Source: Macrostomum lignano
Lineage: Eukaryota
DNA: 64,000 bases
Assembly: GCA_002269645.1 (NCBI GenBank)
Contig: NIVC01000319.1
Location: 248,001 to 312,000 of the forward strand
Direction: 5' to 3'
Below are positions 1 through 64,000 of this stretch, in pieces. Each line of letters begins with the position of its first letter. Position 1 is the first letter of the stretch. The position numbers were made by a program, and so were the translations under genes. The notes below the pieces were generated by a model. It saw only the letters and a list, made by a program, of their open reading frames with translations, searched no databases and was not told the origin of the DNA.

Positions 1-2761
1 CTGCCAAATTAAGTGTCTAGACATATTATACATGCTATTAAATCTTGCTGCCAAATTAAGTGTCTAGACATATTATACATATGTCATATGATTGTCTAAG
101 ATCCATATCTGTCTAGAATCATATACAAAAGGATAGGATTACATTAGAAATTTTTATCATAAATTTGGGCCATAAAATAAAAGTTGGCATAATATTTTTA
201 TAGGTATATCATAATCTATAAGAATCTACTAGTACATCACTGATCAGAATAATCAATATTTTTTGTTCAAAGTTTATTTTTCATGCTTTCTATTATGGCC
301 TAAGATCTAAGTTCAAACTGTACAAGATGTATATAATTGTCTAAGATATTTTGCAGGCAAAAGCAATGTTAAAGTATGGTCTTAATATTAAGGTTTGGGC
401 TTAGTCTTAAATAATGATTAAAAATATCACAGAAACAATGCAAGATAGATATATCAAATCTTATACCAATGCTAAACTTCTTATCCTAAGTTAGGTTTTC
501 TTAAGCTAAGTTTAGACCTTAGGCTCAAGGTAATGAAAAAATCGTTTTAATTTTATAGTCAATACATAAAACAAATACTAGGCCTATCTAAATTAAGTAG
601 TAACCAACTTCCAGTAGTCTTATCATCAATTTTAGCTTATAACTAAACTTAATTTTAACAAATCAATATATTTAAATAAAATATCTTTTAATAGTAATTA
701 AAAATAGGTTAGTCTTGCTTTTTATATATAGTGACCAGGCATAAAAATAGATTTACTATTCATGTAATCATATAAGATCAATTAATTCAACTTTGATAAC
801 ATTGTTTTATGTTCATTATAAAACGAATGATTTAACTATTTTTATAGTCATCATGATAATAACAAGTTATATAGTTATTTCGGGGTGATAATTTTGTGTC
901 AGTTATTTTAGTGACATCTAATTTTGGTTAGGCTCTAACAGGTTACTTTGGAACTATATATATATATAGAATATATCAATTTCCATTATTTATGAGTTTT
1001 TTGTTTTTCAAAGATGATTAAAATATATACAAATTTCTACACTATGTATGATATAGTACAAATCATAGCAAGCCTTGCTAGCAAAATACAAAAAGTTAAA
1101 GAAACTAGAAAATGTTTTGCATCAAGGGTAAATTTGCTTATATATTAACTTCTAAATTGCAGATTAAATACTAATATCATTTTGGCTTTTATTTATTTTT
1201 AAAAGCCTTTTTGATCCAATGTTAATTACATATATATAATATAGCCCTGGCTGGCATTCTTGAATGATTCACTAAACTGATTTTTTAATCAGCTTGATTG
1301 TGTTGATAGGCCTAAACTTAATGGTTAATGGTCTTAGCAAGAACTAATTAGTGTAAGAACATAAGTCTGAGTGCTCAGACTTCCCTTGCCTCTAACTGAA
1401 ATATTTTAAAATATGTTATTGTTCTTCTAGTCTCTCACTTTTATGGCTCTATGTCTATTTCAAATATCAATGTGAGAGCCAAATAACTGAGGCAGCAGAT
1501 TCAATTGACTTTTCCTGATGAAGCAAACACTTGATGGTAACTTACAGACCATTGTATTTGATGGTCACAATCTTGAGATGTTATCTTACAAAATATAATG
1601 TCTAAGATGCAATTCCAAATAAGAAGCTTGTTTTGTTCAAATTCCAAGGTATTTCTAAGTTTTTGGGTGAACCGAGGGTTCAGTCTATTGTGGAACGTGA
1701 GTTGGTTGTTGTTTTGGTTTTAGTGAGTCTATTTATCAGTTTTAGTATTTAGGTTAAGACCCTAACTGTGTCAATCAAAAGTAATCAGAGTAGGCATGTT
1801 AGAATAGCAAGAAGGAAAAAGAGAGGATGAAAGGGAGGCAAGGTGAGGCGAGACAAGCTCTTTGCTTGTTTAACATGGGTTTTTATAGTACTTTTCAGTC
1901 TTAATCGCATTGAATGGTACATAACTGCTTTTCATTAGTTGAGGTTGAGGTTGTGTCCTCAGCATTTGCTAGTTGGAGCGCATTCATTGGTTAAAACACA
2001 TTCAATCTGGATAGGAGCTTTCTAGAGCCAAAATGTGTCACTTCATAACCAACTCATCCTTTTAGGCCATAGACACTCACAAGCATCAATGCCATGTTGG
2101 ACAATATGTCAGATTTCCATTCTTCAAAAATTTATAATTTTTGTTTAGCAATTCAGCCTTGTACTTTTCAGTTAGCCAACTCTCTTTATCTACCATGCTT
2201 TTCCCCACAGACAATTCCAACTGTTATTTTATTTTAGATATTTCAGCTAACCTGTTTGCTATGATAGTATAAATACAAGTTTAACTTGCAGTTTTCATAC
2301 CAATCTGAAATAAAAAACTTAGAAACTTCAAATAATTATGAATTGTTAGGAATTATTAGAGATTGTTGTTGTTTTTATAGCTTGGAAGATATCCAAACAT
2401 GCTAAAATCAGATTTTCAAGTGAAGAAAATCTGAAAAACATTGAACAAATAGTTTAACAAACAATTCAAGAAGAATGCCCCTTAGCCATACATATAATAA
2501 ACTCAAAAACTTTTTTAATTTGAGTAAATATCTTTATAGCCCATTTTTCTTATGCATTTCAAAGCAGATTGCACAAATATTTTTTGTATCTATTGAACAA
2601 ATTCAATACTAATTGCAAATACTATTAAGTGAGCTCTATAATAAAGAAGGCATATACTCTAGAAATTTCTGGGGTATACTCAAGAAATTTGACATATATG
2701 CTGGCAAAGAAAACTGATTTTGTGCTTTTAATATATACATTTAATATTTTGATAATTATGT

Positions 2762-3655
2762 ACATTAAGGCAGTGACAATTTGTCTGGTACTAGATACAA
2801 AAGTGAAGTCATTTGTCCGCTACTGGATAAATAATAGTAAAGTTATTTGTCTGATACTAGCTGAGCTACATGAATTCATATGCCACTCTGTGCATCTTTT
2901 CTAGTAAGGTATACTAGCATGATGTTAGAGCATCTTCCTGATGATCAGTCAGTAAGCCTACTAAGTTCAAATTTGTAGTAATGACTCTACTTTTTTATTG
3001 TAACAACCCCAAATGTTATTGTAATAACTTTAAGTCCTTACTTTGACATTTGTGTTTTACAGCAGCAAATGTCATTATTAATTTTGACTGTACTATGACT
3101 ATTGTTTACTGCAAAACCAAAACATACCAATATGTATAGAATGAAATATTATAAAGGTAAAAATCATACAAAACTTTTGGTATTTTGCCCTTGGCTTTTG
3201 AAGGATTTTGCTGTGATCTATAAACCATATGTTGCTGCAATTCTTTAATTAAAATTAGTTAGGTGCCAATGCAGCAAAGCAATGACGTTATAGCTTGCTA
3301 GGCCCTACTTAACATAGGCCTAGTTGATTGATTAAATAAATTTGAGCTTACATGTACATGTAGACAGTAGTTAGTTTATAGTTGCTATTATTCCACCTAA
3401 GAAACATGGAATGGTTATTCCATTTTTGAGAAACAGCACTATCTTATCAAAACAAATATTTTCTATTTCTAGCCTTTTTATTATTTATTTATGTAGTTTT
3501 TATTATATATCCATGTCTATACTATGCCAGACAAATAATTTCACTGTTATTTATCTGGTATTAGACAAATAACTTCACTTTTATTTATTTGGTACTGGAC
3601 GAATAATAGTTACATTATTTATCCAATACTAGATGAATAGTCATTGCCTTGCACT
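2762..3655. mobile_element. Degenerate foldback/MITE-like element with about 100-bp inverted arms
   Basis: Left arm about 2762-2860 (aagtgaagtcatttgtccgctactggataaataatagtaaagttatttgtctg) resembles the reverse complement of about 3525-3655 (aagtgaagttatttgtctaataccagataaataacagtgaaattatttgtctg). Both arms are built of about 30-bp subrepeats. No TSD resolved. Confidence 0.5.
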
Positions 3656-5024
3656 AAATGGTTCCTAGTCATTTTGTCATCTGCCATTTCATCATTTGGG
3701 TGTCTGGGGTGCTCAACTTGACTATGGTCACTTTGTCATCTTAATTAACATATACTACCTGAAGAGAGTCATTTTGTTATCCACTAATCATATTAGTTCC
3801 AACTTCAAATGAATTATTGTGGCAATTAAATATATTTACTTGGAATCCTAATGATCCCAGTCATTTTGTCATCTCGTATTCTCGATTAATGAAACCTGTT
3901 GATTGATTGGTTCTGCTTGCCGTAGTTAGGCCCTATTATTATTAAACAAAAAATAGTTTACACTAACTCGAATCACGCACAGATTGATTGGTTGATGACG
4001 AAGTATCCAGCATAACTAAATATTTGGTCACTTTGTCATATTAATTTTTGATATGATGAAATGGAATATGACGATCTGACCAGTGACCCACTAAATAGGA
4101 TAAAAAATTTAGAAAAAATAAGTTGGCCTAAAAGTTCAATTAAAAATATAAAACTTAGTGTTCAGAAATAAACAAAAAAGGCATCTCAAAAAGAATTATA
4201 AAATAGTTTATCTTAAAAAGCAAACAAAACTTAAAAATAGGCCTAATTGACACTTGGACTTGATGTCAATGACAATACAATAGGCCTACTCCATAGCTCC
4301 ATATTATACATTTGACCCTAAATTAAAATGTCAGTGTCAACAAAATGGATGTCACGAAACTGTATATAGGCCTAGTCTAGACACTAGACCTAGCTAGTGC
4401 AGGACAGCAGCAGCAGGTTAGGCCTATCTGCATCTGCAATCTGCATCCTGCCTGCTGCACTGCACTGTACCAGTGTACTGCACTATTATTGGTATTGGCT
4501 GTCAAAACATGGAAATGTAAAATTATTTTGCTACAGTCTAGAGACATTAAATTATGCTTTTTATAGTGAATTAAGGCTTCAGTTAATGTTTGCCTACTTG
4601 CATTGCATGGTGGCTTTAAATGGTGGCTGGCTTTGAGTCATATTTTGAGTCAGCGGGATGGCTCCTTAAATTGAAAGCAAAACATTTCTAATTTTGATAT
4701 TTAGATATATTAAAATTTACTTAAGAGAATATAGAAACTTGTACGCCATATATTGTAGTAAAAAGGCACAATTACTTACTTTCTTAAATAGTTTTAAGTA
4801 AAGTTAAAAAGGTGTTATAGCTAGTTAATTTTTTCAAATTACATAAATTCTTAGAAAGCTGGGCTAAAGAATGCCAGTACATGAGAATGAGATGAGTAAT
4901 GAAAGGTCCAGTCGTGCAATTTAATTGTAATTTTGCGTAAATTGTATTTAAATTAAAAAATTTACTTGTTCTATAGGGGTTTTGTTCACTTTGTCTATCA
5001 CAAATGAAGGGAAGATGCAGCTTG

Positions 5025-5204
5025 CAGGGTTGTTGGACCCAGAAAATTTTTTTTTGGGGGGGGGCTGGAGAAACAAGTACAATCCAATACTAGAAAATAG
5101 ACCTTGCATAGTTATAGGCCGAAAAATTATGGCCCAATTTTTTGGCCATGGCCTATGGCTGAGAGGTGGCATGGACCCCTTGGCCATCCTTGGATCTGCC
5201 CCTG
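5025..5204. mobile_element. Possible degenerate short hAT-like MITE (CAGGG...CCCTG ends)
   Basis: Starts caggg..ggacccagaaaattttttttggggggggg and ends ggatctgcccctg, resembling CAGGGGCGGATCC-type MITE ends. No TSD found. Confidence 0.3.
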
Positions 5205-5441
5205 TTGGCCTAAGCCACACTCAAATCTGTTACACAGTATGCAGGAAAAATGCCACCCCCCCCCCCCTATACCATCAATCCAAATTTATGCCAGACAAAC
5301 AAATTTACTCTTGATCTATACGCTGGACATTATTAAAAAAGTGTTTCAACAATTAAGGACATTTTTGCATAATGACAATTGATAATACAAGACCCTTTCT
5401 TGCATTACTTACATTTTGGTCTTTTGTATGCCAATAGTAGT

Positions 5442-5854
5442 GGTAACTGATTGTTTCGCCCATAAACCGTTTTGGCCATGTACATTTCGCCCCTAGACCA
5501 TTTCGCCTACAGGCTACAGACTGTTTTACCCATAGACCATTTTGGCCATGGACTGTTTTGCCTCTAATTTGGACCAGGGTTGAAATGAACAAAGTCATAA
5601 GCTGAGAATATGCAAGATGAGACAAAAGTGCCAAGAGCACTGATATTTTATTATAAATTAAAACTAAAAATTAGCATTGAAAAAAGAAAATAAAGATACA
5701 TATATAGCTGTATTTCTAAAATATATAATAATCATTTTGGCCAAAATGCCCATAGCTGAACTGGTTTATAGATGAAACAGACTATTGGCAAAATGGTCTA
5801 GGGGCGAAATGTCCATGGGTAAAATAGTTTGGGGGCAAAACAACTGAAATTCCC
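5442..5854. mobile_element. Non-autonomous DNA transposon (MITE) with subterminal inverted repeats
   Basis: Perfect 22-nt inverted match between 5482-5503 (acatttcgcccctagaccattt) and 5791-5812. Degenerate termini are ggtaactgattgtttcgcc and ggcaaaacaactgaaattccc. Each arm carries repeated tttcgcc/ttttgcc units. Confidence 0.55.
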
Positions 5855-7170
5855 AATAGCTACACTATACACTGGCTCTAGGGCACATTTTTCTAGAGGA
5901 TTATTCTATATCAGATAATTTATCACTTTTCTGACCATTTTTTCAGGTCTATTATACACTAGAATTTTTTGCATATATGTAAGATTTGGGAGTGGGAGGC
6001 CTAAGAAGATAGACAATTTAGTTTGTAGGCCTAACTTTAAAGTATAATAAAGATCTATACAGCTAAAAAAATCTTTAATTTCTTATTTTATCTTATGAAT
6101 ATCTTAAATAATGTTTTATAGGCCCCTATCTTAAATAATTATGACATAAAATATCATATCATATAGCCTTTATATATACTTGTAATATATTGATTTAATG
6201 ATTAGAATATAAATCTAGGCTAGCAATTATAGATAGTCAGTAGGCCTAGTCAGTATTATATTGATAGGCCAAATATTTTTAATGCATAAAATTCTAAAAA
6301 CTAAAAATTAGTATCATTTTTAATCGTTAAAAATCACATATTGATCATTGTCTTTGAATTTATTTTAATGATTAAATAAAAATATAATATATTAAATTAT
6401 CCAATAAGTTTTTTAAATGATCATTTTAAACCTACACGATAGGCCTATGGGCTATGGCACTAAGGTGCAGCACTGATTAGAGCACAAGGGGATAGGGTGG
6501 TACTGAATCCACTGGCACTTATGGAAAAAATCTGACCTAGCAGAATCATTGAATATCTGGAAGGTTGGCAAAGAGTCAAATATGGACACTTGATAAAACT
6601 TGGTGAAACATCTATTAGCTAGCTTAAATTAATTATGTCTATTTAAGATTGCACAAGACACTGCATGAAGGCACTCTGCATGTCATTTACCTAGAGCTAG
6701 AGAACAGACCTGGAGCTTACTAAGCTCGCCTACTAGCTCCTCTAAGGTTGGAAATTCAGCTGCCAGCTGGCCCTTGGGGCTCATAAATCCAGTTGCCAAT
6801 GGCTATTTTTGGTTGACCATTGGCAACTAGCTAAATTCTTGAGAATGGAGATTTCCAAGGCTACATTTGAAAAGTAGAAATTTGTTCTCTTAACTCTAAG
6901 ATTGCTATCTATGCTGCAAATAATAACAAACTAACAATTCCATCATATGATCATATCAATTCATGATCATATCATATCATCATATCATGATCATGAATTG
7001 AACCCTCTAATGGCACTTTTATTACAATTACAAAATCATTTTTTGAAGTTGCCAGATTAGCCTCTGATTCCTAAAATCCAGTTGCCAATGAAATTTTCAA
7101 GGGGCCAAAAAACCCCATATGGCCCAAAAAACCCAGCCTACTAGAAGAAATTCCAATCAAAATCCTTCAG

Positions 7171-10100
7171 CAGGACCAGCCCCTGCTGTACATTGGCAAC
7201 ATTCCCTCCCGCTACCGGGCCAGGGACTTGCGCCGTTTCTTTGCCACCTCCGTGGAGTCGGGGGCGTTCGCCTGCTTCCATTTCCGACATCGACCTCAGC
7301 GCATTGCCGCTGCTGCATCAACTTCAGGAGCCGCGTCGTCTGGCAAGAAGGCGCCACGCCTGCTGTGCTGCTACGCTCGAGCCAGCTCGCCTCAGGCCGC
7401 CAATGAGGTGAGGACCGTCACAACTTGCATGGCTCAGCTGTCACCGAAGGCTGTTGTCCAAATTGCGATTGAGTTGGCGTGCGCCTCCAGTGCTATGAAA
7501 TGCCCTTTAAAGTTACAGCCCACATCAGTATGAGTGTGAAAACCCTGGAAATTCTCTAAACACTTTAGAACCCACCTAGTAGAGATACGAAATTGCTTCT
7601 TGAAACCCTGAAAGCGATTAAGGACTCACGGATCATCTCTAAAGTCAGAATAGTACGCTCGTAACCCTCTAATTTTTGGAGCTCCTCCCGACACTGGAAC
7701 CCCTCTAGTGACCCTGGAACCCTCTAGTGACCCTGCAACCCTCTAGTGACCCTGGAACCCTCTAGTGACCCTGGAACCCCTCTAGTGACCCTGGAACCCT
7801 CTAGTGACCCTGGAACCCCTCTAGTGACCCTGGAACCCCTTTAGTGACCCTGGAATTGGAACCCCTCTAGTGACCCTGGAACCCCTCTAGTGACCCTGGA
7901 ACCCTCTAGTGACCCTGGAACCCCTCTAGTGACCCTGGAACCCCTCTAGTGACCCTGGAACCCCTCTAGTGACCCTGGAACCCCTTTAGTGACCCTGGAA
8001 TTGGAACCCCTCTAGTGACCCTGGAACCCCTCTAGTGACCCTGGAACCCCTCTAGTGACCCTGGAACCCCTTTAGTGACCCTGGAACCCTCTAGTGACCC
8101 TGGAAACCCTCTAGTGACCCTGGAACCCCACTAGTGACCCTGGAACCCCTTTAGTGACCCTGGAACCCTTCTAGTGACCCTGGCACCTCTCTAATGACCC
8201 TGGAACCCCTTTAGTGATACCAAAGCATCCCTCTAGTGACTGTGGATTTCGTAATGAATCACAAAAACTAACAAGAGAATCTGGAACCGGAGCCTCTCCA
8301 TCGCTCTCCATCGCAGGTGATGAGGCTGCACAGCGGCAGCCAGTGGCGCGCCTACTCCGGCGTCAGGGAGCTGCCGCTCGGCCTGCGCTGCCTCATCTCC
8401 GTCTGCGACTCGGCCTCCGCCGCGGTGCCCGCCAGGGTGGCCGCTGATCTCCGGAGCCTGACGGGGCCGCAGTTGGCCAGGGCATTGAAGCGGCACGGCC
8501 TGCAGGTTGGTGGCGGCGCCGTCCCGTCTTCAAATTTGATGCTGCAACAGCAGATCTCACCCCTACGATAGCAGATCTCACCCCTGCGACAGCAGATCTC
8601 ACTATATGCATCTGCAGATCTCACCCCTGCAACAGCAGATCTCACTATATGCATCTGCAGATCTCACCGCTGCAACAGCAGATCTCACCCCTGCAACAGC
8701 AGATCTCACTATCTGCATCTGCAGATCTCACTCCTGCAACAGCAGATCTCACTATCTGCATCTGCAGATCTCACCCCTGCAACAGCAGATCTCACTATCT
8801 GCAACTGCAGACCTCACCCCTGCAACAGCAGATCTCACTCCTGCAGATCTCAGTCCAGACTCCAGTTATTAAGTTCAAACTACAAACTACAGTTAGCAAA
8901 GATCTGCTAACTCAGGGTTCAGATCTGCAATTGCAGAGGCTGAGATCTGCAGTAAAACTTTGCAATCTCTCCATGCAGGTGGGCGCCAGCGGCCGGCCGC
9001 AGCCTGTGGAGCTGTGCCCGCCAGCCTGCATGCCGCAGGGCAACGTTGGCACGCCAACCAGCCACTTCCTTGGCCTGGTGCAGCGCTGCCAGCTTCCTGC
9101 CGGCCTCATCGCCAGCCTGGGCCTGGATCTGCGCTCGGCCGGCAAGCGGCGGGGCAAATTCTCCGCCGTGCCCTTCGACTACGGCGGCGCCGTCCGAAGC
9201 TTCTCGACGTCTGCGCCGCCGCGGGTCGATCTTGATGAGGAAGATTCGGACGTGGCCGAAAATCATTTACGGCCAGACACTGCGGACGAGGAGGCCGGAC
9301 AAGCGGCTGGCGGCACGGATGATGAAGAGGAGGCTGAAGAGGAAGACGAGCCGGCCGAGGACTGGGAGCGGTTCGAGGCGCTTCACGACGATCCGCACAA
9401 CGTGGACCGGTGGAAAGAGCGCAAGTGAGTTTTATGGTGATGATGCGCTGCTTATGACTACTGCAGTTAGTAGTGTGATGGGAACATGCAATTTCTTTAT
9501 CAAAGTTGAAAATTGACCCAAAAACTGTAATAGGCTGACATGGTAGAGTGACAAGTAGTCAAGTGGAGTGACCAGTGGGAAACCATGAAGAGTGACAAGT
9601 AGTCAAGTGGAGTGACCAGTGGGAAACCATGAAGAGTGACAAGTAGACACCAGAGAGTGACAGGTAGACTGTAGACACCATAGAGTGGCAAATAGACACC
9701 ATAGAGAGTGACAAGTAGACACCATAGAGTGACAAGTAGACATCATAGTGACAAGTAGATACCATAGAGTGACAAGTAGACACCATAGAGTGACAAGTAG
9801 ACATCATAGAGTGACAAGCAGACACCAGAGAGAGTGACAAGCAGACACCAGAGAGAGTGACAAGCAGACACCAGAGAGAGTGACAAGCAGACACCAGAGA
9901 GAGTGACAAGCAGACACCAGAGAGAGTGACAAGTAGTAGAGTTGCTCGTTTAATTACTAGCAAATAAAAAAGCTTAAAATCAACATTTACGGCAAAAACC
10001 AACTCGTTTCAACCCACTAGGGCCGTCGTCAGAATATATTTTATCATTGAACGAAACAGTCAATATAAATAAGTAAACGATTGTACTATCTAAAGTGTCA

Positions 10101-11875
10101 AATTGAAAACGGGAGGGTAACAAACGTACGAAAGAACATCCACCATAGAGTGACAAGCAGACACCATAGAGTGACAAGTAGACAACCTAGGAAGTGACAG
10201 GTAGACATCCTAGACCTAGAGAGTGACAGGTGAACAACCTAGAGAGTGACAGGTGAACAACCTAGAGAGTGACAGGTGAACAACCTAGAGAGTGACAGGC
10301 GAACAACCTAGAGAGTGACAGACGAACAACCTAGAGAGTGACAGGCGAACAACCTAGAGAGTGACAGGCGAACAACCTAGAGAGTGACAGGAGAACAACC
10401 TAGAGAGTGACAGGCCCCCAGCGGAGTCCATTCCTTACTGCCGCAAATTCCGAAACAGATACGAGGAGCCGCTGGAAATCGTGTGGGAGAAGGGCGGGCC
10501 CGGCCTGGTGTGGTACACGGACGAGCAGTTCTGGCGCCAAGGCGAGAAACTCGAACTATTCGATGACCCAACCAACTACGACTGGGACCTGGACATGTCC
10601 GCCTACGAGGCCGCCGGGGACGCCGCGCCTGGAGACGCGGACGCGCGCGACCTGCTGGACATGCGGCGCTTCGGCGCGTTCGAGCGGCACACGCGCGGCT
10701 TCGGGTCCGACCTGCTCAGGCGGCAGGTGAGCGACTGGGAGGGGGGGATGAGGCTTTGAGCTTGGCTTCTTGGACTGAAGACTGGTGGCGGCCCGAACAA
10801 ATTGAATAGAGCTCAAAACATTTTAGTGAGAAGTTGACCCGATTAGAGTTGGAAGTGGACAAACAGTAGGAAATCAGGCTCGGTAGACATTGGAGTGCGC
10901 AGTAGGCTTAGAAGTAGACATACGGGAGGGAAAAGTACGAGTAGACGCAGTTGAGTGAGAAGTAGACATAGTTAAGTGTGAAGTAGACTCGGTTAAGTGT
11001 GAAGTAGATTCGGTTAAGTGAGAAGTAGACAGTTGAGTGAGAAGTAGACATAGTTAAGTGTGAAGTAGACTCAGTTGAGTGAGAAGTATACTTAGTTGAG
11101 TGAGAAGTAGACATAGTTGAGTGTGAAGTAGACTCAGTTAAGTGAGAAGTAGGCTCAGTTGAGTGAGAAGTAGATACAGTTGTGAGAAGTAGACACATTT
11201 CAGTGAGAAGTAGACAGTTGAGTGAGAAGTAGACACAGTTGAGTGAGAAGTAGACATAGTTAAGTGTGAAGTAGACTCAGTTGAGTGAGAAGTAGACAGT
11301 TGAGTGAGAAGTAGACATAGTTAAGTGTGAAGTAGACTCAGTTGAGTGAGAAGTAGACAGTTGAGTGAGAAGTAGACATAGTTAAGTGTGAAGTAGACTC
11401 AGTTGAGTGAGAAGTAGACTTAGTTGAGTGAGCAGTAGATTCAGTTAAGTGAGAAGTAGATAAGGTAGGTTCTGTCTCGCACCCGCAGGGCTGGGCGGGT
11501 CCGGGCTCGGCGGTTGGCGGCAGCGGCAGCGGAGGCGGCGGCCTGACGGAGCCGCTGTCGGCGGAGCCGCGCCCATCGCGCGCCGGCTTCGGCTACCGCG
11601 GCCCCGCACTGCTGCCCCGCGGCCACCCGACCTCCACTGACAAGTTCAATTCCAATGGCCTGACGCGCCGGGAAGCGGCGCTGGTGGCGCGCGCGCGAGC
11701 GACCGGCGCCTACGTGGCTGCGGCGCACGACCGGCCGGCAGTCCGGGCCGCCGTGGACCCCGGAGACAGCCTGCTGGTGCGGGCGAATCCCGACAGGCTG
11801 AAGTACCGCCCGGCTGCCGAGGCTGCCAGCGCCGCCGCTCATGCTGGAGGCCGCGGCGCCGGCAGTAGCAAATGA
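7171..11875 (+). CDS. GPATCH3: G-patch domain-containing protein 3 (about 508 aa plus unresolved start)
   Basis: Exons 7171-7407, 8317-8505, 8979-9424, 10459-10726, 11489-11875 join in frame at GT-AG sites (phases 0,0,2,0). Family motifs: LYIGNIP..LRRFF..FACFHFRHRP, MPQGNVGTP, WERFEALHDD, WEKGGPGLVWYTDEQFW, DWDLDMS, GAFERHTRGFG..LLRRQGW (G-patch), GFGYRG, DSLLVR..LKYR. No in-frame ATG upstream of 7171. Confidence 0.9.
7694..8240. repeat. 20-bp minisatellite (ggaacccctctagtgaccct) in GPATCH3 intron 1
   Basis: Tandem units visible directly; boundaries approximate. Confidence 0.95.
8545..8850. repeat. About 21-bp minisatellite (gcagatctcacccctgcaaca and variants) in GPATCH3 intron 2
   Basis: Tandem units visible directly; boundaries approximate. 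Confidence 0.9.
9540..10412. repeat. Two related 21-23-bp arrays (agagtgacaagtagacaccat; agagagtgacaggtgaacaacct) in GPATCH3 intron 3
   Basis: Arrays at about 9540-9935 and 10140-10412, separated by unique sequence. Confidence 0.9.
10910..11462. repeat. About 21-bp minisatellite (gttgagtgagaagtagacaca and variants) in GPATCH3 intron 4
   Basis: Tandem units visible directly; boundaries approximate. Confidence 0.9.
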
Positions 11876-11944
11876 GTAGTATGCGGCGCAATTTCCGCGC
11901 GGATTTGTCTGCAGTCTTTCGGTTTTTGTTTTCTGTCCTTCTGT

Positions 11945-12420
11945 TTCCGCCCCTCGGTCTCCGCCCCTCGGTCTCCGCCCCTCGGTCTCCGCCCCTCGGT
12001 CTCCGCCCCTCGGTCTCCGCCCCTCGGTCTCCGCCCCTCGGTCTCCGCCCCTCGGTCTCCGCCCCTCGGTCTCCGCCCCTCGGTCTCCGCCTCTCGGTCT
12101 CCGCCCTTCGGTCTCCGCCCCTCGGTCTCCTCCCTCCCGGTCTCCGCCCCTCGGTCTCCTCCCTCCCGGTCTCCGCCCCTCTGTCTCCACTCCTCTGTCT
12201 CCACTCCTCGGTCTCCACTCCTCGGTCTCCGCCCCTCTGTCTCCGCCCCTCGGTCTCCGCCCCTCTGTCTCCGCCCCTCGGTCTCCGCCCCTCGGTCTCC
12301 GCCCTCGGTCTCCGCCCTCGGTCACCGCCCCCGGTCTCCGCATCTCTGTCTTCGCTTCTCGGTCTCCGCCCCTCGGTCTCCGCCCCTCAGGCTTCACCCC
12401 TCGGTCTCTGCCCTCTGCCT
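11945..12420. repeat. 14-bp minisatellite (cggtctccgcccct) just 3' of the GPATCH3 stop
   Basis: Tandem units visible directly. Confidence 0.95.
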
Positions 12421-12797
12421 CTCTGCCACCTTATTCAGTGATCAGCTGATGCAGCTATCTTTCTGCGCGATAAATCTTGTAAATACTCGTAAAGTGAGGC
12501 ATGTTTGCAGTGTAAAATAAACCCGCACATAACAGATTTACATTTTGCGCTTCCACTGCGCCAATGCTATTGGCTATTCAGCTTGAATATTAATTTCTGC
12601 TTATTATTTTGACTTTAGTTTTGACTTTTTGATTTTTGAAGTTTTTGTTAACTCTGTGTTAGCGTCAGATTAGAAGTTAGAAATTAATTTCTGTGCAAAG
12701 TAGTCTGAAAATTGTTTAGCTGGCACGAGGCGGACACTTCAAGCAAGTACAAGATGTACTTTCCTGTGTGAAACACTGGCGCGCCGTGTGACTCGAA

Positions 12798-13455
12798 GAG
12801 AGTCGGTTTTTGAGGAAGATTCAGGCGATTCTCCAGGAGAGTCGGTTTTTGAGGAAGATTCAGGCGATTCTCCAGGAGAGTCGGTTTCTTGAGGAAGATT
12901 CAGGCGATTCTCCAGGAGAGTCGGTTTCTTGAGGAAGATTCAGGCGATTCTCCAGGAGAGTCGGTTTTTGAGGAAGATTCACGCGATTCTCCAGGAGAGT
13001 CGGTTTTTGAGGAAGATTCAGGCGATTCTCCAGGAGAGTCGGTTTTTGAGGAAGATTCAGGCGATTCTCCAGGAGAGTCGGTTTTTGAGGAAGATTCAGG
13101 CGATTCTCCAGGAGAGTCGGTTTTTGAGGAAGATTCACGCGATTCTCCAGGAGAGTCGGTTTTTGAGGAAGATTCAGGCGATTCTCCAGGAGAGTCGGTT
13201 TCTTGAGGAAGAGGGGGCGATTCTCCAGGAGAGTCGGTTTCTTGAGGAAGAGGGGGGCGATTCTCCAGGAGAGTCGGTTTCTTGAGGAAGATTCAGGCGA
13301 TTCTCCAGGAGAGTCGGTTTCTTGAGGAAGAGGGGGCGATTCTCCAGGAGAGTCGGTTTTTGAGAAAGAGGGGTGCGATTCTCCAGGAGAGTCGGTTTTT
13401 GAGAAAGAGGGGGGCGATTCTCCAGGAGAGTCGGTTTTTGAGAAGGGGGCGATTT
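12798..13455. repeat. 39-40-bp minisatellite (gaggaagattcaggcgattctccaggagagtcggttttt)
   Basis: About 16 units, each containing the palindrome TCTCC-A-GGAGA; no unique spacers. Confidence 0.95.
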
Positions 13456-14664
13456 TACCCGCACGCATGTACGCACACCAGTACCAGCCTGGAAGTCCGT
13501 GGTAACCATGGTTACAAACGTATACAATCTGACTTTATAACTTGTTATTATGTTGATGCTTTATACTATACTCATATTCATATCTGTGCTGTAGTACTAT
13601 TGTGACGCGAAACGGTGGCAAGAGGAGCAGTCATGCCTGGAGAGGGCCATGCCGACTGCTCCAAGATCTCTACGCAGGAGGGGGGAGGGACAGCGGACGG
13701 GCAGGCACAAGACTGCCTGCAATTCCGAGTGTCGTGCCATCTGCGGAGATGCTCAGAGTCAGTACAGAACTTGACCACCGAGGCGGGGATGGGGGCCCCT
13801 GGGCTTGGCTCCAGAAGCGCGCTGGCAGAGCCAGCAGGTCAGCACACTCGTCGCCGAGGAAACCAGCGTGGTCCGGGATCCATTTGGCCGACCAATACTT
13901 GTCAGTGTCGAGTCACACGGGCGATAAAAAGTACGTGCAAGCTGTTTGATGGCGTTCCTCATGAACGAGCCTTCAGCACTGATGAGGATTCTGAACTTTT
14001 TTTAAGCTAAGCTACACTCCTACACAGGAGTAGCTGGAGTCTTTCTTGCACACACGACCCCATAAGTAGAGCTATAGGTGCCGACTCTCCAAGGTCAAGT
14101 TGTTTAAAACTTAAAAGGCTTGTTTAGGTCACACGCTTAGACCGTCGTAAGTATTAGTAAACATTTCTTGTTAGAATGCCAAATCTCGTCTCGACTTTCG
14201 TCTCAAAAATTTAATTCGTCACGAGGTAATGCGCAGAGCCACCTTAACCGCTTGCTGCATGGGGAGGCCGCAGTTCGCGATAAAGCTGGCCCGGTCAAGG
14301 TATCTGCTTATCTGCTTGGCAGCAAAATATCACCTGATATTCTGAAGTCTCATTAGGAAATCGCCAAAAATTAAAGAATAAGTTTCTACTGCGTGCTCTG
14401 GCAACCAAGACAGGTTGATAAGCCAGGCCTGAGTGCAGAGCTGGCTTCAGGTGAAATGTCTCCAAAACTGCCAGAGCTTGAGCTGCAGTTTTCCGGTGTT
14501 CACTGCCTGCCTTATCGCTGCAGTCGGGGCTGCTTTCGACTTTCTCAAAAAAATTCAAGATAAAAGGCGAGCCACCAGGCCTAGCAGCAGCTGGGAGTGC
14601 GACCGATTGCCCATAGTTGGTCGAATTTCTACTCTTCGAAATTTCCAGCGCTCTACGAATTCAA

Positions 14665-15390
14665 ATGCGATTTTCACTGCCAAATCTGGCGCTGAGCGCC
14701 CTGGCGGTGGGCCTCGCGATGGCGGTCTTGATGCCTGCGCCCGCTGCCGCGTTCAGCTTCAGACTGTTCCGCCGGTCCGCCAACTTCAGCACCAACGCGA
14801 CCGTCGCCGTGAAGAATGCAACCAACGTCACTTATGGTGGCTACGCCCGAACTGTGCAGTTCCTTGTGCGAAAGGTGGACGACTCGACTCCGTACTACAG
14901 GTGATTCACGCTTGTTCGCCTTTAATAGTTGCAAAGTGCGTACGTGTTAACATGAATGCAATACATTAATCAATTTTCCCAACATATACCGGCATTTAAC
15001 AGGAGTATGGCCTTCCAAGTGCCGGAGGAGCTCAACTACATGATGGGCGACAACCTGTACAGGGACTTCGCCAGTGCTTTGGGGCGCCACTGCAACGCCA
15101 CTAACATCACTCGGATTGTGCGCAACAACCTGCAGCTGCTGCAGACTGACGATGACGTCTGGAGGATCCAGGACGGTGACCGTATCGAGATCTGGACAAA
15201 CAGCAGCGGGCCGGCGACCAGGGCGGAAACTGCTAGCGCCTTCGCCAAGGCACCCCGTAGGAAGGGCTGCCCGCCAATGGGACCACCAGGTCGTCCCGGA
15301 CGTCCCGGTCGTCCAGGAGATCGCATGGAAGAGATGCCGATCGGAGAGGAGCCCATCGTGGTGCCCGACTGGGACGAAATGGACGACTGA
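14665..15390 (+). CDS. Secreted orphan glycoprotein, 207 aa, with a short Gly-X-Y stretch and acidic tail
   Basis: Exons 14665-14900 and 15003-15390 (phase-2 GT-AG intron, frame continuous). Hydrophobic signal peptide MRFSLPNLALSALAVGLAMAVLMPAPAAA, 7 N-x-S/T sequons, GPPGRPGRPGRPGD, GC-rich coding-like composition. No family recognised. Confidence 0.75.
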
Positions 15391-16603
15391 GTGGCGCTTA
15401 AGCTGAGAAGCTTCACCGAGCCGCGTGGGCAAACTGATTGACTAATCGTACATATAGGCTGATAAGACAGTTCAATTTTACTCCTTAAGTCTTAAAAAAT
15501 CTAATTGACTGGAGTGTTCCGCCAATAAATACACGATCTACTTCTCAGTGTATTACGCTACTTAAGATGAAGTTATAAGTACCGATTTGTGAAACAGATT
15601 TGTAAGCAAATAGCGCGTAGCGAGCGAGATCGTGGGCGACGAGCCTTTTTAGTGCTTTTGTAATAAGAAAAAAGTGAAAATAAAACGAACATTCGCCGAG
15701 TCAATAAAACCTTGATTGACTGACGGAAGGAACTGCAATCAGCTGTTTTGAGATAAAAACTGCAATTCAATATTTTGCAAATGAGCAAGCTATTCATAAT
15801 ATGAGGTTAGAGAATTCGTGCCCGAGCAGAATTCTGCTCCGAGTCAGAGCATGCAAGCCAGGCCATCATCTCACTAACCAGTGCTGGGTGCAAATACGCT
15901 ATGAGGCAATGCGTGCTTTCAGATTTCTTAGACAGCAAGCTAGGCTAGTAAAAACGCGGTGGGTTGAGCCTACTTTTAGAGATAGGCAGGTGCCCCCGAA
16001 TGTGCGAGCTCCACAGACACTGAGTGAGCTGCAGCACAATGGCGGACTCATTGTGCCTGTTGTGAGGCCAGGTCGGGACAGGGCCTCTTCAGCCAGCAGA
16101 GAATGCCTTCATTCTTCCTTCCATTGTATTTTTTCATCGAACGCGTCATCTCAGCAGCAATGGGCCGTCGAACCGCCGCGAGCGCACCGAACACAAGGAG
16201 CGAAAAAACACGACAGACAGTCATCAACTGGGGCTTTACTTTCAAGTTCGCTGCCCAGACTGAAAACTGAAGGCTTTCGGAAGCAACGAAAAGCAAAAAA
16301 GAGAAAAGCATAGTAAGTGCGCCTCCAGCACAGAGCCGCAGCAGAAAGCGGGCGCACTCGAGCAAAAAAAATTCTGTCTGACCCTCTGGAGCCTGCGCCC
16401 GGCCCTATCAATTGGCTTCTTGTGAGCAGCCCCTTTCTGTTAAAAAGCTAGAGAGCGCCATCAGTGAGAGGAGGCAGTTCGCAACCCAGACAGTTTGAAC
16501 ACCACAGAAGCACCGCCCGCACGTTTTAAACAATTATTAACCGGTTAAACGGAAAGAAACTCGGCGCACTCTAAGCGGCATCCCACGAGAGCAATCCGCC
16601 GGA

Positions 16604-19600
16604 ATGAGCAGCCTGTGGTCCGCCTACCCGTCGGTGACGCAGCTTCGCCAGCTGCTTGATGACAAAGCTGAGGACGTTGACAGTCGTCAGAATGACCGGA
16701 CGCTGCTGCACCGGGCCGCGACAGACAACAAAATTGAGGTGATCCGTCTGTTGAAGGAGCACGGCGCCGATCTGAACGCCTTAAACAGCGCAGGCAAGTC
16801 GGCTCTCAACCTGGGCCTCGAGAAGCGCCACTTTGAGACCGTGGAGCTGCTGCTAGAGCTGGGAGCCGATCCTAACACTGCCACTGTGAACACGGAGTCG
16901 ACCCTGCACCAAGCGGCCGCAATCAAAGACTCCAGGTTCATCAGCCGACTGCTCGCACATGGAGCCAAATGCAATGCGCCGGATCGGTTGAACGACTGGC
17001 CAATCCATCGGGCCTCCCTAGAGGAGTACCTGGAGACGGTGGGCGTCCTCCTACATGAACACTCTGAGCACATCAACGTCATTGGCAACCGCGGACTCAC
17101 CCCACTGCACATCGCGGCCACAAACAGCAACGCGGAACTGTTTGCCGTACTTGTTGAGCACGGAGCCGACATTGCTGTTAAAGACTTGCAAGGACGGACG
17201 CCGCTTGATCTGGTGATCATGAACCAGGACAACGCAATCCTCGATACCTACGGGTATCTGCTGGCGAACAAGGTAGTCAAGTGTCCGGAAGCCGGAAGTT
17301 TCCGCACGGTTTTCAGCACGGACTCAGCTAGAAAGTTTTTAGACACTCTGACCAAGATTGACAACGAGTACAGGCGCACTTTCGTCCCAACGGACACAGA
17401 CATTGAGTACTTCCAAAACCGGCTGGATGAAGCAACCAACGAAATGCTATTGAGCTATATTGAGTCAGACGAACGAATCGACATCAACGAGTTTGTACAG
17501 ATCATAATCCGTGCTGTGAGCAACGGCTTGGTAGACGAAATCATCTCCAAGGACCTGGTGCCCAAGATAGCAGAGAGCATCTTTCGACATGTGCTCGTAT
17601 CTGAGAATGAGATTTTGCTGCAGGAACTCATGAATCTAGGAGTTCTGTGGGGCAAGATCGTTCAATTCTTGGAAAGTAACATAGTCGAGGTGTACGAGAA
17701 GACGCTTATTGCAAAGCGGGTGGGGATCCGAGGCCTGGTCTGGCGCGAGTGCCTTAAAGACGAAGATGATGAAGACGAAGACGAAGACCAGAAGCAACAA
17801 ACGAAAATCCTCGGTTCCGGCGAAAGCTTGCAAGAAGTGACGCAACGAGTCTCCTACGACAAGCTGCACATGCTAGTGTCCAAAACCACGAAACTGTGGC
17901 AGCTGAGGCACACCGACTTCATTGACGAACAGACGGATCGTTGCAACTTGGACTCGCCGATAGAAGTAATGAAGGACCCAGTCCGTACCCTGGCTATGTG
18001 GAGCGTGCTCACAGGCCGGTTTAAGTTAACGCCACACCTTCTGCGCCAAGAGCCGTACGATCTCATCCCACAGGCGCTTCTCATGGCTAAACTGCTTCGC
18101 TGCCTCAGCAACCTGCGAAGCATCGAGGACGTTTATAGAAACAAGGCAATAAATATGGCCAACACGTGCGAGGGGATCGCTATTCAAGCTCTGCGACGCA
18201 TTAAGGAATTCGACACGTCGCAGAACAACATTCTCACCATGGAGTACCTGAGGCTTCCGCTCCGATCCTACGGTGACTACGACGCCATCGACCTGGCCGC
18301 CAGGGGCGAGTCCAGCAGCTTCGTCACCATCGATGTGGTACAGGACACGTTAGACATGTTCTGGTACTCCGACTTCTTCTTCGTCCGCAGCAACGTCTGG
18401 AAGATGGAGGGCGCCATTCTCATGGGTTTCGTGCCGCCGCTCATGCTGCTCCTACCGCTGATCATGGAACGCTTCCGTAAAGAGTCGCCAACCTTTAAGA
18501 ATCCTGAGATCTTGCAGGACAGCAAGTTCGTGCAGGTGAAAAGTGCGTTGCACAGCCACAACGAGCATCACGGGCACGAGATGACAGGCGCAGAGGAGCG
18601 GCTCCTGCCGCAGCCACCTGAAGCGGAAGTGCCGCCCAAGAAGCCATCGTATGTGCGGCGAGTATTCAAAGAGTTAAACGCCTTCTATGATATCCCCTGC
18701 GTAAAATTTCGGTTCCACGTGACGGCGCACGTGATGTTTGTTCTGCTTCTGTCGTTCGTCGTGATGCGCCTATTCAACAAGAGGATGAGTGTGTCGGAGT
18801 GCATCTGCTACGTGTGTCTGCTGGGCTTTCTGGTGGAAGAAATTAACGAGATCTTCAAGAGCAAAAAGGACGAATCGCTCGCCTCCTACTTCTCGGATGG
18901 CTGGAACCTGATCGATCTGACGGCTATACTTTGTGGCATCATAAGCTTTGCGTTGAGGCTGGATGACGAAATTTCAGGAAAGTCTGAGCATGCTGAGAGT
19001 GTTCGATACTGGGCTCTGGTGCTGCTGTCAACAACCTGCCTGGTGTACTGGATTCGACTGCTATTCGTTTCGGTGATCTTGGAAAGCCTCGGCCCCAAGC
19101 TGAAGATGATGGCGCTCATGGTGAAGAAAGACTTCCTGCCATTCTTGTATATCCTGTTCATCCTGATGATCGGCTTCGGAGTTGTGTTCCAGGCGCTGCT
19201 GTACCCACCGACCAACTTTGGCACATCATCTCTGAGCCCAGGGGATACCGACAACGGCACAGAGGCGCAGGAGATCGCTGTGCGGATGTTCAGAACGACC
19301 TTCTTTATGATCGTCGGCGAGTACGGCCTGGATGACAAGACGAATCTCTGCAGTTCTCCGGATGCCAAAGAAGACTGCGTTCACGAGACAGGATCTCTGC
19401 TGGTTACTAACATCTTCATGGTCATCTACATCGTGATAGTCCAGATTCTTCTGCTCAACGTCATCGTGGCGATGTTTAGCGAGACAATTGACGCCGTGAA
19501 TCGCGAGTCAACCGCCATGTGGCAGTTCGAGAAGTACGACCTCACCCAGGAGTTCTTCATGCGCTCCAAGCTGCCGCCACCGTTCAACGTGCTGCTGGAG

Positions 19601-19966
19601 CTGCGCCGCCTCATCGCGTGGATCATCAGGCGCTTCCGGCGAAACAAGAGTAGCGACGGCAAGCGAACGGCACCGCGCAGCACCGAGAAGAGCGAAGTCG
19701 AGGTGTTCCTCTACTACTTGTACTACCAGGCCATCAGCTGCAGGGGCCAGCGCTCCACCTTCCGAGGCGTCGTGATCGACGAGGAAGATCTGGACGAGGG
19801 CAACAAGATAATCTTTGAGCAGATCAAGGACATTCAAAAGGAGCTGAAGCGCCTGCGGAAACTGGAGACGCTCGTCCAGAAGATGAGCAACAGCAGTTCA
19901 GGACCGAGCAGGCAGCTGCCCCCGCATCGGCAGCTGGCTGCCCTGGCTGAAAACCAGGACACCTGA
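16604..19966 (+). CDS. Intronless ankyrin-repeat TRPM-like cation channel, 1120 aa
   Basis: Single uninterrupted ORF. Five ankyrin repeats plus a partial sixth (about 16694-17240). TRPM MHR4-like motif PVRTLAMWSVL...ALLMAKLLR, pre-S1 AIDLAA..FV...VQDTLDMFW, FYDIPCVKF, six hydrophobic segments, pore FFMIVGEY with pore-loop Cys pair, ILLLNVIVAMF, TRP box WQFEKY..LPPPFNV, C-terminal coiled coil. No NUDT9-H or kinase domain. Confidence 0.92.
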   Translation: MSSLWSAYPSVTQLRQLLDDKAEDVDSRQNDRTLLHRAATDNKIEVIRLLKEHGADLNALNSAGKSALNLGLEKRHFETVELLLELGADPNTATVNTESTLHQAAAIKDSRFISRLLAHGAKCNAPDRLNDWPIHRASLEEYLETVGVLLHEHSEHINVIGNRGLTPLHIAATNSNAELFAVLVEHGADIAVKDLQGRTPLDLVIMNQDNAILDTYGYLLANKVVKCPEAGSFRTVFSTDSARKFLDTLTKIDNEYRRTFVPTDTDIEYFQNRLDEATNEMLLSYIESDERIDINEFVQIIIRAVSNGLVDEIISKDLVPKIAESIFRHVLVSENEILLQELMNLGVLWGKIVQFLESNIVEVYEKTLIAKRVGIRGLVWRECLKDEDDEDEDEDQKQQTKILGSGESLQEVTQRVSYDKLHMLVSKTTKLWQLRHTDFIDEQTDRCNLDSPIEVMKDPVRTLAMWSVLTGRFKLTPHLLRQEPYDLIPQALLMAKLLRCLSNLRSIEDVYRNKAINMANTCEGIAIQALRRIKEFDTSQNNILTMEYLRLPLRSYGDYDAIDLAARGESSSFVTIDVVQDTLDMFWYSDFFFVRSNVWKMEGAILMGFVPPLMLLLPLIMERFRKESPTFKNPEILQDSKFVQVKSALHSHNEHHGHEMTGAEERLLPQPPEAEVPPKKPSYVRRVFKELNAFYDIPCVKFRFHVTAHVMFVLLLSFVVMRLFNKRMSVSECICYVCLLGFLVEEINEIFKSKKDESLASYFSDGWNLIDLTAILCGIISFALRLDDEISGKSEHAESVRYWALVLLSTTCLVYWIRLLFVSVILESLGPKLKMMALMVKKDFLPFLYILFILMIGFGVVFQALLYPPTNFGTSSLSPGDTDNGTEAQEIAVRMFRTTFFMIVGEYGLDDKTNLCSSPDAKEDCVHETGSLLVTNIFMVIYIVIVQILLLNVIVAMFSETIDAVNRESTAMWQFEKYDLTQEFFMRSKLPPPFNVLLELRRLIAWIIRRFRRNKSSDGKRTAPRSTEKSEVEVFLYYLYYQAISCRGQRSTFRGVVIDEEDLDEGNKIIFEQIKDIQKELKRLRKLETLVQKMSNSSSGPSRQLPPHRQLAALAENQDT

Positions 19967-20542
19967 GACAAATACGTTCAGCACAAAGACCTGCAGGACG
20001 TCAGGTGAAAGAATCCAGAATTCCTTCGGGCCTGAGTAGTTCGGAGTTTTCTGCTCTTTTTAAAACAAACAGTTTAACGACATGCCGTTGTGGCTTTTCA
20101 ACTTTTGGGCCACTTTTCCCGTCTCTTAGCCACTTATTCAAGTTCTCGTAGGTTTTTAGTTGCAACTGTGCAAGGCGATGTACGATTAGAAAACGCACTA
20201 AAAGTACTTTTTGTTATACTTCATTAATCTCGATTATATTTAAAATTGATCTTTTTAACGGGAGTTTATGTAATGTAAAAGCCTTAATGCAACAGTTGAC
20301 AAGTGTATCCAATATGCCATGTTATGCCATGCTAGACAGAATGTAAGGGCCCCGCTTACTCATTTGATCATCAGCTCTAGACTTATCGCTACATCCTCTG
20401 ATATCCAGATTTTAGTTTTTTTTTCGTAAAAATAAAAACGAGAGACTACTACTCTTTTCACTACTACGAACTTCACTGACTCGATCATCCAGTTCGAAAT
20501 ACAGCACTGAGACTGCAGTTCGTTTCTCTTGAATTTTATTCC

Positions 20543-20950
20543 CTGACTGACTGACTGACTGACTGACTGACTGACTGACTGACTGACTGACTGACTGACT
20601 GACTGACTGACTGACTGACTGACTGACTGACTGACTGACTGACTGACTGACTGACTGACTGACTGACTGACTGACTGACTGACTGACTGACTGACTGACT
20701 GACTGACTGACTGACTGACTGACTGACTGACTGACTGACTGACTGACTGACTGACTGACTGACTGACTGACTGACTGACTGACTGACTGACTGACTGACT
20801 GACTGACTGACTGACTGACTGACTGACTGACTGACTGACTGACTGACTGACTGACTGACTGACTGACTGACTGACTGACTGACTGACTGACTGACTGACT
20901 GACTGACTGACTGACTGACTGACTGACTGACTGACTGACTGACTGACTGA
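20543..20950. repeat. (CTGA)n microsatellite, about 102 apparently perfect units
   Basis: 408 bp of uninterrupted ctga read directly. Confidence 0.98.
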
Positions 20951-21223
20951 CGGGTCCCCCACTTTGATTGACATTCTCATTCTGCTTGCGACCCCAATAT
21001 GTAAAGTGCTGAGAGCAAGACTTGACAAGTGCGGGATGAGAAAAGAATTGCAAAGCTCCCAAGTGAGCGAGTTCTAATTTTTTATATTTAATTATCAAAG
21101 TACCATTCAGTGAGATTAAACTGGCAAATTATTAACTTTGAGAGCCTACTAGCGAGAGGGAAGAAAAGCACACGATATGCGGAGAGAGGGCGAGACAGCC
21201 GCACGTGAACAATAAAGCCAACA

Positions 21224-22240
21224 TGGAGCAACTGGGATTAAAGCAACTTGGATTAAAGCAACTTGGATTAAAGCAACTTGGATTAACGAAACTGGGATTA
21301 AAGCAACTGGGATTAACGAAACTGGGATTAAAGCAACTGGGATTAACGAAACTGGGATTAAAGCAACTGGGATTAACGAAACTGGGATTAAAGCAACTGG
21401 GATTAAAGCAACTGGTATTAAAGCAACTGGGATTAAAGCAACTGGGATTAACGCAAATGGGATTAACGCAAATGGGATTAAAGCAACTTGGATTAACGCA
21501 AATGGGATTAACGCAAATGGGATTAAAGCAACTTGGATTAAAGCAACTGGGATTAACGCAAATGGGATTAAAGCAACTTGGATTAAAGCAACTGGGATTA
21601 AAGCAACTGGGATTAAAGCAACTGGGATTAAAGCAACTGGGATTAAAGCAACTGGGATTAACGCAAATGGGATTAAAGCAACTGGGATTAAAGCAACTGG
21701 GATTAAAGCAACTGGGATTAAAGCAACTGGGATTAAAGCAACTGGGATTAAAGCAACTGGGATTAAAACAACTGGGATTAAAGCAACTGGGATTAACGCA
21801 AATGGGATTAAAGCAACTGGGATTAAAGCAACTGGGATTAAAGCAACTGGGATTAAAGCAACTGGGATTAAAGCAACTGGGATTAAAGCAACTGGGATTA
21901 AAGCAACTGGGATTAAAGCAACTGGGATTAACGCAAATGGGATTAAAGCAACTGGGATTAAAGCAACTGGGATTAAAGCAACTGGGATTAACGCAACTGG
22001 GATTAAAGCAACTGGGATTAACGAAACTGGGATTAAAGCAACTGGGATTAAAGCAACTGGTATTAAAGCAACTGGGATTAAAGCAACTGGGATTAAAGCA
22101 ACTGGGATTAAAGCAACTGGGATTAACGCAAATGGGATTAAAGCAACTGGGATTAAAGCAACTGGGATTAAAGCAACTGGGATTAAAGCAACTGGGATTA
22201 ACGCAACTGGGATAAAAGCAACTGGGATTAAAGCAACTTG
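21224..22240. repeat. 15-bp minisatellite (aagcaactgggatta)
   Basis: About 67 tandem units; source of the KQLGL artefact ORF. Confidence 0.97.
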
Positions 22241-22296
22241 GATTTATCCATAGCCTTCACAGTTTACAGTCAGTTCATCCAGTTTTCACCAGCAGT

Positions 22297-23331
22297 TCAG
22301 CGCACCAGATCGAAGAAGCTGCTGATCTCAGCCTCGGTCATCGTGTCGTTCATGACGGCCACCGCCTGCACCGTGCCGTTCAGCACTCGCGAGTCGCCAA
22401 GTAGAAACCCCAGTGACATGCAGGTGCAGTTTGGAATGCTCGTTGCAGGATTTGTGACTTCTGCAATCACCTGCCCTGGCGGCACGAAGCCTCCGTTAGA
22501 GAAAACTTTCTGGGTGGAGAGAGTCGCCGACGTCAGGCCGACTTCCACGAACGAATTCGGGTCAAACGAGTTCGTTTCCGGTGCGGTTCTGTAAGAAGAA
22601 TAGCTGGAAGGGACCTGAGGTAACCTGATGAAGTACAGGCCTGCTACATTTGGCAAGCCGTTCCAGAGAGAGGCTCCCCTGATGTTAGTGGTGCAGTCGT
22701 AGCTCTCCAGAAACGCTGCTTCTGTGTTCTCCCGCTTGAGCCTGAGCAGCCACGTGAGTCCCTGCTTCACGCTCGCGAACTCCACGTTCTCCAGCCACAT
22801 CTTGGACGACACTCCGTCGAGCTTGGCTCCCTCGCTGCTCCACTCCACATTCTCCGACATCCACTGCTGCGTCTGGCCGCACACCAAGTTGCTCCTGCTG
22901 GCATCCGCATCGTCGCTCATCACCCAGGCGGCCCTCAGCTTCGAGCCCACACCCAGCATGAGCTTCCTGCTCAAGGTGAGGAACTTGGCGGCTCTGGCAT
23001 TGGCGAATGCGGCACAGCGGCGGGGCTGCGAGCTCTCTGCAGCAGCGAGTCCTTCGATGAGGTGGCACACTGCGATGTATTGGAAGAGTGAGCACTGGCG
23101 AGTGTCCGAGTCGAACTGGGCCACCTGCAGGCCGCTCGAGCCAGCCTTCATGAGGCACTCGCTGATGCCTCTCTGATTCTGAGTCGCTCGCACTGCCAGA
23201 TTCTCAGCCAGGCACTGCGGGCTGCTCAGGCGGTGCCAGGAGCTCGGCAGTCTCTCGCAGTGGACCAGCTGGGCCAGGCAGGCCGCTGCAAGCAGAACGG
23301 AGACTGGAGTAGCGATGAAGCTGGTTGCCAT
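22297..23331 (-). CDS. Intronless secreted protein, 344 aa, PAN/apple-like region plus LamG/concanavalin-A-like domain
   Basis: The second Met of the track ORF (23331) starts a signal peptide MATSFIATPVSVLLAAACLAQLVHC. ISECLMKA..VAQFDSDTRQCSLF resembles PAN modules. The C-terminal LNGTVQAVAVMNDTMTEAEI resembles the F.G.IDEVRIYNRALSAEEI end of Laminin_G_3 domains. Domain calls are by motif resemblance only. Confidence 0.7.
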   Translation of the reverse strand: MATSFIATPVSVLLAAACLAQLVHCERLPSSWHRLSSPQCLAENLAVRATQNQRGISECLMKAGSSGLQVAQFDSDTRQCSLFQYIAVCHLIEGLAAAESSQPRRCAAFANARAAKFLTLSRKLMLGVGSKLRAAWVMSDDADASRSNLVCGQTQQWMSENVEWSSEGAKLDGVSSKMWLENVEFASVKQGLTWLLRLKRENTEAAFLESYDCTTNIRGASLWNGLPNVAGLYFIRLPQVPSSYSSYRTAPETNSFDPNSFVEVGLTSATLSTQKVFSNGGFVPPGQVIAEVTNPATSIPNCTCMSLGFLLGDSRVLNGTVQAVAVMNDTMTEAEISSFFDLVR

Positions 23332-25908
23332 GCTGGCTGCAGTGCGGTGTTGCGGATGCGAGAGCTCGGGATGAGGCAGTCGGCAGAAATCCTGCATGCA
23401 GTAAAATTTATCACTGCTCCCGTTGTTGAGTTTAATCGCCCCTAGCAACCAGCTGTTATCCAAGCTGTCAGCTCAGACTGCAGCCACTTCAGCCCATCCG
23501 ATGTCCCGCGCTGGTCATGAATTACGAAATTTGCCAAATGGGGGAAGGCGGGCGCCGCTCCGCATGCCGCATGTGGCGCGGAGCTTTTGGGCTTGCCACG
23601 GGCAGGCAGGAGATTTTTAATCGCCCTACCAGCAGCTTTTCAAGTTATCGGTCCCACCTCAGAGACTGTTAACTTTCCCAAGCTGGGAAAGCCGTTGCGC
23701 TGCCTCATCAACTCACCTGCTGGGCTATCCGCATGCAGAGATGCCTACAAGCCGCGTGCACATCAAGGTGGGGCTGTTGCTGCGGCTCAGGCGGGGATGG
23801 GCGCAGATGAGGCCGGGCAATCAGCAGCAGAGACCGTCTGCGGGAAGCCGCGTGGCCGATGTGGGCGGCCCGGGAGTCGCCTTCCCGCGCTGCCTCCTGA
23901 GCGCATTGTGAAAAAATGTACTTCTTTACTGTGCAGGGCAGTTTTTTTCCAACTGACTGAATTGATAGAAACTCTGCATAATCCCCAGTTAGTATTGGCG
24001 CCCTCTTAGGCTCTAATTTTCTCTAATCTCTTAGGCCGCTACTCTACTCCATCAAGCAGCCCAGAGAAGTGGAATGGTGCGGATTTTCATTCCAGCTCAT
24101 CTATATGCGAGCTCGTGCGCGTGGCGACAGTCTTTTGAATTGAACTCCATATCTTTATTTGTATGGTGAAGGCTTGCTTGCAATGCACTGGCATTTTGGA
24201 CTTGTCACCTGGCACTTGAGCTCAGCTTGTCATACATGTGACTGATATGCTCTTGCCAGATGACAGTGTGCCCTTGTGTTGCATGTAATGGCGGGTACAG
24301 CACGCCTGTGTAGCATGAGACAGATTAGGCCTACGGGCTAAGGTCTGCGATCCTACACACCTGCACCCCCTCTATTCTGGTGCAGGAATGGCAGAACTCT
24401 CTCCAAGCTGACTCGCAAGCCGACCCAGGGGTTCACGCCCCGCCACCGGAACTCCCTGCGCGACACCGCAGCACTAGCTGCCCGTGGTCGCCAGGGGTTA
24501 GCGAAATAGGCGGCAACGCCTCCTCGCTGCTTCCGGACGCACGGAGCCCCCTGCAGCTAAGTCAAGTAAGTCAAGTGCCCTTGTGTTGTGCCACTTCTTA
24601 GTGCGAGTTTATGCGATAACACAATCCTGGTAATGTATGTACATGAATGGTGCTGCCAAGCAGCTGTATTTTATGACAGTACGCCTATAGTACGCCTTTC
24701 TTTGTTTTGCAAAATCGTTGACCTCTATTCGCCTGATTTCGCCCGCAAAAACACGGGTACGCTAGGCCTGTCGGTACGCCCCACACAAAGGCCTATTCTC
24801 AGCCAGGTCCCAGTTGTAGAGAATTCCTTGCCTGAGCCACTCCATCAGTTCAGCCAGCAGACGGCCATGCAGAGCGGCATCGGAGGGCAGGCCGATCAGT
24901 GACGGCCGCGGACCCTCCTGGCAACGGGATGAGATCGACCCGGTCAGGAGACAACTTGGACGGAGCTGGAGAAGACCCGGACACCTCCCGGACACGAGCA
25001 GAGAATGTACCGCTGACGGGGAGGGACTGAAAGCACTGGGAGGGACAGAAGCCTAGCGAGGGCGTTTAGAATCCCCACTCCGCTATCCCTGCGAGGGCCC
25101 CCTAGCAACTGTATGGCTGGTTTAGTGTTTCTGGGCTACCCTTCATCAGGGGCTGCGCCTCAGTCAAAACACTGCGAATGCGTACCGCTGTGAAGGCGCT
25201 CCCTCAGCCTCAAATGAGAAATGATATTTTGATCTTTTCCACTTTTCAGGCTCTTGGCTGCATGCTGGTGGGGAGAGTTGGCTGACCAGGTGCATTGCCT
25301 TTGAACAGCATGAGCTGCACGCGGTCGCCTCTCAAGCGCGCTCTCTCAATCTGGGAAGACAAGCGCGCCAAACGAAAGTTCGCCCTGCAGTTCTTGCTCA
25401 ACTGATTATTTACATTAGGAAATTTTCCATGTTTTATTCGTTTAATAATAGTTAGTACTCGCCTCAGAGTACACCACGAGTCTGCGACATCTAATTATCG
25501 TGAATGACAGATTAAGGACGTACTCCGGACCTTAGCGGCATTAGACAAGAGGGAGCTGTTAAAACGCTACCGTAAATTATTTTATAAGAACGCCAGCCTG
25601 AGCCACGGCTCGTTGTTGAATAACAATAAAACGCTTGTTCAGGTAAAACTCTATTATACAGTTATAATAATATTACAAGGCTTTTACATAGAAATTTCAT
25701 TATACTAGATTGAATATGGAAGCAGCACAGCACGCAAGTGCATACTTAATTTGATTCTTAAAGTTGTGAAAACTTGGCGTGGGATTGAGGACTAGCAGGG
25801 ACTCCATATTTACAGGATTTGCCACTCAGAGCAATTGTTAATGGATGAATCATGCCAACTATAGTAATGACAAGCATGCATGAGTGACTTCACAATGACC
25901 CTTAGTCA

Positions 25909-26869
25909 ATCCCCAGTCACTCCAGCACTGCCCAGTCACTCCAGCACTGCCCAGTCACTCCAGCACTGCCCAGTCACTCCAGCACTGCCCAGTCACTCCA
26001 GCACTGCCCAGTCACTCCAGCACTGCCCAGTCACTCCAGCACTGCCCAGTCACTCCAGCACTGCCCAGTCACTCCAGCACTGCCCAGTCACTCCAGCACT
26101 TCTTAGTCACTCCAGCACTCCCCAGTCACTCCAGCACTCAACCAGTCACTCCAGCACTGCCCAGTCACTCCAGCACTGCCAAATCACTCCAGCAGTGCCC
26201 AGTCACTCCAGCACTGCCCAGTCACTCCAGCACTGCCCAGTCACTCCAGCACTTCCCAGTCACTCCAGCACTCCCCAGTCACTCCAGCACTCAACCAGTC
26301 ACTCCAGCACTCAACCAGTCACTCCAGCACTCAACCAGTCACTCCAGCACTGCCCAGTCACTCCAGCACTGCCCAATCACTCCAGCAGTGCCCAGTCACT
26401 CCAGCACTCCCCAGTCACTCCAGCACTGCCCAGTCACTCCAGCAGTGCCCAGTCACTCCAGCACTGCCCAGTCACTCCAGCAGTGCCCAGTCACTCCAGC
26501 ACTCCCCAGTCACTCCAGCAGTGCCCAGTCACTCCAGCACTGCCCAGTCACTCCAGCACTGCCCAGTCACTCCAGCACTGCCCAGTCACTCCAGCACTGC
26601 CCAATCACTCCAGCAGTGCCCAGTCACTCCAGCACTCCCCAGTCACTCCAGCACTGCCCAGTCACTCCAGCACTGCCGAGTCACTCCAGCACTCAACCAG
26701 TCACTCCAGCACTCAACCAGTCACTCCAGCACTCAACCAGTCACTCCAGCACTCAATTAGTCACTCCAGCACTCAATCAGTCACTCCAGCACTCAATCAG
26801 TCACTCCAGCACTCAATCAGTCACTCCAGCACTGCCCAGTCACTCCAGCAGTGCCCAGTCACTCCAGCA
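25909..26869. repeat. 19-bp minisatellite (cccagtcactccagcactg), part left of the LTR insertion
   Basis: Tandem units; the array continues at 31463-31908 after the retrotransposon. Confidence 0.96.
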
Positions 26870-29800
26870 TGTAATTGCCTCGCAATATTATTATCAATTT
26901 GTTCTAAATAGGCGAGTGAGTTATATTATAAATGTACATCTTGTGTCGCATGAGTCATGTACGCCGTATTATTGATTTGTACGCATAAAACCTCAAATAT
27001 ATATATATCGCTAACTGGCCAGTTTGGGCCCCGTGATTTATTTTTCTCGCTCAGCTTAACACGCGGCCTTCAGACTTTACAGTGGCGTCGCAAGCAAGCC
27101 CACTTGGTCCAGTCACTCATGGCTCAATTCATCTCACTGCCACCCCTGAGCAATTCAGCACTAGTGCAGATCAACAGAATGCCGGTAAACGCTGGAACAA
27201 ATGGTCCGATCATTTTTGTGACTTTATCGAAGCGTCAGGCATCAAAGACGAAACTCAGAAGTGCAAGCTCCTGGCCTACACGGCCGGCAGAGAAATCGCG
27301 CAAATCATTAAAGACCTGCCAGATGACAAGAAAGACAGCCTCGAAACTCTGCTCGCAGCAATAAAAGAGCACTTCAAGGAGCGCAACAACATCGTATTTG
27401 CCCGCTATCAGTTTCGTCTATGCGTTCAGCAAACCGGAGAGCCAGTGGACTCCTGGTACTCCCGACTCAACTCAGCGGCCGAGACATGCGAGTTCTCAGC
27501 ACTCAAGGACTCCCTAATCAGAGATCAGATAGTGGCGACATGCTGCTCCGATAAACTTCGGCGAAGATTGCTGCAGGAGTCCAACATCTCTCTCGGCGAT
27601 GCGTTGAGACAAGCGCGCGCGTTTGAAGCAGCAGAAGAGCAGGCCACGGCCATTGAGAACTCCAGTAGCATCGCAGCAGTGCACAGAGCGGCACCGAAGC
27701 AGTTCAGAGACAGCGGAACGCGCCCGAACAGTCAGCGGGTCCCTGGTGGCCAAGCAAACAGCGGCCCAACCAGCTGCTATCGATGCGGCGAACGCGGGCA
27801 CAGCTCATGCAACGCGGCAAAAGGCAAAACCTGCCTGGCATGCGGCAAGCCAAACCATCTCGCCAAAGCATGCAGACAACGCAGGCCTCAAACAAGCTCC
27901 AGCATCAACGCCGTAGCGGACAAAGAAGCTGAGGCGGTCTTCATCGATCACGATTCGCTAAATGAGGAGGCCTTCACTATCCAGTCGCAAAAAACGGCAC
28001 CCAGACGCAACTCCGCCAACACTAATCTGAGGATCGAGGGCAAGGACTTCATCGTACTCGTGGATAGTGGAGCCAGCTGCAACGTCATGAGCGAGGAGAA
28101 CTTCCGGCGGCTAAGAAATGTTCGACTGCGCAGCGCCATCCATCCAATTTTCAGCTACGGGTCCACAACGCCTCTCCAAGTCCTGGGTGTCGCTGACCTC
28201 AACGTGAGCACCGCAGCTAGCAGACAACTAGCTTCATTCTACATCACCAAAGGCTGTGGAACCACACTACTCGGTCGAGAAACCGCTTTCAACATGGGAA
28301 TTCTGCACATCCAACATCCAACAGTTGAAGTCAACTCGGTGCAGCCCACGGAAAATCTAGCCGCATCAGGTATTCAAGAGCTGTTCTCCAAGTACAGAGA
28401 TGTCGACCAAGATCTTCCAACCGAACTCCGCATCAGCAGCATCCTTGGTGAGTTTAAGTCAATCTTCGAAGGCCTTGGCTGCGTTAAGGGCGTCGAGGTC
28501 GACGTTCGTCTTCGACCAGAAGCTGTCCCAGTCTGTCACCCACCCTCCAGAGTTCCCGTACACCAGCGGTCGGCGGTCATCGCGGAACTTCAGGCTCTCC
28601 TCGACCAAGGAATCATCGAGCGCGTCAACGGCCCGTCACCGTGGGTCTCCCGCATGGTTGTCGTCCCGAAAGAAGGCGGTGGCATCCGCATCTGCCAAGA
28701 CCTGCGCGACGTCAACTCATTTGCCGTGCCAGAAAAGCAGCCCATCCCAACCTTTGAGGAGATCACGGACGAAATGGCGGGTTCCACGGTATTCAGCGAG
28801 CTCGACATCGTAAAGGCTTTCCACCAAATTCTTGTCAAACCGGAATCCCGTCACGTCTTCACCTTCAGCACCCCACTGGGTCTCATGCGACTGACCAGAC
28901 TCAGCATGGGATTCACCAACGCATCCGAGATATTGCAAAGGGTTATGACAGGCGTCCTGAGCGGCCTTGACGGTGTCCGATGGGCACACGATGACATCAC
29001 CGTCTTTGCGAGCACGATGGAAGAGCACAACATCCGACTAAAACAGTGCTTCAAGCGCCTACAAGACCATGGAATCACACTCAATCCGAACAAGTGTCGC
29101 CTGGCACAGCCTTTCATCAATTTTCTTGGTATGCGCATCAGCGCACGAGGCGTTCAGCCTGCAGCCGAGAAGATCAAGGCCGTCAAAGACTTTAAGGAGC
29201 CAACAAATGTGTCAGAGCTGCGCTCATTCCTCGGTTTGGCCACCTACCTGTCCAGGTTCGTTCCGAACTTCTCAGATCTGACGCAGCCAATGCGAGAACT
29301 GCTAAAAAAAGGTCATAAATGGTGCTGGTCAGAAAGGCAACAAAAAGCATTCCTGCAAACAAGAGCAGCGATCTGCAATGAGAGCGTCCTGGCCTTCTTT
29401 GACGTGAATCTCCCAACAGAAGTTCATGTGGACGCCTCGCCAGTCGGCCTGGGTGCCATTCTCAGCCAAGTGGATGAGAAAGGCGTTCGCAAACCGGTCG
29501 CCTTCGCCAGCAGGTCGCTCACGCCAGTTGAGCAGCGATACGCTCAAATTGAACGCGAGGCGCTTGCGGTGAAATTCGGGTGCCTACGTTTCGAGCACTA
29601 CCTCAGCGGCTGCCCAGATCTCACAGTCATCACGGATCACCGCCCATTAGTCCCGCTTTTTCAACCTGGTTCCAGGCCTCCACCAAGGATTGAACGGATG
29701 GCTTTAAGAGTGCAGCACCTCAAATTCAAGCTCATCTATCAGCCGGGGCCACAGAATCCAGCGGATGTCCTCAGTAGACAACCTGAAATGCAGACAAAGG

Positions 29801-31462
29801 ACAACCCCGGGGAACTCCTGGACAGACGCTTCATTAACGCAGTCGCCATCGGCTCTACTCCGAAAGGACTGAACTTTGCAACAATTCAGGAGGCTTCAAA
29901 GTCAGACGGCACGATCCAAGCAGCTCTATCAGCTCTACGAACTGGCCAATGGGACAAGCAGAACAGAGATCTTCGAGCTTTGTCCTGCCTGCAGCAGGAG
30001 CTTTCAGAACATGACGGCGTGCTACTACGGAGCTCGTTGATCGTGATCCCGAGCAGCTTACGTCGGACGGTGCTCCAGCTGGCACATGCAGGCCACCAAT
30101 GCTGCCGAAAAACTATGGACAGACTGCAAACCAAAGTATGGTGGCCAGCGATGAGAAGCGACTGCCAGACGTTCGTCCAGTCTTGCTTCCCCTGCCAAGC
30201 GACATCGCCGAAGAGCCTCGCACCGCCACCACTCTCACCGTCGCAACTTCCGGACGGAGCATGGCTGGTTCTTGGAATGGACTTTTACGGCCCAGTCCAA
30301 GGGAAAATGCTCCTGGTGACAACCGATCTCTTTTCAAAATTTCCCGAGGTCGACATAGTCAGCTCAACATCAGCAGAGGCAGTGCTTCCGCATCTCCGGA
30401 CTCTGTTTAGCAGATACGGCATCCCGTTGGAAATCGTCAGCGACAATGGACCTCCGTTTAACTCGGCAGAATTCACAAACTTCCTCTCAGAGTTCGGCAT
30501 CAAGCATCGCCGGATCTGTCCGCTGCACCCCGAGGCGAACGGAGCGACCGAGCGAGTCAACAGGTGCATCAACAAGGTCATCAGAGCGGCCATCGCAGAA
30601 GGACGCAACTGGCGCACCGCACTCGACGACTGGCTGCTCGCTCATCGCGTCACTCCGCACTCGGCAACCGGCGTGGCACCAGCCGAACTGCTCATGGGCC
30701 GAGCTCTCAACGACGGCCTCCCGTCAATCCAACCATCGCAACCTGTGCAGCACGACCGAGCCGAACTCGCAAAGCGTCACGAGGCCTACAACAACCAGAT
30801 GGCAGCAGGTTTCAACCGCTCCAGGAGGGCCAAGGCAGCCAATGTCAAGCCGGGTTCGGCGGTTCTCCGCAAGCGGACGAGACGCACGAAAATTCAAACG
30901 CCTTTCGAGCTCGAACCCTGGACCGTCACCGACAAGCGAGGCGATTCCTACGTCCTGCGGCAAGGCGACCGGACATGCACTCGCCACCTGACGCACATCC
31001 GGCCTCTGACAGCGACCGAGGACCCACCACCAGAAGCGGACGCTGGCGCCGCCTCGCCGGAGCGCGGCATTGCTGAGAGGCCGCACCCGAGAGCGGCCAA
31101 GGACAAGCCTATCAGCTACAGAGTTTGACGGGTTTTGACGGGTAACTGGTGCTAAGGGCTGAGACAAGTGTTTTTTACCCTTAATGTTTTATTCCTTTTT
31201 CCTTATCCTTTTAATCCGCATTTTTGAGCTTTTTCGTTTTTGGGGAGAAGTGTAATTGCCTCGCAATATTATTATCAATTTGTTCTAAATAGGCGAGTGA
31301 GTTATATTATAAATGTACATCTTGTGTCGCATGAGTCATGTACGCCGTATTATTGATTTGTACGCATAAAACCTCAAATATATATATATCGCTAACTGGC
31401 CAGTTTGGGCCCCGTGATTTATTTTTCTCGCTCAGCTTAACACGCGGCCTTCAGACTTTACA
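26870..31462 (+). mobile_element. Full-length Ty3/Gypsy LTR retrotransposon
   Basis: LTRs 26870-27081 and 31251-31462 (212 bp each, TGTAA...TTACA, no difference seen). TSD CAGCA at 26865-26869 and 31463-31467. PBS-like TGGCGTCGCAAG at 27083. Polypurine tract GGGGAGAAG at 31242-31250. Confidence 0.98.
27119..31128 (+). CDS. Gag-Pol polyprotein (Gag with 2 CCHC knuckles, protease, RT, RNase H, integrase)
   Basis: CYRCGERGHSSC and CLACGKPNHLAKAC; LVDSGAS; WAHDD; VDASPVGLGA; HAGH..CFPC; MDFYGP, SDNGPPF, EANGATER. The order PR-RT-RH-IN is Gypsy type. The likely ATG at 27119 is one base out of frame with the 4-kb open frame. Confidence 0.93.
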
Positions 31463-31908
31463 CAGCACTCCCCAGTCACTCCAGCACTGCCCAGTCACTC
31501 CAGCACTGCCCAGTCACTCCAGCACTGCCCAGTCACTCCAGCACTGCCCAATCACTCCAGCAGTGCCCAGTCACTCCAGCACTCCCCAGTCACTCCAGCA
31601 CTGCCCAGTCACTCCAGCACTGCCCAGTCACTCCAGCACTGCCCAGTCACTCCAGCACTGCCCAGTCACTCCAGCACTGCCCAATCACTCCAGCAGTGCC
31701 CAGTCACTCCAGCACTCCCCAGTCACTCCAGCACTGCCCAGTCACTCCAGCACTGCCCAGTCACTCCAGCACTCAACCAGTCACTCCAGCACTCCCAGTC
31801 ACTCCAGCACTCAACCAGTCACTCCAGCACTCAATTAGTCACTCCAGCACTCAATCAGTCACTCCAGCACTCAATCAGTCACTCCAGCACTCAACCAGTC
31901 ACTCCAGC
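31463..31908. repeat. 19-bp minisatellite, part right of the LTR insertion, abutting the sorting nexin stop codon
   Basis: Same unit as 25909-26869. Confidence 0.95.
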
Positions 31909-34900
31909 AGCCGCAGCGCCAGCAGGCACTCGAAGCCGCAGGCTGCCAGGAGTCGCCGGTTGTCGCACTCGGAGCCGAGGACTTGGCGAGCCTCATCGGC
32001 CAGTCGGCCCGTCCAGTCCGGCCCGAGCTGCCACCGGCACAGCAAGCTGAGCAGCCTGGGCGGCGGCGGCGGCTTTGGCGGCTGAGGCGGGGCTTCGAGC
32101 TCATCAGCGACAGCATGGAGCTGCTGCTGGCGAGTCGCCAGGATCAGCCAGTCCAGCAGCCTCCGGAGCCGCTCAGGGGCGAGCAGCCGGCGGCTGCCCA
32201 GGTGGACGGCCCTGGAATTAAAGTTCACGGAATTCACCAATTCTTTACAAAGTTCACTCATCTCACAGGTCACTAATCCCACGGGTCACTAATCTGACAG
32301 GCCACTAATCCCACAGGCCACTAATCCCACAGGCCACTAATCCCACAGGCCACTAATCCCACAGGTCACTAATCTGACAGGTTACTAATCCCACAGGTCA
32401 CTAATCCCACGGGTCACTAATCCCACAGGTCACTAATCCCACAGGTCACTAATCCCACAGGTCACTAATCCCACAGGTCACTAATCCCACAGGTCACTAA
32501 TCTTACAGGTCACTAATCCCACAGGTCACTAATCCCACAGGTCACTAATCCGAAAATTAAGGTACGCACACAAAGAGAGACAGAAGTGTAAAATATTGAT
32601 TCTAATTTTGTGCCAAGATTTTGTTCATACAGATCCGGGCCACTCAAAAATCAGATTTGATTGGAGTAACAGGATCAAGAGAAGGCCGTGCCAGTGGATG
32701 CAGTGCAAGCGATGAGCTGCAATGACTTACCTGGCAACCGCTAGAGCAGTCAGCCGGCACAGCGGTCCCTGAAGCACCGCTGGCCACCAGGTGGGGCGGT
32801 AGCGTTCCGTGAGCAGCAGGGCCAGCTGGTGGGTTGCTGCCTCCAGGTCGTGCAGGGTTTCGACCTCCGCGTCAGCGGCTCCGGAGCGCGGCAGCGGGGG
32901 CGGAGGTGGAGGAGCGCCTTAAAGAATTGAAATGGGCTGGGTCAAGACATGTTTCAAGAAGTGGGTCGAGAGCTGGGTCAAGACATGTTTCAAGAAGTGG
33001 GTCGAGAGCTGGGTCAAGACATGTTTCAAGAAGTGGGTCAAGAGCTGGGTCAAGACATGTTTCAAGAAGTGGGTCGAGAGCTGGGTCAAGACATGTTTCA
33101 AGAAGTGGGTCAAGAGCTGGGTCAAGACATGTTTCAAGAAGTGGGTCAAGAGCTGGGTCAAGACATGTTTCAAGAAGTGGGTCGAGAGCTGGGTCTAGAC
33201 ATGTTTCAAGAAGTGGGTCGAGAGCTGGGTCAAGACATGTTTCAAGAAGTGGGTCAAGAGCTGGGTCAATACATGTTTCAAGAAGTGGGTCAAGAGCTGG
33301 GTCAAGACATTTTCAAGAAGTGGGTCGAGAGCTGGGTCAAGACATGTTTCAAGAAGTGGGTCGAGAGCTGGGTCAAGACATGTTTCAAGAAGTGGGTCGA
33401 GAGCTGGGTCTAGACATGTTTCAAGAAGTGGGTCGAGAGCTGGGTCAAGACATGTTTCAAGAAGTGGGTCGAGAGCTGGGTCAAGACATGTTTCAAGAAG
33501 TGGGTCAAGAGCTGGGTCAAGACATGTTTCAAGAAGTGGGTCGAGAGCTGGGTCAAGACATGTTTCAAGAAGTGGGTCAAGAGCTGGGTCAAGACATGTT
33601 TCAAGAGGTGGGTCGAGAGCTGGGTCAAGACATGCTTCAAGCGGGTCGATTTATGTAGACTCACAGCGGTCTCGGTCAGCTGCCAGGGCGGCCATCTTTC
33701 TTTCCTCATCAGCGATTAGCTGAGCAGCCTGTGGGATCTTAAAGGGAAAAGACAAGAGACTGCGAAATTGCAGGAAAACATTTACAGCCTACTCTACTAA
33801 ATTTAAAACCTACTTCACCAAAACTACAGCCGACTCTACCAAATCTATAGCCCACTCTACCAAATCTACAGCCTACTCTACCAAATCTACAGCCGAATCT
33901 ACCAAATCTACAGCCTACTCTACCAAATCTACAGCCTACTCTACCAAATCTACAGCCGAATCTACCAAATCTACAGCCTACTCTACCAAATCTACAGCCT
34001 ACTCTACCAAATCTACAGCCTAATCTACCAAATCTACAGCCGAATCTACCAAATTTATAGCCTACTCTACCAAATCTACAGCCGAATCTACCAAATCTAC
34101 AGCCGAATCTACCAAATCTACAGCCGACTCTACCAAATCTACAGCGTACTCTACCAAATCTACAGCCGAATCTACCAAATCTACAGCCTACTTTACCAAA
34201 TCTACAGCCTACTCTACCAAATTTACAGCCTACTCTACCAAATCTACAACCTAATCTGTCAAATCTACAGAAACTCTACAAAAAGCCTACTTTACCTAAT
34301 CTGCAGCGTACTCTACCAGATATCCAAAGTTCTATGCCGAATCTTTCCCACATTCAAACAAACAGTTTCTAATTAGTTTAAACTAGAAAACAAATACCTA
34401 ATGCTCATGGCTCATGTTACCGCAATGCGCAGAGAACTGACTCTGAGCGTAGAGAAGGCGAGCCAGAGATTATTATTAGTTTTATGATTAGCAATAAAAT
34501 TTGAAGCCAATAAAAGACAAACTGAGCAGCTTTGCTCAGCTGACAGACTGTTGGGGCTCAGCAATTTGAGTAAAATTAGAGTACAAACGCAAAACCGCCT
34601 GCGGCTGCGAGCAGACTGACAATAAAAAAAGGCCATGTCAGACACTTCATCCCAAACGCGGCTCACCTGCAGGCTGAACTCAAATTCCACACAAGGCTGC
34701 CGAGGCTGCTCATCCTTGGCTTCCGAGCTCAGGGGCGGCCCGGTTGCGTTTTCCAACTGACCACCGCTTGAGAACAGCCTCGGCAGAAGGTCGGCCACGT
34801 CAGAGAGCACCTGGGCAGGGATTGGGGAGCTCAGGACTGAAAACACAGTGAGAGCCTCACTGACCTGGAATAAGCCCCAAAAACACAGTGAGAGCCTCAC

Positions 34901-35534
34901 TGACCCGGAATAAGCCCCAAAAACACAGTGAGAGCCTCACTGACCCGGAATAAGCGCCACAAACACAGTGAGAGCCTCACTGACCCGGAATAAGGCCCCG
35001 AAACACAGTGAGAGCCTCACTGATCGGGAATAAGCACCAGAAATACAGTGAGAGCCTCACTGATCGGGAATAAGCGCCACAAACACAGTGAGAGCCTCAC
35101 TGATCGGGAATAAGCACCAGAAATACAGTGAGAGCCTCACTGATCGGGAATAAGCGCCACAAACACAGTGAGAGCCTCACTGATCGGGAATAAGGCCCAG
35201 AAACACAGTGAGAGCCTCACTGGCACGGAACAAGCCCCAGAAACCCAACTGGATGCAGTGATCCGGGATGGCGGCTCACCCTCTCCAGCTTCGGCCTGAA
35301 GCCACCCGCCGAGTCGCCAACCGCCGCACTGGCCGGCAGCGGGTCGCTATTGTCTGTGTAGTCAAGAAATGCCTTCAGCTCTGCTGAGGTGCACACCTCC
35401 GGAGTGGCGATTAGAGCCTATCAGATGGGCGGATAGCGCACGCGATATTTGCTACTGTCAGTAGGCAAGTGTGCTGAGCAAATGAGAAACTTTTTAACTG
35501 TAAGCATTACATTTATCTCGATTGGGACAGATTT

Positions 35535-35567
<33 letters not shown>

Positions 35568-35612
35568 GAGACAGACACTAAGACAGACAGACACTAAGAC
35601 AGACAGACACTA

Positions 35613-35689
<77 letters not shown>

Positions 35690-35690
35690 T

Positions 35691-35727
<37 letters not shown>

Positions 35728-35740
35728 GAGACAGACACTA

Positions 35741-35827
<87 letters not shown>

Positions 35828-35904
35828 GAGACAGACACTAAGACAGACAGACACTAAGACAGACAGACACTAAGACAGACAGACACTAAGACAGACAGAC
35901 ACTA

Positions 35905-35948
<44 letters not shown>

Positions 35949-38900
35949 GGACGGACAGACAGACATACAGAAGCTACATACAGTGCAGCCCCAGACCTGC
36001 AGGAAGTCGGTCAGCAGGCCGATTCTCCTGGCGATGCGAGTCTCGTGCATCTCTCCGACCACCAGACGGGATTTGAAGTCGGGGCCGCGCACCGACTGCA
36101 GGCGGTCCCGATAGCCCCTGTGGGCGCACAGGTCTTTGTAGAGCCCGGCGAACTGCTTGTAGCGACGCTTCACAACCCGCTGACGGGAGACGGCGGACTT
36201 GGACGCCGGTGGCTGCTGCTGCCTGCTGCGATCCACGTCGGAGTACCAGGCGAGATACTGCGGCGGCGGGAGGAGCGGAGAGCGGATGAAAACAGAATTT
36301 AACTGCTGTACGAGCTAAACAATTGTTTCAAATGTACTTTTCGATAAGGTGCAGCTGCACTAATCAAAGCGTTATTGTGTACTTTTCGATGAGTACAGCT
36401 GCACTAATCAAAGTGCTAATGTATACTTATCGATGAGTACAGCTGCACTAATCAAAGTGCTAATGTATACTTATCGATGAGTACAGCTGCACTAATCAAA
36501 GTGCTAATGTATACTTATCGATGAGTACAGCTGCACTAATCAAAGTGCTAATGTATACTTATCGATGAGTACAGCTGCACTAATCAAAGTGCTAATGTAT
36601 ACTTATCGATGAGTACAGCTGCACTAATCAACGCGTTTATGTGTACTTAATGTGTAAAAAACCTCTGGCATGCCTACCTTGATAATATACAAGGTGTACG
36701 CCTTGCCCTTCCTGTCAATCACTTTCTCGGTGCCAACAATGACGATGTTCTCAAATGGTCGATGCCTGAGGGCGGCATGAGCGGCAGCGGCAGCTTCAAC
36801 GCCGGAAATGTTGCCCACAGAAGCGCCTGAGGAGTGCGGGTGGCTTGCGTTGCCAAGGACAACTCACACATTTGCACACTGCCTGTCTGCCCCACCTTTC
36901 ACTCACTGGCACTGGACTTGAGGCGGACCTCCGCACTCACAGCCGCATGCGCGGTTTCCCCAGAGGTGCCACTGGTGCTGGAAGACTTTGTTCTCCGCCT
37001 GCGGCTGGCCGATGAGAACAGCTGACTCATCGATCCCTCGTCATTGTCGCAGCCTTGGACACGTCCAGCCGGGCCGTCAGGATCTTCAGTGCGGTGCAGC
37101 GCAGACAGCGAGGGGATGCTGCCGCGGACCGGCATCCCGAGCGGCGCTGCCTGCGCCTTGACGTGGAAGACGGGGTGGGGAGGGTGAATTGCAGAGCTCA
37201 GTGTGCAGCATCTGCCTGCAGTTCATGGCCGCAGCCACAGCTGCAGCATCTGCCTGCAGTTCATGGCCCCAGCCACAGCTGCGGAATTTGCCTGCAGTTC
37301 ATGGCCCTAGCCACAGCTCAGTGTGCAGCACCTGCCTGCAGTTCATGGCCGCAGCCACAGCTGCATCATCTGCCTGCAGTTCATGGCCCCAGCCACAGCT
37401 GCGGAATTTGCCTGCAGTTCATGGCCCTAGCCACAGCTCAGTGTGCAGCACCTGCCTGCAGTTCATGGCCCCAGCCACAGCTCAGTGTGCAGCACCTGCC
37501 TGCAGTTCATGGCCCCAGCCACAGCTGCGGAATTTGCCTGCAGTTCATGGCCCTAGCCACAGCTCAGTGTGCAGCACCTGCCTGCAGTTCATGGCCCCAG
37601 CCACAGCTCAGTGTGCAGCACCTGCCTGCAGTTCATGGCCCCAGCCACAGCTGCATCATCTGCCTGCAGTTCATGGCCCCAGCCACAGCTGCATCATCTG
37701 CCTGCAGTTTATGGCCCCAGCCACAGCTCAGTGTGCAGCACCTGCCTGCAGTTCATGGCCCCAGCCACAGCTCAGTGTGCAGCAACTGCCTGCAGTTCAT
37801 GGCCCCAGCCACAGCTGCATCATCTGCCTGCAGTCCATGGCCCCAGCCACAGCTGCAGCATCTGCTCACCTCAATCCACCTGTCACCGGCCGCTCCATCT
37901 TCAGCGCAGCCGTCCCAGCCGCAGTCGCCAGGCAGGTCGAACACAACGGCAGGTCTGTCGCCGAGTTCCGGCGGTCGCAGCGGGCAGCAGGAGGGCAGCT
38001 GTGCGGCGCGCGCCAGGGCAGGTCGGCACAGCCGGTAGCACAGCGAGTGCAGCAGCAGCTGCCGCAGGGGACCGCAGGCGGCCTCCTGCGGCGGCAGCAG
38101 GTGGGTGAGGCCGGTGTTCACGGCAGCTGCGAGGTGAAGAAGGGGTCGGGGCTCGGCCTGTACGGGAGCCACTCGAGCAAAAAATGCGGCCATTGGCTTG
38201 GGGTGGGAAACCCTGGCGGCATGCCTTTGCGACACCATCCATTTCTGCTCATCTCACCGAATCCTGAGCATTTAAGAGCACGCCAGATAATCCCGTAAAC
38301 CAGATAATCTCACTAACCAGATAACCCAATAAACCCAATAATCCCATAAACCAGTTAATCCAATAAAGCCGATAATTCCACAAACCAGATAATCCCATAA
38401 ACCCGATAATCCCAATAAACAAGACAATCCCATAAACCCGATAATCCCATAAACCCGATAATCCCATAAACCCGATAATCTCACCAGTCAGCAGCCCCGC
38501 CGACTCCTCCGAGCAGAGGTCGGGCCAGCAGTCGGCCAGCAGCCGCCCGCCGCTCTCCCCTTCGCCCTCATCGATGGCGCGGAAGCGAGCCGCCAGGAAG
38601 CGACACGCCAGCCGCAGCAGGCGAGCCGCCAGCGCGGGCCGCCCGCAGGCCTCCAGCCGGGCCAGCAGGCCGTCAGCTGCGCAGTCGACGGCCCGGCGGG
38701 CTTCGCCGAGTGTCCGGGCCAGCTCCGGACTGTCCGGCCCTGCGGACAGCGGGCGCAGCCAGGAGGCCAGGCAGGCCTCAAGAATCTCCGACTTCAACGA
38801 CTCGACGGACCGACGCAGCTCGGCCTCGCGGTGGCGGCGCAGCACGGAGGACGGCGGCGCCTCTGCGTTGGAGATGAGGCAGCGGAGCAGCCGCTCCCAG

Positions 38901-39058
38901 GACTGGCCTTCATCGGCGAGGGCGAAAGCGACAGCGGCTGCCAGCAGGGTGATGGCGGCGAGGAAGATGGGCGAGCCCTGCCAGAGCAGCCGCAGCGCCG
39001 AAGCCACCGACATCAGCCCGCAGGCCTTCAAGAGAAGCTGCTGGTCCTTATTCATCAT
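31899..39058 (-). CDS. SNX19-like sorting nexin (TM-PXA-PX-PXC/Nexin_C, no RGS domain seen), about 793 aa
   Basis: Exons (minus): 39058-38485, about 38171-37870 (5' edge unresolved), 37156-36907, 36826-36678, 36257-35997, 35417-35280, 34810-34667, 33728-33665, 32917-32731, 32211-31899. N-terminal hydrophobic pair; PXA-like [19 protein letters not shown]; PX motifs [47 protein letters not shown]; PXC-like end [14 protein letters not shown]. Confidence 0.8.
32265..32550. repeat. 16-bp minisatellite (gtcactaatcccacag) in sorting nexin intron 9
   Basis: Tandem units visible directly. Confidence 0.93.
32935..33640. repeat. 36-bp minisatellite (gagctgggtcaagacatgtttcaagaagtgggtcga) in sorting nexin intron 8
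   Basis: About 19 near-identical units. Confidence 0.96.
33780..34320. repeat. 21-bp minisatellite (tctaccaaatctacagcctac) in sorting nexin intron 7
   Basis: Tandem units visible directly. Confidence 0.94.
34840..35245. repeat. 40-bp minisatellite with an internal hairpin (CAGTGAG-AGC-CTCACTG) in sorting nexin intron 6
   Basis: About 10 units; the palindromic half is invariant and the other half varies. Confidence 0.93.
35537..35965. repeat. (ACAG)n microsatellite with ACACTA interruptions in sorting nexin intron 5
   Basis: Read directly. Confidence 0.96.
36350..36630. repeat. 44-bp minisatellite (gatgagtacagctgcactaatcaaagtgctaatgtatacttatc) in sorting nexin intron 4
   Basis: About 6 units. 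Confidence 0.93.
37195..37865. repeat. Compound minisatellite (ctgcctgcagttcatggccccagccacagct plus variable linker) in sorting nexin intron 2
   Basis: Tandem units of variable length. Confidence 0.92.
38290..38482. repeat. 17-bp minisatellite (cccataaacccgataat) in sorting nexin intron 1
   Basis: Degenerate tandem units. Confidence 0.85.
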
Positions 39059-39097
39059 GGCATCCGCATTGCCGCAGGTTGCACTGCAAGAACGTCC

Positions 39098-39860
39098 GGA
39101 TTCTGTAGGGGTTGATTGGCGATTCTGTAGGGGCTGAGTGGCGATTCTGTAGGGGCTGAGTGGCGATTCTGTAGGGACTGATTGGCGATTCTGTAGGGGC
39201 TGAGTGGCGATTCTGTAGGGGCTGAGTGGCGATTCTGTAGGAGCTGAGTGGCGATTCTGTAGGGGCTGAGTGGCGATTCTGTAGGGGCTGAGTGGCGATT
39301 CTGTAGGGGCTGAGTGGCGATTCTGTAGGGACTGATTGGCGATTCTGTAGGGGCTGATTGGCGATTCTGTAGGGGCTGATTGGCGATTCTGTAGGGGCTG
39401 AGTGGCGATTCTGTAGGGACTGAGTGGCGATTCTGTAGGGACTGATTGGCGATTCTGTAGGGGCTGAGTGGCGATTCTGTAGGGACTGAATGGCGATTCT
39501 GTAGGGGTTGATTGGCGATTCTGTAGGGGCTGAGTGGCGATTCTGTAGGGACTGAGTGGCGATTCTGTAGGGGCTGAATGGCGATTCTGTAGGGGCTGAG
39601 TGGCGATTCTGTAGGGGCTGAGTGGCGATTCTGTAGGGACTGAGTGGCGATTCTGTAGGGGCTGAATGGCGATTCTGTAGGGGCTGAATGGCGATTCTGT
39701 AGGGGCTGATTGGCGATTCTGTAGGGGCTGATTGGCGATTCTGTAGGGGCTGAGTGGCGATTCTGTAGGGGCTGAGTGGCGATTCTGTAGGGGCTGATTG
39801 GCGATTCTGTAGGGGCTGATTGGCGATTCTGTAGGGGCTGAGTGGTAATTCTGTAAGTTC
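39098..39860. repeat. 22-bp minisatellite (ggcgattctgtaggggctgagt) between VPS41 and the sorting nexin
   Basis: About 34 units. Confidence 0.96.
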
Positions 39861-40309
39861 TGAGCAAAGTTTAAATGACCAATTGCAGAATCCATGAACC
39901 ATTCCAATTGACTCGCAGGGCTGGTGTGCCAGGCTTGCAGACAGCAGCAGATGTATAGAAATACCAAATAATGATTTTACTGTAGTTGTATTTAAAATCA
40001 TCTAATTAAAAATTTAAATACATATTTATGGAAAGAACAGTCTGTACAATTGATTTCTGACTCAGATAATCTTTAACCGAAATTATACATCTGTATTAAA
40101 CAATTACGAGCGTATATAAAAGAGAATCACACAGCTATCAGTTTGCAGTATCAATGTAGAAATGACCAATCAATAAAAAGTCAGAGCAATCGATACAAGT
40201 TGATGTAGTGATAATATTTCTAAACTAAATAATTAGAGTAGTGCTTGGAATATGCAAAAGTTTTCATAATAACCAACACTCACAGTTTGACACACCAGCT
40301 TGTTTAGCT

Positions 40310-40328
40310 TTGTCTGTCTGTCTGTCTA

Positions 40329-40391
<63 letters not shown>

Positions 40392-40412
40392 GTCTGTCTG
40401 TCTATCTTTCTA

Positions 40413-40451
<39 letters not shown>

Positions 40452-40456
40452 TTCTA

Positions 40457-40531
<75 letters not shown>

Positions 40532-40560
40532 GTCTGTCTGTCTGTCTGTCTATCTTTCTA

Positions 40561-40615
<55 letters not shown>

Positions 40616-40655
40616 GTCTGTCTATCTGTCTGTCTGTCTGTCTGTCTGTCTGACT
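40310..40655. repeat. (TCTG/TCTA)n microsatellite
   Basis: Read directly. Confidence 0.96.
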
Positions 40656-40822
40656 GCCAAGACTGGTTCCTGTCCTCTACAGCTCATTAGCTAGCCTATT
40701 TAGACCAAGGCTAGAGCTGGGCTGATCAGGATTTCTACTCTGCAACACACTCGCACTACACTACTATCCAGTTATCAGTAGACAAACTTTGACAAAGACT
40801 AAAAGGCAAGGCTGTGACACAG

Positions 40823-43800
40823 TCAGTAGCACATGCCAGCACAGGCTGGACAGTCAGTGTCGGCAACTGCGGCAGCCTCGCTGCCCTGGCGGCACTCCGC
40901 ATGGAAGTAGTGGCCGCAGTTGAACAGCAGCAGGTGCGCCTCGCCGGCGTCAGGCGGGGCCTCCCCCATCCGCCTGGCAACCAGCAGGGGAGTTCGGCAG
41001 CGAACGCACAGATTGCTGCTGGGACTCACAGACATTGGGCGGCGGGCGAACGCGATCTGGGGATTTTAAATTGTACGGGATTTGGGCTGTTGCCTATGTC
41101 ACTGAGACCTATTCTCTAATCTCACTGAGACCTATTCTCTAATCTCACTGAGACCTATTCTCTAATCTCACTGAGGCCTATTCTCTAATCTCACTGAGAC
41201 CTATTCTCTAATCTCACTGAGACCTATTCTCTAATCTCACTGAGACCTATTCTCTAATCTCACTGAGGCCTATTCTCTAATCTCACTGAGGCCTATTCTC
41301 TAATCTCACTGAGACCTATTCTTTAATCTCACTGAGACCTATTCTCTGATCTCACTGAGAACTATTCTCTAATCTCACTGAGGCCTATTTTGTAATCTCA
41401 CTGAGACATATTCTCTAATCTCACAAAGACATATTCCTTAATCTCACTGAGACATATTCCCTAATCTCACTGAGACCTATTCTCTAATCTCACTGAGACC
41501 TATTCTCTGATCTCACTGAGAACTATTCTCTAATCTCACTGAGACATATTCTCTAATCTGACTGAGACCTATTCTCTAATCTCACTGAGACCTATTCTCT
41601 AATCTCACTGAGACATATTCTCTAATCTCGCCGAGACCTATTCTCTAATCTCACTGAGACATATTCTCTAATCTCACTGAGGCCTATTCTCTAATCTCAC
41701 TGAGACCTATTCTCTAATCTGACTAGTCCAAACATCCGTGATTCCCCGTACGAGCGTGAAAGCCCACCTGCTTGTGAATGAGGTTCTGGCAGTCCTGAGA
41801 CTGGATGGTGGCGCAGCCCTGGGTGAGAGCGGTGCCAACCCGGTAGTCGCTGAGCAGCTTCACAATGGAGTTTCTGAGGCCGGGCACCACCATGCCGGGC
41901 TGGATCTTGTGGATGAGGATGGCCGGGTCCACCTCGCTGCCAGAGTTCTCCAGCAGGGTGGTGATCAGCCTGGGCCTGTCGCTGGCGGCCTCGGCGGCGG
42001 CCATCCACAGCTCCGGGTCCGCTTCGTCGCGGCAGAATTGCACCTGAGAGACGCGAGTTCGAAAGCGATTTTTGAATTCTTCGAAGAATATGAAAAAAGG
42101 TAAGGAAATTCACCCACCACTCGGTCGAACTGCTGCTCATCCAGAAGCAGGTTCAGGGCGTCCCGCCGCCGGCCCATCCTGGCCAGGATGTACACGGTCT
42201 CCTCCGTGAGCTGCCGGTCAGCGCACAGCGCCAGCGCCAGCTCGTACTTGAAGCCGCTCGACGAGCGCAGGAACGGCAGCAGCTTCTGCCTGGCGTGGTC
42301 GGCGTACAGCTCCACCATCTTGTCCGCGTGCTTCTCCACCCTGGCCGGGTCCTTCAAGTGCACAGCGTCCAGATAGTCGCAGAGCAGGCCGGAATTCGAT
42401 GACAGCTCGGAGATGATGGAGCTGATGGAGAAGCCAGCCTGCCATTGTGAACGGGTACAATTACAGCCATATTTACAGTCACAACTACAGCCATATTTAC
42501 AGTCACAATTACAGCCATATTTACAGTCACAACTACAGCCATATTTACAGTCACAATTACAGCCATATTTACAGTCACAATTACAGCCATATTTACAGTC
42601 ACAATTACAGCCATATTTACAGTCACAACTACAGCCGTATTTACAGTCACAATTACAGCCGTATTTACAGTCACAATTACAGCCATATTTACAGTCACAA
42701 TTACAGCCATATTTACAGTCACAATTACAGCCATATTTACAGTAACAATTACAGCCATATTTACAGTCACAATTACAGCCATATTTACAGTCACAACTAC
42801 AGCCATATTTACAGTCACAACTACAGCCATATTTACAGTCACAACTACAGCCATATTTACAGTCACAATTACAGCCATATTTACAGTAACAATTACAGCC
42901 ATATTTACAGTCACAATTACAGCCATATTTACAGTCACAATTACAGCCATATTTACAGTCACAATTACAGCCGTATTTACAGTCACAATTACAGCCATAT
43001 TTACAGTCACAATTACAGCCATATTTACAGTCACAACTACAGCCATATTTACAGTCACAATTACAGCCATATTTACAGTCACAACTACAGCCATATTTAC
43101 AGTCACAACTACAGCCATATTTACAGTCACAACTACAGCCATATTTACAGTCACAATTACAGCCATATTTACAGTCACAATTACAGCCATATTTACAGTC
43201 ACAACTACAGCCATATTTACAGTCACAACTACAGCCATATTTACAGTCACAATTACAGCCATATTTACAGTCACAATTACAGCCATATTTACAGTCACAA
43301 TTACAGCCATATTTACAGTCACAATTACAGCCATATTTACAGTCACAATTACAGCCATATTTACAGTCACAATTACAGCCATATTTACAGTCACAATTAC
43401 AGCCATATTTACAGTCACAATTACAGCCATATTTACAGTCACAATTACAGCCGTATTTACAGTCACAACTACAGCCAAATCTCCAATTTCTCCGCTCCCC
43501 TACAATTACAGCCAAATTACAGCCAAATTACAGCCAAATTACAGGCACAACTACAGCCAATTTCATCTGAGCGACCTGATCATCCAGCAGCATCTGCAGG
43601 GTCCGCTCCCGGTTGATGTTGAACAGCAGTGGCAGTTTGTTCACCACGTGGCTGTGCAGGCGGTGCCGCCGCACCAGAGCGAATGCGTCGCAGCTGCGCA
43701 GCTTGAGCAGGATGCTCAGCGTCTTCTCGTGCTCACCCGACAGCTCGTACAGCCGGGCCAGACAGCGGTTCAGAATTTGGTCGTTCGGCTGCCGGCTCAG

Positions 43801-46800
43801 GTCCTCAGCCACCACCTGGGCGGTTCGGGACAGCAAAAAAGTAGGGAAAAGCTTAGTCAATGCTGTCAGTTGATTGCTTAATCATTTAGATTTCAGCTCA
43901 CCCGAGTCACAGCTCGAACGCTAAACAGGTTGCTAGGCCAGGAGTTAATAAGCTCGAGGAACTGCTCTCTGTCGGTTTTGAACACTTCGTTTAGCACCAA
44001 GTCGTACACGCTGGTGTCCAGCTGGGGCTTGGATTTCGGCAGGTGTCTACAGGTGAGTTTTGAATACAGCATTATTAACACCACACCACTCCCAATGTGT
44101 ACACTGTGGCCCAACCCACTCCTAATGTGGTTCTGTCTCAGCCACCCCACACTCCCAATGCCCCAGCCACCCCACTCCCAATGCCCCAGCCACCCCACTC
44201 CCAATGCCCCAGCCACCCCACTCCCAATGCCCCAGCCACCCCGCTCCCAATGCCCCAGCCACCCCACTCCCAATGCCCCAGCCAGCCCACTCCCAATGCC
44301 CCAGCCACCCCACTCCCAATGCCCCAGCCAGCCCACTCCCAATGCCCCAGCCACCCCGCTCCCAATGCCCCAGCCACCCCACCCAGCTTCAGGACGAACC
44401 TGGCCAGCGCACTGGTGCAGCCGGCCTGGTGAAATTGGTACGCCATGGCCTCCCATTCCTCCTTGCCGGATAGGACAGTCTGGCAGAGCTCAGCGGCCTG
44501 GCCGAACTGCCCGACAGACAGCAGGTGATCAATGTACTTCCGGCCGACGCTGGCCGCAGTGAACTCCCCTATCGAGCCGCCTTGTTGGACATCGTCGAGG
44601 GCCTGCTTGAATTTGCCGCGCGACAGCAGCCACTGCAGATGGTCGGACCTGTCCCGCTGCTGGGCGCAGATGATGTCCTTGGGGCACACAATAAAGTACA
44701 TGCCCTCTGAGCGAAGTTGCTCAAACCGAAAGTTTGCTGGGCTGTAGCGCTCGAAACCGCGCACCTGGAATTGCCAGGTCAGCCCTGGTTACCAACTGCC
44801 TCGCTTTGCAGAAGCGAGAAGTTTGAAGTGATAAGCTTAAAGCAGACTGTTGGACGCAACAAGGACTGCAGCCTACTAGACCCGGCCACTGCAATCTACT
44901 AGACCCGGCCACTGCAACCTACTAGACCCGGCCACTGCAGCCTACTAGACCCGGCCACTGCAGCCTACTAGACCCGGCCACTGCAGCCTACTAGACCCGG
45001 CCATTGCAGCCTACTAGACCCGGCCACTGCAGCCTACTAGACCCGGCCACTGGAGCCTACGAGACCCGGCCACTGCAACCTACTAGACCTGGCTACTGCA
45101 ACCTACTAGACCCGGCCACTGCAGTCTACTAGACCCCTCGGTCACCTTGAGCTCCTCAATCGCGAGCTCCACGTAGGTGTCGATGCCGGGCTCCACCAGG
45201 TGCAGCTGCGGCTTCTCCTTTTCCTTCTGGCTGAGCAGCAGCAGCTCCTTGCCGAAGCCGCAGATGCCGCAGACGGTCATCGGGAAGCTGAAGCTGGCCA
45301 CGATCTGGCCGACTCTTCGGCCGCTGTTCGGGTCCGGGGCGATGCGGCAGATGTACACGCTGCGGCGGAAGGCGGCGATGAAGTTCGCCTCATCGGAGGC
45401 CTGCAATGGAGGGCCCGGGGCGTCCGAAACTCAAAGGAAGGCGTAAAGATATAGGTCAAAGGATGGGTTAGAGAATGGGTCAAAGGATGGGTTAGAGATT
45501 GGGTCAAATGATGGGTTAGAGATTGGGTCAAAGGATGGGTTAGAGATTGGGTCAAAGGATGGGTTAGAGAATGGGTCAAAGGATGGGTTAGAGATTGGGT
45601 CAAAGGATGGGTTAGAGATTGGGTCAAAGGATGGGTTAGAGAATGGGTCAAAGGATGGGTTAGAGATTGGGTCAAAGGATGGGTTAGAGAATGGGTCAAA
45701 GGATGGGTCAAAGGATGGGTCAGAGGATGGGTCAGAGGATGGGTTAGAGAATGGGTCAAAAAATGGGTCAGAGGATGGGTCAGAGGATGGGTTAGAGAAT
45801 GGGTCAAAGGATGGGTTAGAGAATGGGTCAAAGGATGGGTTAGAGAATGGGACAAAGGATGGGTCAAAGGATGGGTCAGAGGATGGATTAGAGAATGGAT
45901 TAGAGAATGGGTCAAAAAATGGGTCAGAGGATGGGTCAGAGGATGGGTTAGAGAATGGGTCAAAGGATGGGTTAGAGAATGGGTCAAAGGATGGGTTAGA
46001 GAATGGGACAAAGGATGGGTCAAAGGATGGGTCAGAGGATGGATTAGAGAATGGATTAGAGAATGGGTCAAAAAATGGGTCAGAGGATGGGTCAGAGGAT
46101 GGGTTAGAGAATGGGTCAAAGGATGGGTCAGAGGATAGATTAGAGAATGGGTCAGAGAATGGGTCAGAGGATGGATTAGAGAATGGGTCAAAAAATGGGT
46201 CAGAGGATGGGTCAGAGGATGGGTTAGAGAATGGTCAAAGGATGGGTCAGAGAATGGATTAGAGAATGGGTCAAAGGATGGGTCAGAGGATGGATTAGAG
46301 AATGGGTCAAAGGATGGGTCAGAGGATGGGTCAAATAATGAGTCGAAAAATGGGTCAGAGGATGGATTAGAGAATGGGTCAAAGGATGGGTCAGAGGATG
46401 GGTCAAATAATGAGTCGAAAAATGGGTCAGAGGATGGATTAGAGAATGGGTCAAAGGATGGGTCAGAGGATGGGTCAGAGAATGGGTCAAATAATGAGTC
46501 GAAAAATGGGTCAGAGGATGGGTCAGAGGATGGGTTAGAGAATGGGTCAGAGAATGGGTCAGAGGATGGATTAGAGAATGGGTCAAAGGATGGGTCAGAG
46601 GATGGGTCAGAGGATGGGTCAGAGAATGGGTCAAATAATGAGTCGAAAAATGGGTCAGAGGATGGGTCAATGAATGGGTTAGAGAATGGGTCAAAGGATG
46701 GGTCAGAGGATGGGTCAAAGGATGGGTCAATAATAACAATAATAATTGATTACACCTGTCCCAATGGGCAGATGTGCAACGACAGCTCAGCCTGGGGGGT

Positions 46801-46803
46801 CGC

Positions 46804-46835
<32 letters not shown>

Positions 46836-48230
46836 AAATTACCCCAGCTAATGCTGGCACCCATTTTACAGCTGGGTGAACTGAAGCAATGCAGAGTTGA
46901 ATGTCTTGCTCAAGGACACAAATTGTTCCGAGTGGGTCAAGAATCGAACCCCAGACCTTTCAGTCGTGAGTCGACGCTCTGACCACTAGGCTAAAACCCC
47001 TAACTATGGGTTAATGGATGGGTCACATGATGGGTTAAAGGATGGGTCAGGGGATGGGTCACATGATGGGTTAAAGGATGGGTCAGGGGATGGGTCATTA
47101 AATGTGAAAATGTCCCTCAAACCTGAATGAAAGCGGCTGTCCTGTCGGTCTCGGTGGCCGGCCTGGGCAGAGAGGTGAGGCTGCGCCGCTCCACCAGGCA
47201 GTAGGCCCGGACGCCCTCCTCGGTGCCCCACACCACCAGGCTGTTGGCCCACACAATGCAGCGAATGGCGCCGCAGTTCGGCCTGGCCTCCGCCAGCACG
47301 CGGTGCTGCTTCTTGATGAAGCCAGGCTCCACCAGGATCAGCCGGTCGTCGCCAGTGACGTATGACTGCGTGGCGGCGAAGTTCGGCGAGATGGCCACGG
47401 CGTACACCTGTTAATGAATTCGTAAAATTTCATACAACTGACGTAGCTAGTGTCTCAGAGTACTTTTAATGCCTGGGTCTACTTTTTCTTTCACTACTAA
47501 ACCAGGCTACTGCAGCCATACTTTTACTTTCATTGTCTGGAGTGCAATTTTAGTCCACATGTACTTTTAGTGTGTACTTTCATTACCTGGAGTACACTTT
47601 TAAGTGTACTTTCAGTGCCACCCGAGTGAATCATGAACTCATTTCACACTAAAGAAGACAGTAAACTCCATAAGCTCAAAACTTTACAAGCTTTTTGAGT
47701 TTTCTAAAGTGTATAACTTATTGCTAAAATGCCCCCCTCTACTGTCTAGTGGCTGATGTCAGGATGCACTTTGCGTGCACAGCATTGGCAGAGGACAATG
47801 TGGCTTTGAGAACCCACTCAGCCCTCACCGGCTTGTCCAGCTTCAGAGTGGAATAAGTCTTCTTGTTGAAAAGGTTGTGGATGATGACTCTCTCGTCCAT
47901 GGAGCAGCTGGCCAGGTACTCGCCCTTCTCGTCCACGGAGATCTGATTGACTGTGGTGCTATGGCCGGACAAAGACCTGCCCTGGATATTGTTGCCCATG
48001 TGGTCAAGAATGTAGATGTTGCCCCAGTTGGTGCCAACGCAGATGAACTTGCTGTGCACGGCTAAACAGGTGATGAAGTCTTTGTCCAGGATGCGCGGCA
48101 GATCTGTGTTGCCCTGCCCGACCCGGTGGTACTTGAGCCGCGGCTCCAGCTCCTCGTACTCCGCCTCGCTGTCGCAGCCAGCCTCGGGTGGCTCCTCGGT
48201 GGCCTCGCGGCTTTCCTCGAGCTTCTCCAT
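40823..48230 (-). CDS. VPS41: Vacuolar protein sorting 41 (HOPS subunit), 840 aa
   Basis: Exons (minus): 48230-47829, 47407-47123, 45400-45146, 44764-44400, 44046-43902, 43815-43576, 42438-42118, 42043-41768, 41056-40823; all GT-AG and frame continuous. Motifs: EPRLKYHR, VHSKFICVGTNWG, VRGFE, DHLQWLL, LLPFLRSS, ETVYILARMG, DPELW, VDPAILIHKI..VPGLRNSIVKLLSDY, C-terminal RING-H2 (CVRC..FNCGHYFHAEC..CPAC). Confidence 0.95.
41098..41720. repeat. 23-bp minisatellite (ctcactgagacctattctctaat) in VPS41 intron 8
   Basis: Tandem units visible directly. Confidence 0.95.
42455..43560. repeat. 24-bp minisatellite (ttacagccatatttacagtcacaa) in VPS41 intron 6
   Basis: About 43 units; stop-free in several frames. 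Confidence 0.97.
44150..44385. repeat. 23-bp minisatellite (ctcccaatgccccagccacccca) in VPS41 intron 4
   Basis: About 10 units. Confidence 0.93.
44868..45135. repeat. 23-bp minisatellite (ctactagacccggccactgcagc) in VPS41 intron 3
   Basis: About 11 units. Confidence 0.93.
45455..46730. repeat. 12-bp-based compound satellite (gggtcaaaggat / gggttagagaat / gggtcagaggat) with higher-order blocks in VPS41 intron 2
   Basis: Read directly; a few related units recur at 47010-47097. Confidence 0.94.
46804..47000 (-). mobile_element. tRNA-derived SINE with a CORE/V-like body and (GT)n tail
   Basis: Minus strand reads GGGGTTTTAGCCTAGTGG (A box) ... GGGGTTCGATTC (B box, 46941-46950), then TGTGTCCTTGAGCAAGACATTCAAC...CAGTTCACCCAGCTGTAAAATGGGT, ending in about 14 GT units. 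The anticodon stem does not pair, so this is not a functional tRNA. Confidence 0.8.
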
Positions 48231-48294
48231 GAAGACCAAAAAAGAAGCGCAGTGCAAAGTGCGATTTGTAAGTGCATTCATGCAGTTAAATGCA

Positions 48295-48845
48295 GTGCAC
48301 CTGCATCCCTGCCTACCCTGACCTGCATCCCTGCCTACTCTGACCTGCATCCCTGCCTACTCTGACCTGCATCCCTGCCTACCCTGACCTGCATCCCTGC
48401 CTACTCTGACCTGCATCCCTGCCTACCCTGACCTGCATCCCTGCCTACTCTGACCTGCATCCCTGCCTACTCTGACCTGCATCCCTGCCTACTCTGACCT
48501 GCATCCCTGCCTACTCTGACCTGCATCCCTGCCTACTCTGACCTGCATCCCTGCCTACTCTGACCTGCATCCCTGCCTACCCTGACCTGCATCCCTGCCT
48601 ACTCTGACCTGCATCCCTGCCTACCCTGACCTGCATCCCTGCCTACTCTGACCTGCATCCCTGCCTACCCTGACCTGCATCCCTGCCTACCCTGACCTGC
48701 ATCCCTGCCTACCCTGACCTGCATCCCTGCCTACTCTGACCTGCATCCCTGCCTACCCTGACCTGCATCCCTGCCTACCCTGACCTGCATCCCTGCCTAC
48801 CCTGACATGCATCCCTGCTTACCTTGACCTGAATCCCTGCCTACT
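48295..48845. repeat. 22-bp minisatellite (tgacctgcatccctgcctacYc) upstream of the VPS41 ATG
   Basis: About 25 units. Confidence 0.96.
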
Positions 48846-48869
48846 TGCATAATTACAGATCGATGACCC

Positions 48870-50240
48870 GCAACCTTTCAACCCAGTCTCTCTCACCTGC
48901 AACCCTTCAACCCAGTCTCACTCACCAGCAACCCATCAACCCAGTTTCTCTCACCTGCAACCCTTCAACCCAGGCTCTCACCTGCAACCCTTCAACCCAG
49001 TCTCGCTCACCTGCAACCCATCAACCCAGTCTCTCACCTGCAACCCTTCAACCCAGGCTCTCACCTGCAACCCTTCAACCCAGTCTCTCTCACCCGCATC
49101 TCTTCGACCAGTCTCTCACCTGAAACCCTTCAACCCAGTCTCTCTCACCTGCAACCCTTTAACCCAGTCTCTCTCACCTGCAACCCTTTAACCCAGTCTC
49201 TCTCACCTGCAACCCTTTAACCCATTCTCTCTCACCTGCAACCCATCAACCCAGTCTCTCACCTGCAACCCTTCAACCCAGTCTCTCTCACCTGCAACCC
49301 TTCAACCCAGTCTCACTCACCAGCAACCCATCAACCCAGTTTCTCTCACCTGCAACCCTTCAACCCAGTCTCTCACCTGCAACCCTTTAACCCGGTCTCT
49401 CTTACCTGCAACCCATCAACCCAGTCTCTCACCTGCAACCCTTCAACCCAGGCTCTCACCTGCAACCCTTCAACCCAGTCTCTCACCTGCAACCCTTCAA
49501 GCCAGTTTCTCTCACCTGCAACCCTTCAACCCAGGCTCTCACCTGCAACCCTTCAACCCAGTCTCTCTCACCTGCAACCCATCAACCCAGTCTCTCACCT
49601 GCAACCCTTCAACCCAGGCTCTCACCTGCAACCCTTCAACCCAGTCTCTCTCACCCGCATCTCTTCGACCCAGTCTCTCACCTGAAACCCTTCAACCCAG
49701 TCTCTCTCACCCGCATCTCTTCAACCCAGTCTCTCTCACCTGCAACCCTTTAACCCAGTCTCTCTCACCTGCAAACCTTTAACCCATTCTCTCTCACCTG
49801 CAACCCATCAACCCAGTCTCTCACCTGCAACCCTTCAACCCAGTCTCTCTCACCTGCAACCCTTTAACCCAGTCTCTCTCACCTGCAACCCTTTAACCCA
49901 TTCTCTCTCACCAGCAACTCTTCAACCCAGTCTCTCCCACCTGCAACCCTTCAACCCAGTCTCTCTCACCTGCAAACCTTTAACCCATTCTCTCTCACCT
50001 GCAACCCTTTAACCCATTCTCTCTCACCTGCAACCCATCAACCCAGTCTCTTCCACCTGCAACCCTTCAACCCAGTCTCTCACCTGCAACCCTTTAACCC
50101 GGTCTCTCTCACCTGCAACCCTTCAACCCAGTCTCTCACCTGCAACCCTTCAACCCAGTCTCTCACCTGCAACCCTTCAACCCAGTCTCTCACCTGCAAC
50201 CCTTCAACCCAGTTTCTCTCACCTGCAACCCTTCAACCCG
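48870..50240. repeat. 27-29-bp minisatellite (cacctgcaacccttcaacccagtctctct) between SMARCC and VPS41
   Basis: More than 40 units; on the minus strand most units read CAGGTGAG. Confidence 0.96.
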
Positions 50241-50728
50241 TTTATTTATTTAAGTCCATGCAAATGGAATTTCTAAGACACGGTGCCATTTCCACCAATC
50301 AGCACATCTAATCAACATTAAAAGTATTGAAAATGAGATCTAAATGATAAAGCCCAGCTCAGCGAGTAATAAAGCAGGCCATAAAGCCGCAGCCTTAGCC
50401 ATACAAAATGCACAAATGAACAGCTTATTTATTAGAAAGCGAGCAGGAGACTTTGCTTGTAATAAAAAAACACTAAAGATAGTGGTAATAGAAGCCGATT
50501 AATGCCAGGAAATTCAAGATAAAACACGAGTTGAAATGATAAAGAAATGCTTAATTCAAACCGAACTATATATAAATCGTGTAGGGGGGGATTGCCAATG
50601 CTTTAAATTTCTGTTACTGAAATCGTTACTGAGCAGCAACAAGGTCATCTTTAAAGAGTTAAAAGGCAGTATAAACGGACACTTTTTGTACTGCAAAATA
50701 TACAGCGGGTCTGTTGACCTCCGGGCCC

Positions 50729-53700
50729 TCAGCCGCTGCATTCTCGCTGAGACGCGCCAGCGGCCGACATGGCAAACCGGTTGACCTCCTGGTAGAACTC
50801 CTGGCGCTCCTCCAGCAGCAGGCGGCGCTGAGACTCCAGGTGCTCGCGCTCCCTGTCCATCAGCGACTCCAGCTCATGGAAGTGGCGCAGCTTAGCTTCA
50901 ATCTTCTTTGCCTGAGCCTCCACTAGAGAGCCCACCAGGCTCTTGATCCTGGACTCCTCAGCCTGTGCCAGCTGCTTGGCGCTTGCCGCCGCTGCGGCCA
51001 GGGCTGAGGCCGGCTCAGCCTTCTTGGCCTCTTCATCCGCTGCCTCTCTGGGACTCATGGCGGGATCTGCTGCCACCTTGGGACTCTTGGCGGGATCCGC
51101 TGCCGCCTTGGGACTCTTGGCGGGATCTGCTGCCGCCTTGGGACTCTTGGCGGGATCCGCTGCCGCTTTGGGACTCTTGGCGGTATCTGCTGCCGCCTTG
51201 GGACTCTTGGCGGGATCCGCTGCCTCTTTGGGACTCTTGGCGGGATCTGCTGCCGCCTTGGGACTCTTGGCGGGATCCGCTGCCTCTTTGGGACTCTTGG
51301 TGGGATCCGCTGAATCCTTGGGACTCTTGGCGGGATCCGCTGCCTCTTTGGGACTCTTGGCGGGATCCGCTGCCTCTTTGTCGCCGACGCTCTGCTGGTG
51401 AGCCTTGAGCACGCAGCTGGGAATCTCGTCCCTCATCTTGGCGTACTCGTCCAGAGCAGCCTTGGTGGCGGCGCTGGCAATCCTGGGATCAACAGTGGCA
51501 GCCAGGAAGGCCACGGTGCACATGATGGGGTTGCCGGCCTTGCTGAAGGGAATCGGCTGGTGGATCAGCGGGCCCAGCGCCTCTTCGGCGCCCTCTAAAA
51601 ACGGATCCTCGATCGGCAGCTTCAGGAAGTGCAGCACGCACTCCTCCTGGGTGCGGGACCCCACGTGCTCGGCCACTCGGTTCCAGTCGTCTTTGAATAG
51701 CTCAAGGCCCTCCAGCAGGCTCAGCGTCTCCTGGTCAGTCCAGTCCGACTTGCGGCTGGCCGGCGGCTTGTCCGGCAGCTTCGAGCTCGCCTCGGACTTC
51801 TGGATGTCGCTAGCGGCGTCCTTTGAGCTGTCCTTGGCAGACGGATGAGCGGCGCCGTTCACTTTTTCGCTGGCGCCGGACGGCGGCGCGGGTTTCAGCG
51901 GCGCCAGACAAGCCGGGCTGTCCGATAGGGCGAGGAAATTCGACGCAGATGGCGGGCCAAGAGCGGCGAGCTTGGACTCCTTGTCCACCTGTCGGTGTCC
52001 ATGCAGGGGTGAGCGAGGTGGATGCAGTGAGTCACGCGAGCTACGATGAGCTTACGGCTGAGGGAAACCCCGGACTAAGACTCAAACTCCTACTGTGGGG
52101 TCGAACAAAGACTCAAACGCCTACTGTGGGGTCGGACAAAGACTCAAACTCTACTGTTGGGTCGGATAAAAACTCAAACTCTACTGTTGGGCCGGACAAA
52201 GACTCAAGCTCTACTGTGGGGTCGGACAAAGACTCAAACTCTACTGTGGGGTCGGACAAAGACTCAAACTCTACTGTTGGGTCGGATAAAAACTCAAACT
52301 CTACTGTTGGGTCGGACAAAGACTCAAGCTTTACTGTGGGGTCGGACAAAGACTCAAACTCTACTGTGGGGTCGGACAAAGACTGAAACTCTACTGTGGG
52401 GTCAGACAAAGACTCAAACTCTACTATAGGTCAGACAAAGACTCAAACCCTACTGTGGGGTTTAGACAAAGACTCAAACTCTACTGTGGGGTTGGACAAA
52501 GACTCAAACTCTACTGTTGGGTCGGATAAAAACTCAAACTCTACTGTTGGGTCGGACAAAGACTCAAGCTTTACTGTGGGGTCGGACAAAGACTCAAACT
52601 CTACTGTGGGGTCGGACAAAGACTTAAACTCTACTGTGGGGTCGGACAAAGACTCAAACTCTACTGTGGGGTCGGACAAAGACTCAAACTCTACTGTGGG
52701 GTCAGACAAAGACTCAAACTCTACTATAGGTCAGACAAAGACTCAAACTCTACTGTGGGGTTTAGACAAAGACTCAAACTCAAAGCAAAAACTCAAGTCC
52801 AGCCTCACCTGATAGTTGATAAGGCCCCACTGTTCCAGGAAAGCGTGCACCCTGAGGATGCCGCACACGTCGCCATGCAAATTCCGCCTGCAGGCAGTGA
52901 AGGTGAGGTACTCCTGCGGGTTGAGCCTGTAGGTGTCAATCATGAAGTTGCGGCAGGCCAGGTAGGCCTCAGGAGTTTTGGTCGGTCGGCCTTCGAGGAA
53001 GAACTCCGGCAGGCTGCGCCTCTCCAGCGCGTGGATGGAGTTGTAGTCGAACCAGGTGGCGTAGGAGGGCACGATGATGGCGTGCGCCTGCTCAGTCACC
53101 GTCACGTCGTCTGCTGCCGCTTTCTGCAGTTTAGAGCGCGTATTCAATGAAGCTAATTAATGCTGGGAATCCAATTCTTGGGATTCGTAATGTATGTTAA
53201 GAAATAATTGGCCTAAGAATTGAACTGTATGGTGGGATTAACTGTATATTTGAATCGGATGCTGGAAATTATCTGTTGATATTCGAATTGGATGACGGGA
53301 ATTCCTCTGATGGAATTTGGATTGGATGCCGGGAATTCGCAAGGATCAGATTGGATGCCGGGAATTCCCCTGCTGGATTCAGATTGGATGCCGGGAATTC
53401 CCCTGCTGAATTCAGATTGGATGCCGGGAATTCCCCTGCTGGATTCAGATTGGATGCCGGGAATTCCCCTGCTGGAATCGGATTGGATGCCGGGAATTCC
53501 CCTGCTGGAATCGGATTGGATGCCGGGAATTCCCCTGCTGGAATCGGATTGGATGCCGGGAATTCCCCTGCTGGAATCGGATTGGATGCCGGGAATTCCC
53601 CTGCTGGATTCAGATTGGATGCCGGGAATTCCCCTGTTGAGAGTCGGATCCAATCAACAATCAATCAGCAATTCACCTGTCCATTAAAATCGTCCTGATC

Positions 53701-53961
53701 GCCATTCGCGCTGTCCCTGTCGCTGCCTGCGCTCCCAGCCGAAGTGCCACCAGCGGCCTCGGCTGCAGCTCCATCGCTGCTGCAGCTGCGAGAGTCAGCT
53801 TCCTCCAACCGCTGAATCAGCTGGCGAGTCCTCTTGTTCTCACTTCTGGTCAGCAGTTTCCGACTGCTCAAATCTGAGGCTCTGGCTACCCCATTCGATG
53901 CAGCAGACGGGGCTGGCGATTTCTCGGGCGATGGGGATCTGGCTCGCTTGTGAAGCTTCAT
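50729..53961 (-). CDS. SMARCC2: SWI/SNF complex subunit SMARCC1/2-like (BAF155/170, moira), 619 aa as assembled
   Basis: Exons (minus): 53961-53677, 53123-52809, 51988-50729, all phase 0. SWIRM domain ([64 protein letters not shown]), SANT domain ([42 protein letters not shown]), [15 protein letters not shown], coiled coil ([14 protein letters not shown]). Co-orthologous to vertebrate SMARCC1 and SMARCC2. Confidence 0.93.
52085..52785. repeat. 30-bp minisatellite (gactcaaactctactgtggggtcggacaaa) in SMARCC intron 2
   Basis: About 23 units. Confidence 0.96.
53290..53640. repeat. 33-bp minisatellite (gattggatgccgggaattcccctgctggattca) in SMARCC intron 1
   Basis: About 10 units. Confidence 0.95.
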
Positions 53962-54916
53962 CTGGCTGCAGCATTGGGTGAGGATGTGGTTTGTATGGCT
54001 CCAACAAATACAGACAAAACAGACAGAGTAAGATTAGTTATAGTATCTTCAAGTATATGTTGTTTGCTCTTGAAGTCAAAATATACTAAGCAAAAAGCTA
54101 TCCAAATTTACCCATGCTCAAATCAGTCATTCGCAGATTTTCTTTGACAACAGTAGGAGTTATGTGCCCTCTGCCGCAGGAATTTCCGTGGGAAAACCAC
54201 GGGCCTACAGTGTGTGAACATAGGAGCCTATGTAAATGCATTGGTGCGCTCTGCCACAGGAATTACCATGAAAAAGCCATGGGCCCGCATCGGGCGGGCG
54301 CCTATGTGGGAGAACTCTGCAGAGAAAGCCATGGAAATAGCGTGGGGCCTAATGAGAGAACATAGCCGCTGTTGTTTTAATACATGCCATGGACTCTGCT
54401 CCTGGACTCAAAGTACATTGTTTTGAGCCGACAATAAACTTTGTAAACTGTAGTAAGTTTTCCTAAGTTTGAAAAATCTCACTTCCATGCCTCTCATCTC
54501 AACAAGAGTTCCCTAAACATTTGTGTGCTGACTATACGATCATTCCATTGAAACAAAAATAAAATCGTAGCAATTTGGCTGCGTAAAATGTGTCCTGTAG
54601 GAAATTTCAGTAGTTTTGATTTTTTAATAAACATTTCAGTGAGAGTCTTTTTAGATGGTGACTGCGTTTGGTCATGGGTGCCTCCGCACTTGAGTAAATT
54701 GGACTGAATGTTTTGTGAAAGTGAACTTTTAAAGCGCCGTTTATTGCTTTGTTTTTGTTGATATTGCTGGTTTTTATTGAATTCGGCGGCGGGAGAGTGG
54801 GGTGGCGGTCTTTAAAACTAACTGGTACACTGGGCGGGTAATGTTATCAGTTTTATTACTTTTGTTCAATAACGATAAGAAAATAATTAGTGTATACACA
54901 TATGTAACGTGTAAAC

Positions 54917-55574
54917 TAGGGGTCACTGAAACTAGGGCTTTTTCCGGGATCCCGGGATTCACAGGGTCGGGATTCAATCCCGGAAAGTTTATGCTATGTT
55001 TTTATTATGTCTGATATAATAGCATTTAGCAAGACAGTTAGGTAAAATATCGAACATGCATGCATCCATGTCCACTCTCCGCTGCCCACTTTGTAAAATC
55101 TTTGATGTTGAGTTCAGTCTTGTTTAAATAATTTAACCTTGATTTTAAATTTTGAACTCATCGTGCATGTCGTGACAACCTTGACAACGTGAATGCCCAC
55201 TGCCCAGACAGTAGTAGGTTGTGATTGTGAATGTAATATATACATTCATATTGCTTTGCACAGTGATACATGTACATTACATAATCCAATATATGTTATA
55301 CATAATATATATATGCATATTACAATATTGATATTGCGAGTAGTAACATACTACTATAATATTTAATATACTACGAGTATAATAACATCATTATTATAAT
55401 TTTATATATTACATTACCAGCCTAGCATTACCCCTTTAGCTCCTACCATAACTGTAAGCGTTATAAAAATGTCAGTCGCAGCATTTTTATGACATTATAA
55501 CTATGTTGTGACAAGGATGGTACTGGAAAATATAACTCCCGGGATGGACAGAATACGGGATTTTGTGACCCCTA
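54917..55574. mobile_element. Non-autonomous hAT-type DNA transposon, 658 bp
   Basis: Termini TAGGGGTCAC and GTGACCCCTA (perfect 10-bp TIR). 8-bp TSD GTGTAAAC at 54909-54916 and 55575-55582. Subterminal CGGGAT repeats at both ends. Confidence 0.9.
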
Positions 55575-56199
55575 GTGTAAACATATCTGTGTGTGTGCAT
55601 ATGGGGCAAATTGCCTGGTGATTTGGATATAAGGAAGGACTGAAAACTTTCTATTGCCCCAATAAAGTCTGATTTTTTTAAACTCTACCGTTTGGAATTC
55701 TGTTGAAAAACAATAATGAGCAGGACACGTTGCCCATCCTATGTGCATGAGGTTTGCACAACCTGCAATATAAGCAGACTCGGTGGGTTCAAACCATATG
55801 AGCACACTGCTCGTGAGACCTGCTGCATCACCCGCTGGCTGATCGATTGAACTGTTTACGGCTAGAAACCAATCAACAAGACATGGAAGCCACACCGTCG
55901 TAAATTGGAACTCAGCTGAGGATCGGGAGCAAGCCCGCATCATCGCTTTGGAGGTGGCAGAGCAAGAAGAGGAATTTAGGGCTGCTGAGCGAATTCGAGA
56001 ACCTGAGACCTCACTGAGTCAGGTGATCTCAAGTGAATGCGGTCGGCCATTGATGACGGTCACCACTGAGCTGCCTGCCGCCGCTGCTGCTTCTCAGCCG
56101 ATCACCGCTGAGCTGCTCGTTGTCACGTCACGACAGATGAAGATTGTGCTGAGCTGCCCGAATTAGATACGGCGTTCCTTGAGGAGTTAAGTGTAGAAA

Positions 56200-56552
56200 A
56201 ATCTAACGGCAGACAATGTGACCGGGAAGAATGTTGCCGGGAAGAGGCCACCAGCTTCAGAAGACTCCGCACGGGCCACTCGTTGGAGCTCGCCAACTAT
56301 GCGAAGCGCATCGGAAGATCCGAGGATAGAAACTGCCTGGAATGCGAATCGCAGGAGGAAAGTATCGAACACCTGATGAATTGCCCGGCGACCCGGAGGA
56401 AGAGAGAGGAGATGGACATCACATTTGGGAGCTTGCGGATCTTAACAACAAGGCCGAGAGGGCGCTCAACTTCTGGCGTTGGATTCGAGGCAGGAAGGCC
56501 GAAAGGCCAGCAGTAGTCTATGGGCCTTACACACACACATAACAGCAGCAGC
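56200..56552 (+). mobile_element. 5'-truncated non-LTR retrotransposon 3' end (C-terminal CCHC region)
   Basis: Translates REEATSFRRLRTGHSLELANYAKRIG..CLECESQEESIEHLMNCP, the RLRTGH..C..C...E...H...CP pattern of LINE ORF2 C-termini. One frameshift near 56428; ends in a (CA)n/(CAG)n tail. Confidence 0.75.
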
Positions 56553-58639
56553 AGGCCGCCATCCCAGTAGCTATGTTGTGCTCGTGCGCTTGCCCTGCCA
56601 AAGTGCACTCTGCCCCCCCCCACGCGGCATACCGTATTTGTTTTGGCGTTATATGCTCAGCGGTGTAAGCCGCTTAGCTGCCATTGTGTTCTCTGTGCAC
56701 TGGTTGGCTGAGCCGCCCTGTCTGGCCCTCGCCCCGGGCTGCTCCTCCCTCAGCTGCGCCGTGATTGGCTGCCCGCCCGTGTGTTTTCTGCGCTCTCCAA
56801 CGCAGGCCCGGAACGACGACTACCGTTTTTGTAGACCGTCCCCCTACCACACAGACAACAAACAATAAACATTGACCGTCGGGTCTGCCAGCCGCGAACA
56901 GACTTCAGCTGCAATTAATTGACCGCACGCGCAAGGGCGAGCTGTACGTGAAGTAAGTCACTGCCTTGTCTCCTTCATTTCAGGGGCTGTAGCAGGGACA
57001 GTCCTGACGCCGACTAAGGGGGGACTTGGCCAGGTAGTCTGCCAGGGACCACCCTGTACTGTAAGCCCGCCAGCTCGTGCGCTTTGACGCCCTGCTGAAG
57101 TTGATCGACATCACAGCGTCCACGCGTGTGCCGGCCACTTGGGTGCGTCCTGACGCCCCAGACTTAGGGTCCCGTGCGGACACTCGCGCCCTGACGCAGG
57201 CCAGCACGGGCCCGCGTACTCTGACCCTCGTAGACACACCCTTCCTGAGAGTCGTGAGTACAACAGCTGGAAAGAATCTTGAGCAGGCTTGGACGATGAT
57301 GATGCCAGAAAACTGTATTTCTGACATTCTCTGCGAGCTGGAATCTGGCCCTGCTCAACCATCAACGATGGATGCGGAAGCAATGGCGGGGGCAACAACG
57401 GGTGCGGCTGAGACGGCTTCTTCTGGATTGCAGCAGCAGCCTTCGTGTCTATTCAGCTCGTCCTTCCTAGCAGTGTTGTGGGGGAATACTTGGTTGACCT
57501 CGGGGGTAACTTTTGAATCCGGCTTAGCAACTCATAATTTTGCATTTAATTTTTTTAATGGGTAGATTGCTAATTAGCGGTAATCATGGGTAAAAGATAA
57601 TGTGCAATTTTAAATGTGTATTGTATATAGTTTGTAGCGTTTAATGTGTAGAAATTAACAGCTAGCTGAAAGACTAGGATATCTATCAAATGCAATATAT
57701 GTAGCTTATTACGAAATCAAGAAGTGCAGTGGCTATAGTTCAATTGCAGCTTTGAAACCAATTATCTGAAGCAATTACTGTTTCGAATTAGCTAATGGGA
57801 TCTCTCATTACAGGGATTATGTTCTCATACACTAAAGAGGTGTGAAATGGGGCATATCCTATCTAAAATGAGCATTGTGGTCTTTCGGCTGTAAACTTAT
57901 AGGGTCGTAGTATGCTCTACCGTTTACGTGTTGTTTATTGTCGTTTCTGGGACCCCAAAAATTTTTGCAAGCTGAAAGTAAATGCAAGTTATTCTATGCA
58001 TAATTTTCAATTATCTATCAAGCAATTTTGTTCAAAGCTTTGTGTTTCTATTTGTTTTCACTAATTTTTATAATTTCTTTTAAAATAAAAAGCTCGTAAT
58101 ACGAGCATATAACGGCTTTGAAGGCTGATGAAAAAACATGCCAGACTTGATTTTCAATCATTTCCATCGAACTGACTACTGTCTGATGGAGGATTCGGTT
58201 CGGGAACCCACAGGACAGGGCTCGCTGCTAGAGTCCGCCGATTTCAGTGTTGAACCTGGGACCAACAGTGAGTTAGATTAACTATAAAGTTTGCGAATTC
58301 TTTGAATAATAGATTACAAATCTGAGAAATCCCCACAAATAATCAGACAGATGATTCATTTAAATGAAACGCCCAAGTTGAGTAAATCTATGAGCAAATT
58401 TCAAACTGTTGGGATTCTCAAGCTCCGATCCACTGATTACCGATATGCCAATTTCCATAGCTATCTGAATCATATCAAAACGCCATGGGATTTGCTTCTT
58501 AAAAGGGCAGTACATTTTTTAAATTTAAAACTGAAAATTTAAAATTGGCTTTGTTCAAAAATATTTCATTACACTTTGCTTTAAATTCTATACCATATTT
58601 TATTTCCTCATCCGTCTATCAGGAATCCCATTCCGATCT

Positions 58640-60893
58640 GCAATCATATCAACAGCGCACAACAATCTCTTTCAAGTGCTGCGCTTTATTCCGACTGTGC
58701 CATGCGATCCGTTTGAATTGCTTCGTGAGACCAAAGACGCCATTGGACAGGTGCTTGAATTGCGACTCGACTCTTCTGATGGCCAGTCTGTTTGCGCACA
58801 ACTCAAGCTCAACTTTCGCATGACTAGACTAGCTGGAACGGATGTATTGCCTATTAACGCTGAAAATAAGTACATCGCACACCACCTGGTATGTCTTAAT
58901 GGCATATGCGAGTTTAAGAACTGGTGGATGCAGAAATTTGCTGAGCTTGAGCGCAAAATTGACGTTTACAATTCTAATGGCAGTGGATGGGTTGTTGATG
59001 GTCTCAACCACGTCGATCTGTGCAGTGCCTTGTCCGACTGCATTCGATACTATTCAGGTAGATGCAGTGAATTTTCCTTGCCTATTGAGCTACTAAATAA
59101 AAAGGCTCTCATTAATCCACCGAGTAATGGAAATGACTGTTTCCGCTTTGCCTGCTCGGCTTATCTTCATTGTGATGATCCCACCGTGAAGAAGTCGGGT
59201 CACAGATTGTCGACTTAAAAACTGGGAGGCGGAAATTGATTTGACAGGTATTAATCTGCCAGTCTCAATAAGTGACCTAGAAGCGATTGAGCAGAGAAAC
59301 AAAGAAATTCGTTTCATGGTTCTAACATGGAAGAATTCGGAGCCTTCAGTGATCCGCCAACTCAGGGCACAATTGGCAACACCTCGGAAGATTGTGCTAC
59401 TCATGTTGGTGCAGTCAACATTGTCTCACAGGGACTCAGAAGATAGCAGTGAAGAGGATGACGAGCAGGAAAATGATGGGATCGACACCAACAATCTTGC
59501 CCACTGGTGTACGGTGTCAAGCCTCGATTGGTTGTTCGACAGCAAAGGGGGTTTTCAAAATCGAAAGTGGTGTGAACGATGCTTGAATAATTTTCGAACC
59601 GAAAAAGATCTATAATCACACCAAGTGCATTGCAATCTCCAACATTCGATCTCCATTAAGGAGATTATGCCTGAGTCAGAAAGTTCCTGCCTGCACTTCA
59701 AGTCCAGGGAGACGACACTGAGCCTTCCTTTTGTCGTCTACGCCGACTTTGAAGTACTCAACATTCCAACTACTGCTGTAGATGATGCATCAATCACAAA
59801 GCTAACAGAGCACGTGCCAGCTGCTGCAGGCTACATCACAATCTCCCGAGAGAGAATTAGCCAGTTGCGTAGGCTTTGCGAGGATGTAGCTCTGTTTTGC
59901 AGTTCTGATGCACACGCATGCATCAAGGAATTTTTTATGTCTCTGGAGCAGTTGGCTCGAAAAGTTTATGACTGAAACAAGGAGTTCAGTCATAAGCCAG
60001 CCGTTAAACATGAATCAGACATTAGAAAATTTAATGAGGCTGTTCGCTGCCAACTATTGTGAAGAAAGTATTCTCTGTTCTAGTGAGAAGCACTAGGACC
60101 ACGATCACTTGACTAGTGCGTTCCTTGGTGCTGCCTGCAGTTCATGCAACAAACTCGCCAGACTAAAGCGCCACTTTCTACCAGTTGTTCTACACAACTT
60201 GCGTGGCAATGATCTGCACCTCATCTTCTCAACCGCCCTTGGCAATAAGCCTGGCTGGAAAATCAGCATCATCCCGCAAACAGCCAAGGCATACCTATCA
60301 ATGCAGGTTAAAATCGATGAATATGAAAAGGATAGTAAGATGAGGCCACTAAACTTTATGCTTCAGTTTATCGACAGCTTGCAGTTTTTACATAGTAGCA
60401 TTGCACAACTAATTGCAAATTTGCTGAAGATATGTGCATAGTGATGGCTCGAATGCGTGAGCATTTCCCAAATATAAGCCATGAAGTCCATTTTTCAAAG
60501 GGAGTATTCCCATACAAATATCTTTCTGATAGTCATGTACTCAGTGATACACAACTGCCTAGCTGAGAGCAATTTTTCAATTGATTGAAATGCAGCATAC
60601 CAGAGTATGAGCATGCTCAAGAAACATGGTGTGAATTCAATGCAGTTAACTTGCGTCATTATATGCTCTGCTACCTTGAGTTGGATATCCGTCAACTTGC
60701 GGATATTTTTGAGAATTTCCGCCGGCTCAGCCTCCGAGAAGATGGACTAGATCTGGTCCATTTTGTATTAACACCTGGGCTTTCATTTGCTTCCACCCTA
60801 AAGTCACTTTGTGGCATTGCAAAGGAAGGCATTCAGCTTTTGAGTGACAAAATGGATCAAACCTTTGAGCGAGGCATTTGTGGTGGCATGTGA
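58640..60893 (+). pseudogene. Decayed Polinton/Maverick- or adintovirus-type protein-primed DNA polymerase B (N-terminal half and exonuclease)
   Basis: Collinear motifs across several broken ORFs: NGSGW, NDCFRFA, CERCLNNF..HC, FVVYADFE, HDHLT..LGAACSSCN (endonuclease VII-like), HNLRGND.HLI, FIDSLQF..SI, KGVFPY, YLELDIRQLADIFENFR, GLDLVHF..PGLSF, ERGICGG. Multiple stops and frameshifts; palm motifs absent. Confidence 0.85.
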
Positions 60894-62094
60894 TTTATCA
60901 ATATTCATCATGTACAGGCATTTCAATCATGCCTGTTTTTACCTAGGCAACCTGCCCAAAATACATATTTATCTAAATTCTACTATACAAGCATAGCTAG
61001 TCATTGGTCAATTTAATCTAGCCATTTGCAGTATAATGTGTATGTAGCTTAGTATTTGTATAGACAAAATGACATTTTCTAGGTTGGAATGATTTAAATT
61101 TAGATAGCAAACTATGAAAATAATAGCCTGTAATTAGCCCTGCTATTGCACCAATAATTGAGGGGTTTTGTTGCCTTTAGACTTCATATGAAAAAGCAAA
61201 TGCATAATATTCATCTAACACTTAGGCCTTATATAGCAAAAAACTAAAACTAAAAGGCTATACCAAAATGGTTCTATTATCTATTAAAATGCTCTAGCTT
61301 TCTAAATAGGCCTACCTTGAAAAAAACATAAGTAGATAATAGACATTAAAAAAATGGCAAACAACAAAAAACAAACTTGCAAGAATTTTTTTGCTTAGAT
61401 ATATAAATATTTTACTTATCAAATAAACATTGAATATAGTTCATTCTTATTTAGGCATAGGCTAGTTTAGTTTTATAATTTTATAATATTTGCAATACTA
61501 GGGCCTAATAGGTCTTATTTTTCTAATATATTTTGTAAAATTTAGGCCTCTTTAAGGATTTAGGAGCCTATTTAATTTTTTGACATTAATAGGCCAAGTC
61601 CAAAAAATGATAAGAAAAAACTTGAGGCCTCTTTCAAACTTAAAATTAGGCCTAGCTAGGCTATTTTATGACTAAATAAGTAAACTTAGGCCTAGTTGCC
61701 TAATTAGATTTAAAGCCTGGGCTTATAATATTTACAAGGTCTGAGGTCTAGGGTTTACATATAGATATAGACTATTATTTTGTGATTGTCAATTGAGGTG
61801 GCCCCAAAAAGGGCTGCTTTAGTGAAAGCAATGCCATTCTATAATAGTTTATTTGATGTCATTTTCTGCCATTTAGATGGTCTCATACTCTAATGTCTGC
61901 TTATAGTAATTCTTATAATAATGCTTAGTAAGCATATATATAATGCTCAATAATGCATAGTAATGCTTATATGTTTTTTGTCTTCATCATTTGATCCTAA
62001 GACTGTGTCATCTTAAGCCTAGGCCTAATTGTCACAGTTTAGTTAGTATATTGTGATATATGCCATCAATTTACCATTTAGTCAAGTATTCTTT

Positions 62095-62808
62095 CCATAG
62101 TCCGGATCATGGCCTGTACACCAAATTAATTTGGCATACAGTCACCCCTTGCTAACCTTATTGGTATACATTGGCGTACAACCAAAAAATTGGGCCCTAC
62201 CTATTGGCGTGAGTGGCGTATACGTTGTTGCTGTTGCAACTTGCAATGTAATGTACATAAACATTGGTATTTTTTAGGAATTTGCACGAAAATTTAAAAT
62301 ATATTCCCATCTATTGTTTTATTGAATAATTTTAATATTCTAATAAAACTTGCTGCTAGAGGCATAATATATATTTTACTTGCTTGCAGTATAACAGGGA
62401 TATATATAACATAGGTGTAACTGTATTTAAATTGCGATATGCTCCATTTTTTGTTAACTATTAACTGATTTCTGATTAATGCTAACTGATTAACTGATTA
62501 TTTTCTAACTGAAACTGACTGGCATTAAGATGAAAGTTAAGACTAAAGTTGAAAGTTAAAGTTTTTGTCAAACTCTGTAAAGCTGAAAGCACAGTCAAGT
62601 AGGTCTACTAGTATATAGTGTACTATTGATATCTTGGAGTTGGAAACTATTCAACTTTTCATTGAATAGTTTTGAAGTAGAAAATTTGTACCTGTAAAAG
62701 TGGCGTACAGTTAGGGAAGGCAGAAAAAAATTGGCGTACATTGGCGTACAAACTGTGGATCTATCAAGTTTTAGTTTGACGTGCACCCTGCCATGATCTG
62801 GACTATGG
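62095..62808. mobile_element. Non-autonomous DNA transposon, 714 bp, 19-bp TIR and 8-bp TSD
   Basis: TIR CCATAGTCCGGATCATGGC (62095-62113) versus the reverse complement of 62790-62808, one mismatch. TSD TATTCTTT at 62087-62094 and 62809-62816. Repeated TGGCGTACA motifs near both ends. Confidence 0.9.
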
Positions 62809-64000
62809 TATTCTTTTGGCAATAAACTAGGCCCTAAACCAATAGTAAAAGACAAAGCCAAGTCCAAATGTCTCCTAAATTAAAAAAACGTAGGAATAAT
62901 ATAGTTATAGTATACTATTACTAGAGCTATCCTAGGCATAAGGCCTCTAGAGAACTTATTTTGTCATATAAAACTATATTAGGGCCCTACTACTATATTA
63001 TAGAGATAATTTCAACTTAGGCTTAAAATTTCAATGTGTAATAAAAGAGGAAAACATAATAATTATAATTATAATTTATAATGAAATTATAGGCCCTAAT
63101 TTAAAAAAATATTATAACTAGGAGCTAGGACTAGGCATAGTAGCTAGGCCCTAGCCTATGCCTAGAGGCTAGGGCGCCTATGGATATAATTTGTAAAAAT
63201 CTATGCATTCAATTAATAAGTACGGCCTACATTATTAGAGTATGTCTATGATGCTGATCAAATTATCTAGATTGTGACAATTTTCTCAGATTTAATCTAA
63301 CCTTTTTGTTAGCGTCCAGATTAGCTAATATCAGGATCAAAAACACATCATAGACACACGACACTCGCTCGCGCCACTAAAGCTAAAGGTGGCCGACTTG
63401 CGGTCGGCCGGCGGCTTGTCCGTTGTCCGGCTGCTTTGAGCTCGGACTTACTGGCGGTTTCTATTTTTTTGAAAGTTGAGTTCGCGCCACACTACGAGTA
63501 AGGTCTATAACTCAGTATATCATTTTTCGAAGATAGGCAAAAAAACAGCCACATAGCATTGCCTGATAGTAAAATATTTTTGAAAAACGTACCAAGAACT
63601 TGATAAAGACAGATTTAATAGTTAGAATCGTCACTTACACTTACTCCACACTAGGGGAAAATTTTCTTTTACAGATATCGTTCGAGAGCCTCAGCTCCTG
63701 TCAATGACTCAAGGTTGTTTTAAAACTTGAAAAAAGATATTGATTGAATGATTCCAGAAGGGAGCAATTATTTCATGCAGATATGCTTTTGCGCAGCTGA
63801 CTATAATTTCGGAATACATGTACATGTACATTCGCGGTACGCCAGAGAGGCAAAGTAAACTTCCGCCAAAATACAGGCCCGCTCCCTCCGGCCCCCATTT
63901 TGGTTGGTCTTGACCCACGATCCCTCACCGGTTTTTGGTTGGCACCACAGAAGACTCGATTAGCACACTTCCTCTTCAGGGCACTTCTGAAGTTAAGATC

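What the first reader, a model, noticed from the sequence alone, without database searches (positions are those of the whole stretch)
7119..7200. GPATCH3 has no in-frame genomic start codon; a spliced-leader AUG could supply it
Seen: the conserved N-terminal motif (QDQPLLYIGNIP) begins right after ccttCAG at 7170. The frame upstream reaches a TAA near 7072 with no ATG, and the nearby ATGs (7088, 7119) are out of frame with no donor before the acceptor. The candidate acceptors (CAG ending at 7170, 7173, 7179) are all phase 0. Established: flatworm spliced leaders end in AUG, which can serve as initiator Met. Inference: SL-AUG joined here gives M-(Q)DQPLLYIGNIP, so a conserved gene would depend on trans-splicing for its start codon.
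Basis: partly seen in the sequence, partly recalled or inferred. Interest (0 to 1): 0.72.

Follow-up and report, generated by a model that had tools for sequence, protein, structure and literature searches.

The report
Flatworm gene borrowing its start codon
A conserved Macrostomum lignano gene (GPATCH3-like) has no start codon of its own in the genome and most likely gets its AUG from the spliced leader added by trans-splicing, a mechanism already known in flatworms, so this is a probable new example and not a new principle.

Summary
The window is Macrostomum lignano (Mlig_3_7, contig NIVC01000319.1). The GPATCH3-like reading frame is closed by TAA at 7072-7074 and has no in-frame ATG before the conserved N-terminus. 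ATG 7088 and ATG 7119 are out of frame. No GT lies between them and the CAG ending at 7170.

Codon usage and GC content switch from non-coding to coding at 7171. CTTCAG at 7165-7170 is the only match in 1.2 kb to the published M. lignano trans-splice acceptor motif [T/C]TNCAG. The species' single 35-nt spliced leader ends in ATG. Joined at 7171 it is in frame and gives M-QDQPLLYIGNIP, close to where other flatworm orthologues place their Met.

Three independently assembled gene copies are identical here, including the A6 run, so an assembly frameshift is unlikely. All three are annotated 5'-partial by a pipeline that trims the leader before calling ORFs.

I could reach no RNA read showing the leader-exon junction, so the case is circumstantial (about 0.77). 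The mechanism has been known since Cheng et al. 2006 and is noted for Macrostomum. This is a new member of a known kind, of modest interest.

The parts
7072..7074 (+). In-frame TAA that closes the GPATCH3 reading frame upstream. There is no ATG between it and the conserved N-terminus.
7075..7170 (+). Proximal part of the presumed outron, which trans-splicing would remove. Its 5' limit is unknown. It is open in frame but non-coding in composition.
   Evidence: GC 0.41 and GC3 0.41. Codon log-odds mean -0.31, below every 32-codon coding window of the training set. No GT in 7088-7170.
7088..7144 (+). Upstream ATG in frame 2 with an 18-codon ORF ending at TAG. It would be discarded with the outron.
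7119..7406 (+). Upstream ATG in frame 0 that opens a 95-codon ORF overlapping exon 1 out of frame. It would be translated only from RNA that is not trans-spliced.
7126..7131 (+). A6 run. A5 here would put ATG 7119 in frame. It is identical in all three assembled copies.
7165..7170 (+). CTTCAG, the predicted spliced-leader trans-splice acceptor. It matches the published M. lignano motif [T/C]TNCAG and is the only match on this strand in 6001-7200. Together with CAG 7171-7173 it forms a tandem CAGCAG.
7171..7407 (+). Exon 1, coding from its first base (QDQPLLYIGNIPSRY...ANE), with phase 0 at both ends. With the leader's AUG the protein starts MQDQPLLYIGNIP.
   Evidence: GC 0.64, GC3 0.71, codon log-odds +0.88. 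Homology. Donor GAG|gtgagg.
8317..8505 (+). Exon 2
   Evidence: matches PAA85535.1
8979..9424 (+). Exon 3
10459..10726 (+). Exon 4, with the acceptor aaacag|A as in the public annotation. My first guess of 10414 would add 15 residues that are absent from the annotated protein and from orthologues.
11489..11875 (+). Exon 5, carrying the second half of the G-patch and the stop TGA at 11873-11875.
6784..7090 (.). Three copies of an AGTTGCCAATG(G/A) element containing CCAAT: 6791-6802 (+), 6817-6828 (inverted) and 7079-7090 (+). They may be promoter elements for a short outron. This is speculative.
   Evidence: D2, I4

Best explanation
The GPATCH3-like gene of Macrostomum lignano is transcribed from a nearby promoter as a pre-mRNA whose 5' part is an outron containing the out-of-frame ATGs 7088 and 7119. 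The 35-nt spliced leader (…TTGCATG) is trans-spliced to the acceptor CTTCAG|CAG at 7170|7171, possibly with minor use of the tandem CAG at 7173. The outron is discarded, and the leader's 3'-terminal AUG lands in phase 0 directly before CAG GAC CAG. It then serves as the initiator codon of a 509-aa protein, MQDQPLLYIGNIP….

Shown:
- the gene's identity;
- the absence of a genomic in-frame ATG;
- the acceptor motif;
- the switch in coding potential at 7171;
- identity of the three copies;
- the leader sequence of the species (from the literature).

Inferred:
- that the leader is really joined here;
- that its AUG is the codon used.
For: 1. The organism is M. lignano. The window is identical to NIVC01000319.1. 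The species has one spliced leader, CGGTCTCTTACTGCGAAGACTCAATTTATTGCATG. Between 30 and 39% of its genes are trans-spliced, and conserved genes are enriched among them.
2. CTTCAG at 7165-7170 fits the top trans-splice acceptor motif [T/C]TNCAG. It is the only such motif on this strand in 6001-7200. The hexamers ending at 7173 (CAGCAG) and 7179 (GACCAG) do not fit.
3. There is a sharp composition boundary at 7171. GC is 0.41 upstream and 0.64 downstream, and GC3 is 0.41 and 0.71. Mean codon log-odds is -0.31 for 7075-7170, lower than all coding windows, against +0.88 for exon 1. The six codons 7171-7188 all score between +1.2 and +2.3.
4. The frame is closed by TAA 7072 with no ATG. The upstream ATGs are out of frame, and there is no GT between them and the acceptor.
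5. Only 9 GT[AG]AG sites lie in the 7.17 kb upstream, the nearest at 5979. All ATG-plus-phase-0-donor candidates are more than 4 kb away and score as non-coding.
6. Leader plus exon 1 reads ...ATG CAG GAC CAG in frame. The resulting Met lies within about 3 residues of the Met of other flatworm orthologues.
7. Three separately assembled copies (L001-L003) are identical across 7000-7230, including the A6 run.
8. All three copies are annotated '5' partial' (PAA85535.1, PAA64337.1, PAA77525.1). The annotating pipeline trimmed leader sequence before mapping and then called ORFs with TransDecoder. A gene started by the leader's AUG should come out exactly this way, and an RNA-supported upstream ATG exon should not.
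9. The mechanism is established. The leader AUG is in frame in 28% of trans-spliced S. mansoni mRNAs and is required by more than 40 cDNAs (Cheng et al. 2006, as cited). All reported flatworm leaders end in ATG. The Macrostomum leader's ATG is flagged as a start codon.
Against: - I could inspect no RNA read or cDNA showing the leader joined at 7171. The public protein collections hold no RNA-derived ORF of this gene, and gene-level trans-splicing tables were not in the papers held.
- The deposited CDS begins at 7189 (YIGNIP), 18 nt inside the exon, in all three copies. I cannot explain this firmly. My guess is that the assembled transcript was 5'-truncated because leader-containing reads do not map end-to-end.
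- The polypyrimidine tract before 7170 is weak.
- A distant cis-spliced 5' exon cannot be excluded from DNA alone.
- A relative (L004) and all other orthologues seen carry their own ATG, so M. lignano would be the exception.
Confidence: 0.77

Rival explanations
1. A cis-spliced upstream exon, not annotated, carries the ATG and is joined to the acceptor at 7170.
For: The acceptor would serve cis-splicing equally well. There are 7.2 kb of unannotated upstream sequence in the window, and a few ATG…GT[AG]AG phase-0 candidates exist at 1451-2951.
Against: All candidates are more than 4 kb away, AT-rich, and score as non-coding, with mean log-odds from -0.35 to -1.13. The only GT[AG]AG within 4 kb is at 5979. 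No 100-nt window within 300 nt upstream of 7170 reaches 50% GC, and upstream GC never exceeds 0.55, against 0.64 in exon 1. The RNA-seq-guided annotation of three copies found no such exon and left the CDS 5'-partial. In the relative L004 the Met and the YIGNIP strand lie in one exon.
Confidence: 0.09
2. The mRNA is not trans-spliced, or only partly, and translation starts at a near-cognate codon in frame. Candidates are CUG 7183 or 7186, or AUU/AUC/AUA in 7117-7164.
For: In-frame CTG CTG sits immediately before the annotated start at 7189. CCAAT-containing repeats about 85 nt upstream of 7170 could place a transcription start close to the exon.
Against: Non-AUG initiation is rare and inefficient. 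The out-of-frame AUGs 7088 and 7119 would capture scanning ribosomes on any transcript that starts upstream of them. A leader ending in AUG and a fitting acceptor give a simpler route. Codons 7171-7182 already look coding.
Confidence: 0.05
3. The A6 run at 7126-7131 is an assembly error or a polymorphism. With A5, ATG 7119 would be the in-frame start, giving MAQKPSLLEEIPIKILQQDQ….
For: Homopolymer indels are the commonest long-read error. The resulting 28-residue distance to the IP motif is within the range seen in orthologues.
Against: Three separately assembled copies that differ elsewhere all show A6. The 17-codon leader scores as non-coding at -0.20, and GC stays at 0.40 up to 7170. All three copies would have to carry the same error.
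Confidence: 0.03
4. Exon 1 is no longer translated. The protein starts at the in-frame ATG 8320 in exon 2, or the copies are decaying.
For: ATG 8320 (VMRLHSG) is the first genomic in-frame ATG.
Against: Exon 1 encodes the most conserved block of the family, with invariant I12, P13, L21, R22, F37, H38, R42 and P43. It has full coding codon usage and is intact in three copies.
Confidence: 0.03

Closest known systems
Schistosoma mansoni mRNAs that use the spliced leader's 3'-terminal AUG as initiator methionine (Cheng, Cohen, Ndegwa & Davis 2006, J Biol Chem 281:733; seen through)
   Same: The flatworm leader ends in AUG. The acceptor is in phase 0 with the ORF. The genome has no in-frame ATG upstream of the conserved protein. 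The leader would supply the Met.
   Different: The species is a free-living macrostomorph and the gene is different. In S. mansoni the use of the AUG was shown with cDNAs and translation assays. Here there is only genomic and annotation evidence.
slORFs, ORFs created by leader addition (slORFfinder, Song et al. 2023, PMC9851317)
   Same: It is the same concept. The start codon lies in the leader, and the ORF is invisible to genome-only annotation.
   Different: That study's slORFs in nematodes, Oikopleura and trypanosomes mostly use near-cognate NUG codons inside the leader and were called from ribosome footprints. Here the codon is a canonical AUG at the very 3' end of the leader, and the ORF is a conserved protein rather than a new one.
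Ordinary M. lignano trans-spliced genes (Ustyantsev & Berezikov 2021, PMC8629364; Wudarski et al. 2017, PMC5730564)
   Same: The acceptor motif [T/C]TNCAG is the same. The gene is conserved and apparently monocistronic, with no same-strand gene within 10 kb upstream.
   Different: Most such genes keep their own ATG downstream of the acceptor. This one has none. Neither paper's main text treats the leader ATG as a source of start codons; I searched the main text only.

Membership tests
Flatworm mRNAs initiated at the spliced-leader AUG | The host's spliced leader ends in AUG. | tested here: met
   The window is M. lignano. The leader sequence ends …TTGCATG. I took the leader from the literature. 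It is not present in the window.
Flatworm mRNAs initiated at the spliced-leader AUG | A trans-splice acceptor lies in phase 0 with the conserved ORF. | tested here: met
   CTTCAG|CAG is at 7170|7171, and leader plus exon reads ATG CAG GAC in frame.
Flatworm mRNAs initiated at the spliced-leader AUG | There is no genomic in-frame ATG between the upstream stop and the conserved N-terminus. | tested here: met
   TAA at 7072-7074, and no ATG in frame up to 7407. The same holds in all three copies.
Flatworm mRNAs initiated at the spliced-leader AUG | The leader is physically joined to this acceptor in mature mRNA. | not testable with these tools
   No RNA reads or leader-read tracks were reachable. 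Indirect support only: a 5'-partial CDS from a pipeline that trims the leader.
Flatworm mRNAs initiated at the spliced-leader AUG | Translation starts at the leader AUG. | not testable with these tools
   This needs N-terminal proteomics, ribosome profiling or a reporter.
GPATCH3 (G-patch domain-containing protein 3) orthologues | Full-length similarity to GPATCH3 proteins, including the N-terminal IP…LR.FF…F.CFHFRHRP block. | tested here: met
   E-values of 5e-53 to 1e-40 against GPATCH3 proteins of cnidarians, arthropods, flatworms and vertebrates, with 82-99% coverage for most. Invariant N-terminal columns are shown.
GPATCH3 (G-patch domain-containing protein 3) orthologues | A C-terminal G-patch domain (PF01585). 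| tested here: inconclusive
   The Pfam G-patch hit covers residues 384-431 at 19.8 bits, below the cut-off of 22. That scan used my first-guess model with exon 4 starting at 10414, so the numbering is 15 residues higher than in the final model. The domain here has a glycine-rich insertion and is split by intron 4. Most homologues carry PF01585.

The most novel reading that the evidence does not exclude
ATG 7119 is the real start, and the ribosome or the RNA polymerase slips by one base on the A6 run (CCC AAA AAA CCC, 7123-7134) to enter the GPATCH3 frame. The gene would then be expressed by programmed frameshifting or transcriptional slippage rather than by trans-splicing. In a milder variant, RNA that is not trans-spliced is translated from ATG 7119 into a 95-aa out-of-frame product, so that leader addition acts as an on/off switch for GPATCH3 protein.
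Probability: 0.03. Interest if true: 0.55.

Novelty: new member of a known kind. Interest (0 to 1): 0.3.

Why it matters
If confirmed, GPATCH3 protein synthesis in M. lignano depends entirely on trans-splicing. That ties a conserved nuclear RNA-binding protein to leader addition.

The practical point is broader. The Mlig_3_7 pipeline trims the leader before calling ORFs. Genes of this kind are therefore deposited as '5' partial', or could be given a false downstream start. Neither main M. lignano trans-splicing paper mentions leader-AUG starts in its main text.

Re-annotating with the ATG kept, as Wiberg et al. 2023 did for two sister species, would repair an unknown number of gene models. M. 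lignano can be made transgenic, so it is a good system for testing leader-AUG initiation in vivo.

Tried and rejected
- **Leader gene in the window:** I searched for the 35-nt leader with up to 3 mismatches and found no match, so there is no leader gene or retro-copied leader here.
- **Public RNA-derived ORFs:** I looked for an ORF carrying the leader-encoded peptide (VSYCEDSIYCM) fused to the N-terminus. The word-index search returned nothing and did not even recover the known M. lignano protein, so it is uninformative. The exhaustive phmmer search with exon 1 found only P0001 above 50% identity.
- **Gene-level trans-splicing annotation:** I found none in the papers or supplements held. Wasik et al. 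2015 was not held.
- **Exon 4:** my first model (start 10414) disagreed with the deposited protein. I corrected it to 10459.
- **Paralogue comparison as a coding test:** the three copies are too similar (about 98-100%) for substitution patterns to tell coding from non-coding upstream of 7171.
- **Orthologue N-terminal lengths:** they do not discriminate between the leader-Met model (IP motif at residue 12) and the A5 model (residue 28). The range in orthologues is 6 to more than 100, with a median near 20.
- **Repeats:** the outron has no other copy in the window, so there is no sign that a transposon brought in the acceptor.
Full report
**What is there**

The window is Macrostomum lignano, assembly Mlig_3_7 (GCA_002269645.1), contig NIVC01000319.1. 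A locus fetched through the deposited protein is base-for-base identical to the window around the finding. Window position x corresponds to L001 position x + 2812.

The gene is a clear GPATCH3 orthologue. A five-exon model gives E-values of 5e-53 to 1e-40 against GPATCH3 proteins from cnidarians to vertebrates. After one correction, the model contains the whole deposited M. lignano protein PAA85535.1.

The exons are:
- exon 1, 7171-7407
- exon 2, 8317-8505
- exon 3, 8979-9424
- exon 4, 10459-10726
- exon 5, 11489-11875

**Checking the observation**

- The coding frame is closed by TAA at 7072-7074 and is open to the donor at 7407|7408. It contains no ATG.
- ATG 7088 is in another frame and stops after 18 codons.
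- ATG 7119 is in the third frame and opens a 95-codon ORF overlapping exon 1.
- The A6 run is at 7126-7131.
- AGs end at 7170, 7173 and 7179, all in phase 0.
- There is no GT between 7088 and 7170.

Only LLYIGNIP onward is conserved. QDQP is not.

**Where coding begins**

GC content jumps from 0.41 in 7075-7170 to 0.64 in exon 1, and third-position GC jumps from 0.41 to 0.71.

I built a codon log-odds score from confident coding and non-coding sequence of the same window. The 32 in-frame codons upstream of 7171 have a mean of -0.31. That is lower than every 32-codon window of the coding training set and lies in the upper 6% of non-coding windows. Exon 1 has a mean of +0.88, against a coding mean of +0.94. 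The six codons 7171-7188 each score between +1.2 and +2.3.

Coding therefore starts at about 7171. It does not start upstream, and it does not start at 7189, where the deposited CDS begins.

**The acceptor**

M. lignano has one 35-nt spliced leader, CGGTCTCTTACTGCGAAGACTCAATTTATTGCATG. The top motif at its trans-splice acceptors is [T/C]TNCAG, placed right at the junction (PMC8629364).
- CTTCAG at 7165-7170 fits that motif.
- It is the only match on this strand between 6001 and 7200.
- The hexamers ending at 7173 and 7179 do not fit.

Joining the leader at 7171 gives …TTGC ATG CAG GAC CAG CCC CTG CTG TAC, in frame.

The predicted N-terminus is MQDQPLLYIGNIP. Its Met lies within about three residues of the Met in Mesocestoides, Spirometra, Fasciola and Paragonimus orthologues, and in an unidentified relative.

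**Rival: a homopolymer error**

If the A-run were A5, ATG 7119 would be in frame. However, M. lignano is a recent polyploid, and the assembly holds three separate copies of this gene (L001, L002, L003). These copies differ by substitutions and microsatellite indels elsewhere, yet they are identical from about 7000 to 7230, A6 included. The 17-codon leader created by A5 also scores as non-coding. I give this rival about 3%.

**Rival: an upstream cis exon**

The 7.17 kb upstream of the acceptor holds only nine GT[AG]AG sites on this strand, the nearest at 5979. The few ATG-to-phase-0-donor candidates lie at 1451-2951 and all score as non-coding.

No 100-nt window within 300 nt upstream of 7170 reaches 50% GC, and upstream GC never exceeds 0.55, against 0.64 in exon 1.

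The Mlig_3_7 annotation was built from RNA-seq by genome-guided assembly. Leader sequence was trimmed from reads and transcripts before mapping, and ORFs were then called with TransDecoder (PMC5730564). Under that procedure an RNA-supported upstream ATG exon would give a complete CDS. A gene started by the leader's AUG would give a 5'-partial CDS. All three copies are deposited as 'partial'.

**An unexplained detail**

The deposited CDS starts at 7189 (YIGNIP) in all three copies, 18 nt inside the exon. No AG precedes 7189.

My best guess is a slightly 5'-truncated assembled transcript. Reads carrying leader sequence cannot map end-to-end, so coverage fades towards a trans-spliced 5' end. That would in itself be typical of a trans-spliced gene, but I could not test the guess.

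**What I could not get**

I found no read or cDNA showing the leader-exon junction.
- The public protein collections contain no RNA-derived ORF of this gene.
- The word-index search with the leader-encoded peptide was uninformative, because it did not even recover the known protein.
- Gene-level trans-splicing tables were not in the papers held.

**Comparison with what is known**

That the flatworm leader's terminal AUG can act as the initiator methionine was shown for Schistosoma mansoni in 2006. There it is in frame in 28% of trans-spliced mRNAs and is required by more than 40 cDNAs (Cheng et al., as summarised in PMC9851317).

All reported flatworm leaders end in ATG (PMC12582326). For Macrostomum, Wiberg et al. 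2023 state that the leader probably contains the final ATG as a translation start codon, and that they kept it on reads to avoid annotation problems (PMC10468722).

The main texts of the two principal M. lignano trans-splicing papers do not discuss leader-AUG starts. A catalogue for this species therefore seems to be missing, but the principle is not new.

All other orthologues inspected have their own ATG. These include the relative closest to M. lignano in the exon 3-4 region, which is an unidentified genomic contig (L004). Dependence on the leader would then be a derived state in the M. lignano lineage.

**Verdict**

It is a probable new member of a known kind, and its interest is modest. 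Its main value is practical: it points to a class of M. lignano gene models that are mis-annotated as 5'-partial.

Noticed in passing
window 7690-8240, 8541-8845, 9545-10414, 10940-11460, 11946-12413, 12798-13442: Every intron of the GPATCH3-like gene, and the sequence just downstream of it, is filled with a different minisatellite array. Periods are 14-44 nt, with 7-33 copies at 78-95% match.
   Followed up: partly
window 7189 (L001, L002 and L003 position 10001): The deposited CDS of all three gene copies starts at TAC 7189, 18 nt inside exon 1, with no AG in front. It is probably a 5'-truncated assembled transcript, but this remains unexplained.
   Followed up: partly
window 6791-6802, 6817-6828 (inverted), 7079-7090: Three copies of AGTTGCCAATG(G/A), which contains CCAAT. 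The last copy lies about 85 nt upstream of the acceptor. They may be promoter elements that would imply a very short outron.
   Followed up: no
window 10414-10458: An alternative in-frame acceptor (gtgacag|G at 10413|10414) would add 15 residues (PPAESIPYCRKFRNR) to exon 4. The deposited protein and the orthologues use 10459.
   Followed up: partly
window 26870-31462: An apparently young Ty3/gypsy-type LTR retrotransposon. It has an uninterrupted 1363-codon ORF with RT, RNase H and integrase domains. Its two flanking direct repeats are 100% identical over at least 212 nt (26870-27081 and 31251-31462). It is inserted into a 19-nt-period minisatellite array that continues on both sides.
   Followed up: partly
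window 16604-19963 (+): An intronless 1120-aa TRP-type channel gene with ankyrin repeats plus TRPM2-like and Ion_trans domains, and its own ATG. It was listed as a called gene in copy L002 but not in L001, the copy that is this window.
   Followed up: partly
window 41968-48356 (-) and 50732-52051 (-): Exons of a Vps41-like gene (beta-propeller and TPR-like region, with very long minisatellite-filled introns) and of a SMARCC/SWIRM-SANT-type chromatin-remodelling subunit.
   Followed up: no
L004 874-1218 (Logan ERR14224704, unidentified AT-rich genome): A GPATCH3 relative whose N-terminus is MDFEDYSLCYIGNIP, with a genomic ATG in the same exon as the conserved strand. It shows the presumably ancestral arrangement.
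   Followed up: partly
tool behaviour: The word-index protein search with a 153-aa query that contained 136 residues identical to P0001 returned no hit at all. Negative results from that tool for short queries therefore carry little weight.
   Followed up: no

What the first reader, a model, noticed from the sequence alone, without database searches (positions are those of the whole stretch)
16604..19966. Ankyrin-TRPM chimeric channel: ankyrin repeats replace the TRPM MHR1/2 module
Established: TRPM channels have N-terminal melastatin homology regions and no ankyrin repeats, whereas ankyrins typify TRPA, TRPC, TRPV and TRPN. Seen: 5-6 ankyrin repeats followed by MHR3-like (IFRHVLVSENEILLQELMNLGV) and MHR4-like (PVRTLAMWSVL..ALLMAKLLR) segments, a TRPM-style pore (FFMIVGEY, with Glu as in TRPM1/3/6/7, plus the Cys pair) and a TRPM-style TRP box (WQFEKY rather than the TRPC EWKFAR). 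The ORF is fully open. Inference: a domain-shuffled TRP subfamily with a new sensory N-terminus.
Basis: partly seen in the sequence, partly recalled or inferred. Interest (0 to 1): 0.85.

Follow-up and report, generated by a model that had tools for sequence, protein, structure and literature searches.

The report
Ankyrin-headed TRPM-like flatworm channel gene
This is a real, intact Macrostomum lignano ion-channel gene in which ankyrin repeats sit where TRPM channels normally carry their SLOG/MHR1-2 domain, but this design is already published as the flatworm TRPM_MCLZ ("TRPM-like") family, the target of the anti-schistosome drug meclonazepam, so it is a new free-living member of a known kind.

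Summary
Window 16604-19966 (+) is one open 1120-aa ORF from the free-living flatworm Macrostomum lignano. It has six canonical ankyrin repeats, no SLOG/MHR1-2 domain, a significant TRPM MHR4 ("TRPM2-like") domain, and a TRPM-type S1-S6 core. The core keeps the Gly-Glu pore filter, the pore-loop Cys pair, the VSLD Ca2+ site and the WQFEKY...PPPF TRP domain. It is not an assembly chimera: a second allele or homeologue carries the same ORF, at least ten paralogue clusters share the layout, and orthologues occur in flukes, tapeworms and a monogenean.

The "new subfamily" reading does not hold. The architecture is published as TRPM_MCLZ (Smp_333650), which was cloned, expressed and shown to be a Ca2+-permeable channel. 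The window protein shares its S1 His-x3-His signature (17 of 21 clade members versus 1 of 99 other TRPM-like proteins) and five of seven published pocket landmarks.

The "MHR3-like" segment is not significant by sequence and is only weakly supported by fold search.

What appears unreported is the large M. lignano expansion, and that these copies keep canonical TRPM features the parasite orthologues have lost. Deep placement relative to TRPM and TRPS is unresolved.

The parts
16604..19966 (+). Complete single-exon CDS (1120 aa plus stop) of an M. lignano ankyrin-TRPM-like channel. It is an allele or homeologue of BOX15_Mlig022043g1.
   Evidence: It differs from the deposited copy at 10 nucleotides (7 synonymous, 3 non-synonymous), pN/pS about 0.13.
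16694..17281 (+). Six canonical ankyrin repeats (residues 31-226), preceded by an N-terminal capping helix pair (residues 2-20).
   Evidence: Pfam Ank families. PDB ankyrin-1 and DARPin matches at E 1e-63 to 1e-30. AF2 pLDDT 70-87, and Foldseek rmsd about 2 A to DARPins.
17282..17932 (+). All-helical region (residues 227-443) in the position of MHR3, including an acidic low-complexity insert at about 385-415. Homology to MHR3 is not shown by sequence.
   Evidence: No PDB sequence match. hhalign is not significant. The AF2 model shows helix-turn-helix repeats (pLDDT 61-83 for residues 272-382). In the fold search of 213-687, all 50 top matches are TRPMs with 320-470 aligned columns at E about 1e-3.
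17939..18376 (+). MHR4-homologous domain (residues 446-591; Pfam PF25508 'TRPM2-like').
   Evidence: Pfam 31.8 bits against a cut-off of 27. Aligns to TRPM4 545-728. hhalign probability 99.3 %, E 7e-21.
18377..18661 (+). Pre-S1 segment and a low-complexity, poorly conserved linker (residues 592-686).
   Evidence: AF2 pLDDT below 50 and no conservation among paralogues.
18662..19507 (+). S1-S6 transmembrane channel domain (residues 687-968). It carries S1 H705/H709, the VSLD Ca2+ site E746/E749/N768/D771, S4 R818/F821, the pore filter G905-E906-Y907, and pore-loop C915/C925.
   Evidence: Ion_trans at 710-968. Alignments to TRPM2 and the TRPM2 chanzyme. Site table and landmark spacings.
19508..19588 (+). 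TRP domain (residues 969-995): TRP box WQFEKY (W973-Y978), E983, and TRP box 2 PPPF (991-994).
   Evidence: Alignment to human TRPM2 WKFQRHDLIEEY...PPPF. Y978 corresponds to Sm.TRPM_MCLZ Y1117.
19778..19894 (+). Predicted long C-terminal helix or coiled coil (residues 1059-1097), a candidate tetramerisation helix.
   Evidence: DSSP helix 1060-1097 in a low-confidence model. Weak coiled-coil-type Pfam hit to SlyX, and the segment is conserved in the paralogue P0002. Pfam TRPM_tetra is not hit.

Best explanation
The ORF encodes a subunit of a tetrameric, Ca2+-permeable, non-selective cation channel of the flatworm 'TRPM-like' TRPM_MCLZ family. A block of six canonical ankyrin repeats sits where TRPM channels carry the nucleotide-binding SLOG (MHR1/2) domain. 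MHR4, probably MHR3, the S1-S6 core, the TRP domain and a C-terminal helix are of the TRPM type.

Inferred mechanism: the channel is gated through the S1-S4/TRP (VSLD) cavity, the pocket that binds meclonazepam in the schistosome orthologue. Cytosolic Ca2+ acts as a co-factor at the conserved S2-S3 acidic site, and divalent cations pass a Gly-Glu filter. Without SLOG and NUDT9H there should be no ADP-ribose or nucleotide control. The ankyrin block most likely supplies protein-protein or inter-subunit contacts. The endogenous stimulus is unknown.

The gene belongs to an M. lignano-specific expansion, whereas the parasite genomes in my hit set showed one orthologue cluster each. With F821 at the key S4 position (H946 in S. 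mansoni; Phe in cestodes) and F742 in place of Y864, it is predicted to be insensitive to meclonazepam.

Shown here: the architecture, the homologies, residue conservation, the distribution across flatworms, and the integrity of the gene. Inferred: permeation, gating, and the role of the ankyrin block.
For: Architecture.

Family: the closest full-length relatives all have Ank, no SLOG, and a TRPM-like core. They come from M. lignano (at least ten 50 %-identity clusters), Opisthorchis, Dicrocoelium, Fasciolopsis, Schistocephalus and Cichlidogyrus.

Parasite members are TRPM_MCLZ orthologues: they reproduce the published Sm.TRPM_MCLZ landmark spacing 4/33/4/75/3, with H, H, Y, E, R and the variable S4 residue Y/N/F (PMC12861061). 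The Opisthorchis model carries two channel domains, matching the published exon 3a/3b duplication. Two are named 'TRPM7' by their sources, the legacy label of TRPM_MCLZ.

Link to the window protein: it has H705, H709, E746, R818 and Y978. The S1 H-x3-H pair occurs in 17 of 21 clade members against 1 of 99 other TRPM-like proteins. NJ support for the wider clade is 71 %. The M. lignano-clade HMM scores the parasite clade at 231 bits, canonical flatworm TRPMs at 208 and other TRPMs at 134-182.

Function of the family: Sm.TRPM_MCLZ was expressed in HEK293 cells and gives Ca2+ signals and single-channel currents (PMC10788528).

The gene is real and constrained: it is colinear with a second copy, and pN/pS is about 0.13.
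Against: The direct join of the M. lignano clade with the parasite TRPM_MCLZ clade has only 29 % NJ bootstrap support, and the backbone is unresolved. HMMs of the parasite clade and of canonical flatworm TRPMs score the M. lignano cores about equally. Two of the seven pocket landmarks differ (F742, F821), and the pore filter differs from the parasites' (GEY against FEVS). I could not obtain the Smp_333650 sequence itself. No transcript or functional data for this particular gene were available. Both AF2 models have low confidence (mean pLDDT 54 and 51).
Confidence: 0.78

Rival explanations
1. Ancestral retention rather than replacement. The Ank-MHR-TRP channel is a separate, old TRP lineage, sister to TRPM plus TRPS, that never acquired SLOG. 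Its ankyrin repeats would then be the ancestral TRP N-terminus, continuous with the degenerate ankyrin repeats of MHR3/4.
For: The deep backbone of my tree is unresolved (bootstrap 0-22). Rohr et al. place TRPM_MCLZ 'next to' the other TRPMs rather than inside them and call it 'TRPM-like' (PMC12861061). MHR3/4 are reported to be divergent ankyrin repeats (Burroughs 2015, as cited in PMC13143021).
Against: Every named member comes from Platyhelminthes, so ancient origin would need loss in all other sampled animal lineages. The cores score higher against flatworm canonical TRPMs than against non-flatworm TRPMs. The repeats are close to the ankyrin consensus (best matches are DARPins and ankyrin-1), unlike old, degenerate TRP ankyrin domains. 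Flatworm TRPMs with a short Ank block in front of SLOG exist (P0025, P0124), which offers a stepwise route within flatworms.
Confidence: 0.12
2. Independent convergence. The M. lignano Ank-TRPM-like genes and parasite TRPM_MCLZ acquired ankyrin N-termini separately, so the window gene would not be a TRPM_MCLZ family member.
For: Only 29 % bootstrap support joins the two clades. Parasite-clade and canonical flatworm HMMs score the M. lignano cores equally. Ankyrin-region similarity between the window protein and the parasite proteins is weak (E 1e-3 to 5e-5). A second, different Ank-plus-SLOG architecture shows that ankyrin gain has happened more than once in flatworm TRPMs.
Against: Both clades have the same SLOG-less layout and the same ankyrin-to-S1 spacing (471 against 487-490 aa). 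They share the otherwise rare S1 H-x3-H pair. TRPM_MCLZ orthologues are the best non-Macrostomum hits of the window protein. Smp_333650 has strong free-living flatworm hits (E 1e-150).
Confidence: 0.08
3. Artefact or dead gene: an assembly or gene-model chimera joining an ankyrin gene to a truncated TRPM gene, or an intronless retro-pseudogene.
For: The CDS is intronless in a genome rich in retroelements. An intact Ty3/gypsy ORF lies 7 kb downstream. Some deposited paralogue models are fused to integrase ORFs.
Against: One uninterrupted 3363-nt ORF spans both parts. The same ORF is present in contig NIVC01001761.1, with 99.7 % CDS identity but 94-97 % flanks and different repeat lengths. pN/pS is about 0.13. 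Many paralogues and orthologues share the layout. The Schistocephalus orthologue is held as a 1413-aa product on a 4.6-kb contig, and the schistosome orthologue was cloned and is functional (PMC10788528). Paralogue P0004 has an intron, so the family is not a set of retrocopies.
Confidence: 0.02

Closest known systems
Schistosoma mansoni TRPM_MCLZ (Smp_333650) and its roughly 63 parasitic-flatworm orthologues (Park et al. 2024, PMC10788528; Marchant 2024, PMC11731825; Rohr et al. 2026, PMC12861061)
   Same: N-terminal ankyrin repeats, no SLOG/MHR1-2 and no NUDT9H. A TRPM-like S1-S6 core and TRP helix. S1 H-x3-H, the S2 Glu, the S4 Arg and the TRP Tyr pocket residues. The same ankyrin-to-S1 spacing. 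Restricted to flatworms.
   Different: The host is free-living. There are at least ten paralogue clusters rather than the one orthologue cluster per parasite species seen in my hit set. The CDS is a single exon against three exons. It keeps a Pfam-detectable MHR4 domain and the canonical G-E-Y pore filter, whereas the parasite proteins have FEVS and no PF25508 hit. It has F742 and F821 in place of Y864 and H946. The S2 site reads E-x-x-E rather than E-x-x-Q. It is shorter (1120 aa against about 1270-1410 aa).
Canonical TRPM channels (TRPM2/3/7/4/5/8; flatworm TRPM_PZQ)
   Same: The MHR4 domain, the S1-S6 core, the VSLD Ca2+ site, the Gly-Glu filter as in TRPM1/3/6/7, the pore-loop Cys pair, TRP box 1 and the PPPF box 2, and a C-terminal helix.
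   Different: The defining MHR1/2 (SLOG/LSDAT) domain is absent, with six canonical ankyrin repeats in its place. There is no NUDT9H or kinase domain.
TRPS (soromelastatin, ced-11-like; Himmel et al. 2020, PMC7306681)
   Same: A divergent sister-type relative of TRPM with a TRPM-like core.
   Different: TRPS has SLOG and Nudix domains and no ankyrin repeats, and it is widespread in animals. This protein has ankyrin repeats and neither of those domains.
TRPN (NOMPC), TRPA1, TRPC and TRPV
   Same: An N-terminal ankyrin repeat domain in front of a six-TM TRP core.
   Different: The channel core, TRP domain and MHR4 are of the TRPM type. PDB matches to non-TRPM TRP channels are at least eight orders of magnitude weaker.
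Choanoflagellate 'TRPW' channels (bioRxiv 10.64898/2026.06.15.732245)
   Same: Another example of a TRP lineage whose N-terminal cytosolic module differs from SLOG, showing that this module is plastic.
   Different: TRPW carries WD40 propellers rather than ankyrin repeats, and it belongs to a different lineage.

Membership tests
TRPM (sensu stricto) | N-terminal MHR1/2 = SLOG/LSDAT domain | tested here: not met
   No LSDAT_euk or LSDAT_prok hit in Pfam. A local SLOG HMM hits 84 other proteins in the set but none of the Ank-clade proteins.
TRPM (sensu stricto) | MHR4 / Pfam PF25508 'TRPM2-like' domain before S1 | tested here: met
   31.8 bits against a cut-off of 27. Alignment to TRPM4 545-728. 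hhalign probability 99.3 %, E 7e-21.
TRPM (sensu stricto) | MHR3 domain | tested here: inconclusive
   Profile-profile score is 15.5 against 13.1 for a reversed control. Domain length matches. The fold search of a low-confidence model returns only TRPMs, with 320-470 aligned columns at E about 1e-3.
TRPM (sensu stricto) | S1-S6 core and TRP domain most similar to TRPM (WKFQR-type box 1, PPPF box 2) | tested here: met
   All 60 best PDB matches are TRPMs at E 2e-27 to 4e-18. WQFEKY...PPPF aligns with WKFQRH...PPPF of TRPM2.
TRPM (sensu stricto) | Pore-loop Gly-Glu/Gln selectivity filter and conserved Cys pair | tested here: met
   G905-E906 and C915/C925 align with the TRPM2 chanzyme. Among other TRPM-like sequences, Gly occurs in 98 of 99 and Glu in 87 of 99.
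TRPM (sensu stricto) | VSLD Ca2+ site (S2 E, Q; S3 N, D; TRP E) | tested here: met
   E746, N768, D771 and E983 are identical to the TRPM2 positions. Q is replaced by E749.
TRPM_MCLZ-type 'TRPM-like' channels | N-terminal ankyrin repeats with no SLOG/MHR1-2 and no C-terminal enzyme domain | tested here: met
   The published description is in PMC11731825 and PMC12861061.
TRPM_MCLZ-type 'TRPM-like' channels | S1 histidine pair (H827/H831), reported as absent from other schistosome TRPMs | tested here: met
   H705 and H709 are present. The pair occurs in 17 of 21 clade members against 1 of 99 other TRPM-like sequences.
TRPM_MCLZ-type 'TRPM-like' channels | Other pocket landmarks: Y864, E868, R943, H946 (naturally variable H/Y/F) and Y1117 | tested here: inconclusive
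   E746, R818 and Y978 are conserved. Y864 is replaced by F742, and H946 by F821, the cestode state. Landmark spacing is 4/33/4/72/3 against the published 4/33/4/75/3.
TRPM_MCLZ-type 'TRPM-like' channels | Phylogenetic grouping with bona fide TRPM_MCLZ orthologues | tested here: inconclusive
   NJ bootstrap is 29 % for the direct join and 71 % for the wider clade. HMM affinity is moderately in favour.
TRPM_MCLZ-type 'TRPM-like' channels | Activation by meclonazepam and Ca2+ permeability | not testable with these tools
   This needs heterologous expression. From the published H946F mutant and the cestode data (PMC12861061), F821 predicts insensitivity to the drug.
TRPN / TRPA / TRPC / TRPV | Channel core and TRP box of that family (for example EWKFAR in TRPC) | tested here: not met
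   The first non-TRPM PDB matches to the pore-TRP segment come at E 2e-7 (algal TRP1) and 6e-7 (TRPV3), against 1e-15 for TRPMs. The NOMPC match is through the ankyrin repeats only.
TRPS (soromelastatin) | SLOG and Nudix domains, no ankyrin repeats, and a divergent TRP box 2 | tested here: not met
   There is no SLOG or Nudix domain and ankyrin repeats are present. TRP box 2 is the TRPM-like PPPF. Tree placement relative to TRPS was not tested because no labelled TRPS sequence was available.

The most novel reading that the evidence does not exclude
The M. lignano genes are the least-derived members of the TRPM_MCLZ lineage. They keep MHR4, the G-E filter and the Ca2+ site, and they show that the ankyrin-for-SLOG channel arose before the Macrostomorpha-Neodermata split. 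If a rigorous tree placed this lineage outside TRPM plus TRPS, its ankyrin repeats would be an ancestral TRP N-terminus. That would contradict the current view that ankyrin repeats were lost before the TRPM-TRPS split, and it would define a further metazoan TRP family.
Probability: 0.12. Interest if true: 0.6.

Novelty: new member of a known kind. Interest (0 to 1): 0.3.

Why it matters
TRPM_MCLZ is a validated anthelmintic target whose natural stimulus and physiological role are unknown, and so far it has been studied only in parasites. M. lignano is a free-living laboratory flatworm. Finding that it carries a large, intact and apparently constrained set of TRPM_MCLZ-type genes offers a non-parasitic system in which to ask what these channels sense and what the ankyrin domain does. 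Because these copies keep recognisable TRPM features, they also give the clearest sequence bridge between the divergent parasite channels and canonical TRPMs. That helps date the SLOG-to-ankyrin change to the early history of the phylum, or earlier. For general TRP biology, this is a confirmed natural example of wholesale exchange of the N-terminal regulatory module, but it is not the first report of it.

Tried and rejected
1. The word-indexed homology search was swamped or sparse.

2. No supplementary sequences or pocket tables of the TRPM_MCLZ papers are held as text. I therefore used the published residue numbers as a spacing test instead.

3. Full-length and mid-region AF2 models with a 7-sequence alignment came out at low confidence (mean pLDDT 53.8 and 50.5). 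I used them only for the ankyrin block and as a weak fold-level hint.

4. The fold search of the full model was dominated by DARPins, as expected.

5. hhalign for MHR3 was not significant.

6. The NJ tree with Kimura distances did not resolve the backbone. No maximum-likelihood software was available, and there was only one outgroup (fish TRPC2b).

7. The HMM affinity test did not separate parasite TRPM_MCLZ from canonical flatworm TRPMs in one direction.

8. The organism of the Logan relatives P0012 and P0010 (run DRR639838) could not be identified.

9. The retrocopy idea for the intronless CDS was rejected as an explanation for the family, because paralogue P0004 has an intron and the gene is constrained.

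10. TRPC, TRPN or TRPA identity was rejected on core similarity.


Full report
**What is in the window**

Window 16604..19966 (+) is a single open reading frame of 1120 codons. It starts at an ATG, with an in-frame TAA 22 codons upstream. The region is about 54 % G+C, within a window whose composition ranges from 29 to 59 %. A near-identical protein is deposited as 'hypothetical protein BOX15_Mlig022043g1' of the free-living flatworm Macrostomum lignano.

**Check of the observation**

- Pfam finds ankyrin families over residues 14-212 (E 4e-25 to 2e-18), PF25508 'TRPM2-like domain' at 381-574 (31.8 bits, cut-off 27) and Ion_trans at 710-968. It finds no SLOG/LSDAT hit.
- Against the PDB, the N-terminus matches ankyrin-1 and DARPins (E 1e-63 to 1e-30). 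Residues about 441-1021 match TRPM3, 7, 4, 2 and 5 (E 5e-34 to 2e-29).
- The AF2 model shows six helix pairs with a 33-residue period (residues 31-226, pLDDT 70-87). They superpose on DARPins and ankyrin-B at about 2 A. These are canonical repeats, not merely 'ankyrin-like' ones.
- The quoted MHR4-like motif aligns to human TRPM4 545-728. A profile of the post-ankyrin region aligns to a profile of the post-SLOG region of 45 canonical TRPMs with probability 99.3 % and E 7e-21, covering window residues 446-591.
- For the S1-TRP segment, all 60 best PDB matches are TRPMs. For the pore-TRP segment, the first non-TRPM channels appear at E about 1e-7, against 1e-15 for TRPMs.
- Residue-level alignments confirm the Gly-Glu filter and both pore-loop cysteines (FFMIVGEYGLDD..C..C against YFQIYGELFLDD..C..C). 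They confirm the TRP domain (WQFEKYDLTQEF..PPPF against WKFQRHDLIEEY..PPPF). They also confirm the VSLD Ca2+ site: E746, N768, D771 and E983 are identical, and E749 stands in for the Gln.
- One item does not hold up. The 'MHR3-like' segment (residues 326-373) aligns colinearly with canonical MHR3 but is not significant (E 0.24-0.39; score 15.5 against 13.1 for a reversed control).
- Two indirect points favour a retained MHR3. The distance from the end of the ankyrin block to S1 is 450-490 aa in this clade, against a median of 449 aa from the end of SLOG to S1 in 52 canonical TRPMs. A fold search with a low-confidence model of residues 213-687 returns only TRPM structures in the top 50, with 320-470 aligned columns at E about 1e-3.

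**Not an artefact**

The locus is colinear over more than 14 kb with contig NIVC01001761.1 of assembly GCA_002269645.1. The CDS differs at 10 of 3363 positions (7 synonymous, 3 non-synonymous, pN/pS about 0.13). The flanks are only 94-97 % identical, and the repeat arrays differ in length. This is a second allele or homeologue with the same uninterrupted ORF, and the gene looks constrained.

**It is a family**

An exhaustive HMMER search with the non-ankyrin part found 1556 relatives. A top tier of these is much closer than ordinary TRPMs. Every full-length member of that tier has ankyrin repeats, no SLOG, and a TRPM-like core. The members are:

- at least ten 50 %-identity clusters in M. lignano, plus two further clusters with shorter gene models;
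- the flukes Opisthorchis viverrini and O. felineus, Dicrocoelium dendriticum and Fasciolopsis buski;
- the tapeworm Schistocephalus solidus, and the monogenean Cichlidogyrus casuarinus;
- unnamed sequences from Logan and MetaClust.

In an NJ tree of S1-TRP (124 sequences, rooted on a fish TRPC2b), these proteins form an M. lignano clade (bootstrap 100) and a parasite/other clade (bootstrap 90). The two join with only 29 % support, or 71 % for the wider group that includes two more M. lignano paralogues. The deep backbone is unresolved.

**Already known**

The literature search turned up TRPM_MCLZ (Smp_333650), the schistosome target of meclonazepam.

- Park et al. (PMC10788528) cloned it, recorded currents and Ca2+ signals, and described 'multiple ankyrin-like repeats'.
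- Marchant (PMC11731825) states that it 'lacks the NH2-terminal MHR1/2 or SLOG domain' and instead has ankyrin-repeat-like modules.
- Rohr et al. (PMC12861061) note 'N-terminal ankyrin repeat domains', call the group 'TRPM-like', list 63 parasite orthologues, and report a duplicated channel exon (3a/3b) in Opisthorchis, Clonorchis and Paragonimus.

My parasite-clade proteins are these orthologues. They reproduce the published landmark spacing H827-H831-Y864-E868-R943-H946 (4/33/4/75/3) exactly. At the variable S4 site they carry Y in Dicrocoelium and Fasciolopsis, N in Opisthorchis felineus, and F in the cestode. The O. viverrini model contains two channel domains. Two of them carry the legacy name 'TRPM7'.

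**Link to the window protein**

The window protein has H705, H709, E746, R818 and Y978, with spacing 4/33/4/72/3. It has F742 in place of Y864 and F821 in place of H946. The S1 H-x3-H pair is reported as absent from other schistosome TRPMs. In my alignment it occurs in 17 of 21 clade members but in only 1 of 99 other TRPM-like sequences.

HMM affinity is moderately in favour of the link. The M. lignano-clade HMM scores the parasite clade at 231 bits, canonical flatworm TRPMs at 208 and other TRPMs at 134-182. In the reverse direction there is no clear preference.

A supplementary BLAST table shows that Smp_333650 has strong hits in free-living planarians (Schmidtea E 1e-150, Dendrocoelum E 3e-145). 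None of the papers I read discusses free-living homologues.

**Mechanism**

Shown here: the architecture, the conserved pore, the Ca2+ site, the TRP residues and the VSLD pocket residues.

Inferred from the family and from TRPM structural knowledge: a tetrameric, Ca2+-permeable cation channel, gated through the VSLD/TRP cavity with Ca2+ as a co-factor. It would lack nucleotide or ADP-ribose regulation because SLOG and NUDT9H are absent. The ankyrin block would provide protein-protein or inter-subunit contacts.

F821 corresponds to the published H946F mutant and to the cestode state, both with lost meclonazepam sensitivity. I therefore predict that this channel is insensitive to the drug.

**What appears to be new**

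- The family is present, and strongly expanded, in a free-living macrostomid. That places the SLOG-less ankyrin architecture at or before the base of the flatworm groups sampled here.
- The M. lignano members keep features the parasite orthologues have lost. These are a Pfam-detectable MHR4 domain and the canonical G-E-[YF] filter, where the parasites have FEVS and no PF25508 hit.
- The window gene is a single exon, and paralogue P0004 has one intron of about 100 nt just before the channel domain. The schistosome gene has three exons.
- Flatworm TRPMs with a short ankyrin block in front of SLOG exist: M. lignano P0025 and Clonorchis P0124. They are a possible intermediate on the way to the SLOG-less form.

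**Verdict**

This is a new free-living member, within a lineage-specific expansion, of the known TRPM_MCLZ / 'TRPM-like' family. Interest is modest (0.3). The open question with some upside is the deep placement of the lineage relative to TRPM and TRPS, which my distance tree cannot answer.

Noticed in passing
window 27082-31128 (+): An intact 1348-aa Ty3/gypsy-type gag-pol ORF (gag/PNMA, zinc knuckle, aspartyl protease, RT, RNase H, integrase) lies 7 kb downstream of the channel gene. Some deposited M. lignano models of channel paralogues (P0165, P0166; about 2900-3000 aa) are fused to integrase ORFs.
   Followed up: partly
window 20543-20951 and 21227-22244: A perfect (CTGA)x102 microsatellite and a 15-bp tandem array of about 68 copies lie just 3' of the gene. 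They create long spurious ORFs on both strands. In the other allele or homeologue (NIVC01001761.1) the alignment around these arrays is broken and offset.
   Followed up: partly
window 41965-43515 (-) and 50729-51988 (-): Large exon-like ORFs with Vps41 TPR-like hits and with SWIRM-associated/Myb (SMARCC/SWI3-like) hits. These are ordinary neighbouring genes.
   Followed up: no
P0025 (M. lignano, 1781 aa) and P0124 (Clonorchis sinensis, 1708 aa): These canonical flatworm TRPMs carry a short Pfam-significant ankyrin block (Ank_2, 32.9 bits) in front of the SLOG domain. This third architecture could be an intermediate towards the SLOG-less ankyrin form. They sit in a different tree clade from the window protein.
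   Followed up: partly
P0008 (Opisthorchis viverrini, 1906 aa): The deposited model contains two tandem channel domains after one ankyrin N-terminus. This matches the published exon 3a/3b duplication in opisthorchiid TRPM_MCLZ, so the model probably concatenates two alternative exons.
   Followed up: yes
alignment of S1-TRP cores: Parasite TRPM_MCLZ orthologues lack the canonical Gly-Glu pore filter (they read FEVS) and have no Pfam PF25508 hit. All M. lignano members keep G-[ED]-Y and, in most, the PF25508 hit. The M. lignano clade also has E-x-x-E in S2 where nearly all other TRPMs have E-x-x-Q.
   Followed up: partly
L003 (NIVC01001595.1) 4001-7484: Paralogue P0004 lies inside the span of an opposite-strand LRR/EF-hand gene, presumably in one of its introns. 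It has a single intron of about 100 nt at about residue 622, in the low-complexity linker just before the channel domain.
   Followed up: partly
L002 (Logan DRR639838 contig 5415) 1298-4516: P0012 is a 1072-aa ankyrin-TRPM-like relative from an unidentified organism (CDS 45.5 % G+C). It has Y..Y rather than H..H in S1 and S in place of the S3 Asp. Its source could extend the family's taxonomic range.
   Followed up: partly
window 1-6000 and 60000-64000: The ends of the window are markedly AT-rich (29-36 % G+C), against 50-59 % in most of the gene-bearing middle.
   Followed up: no
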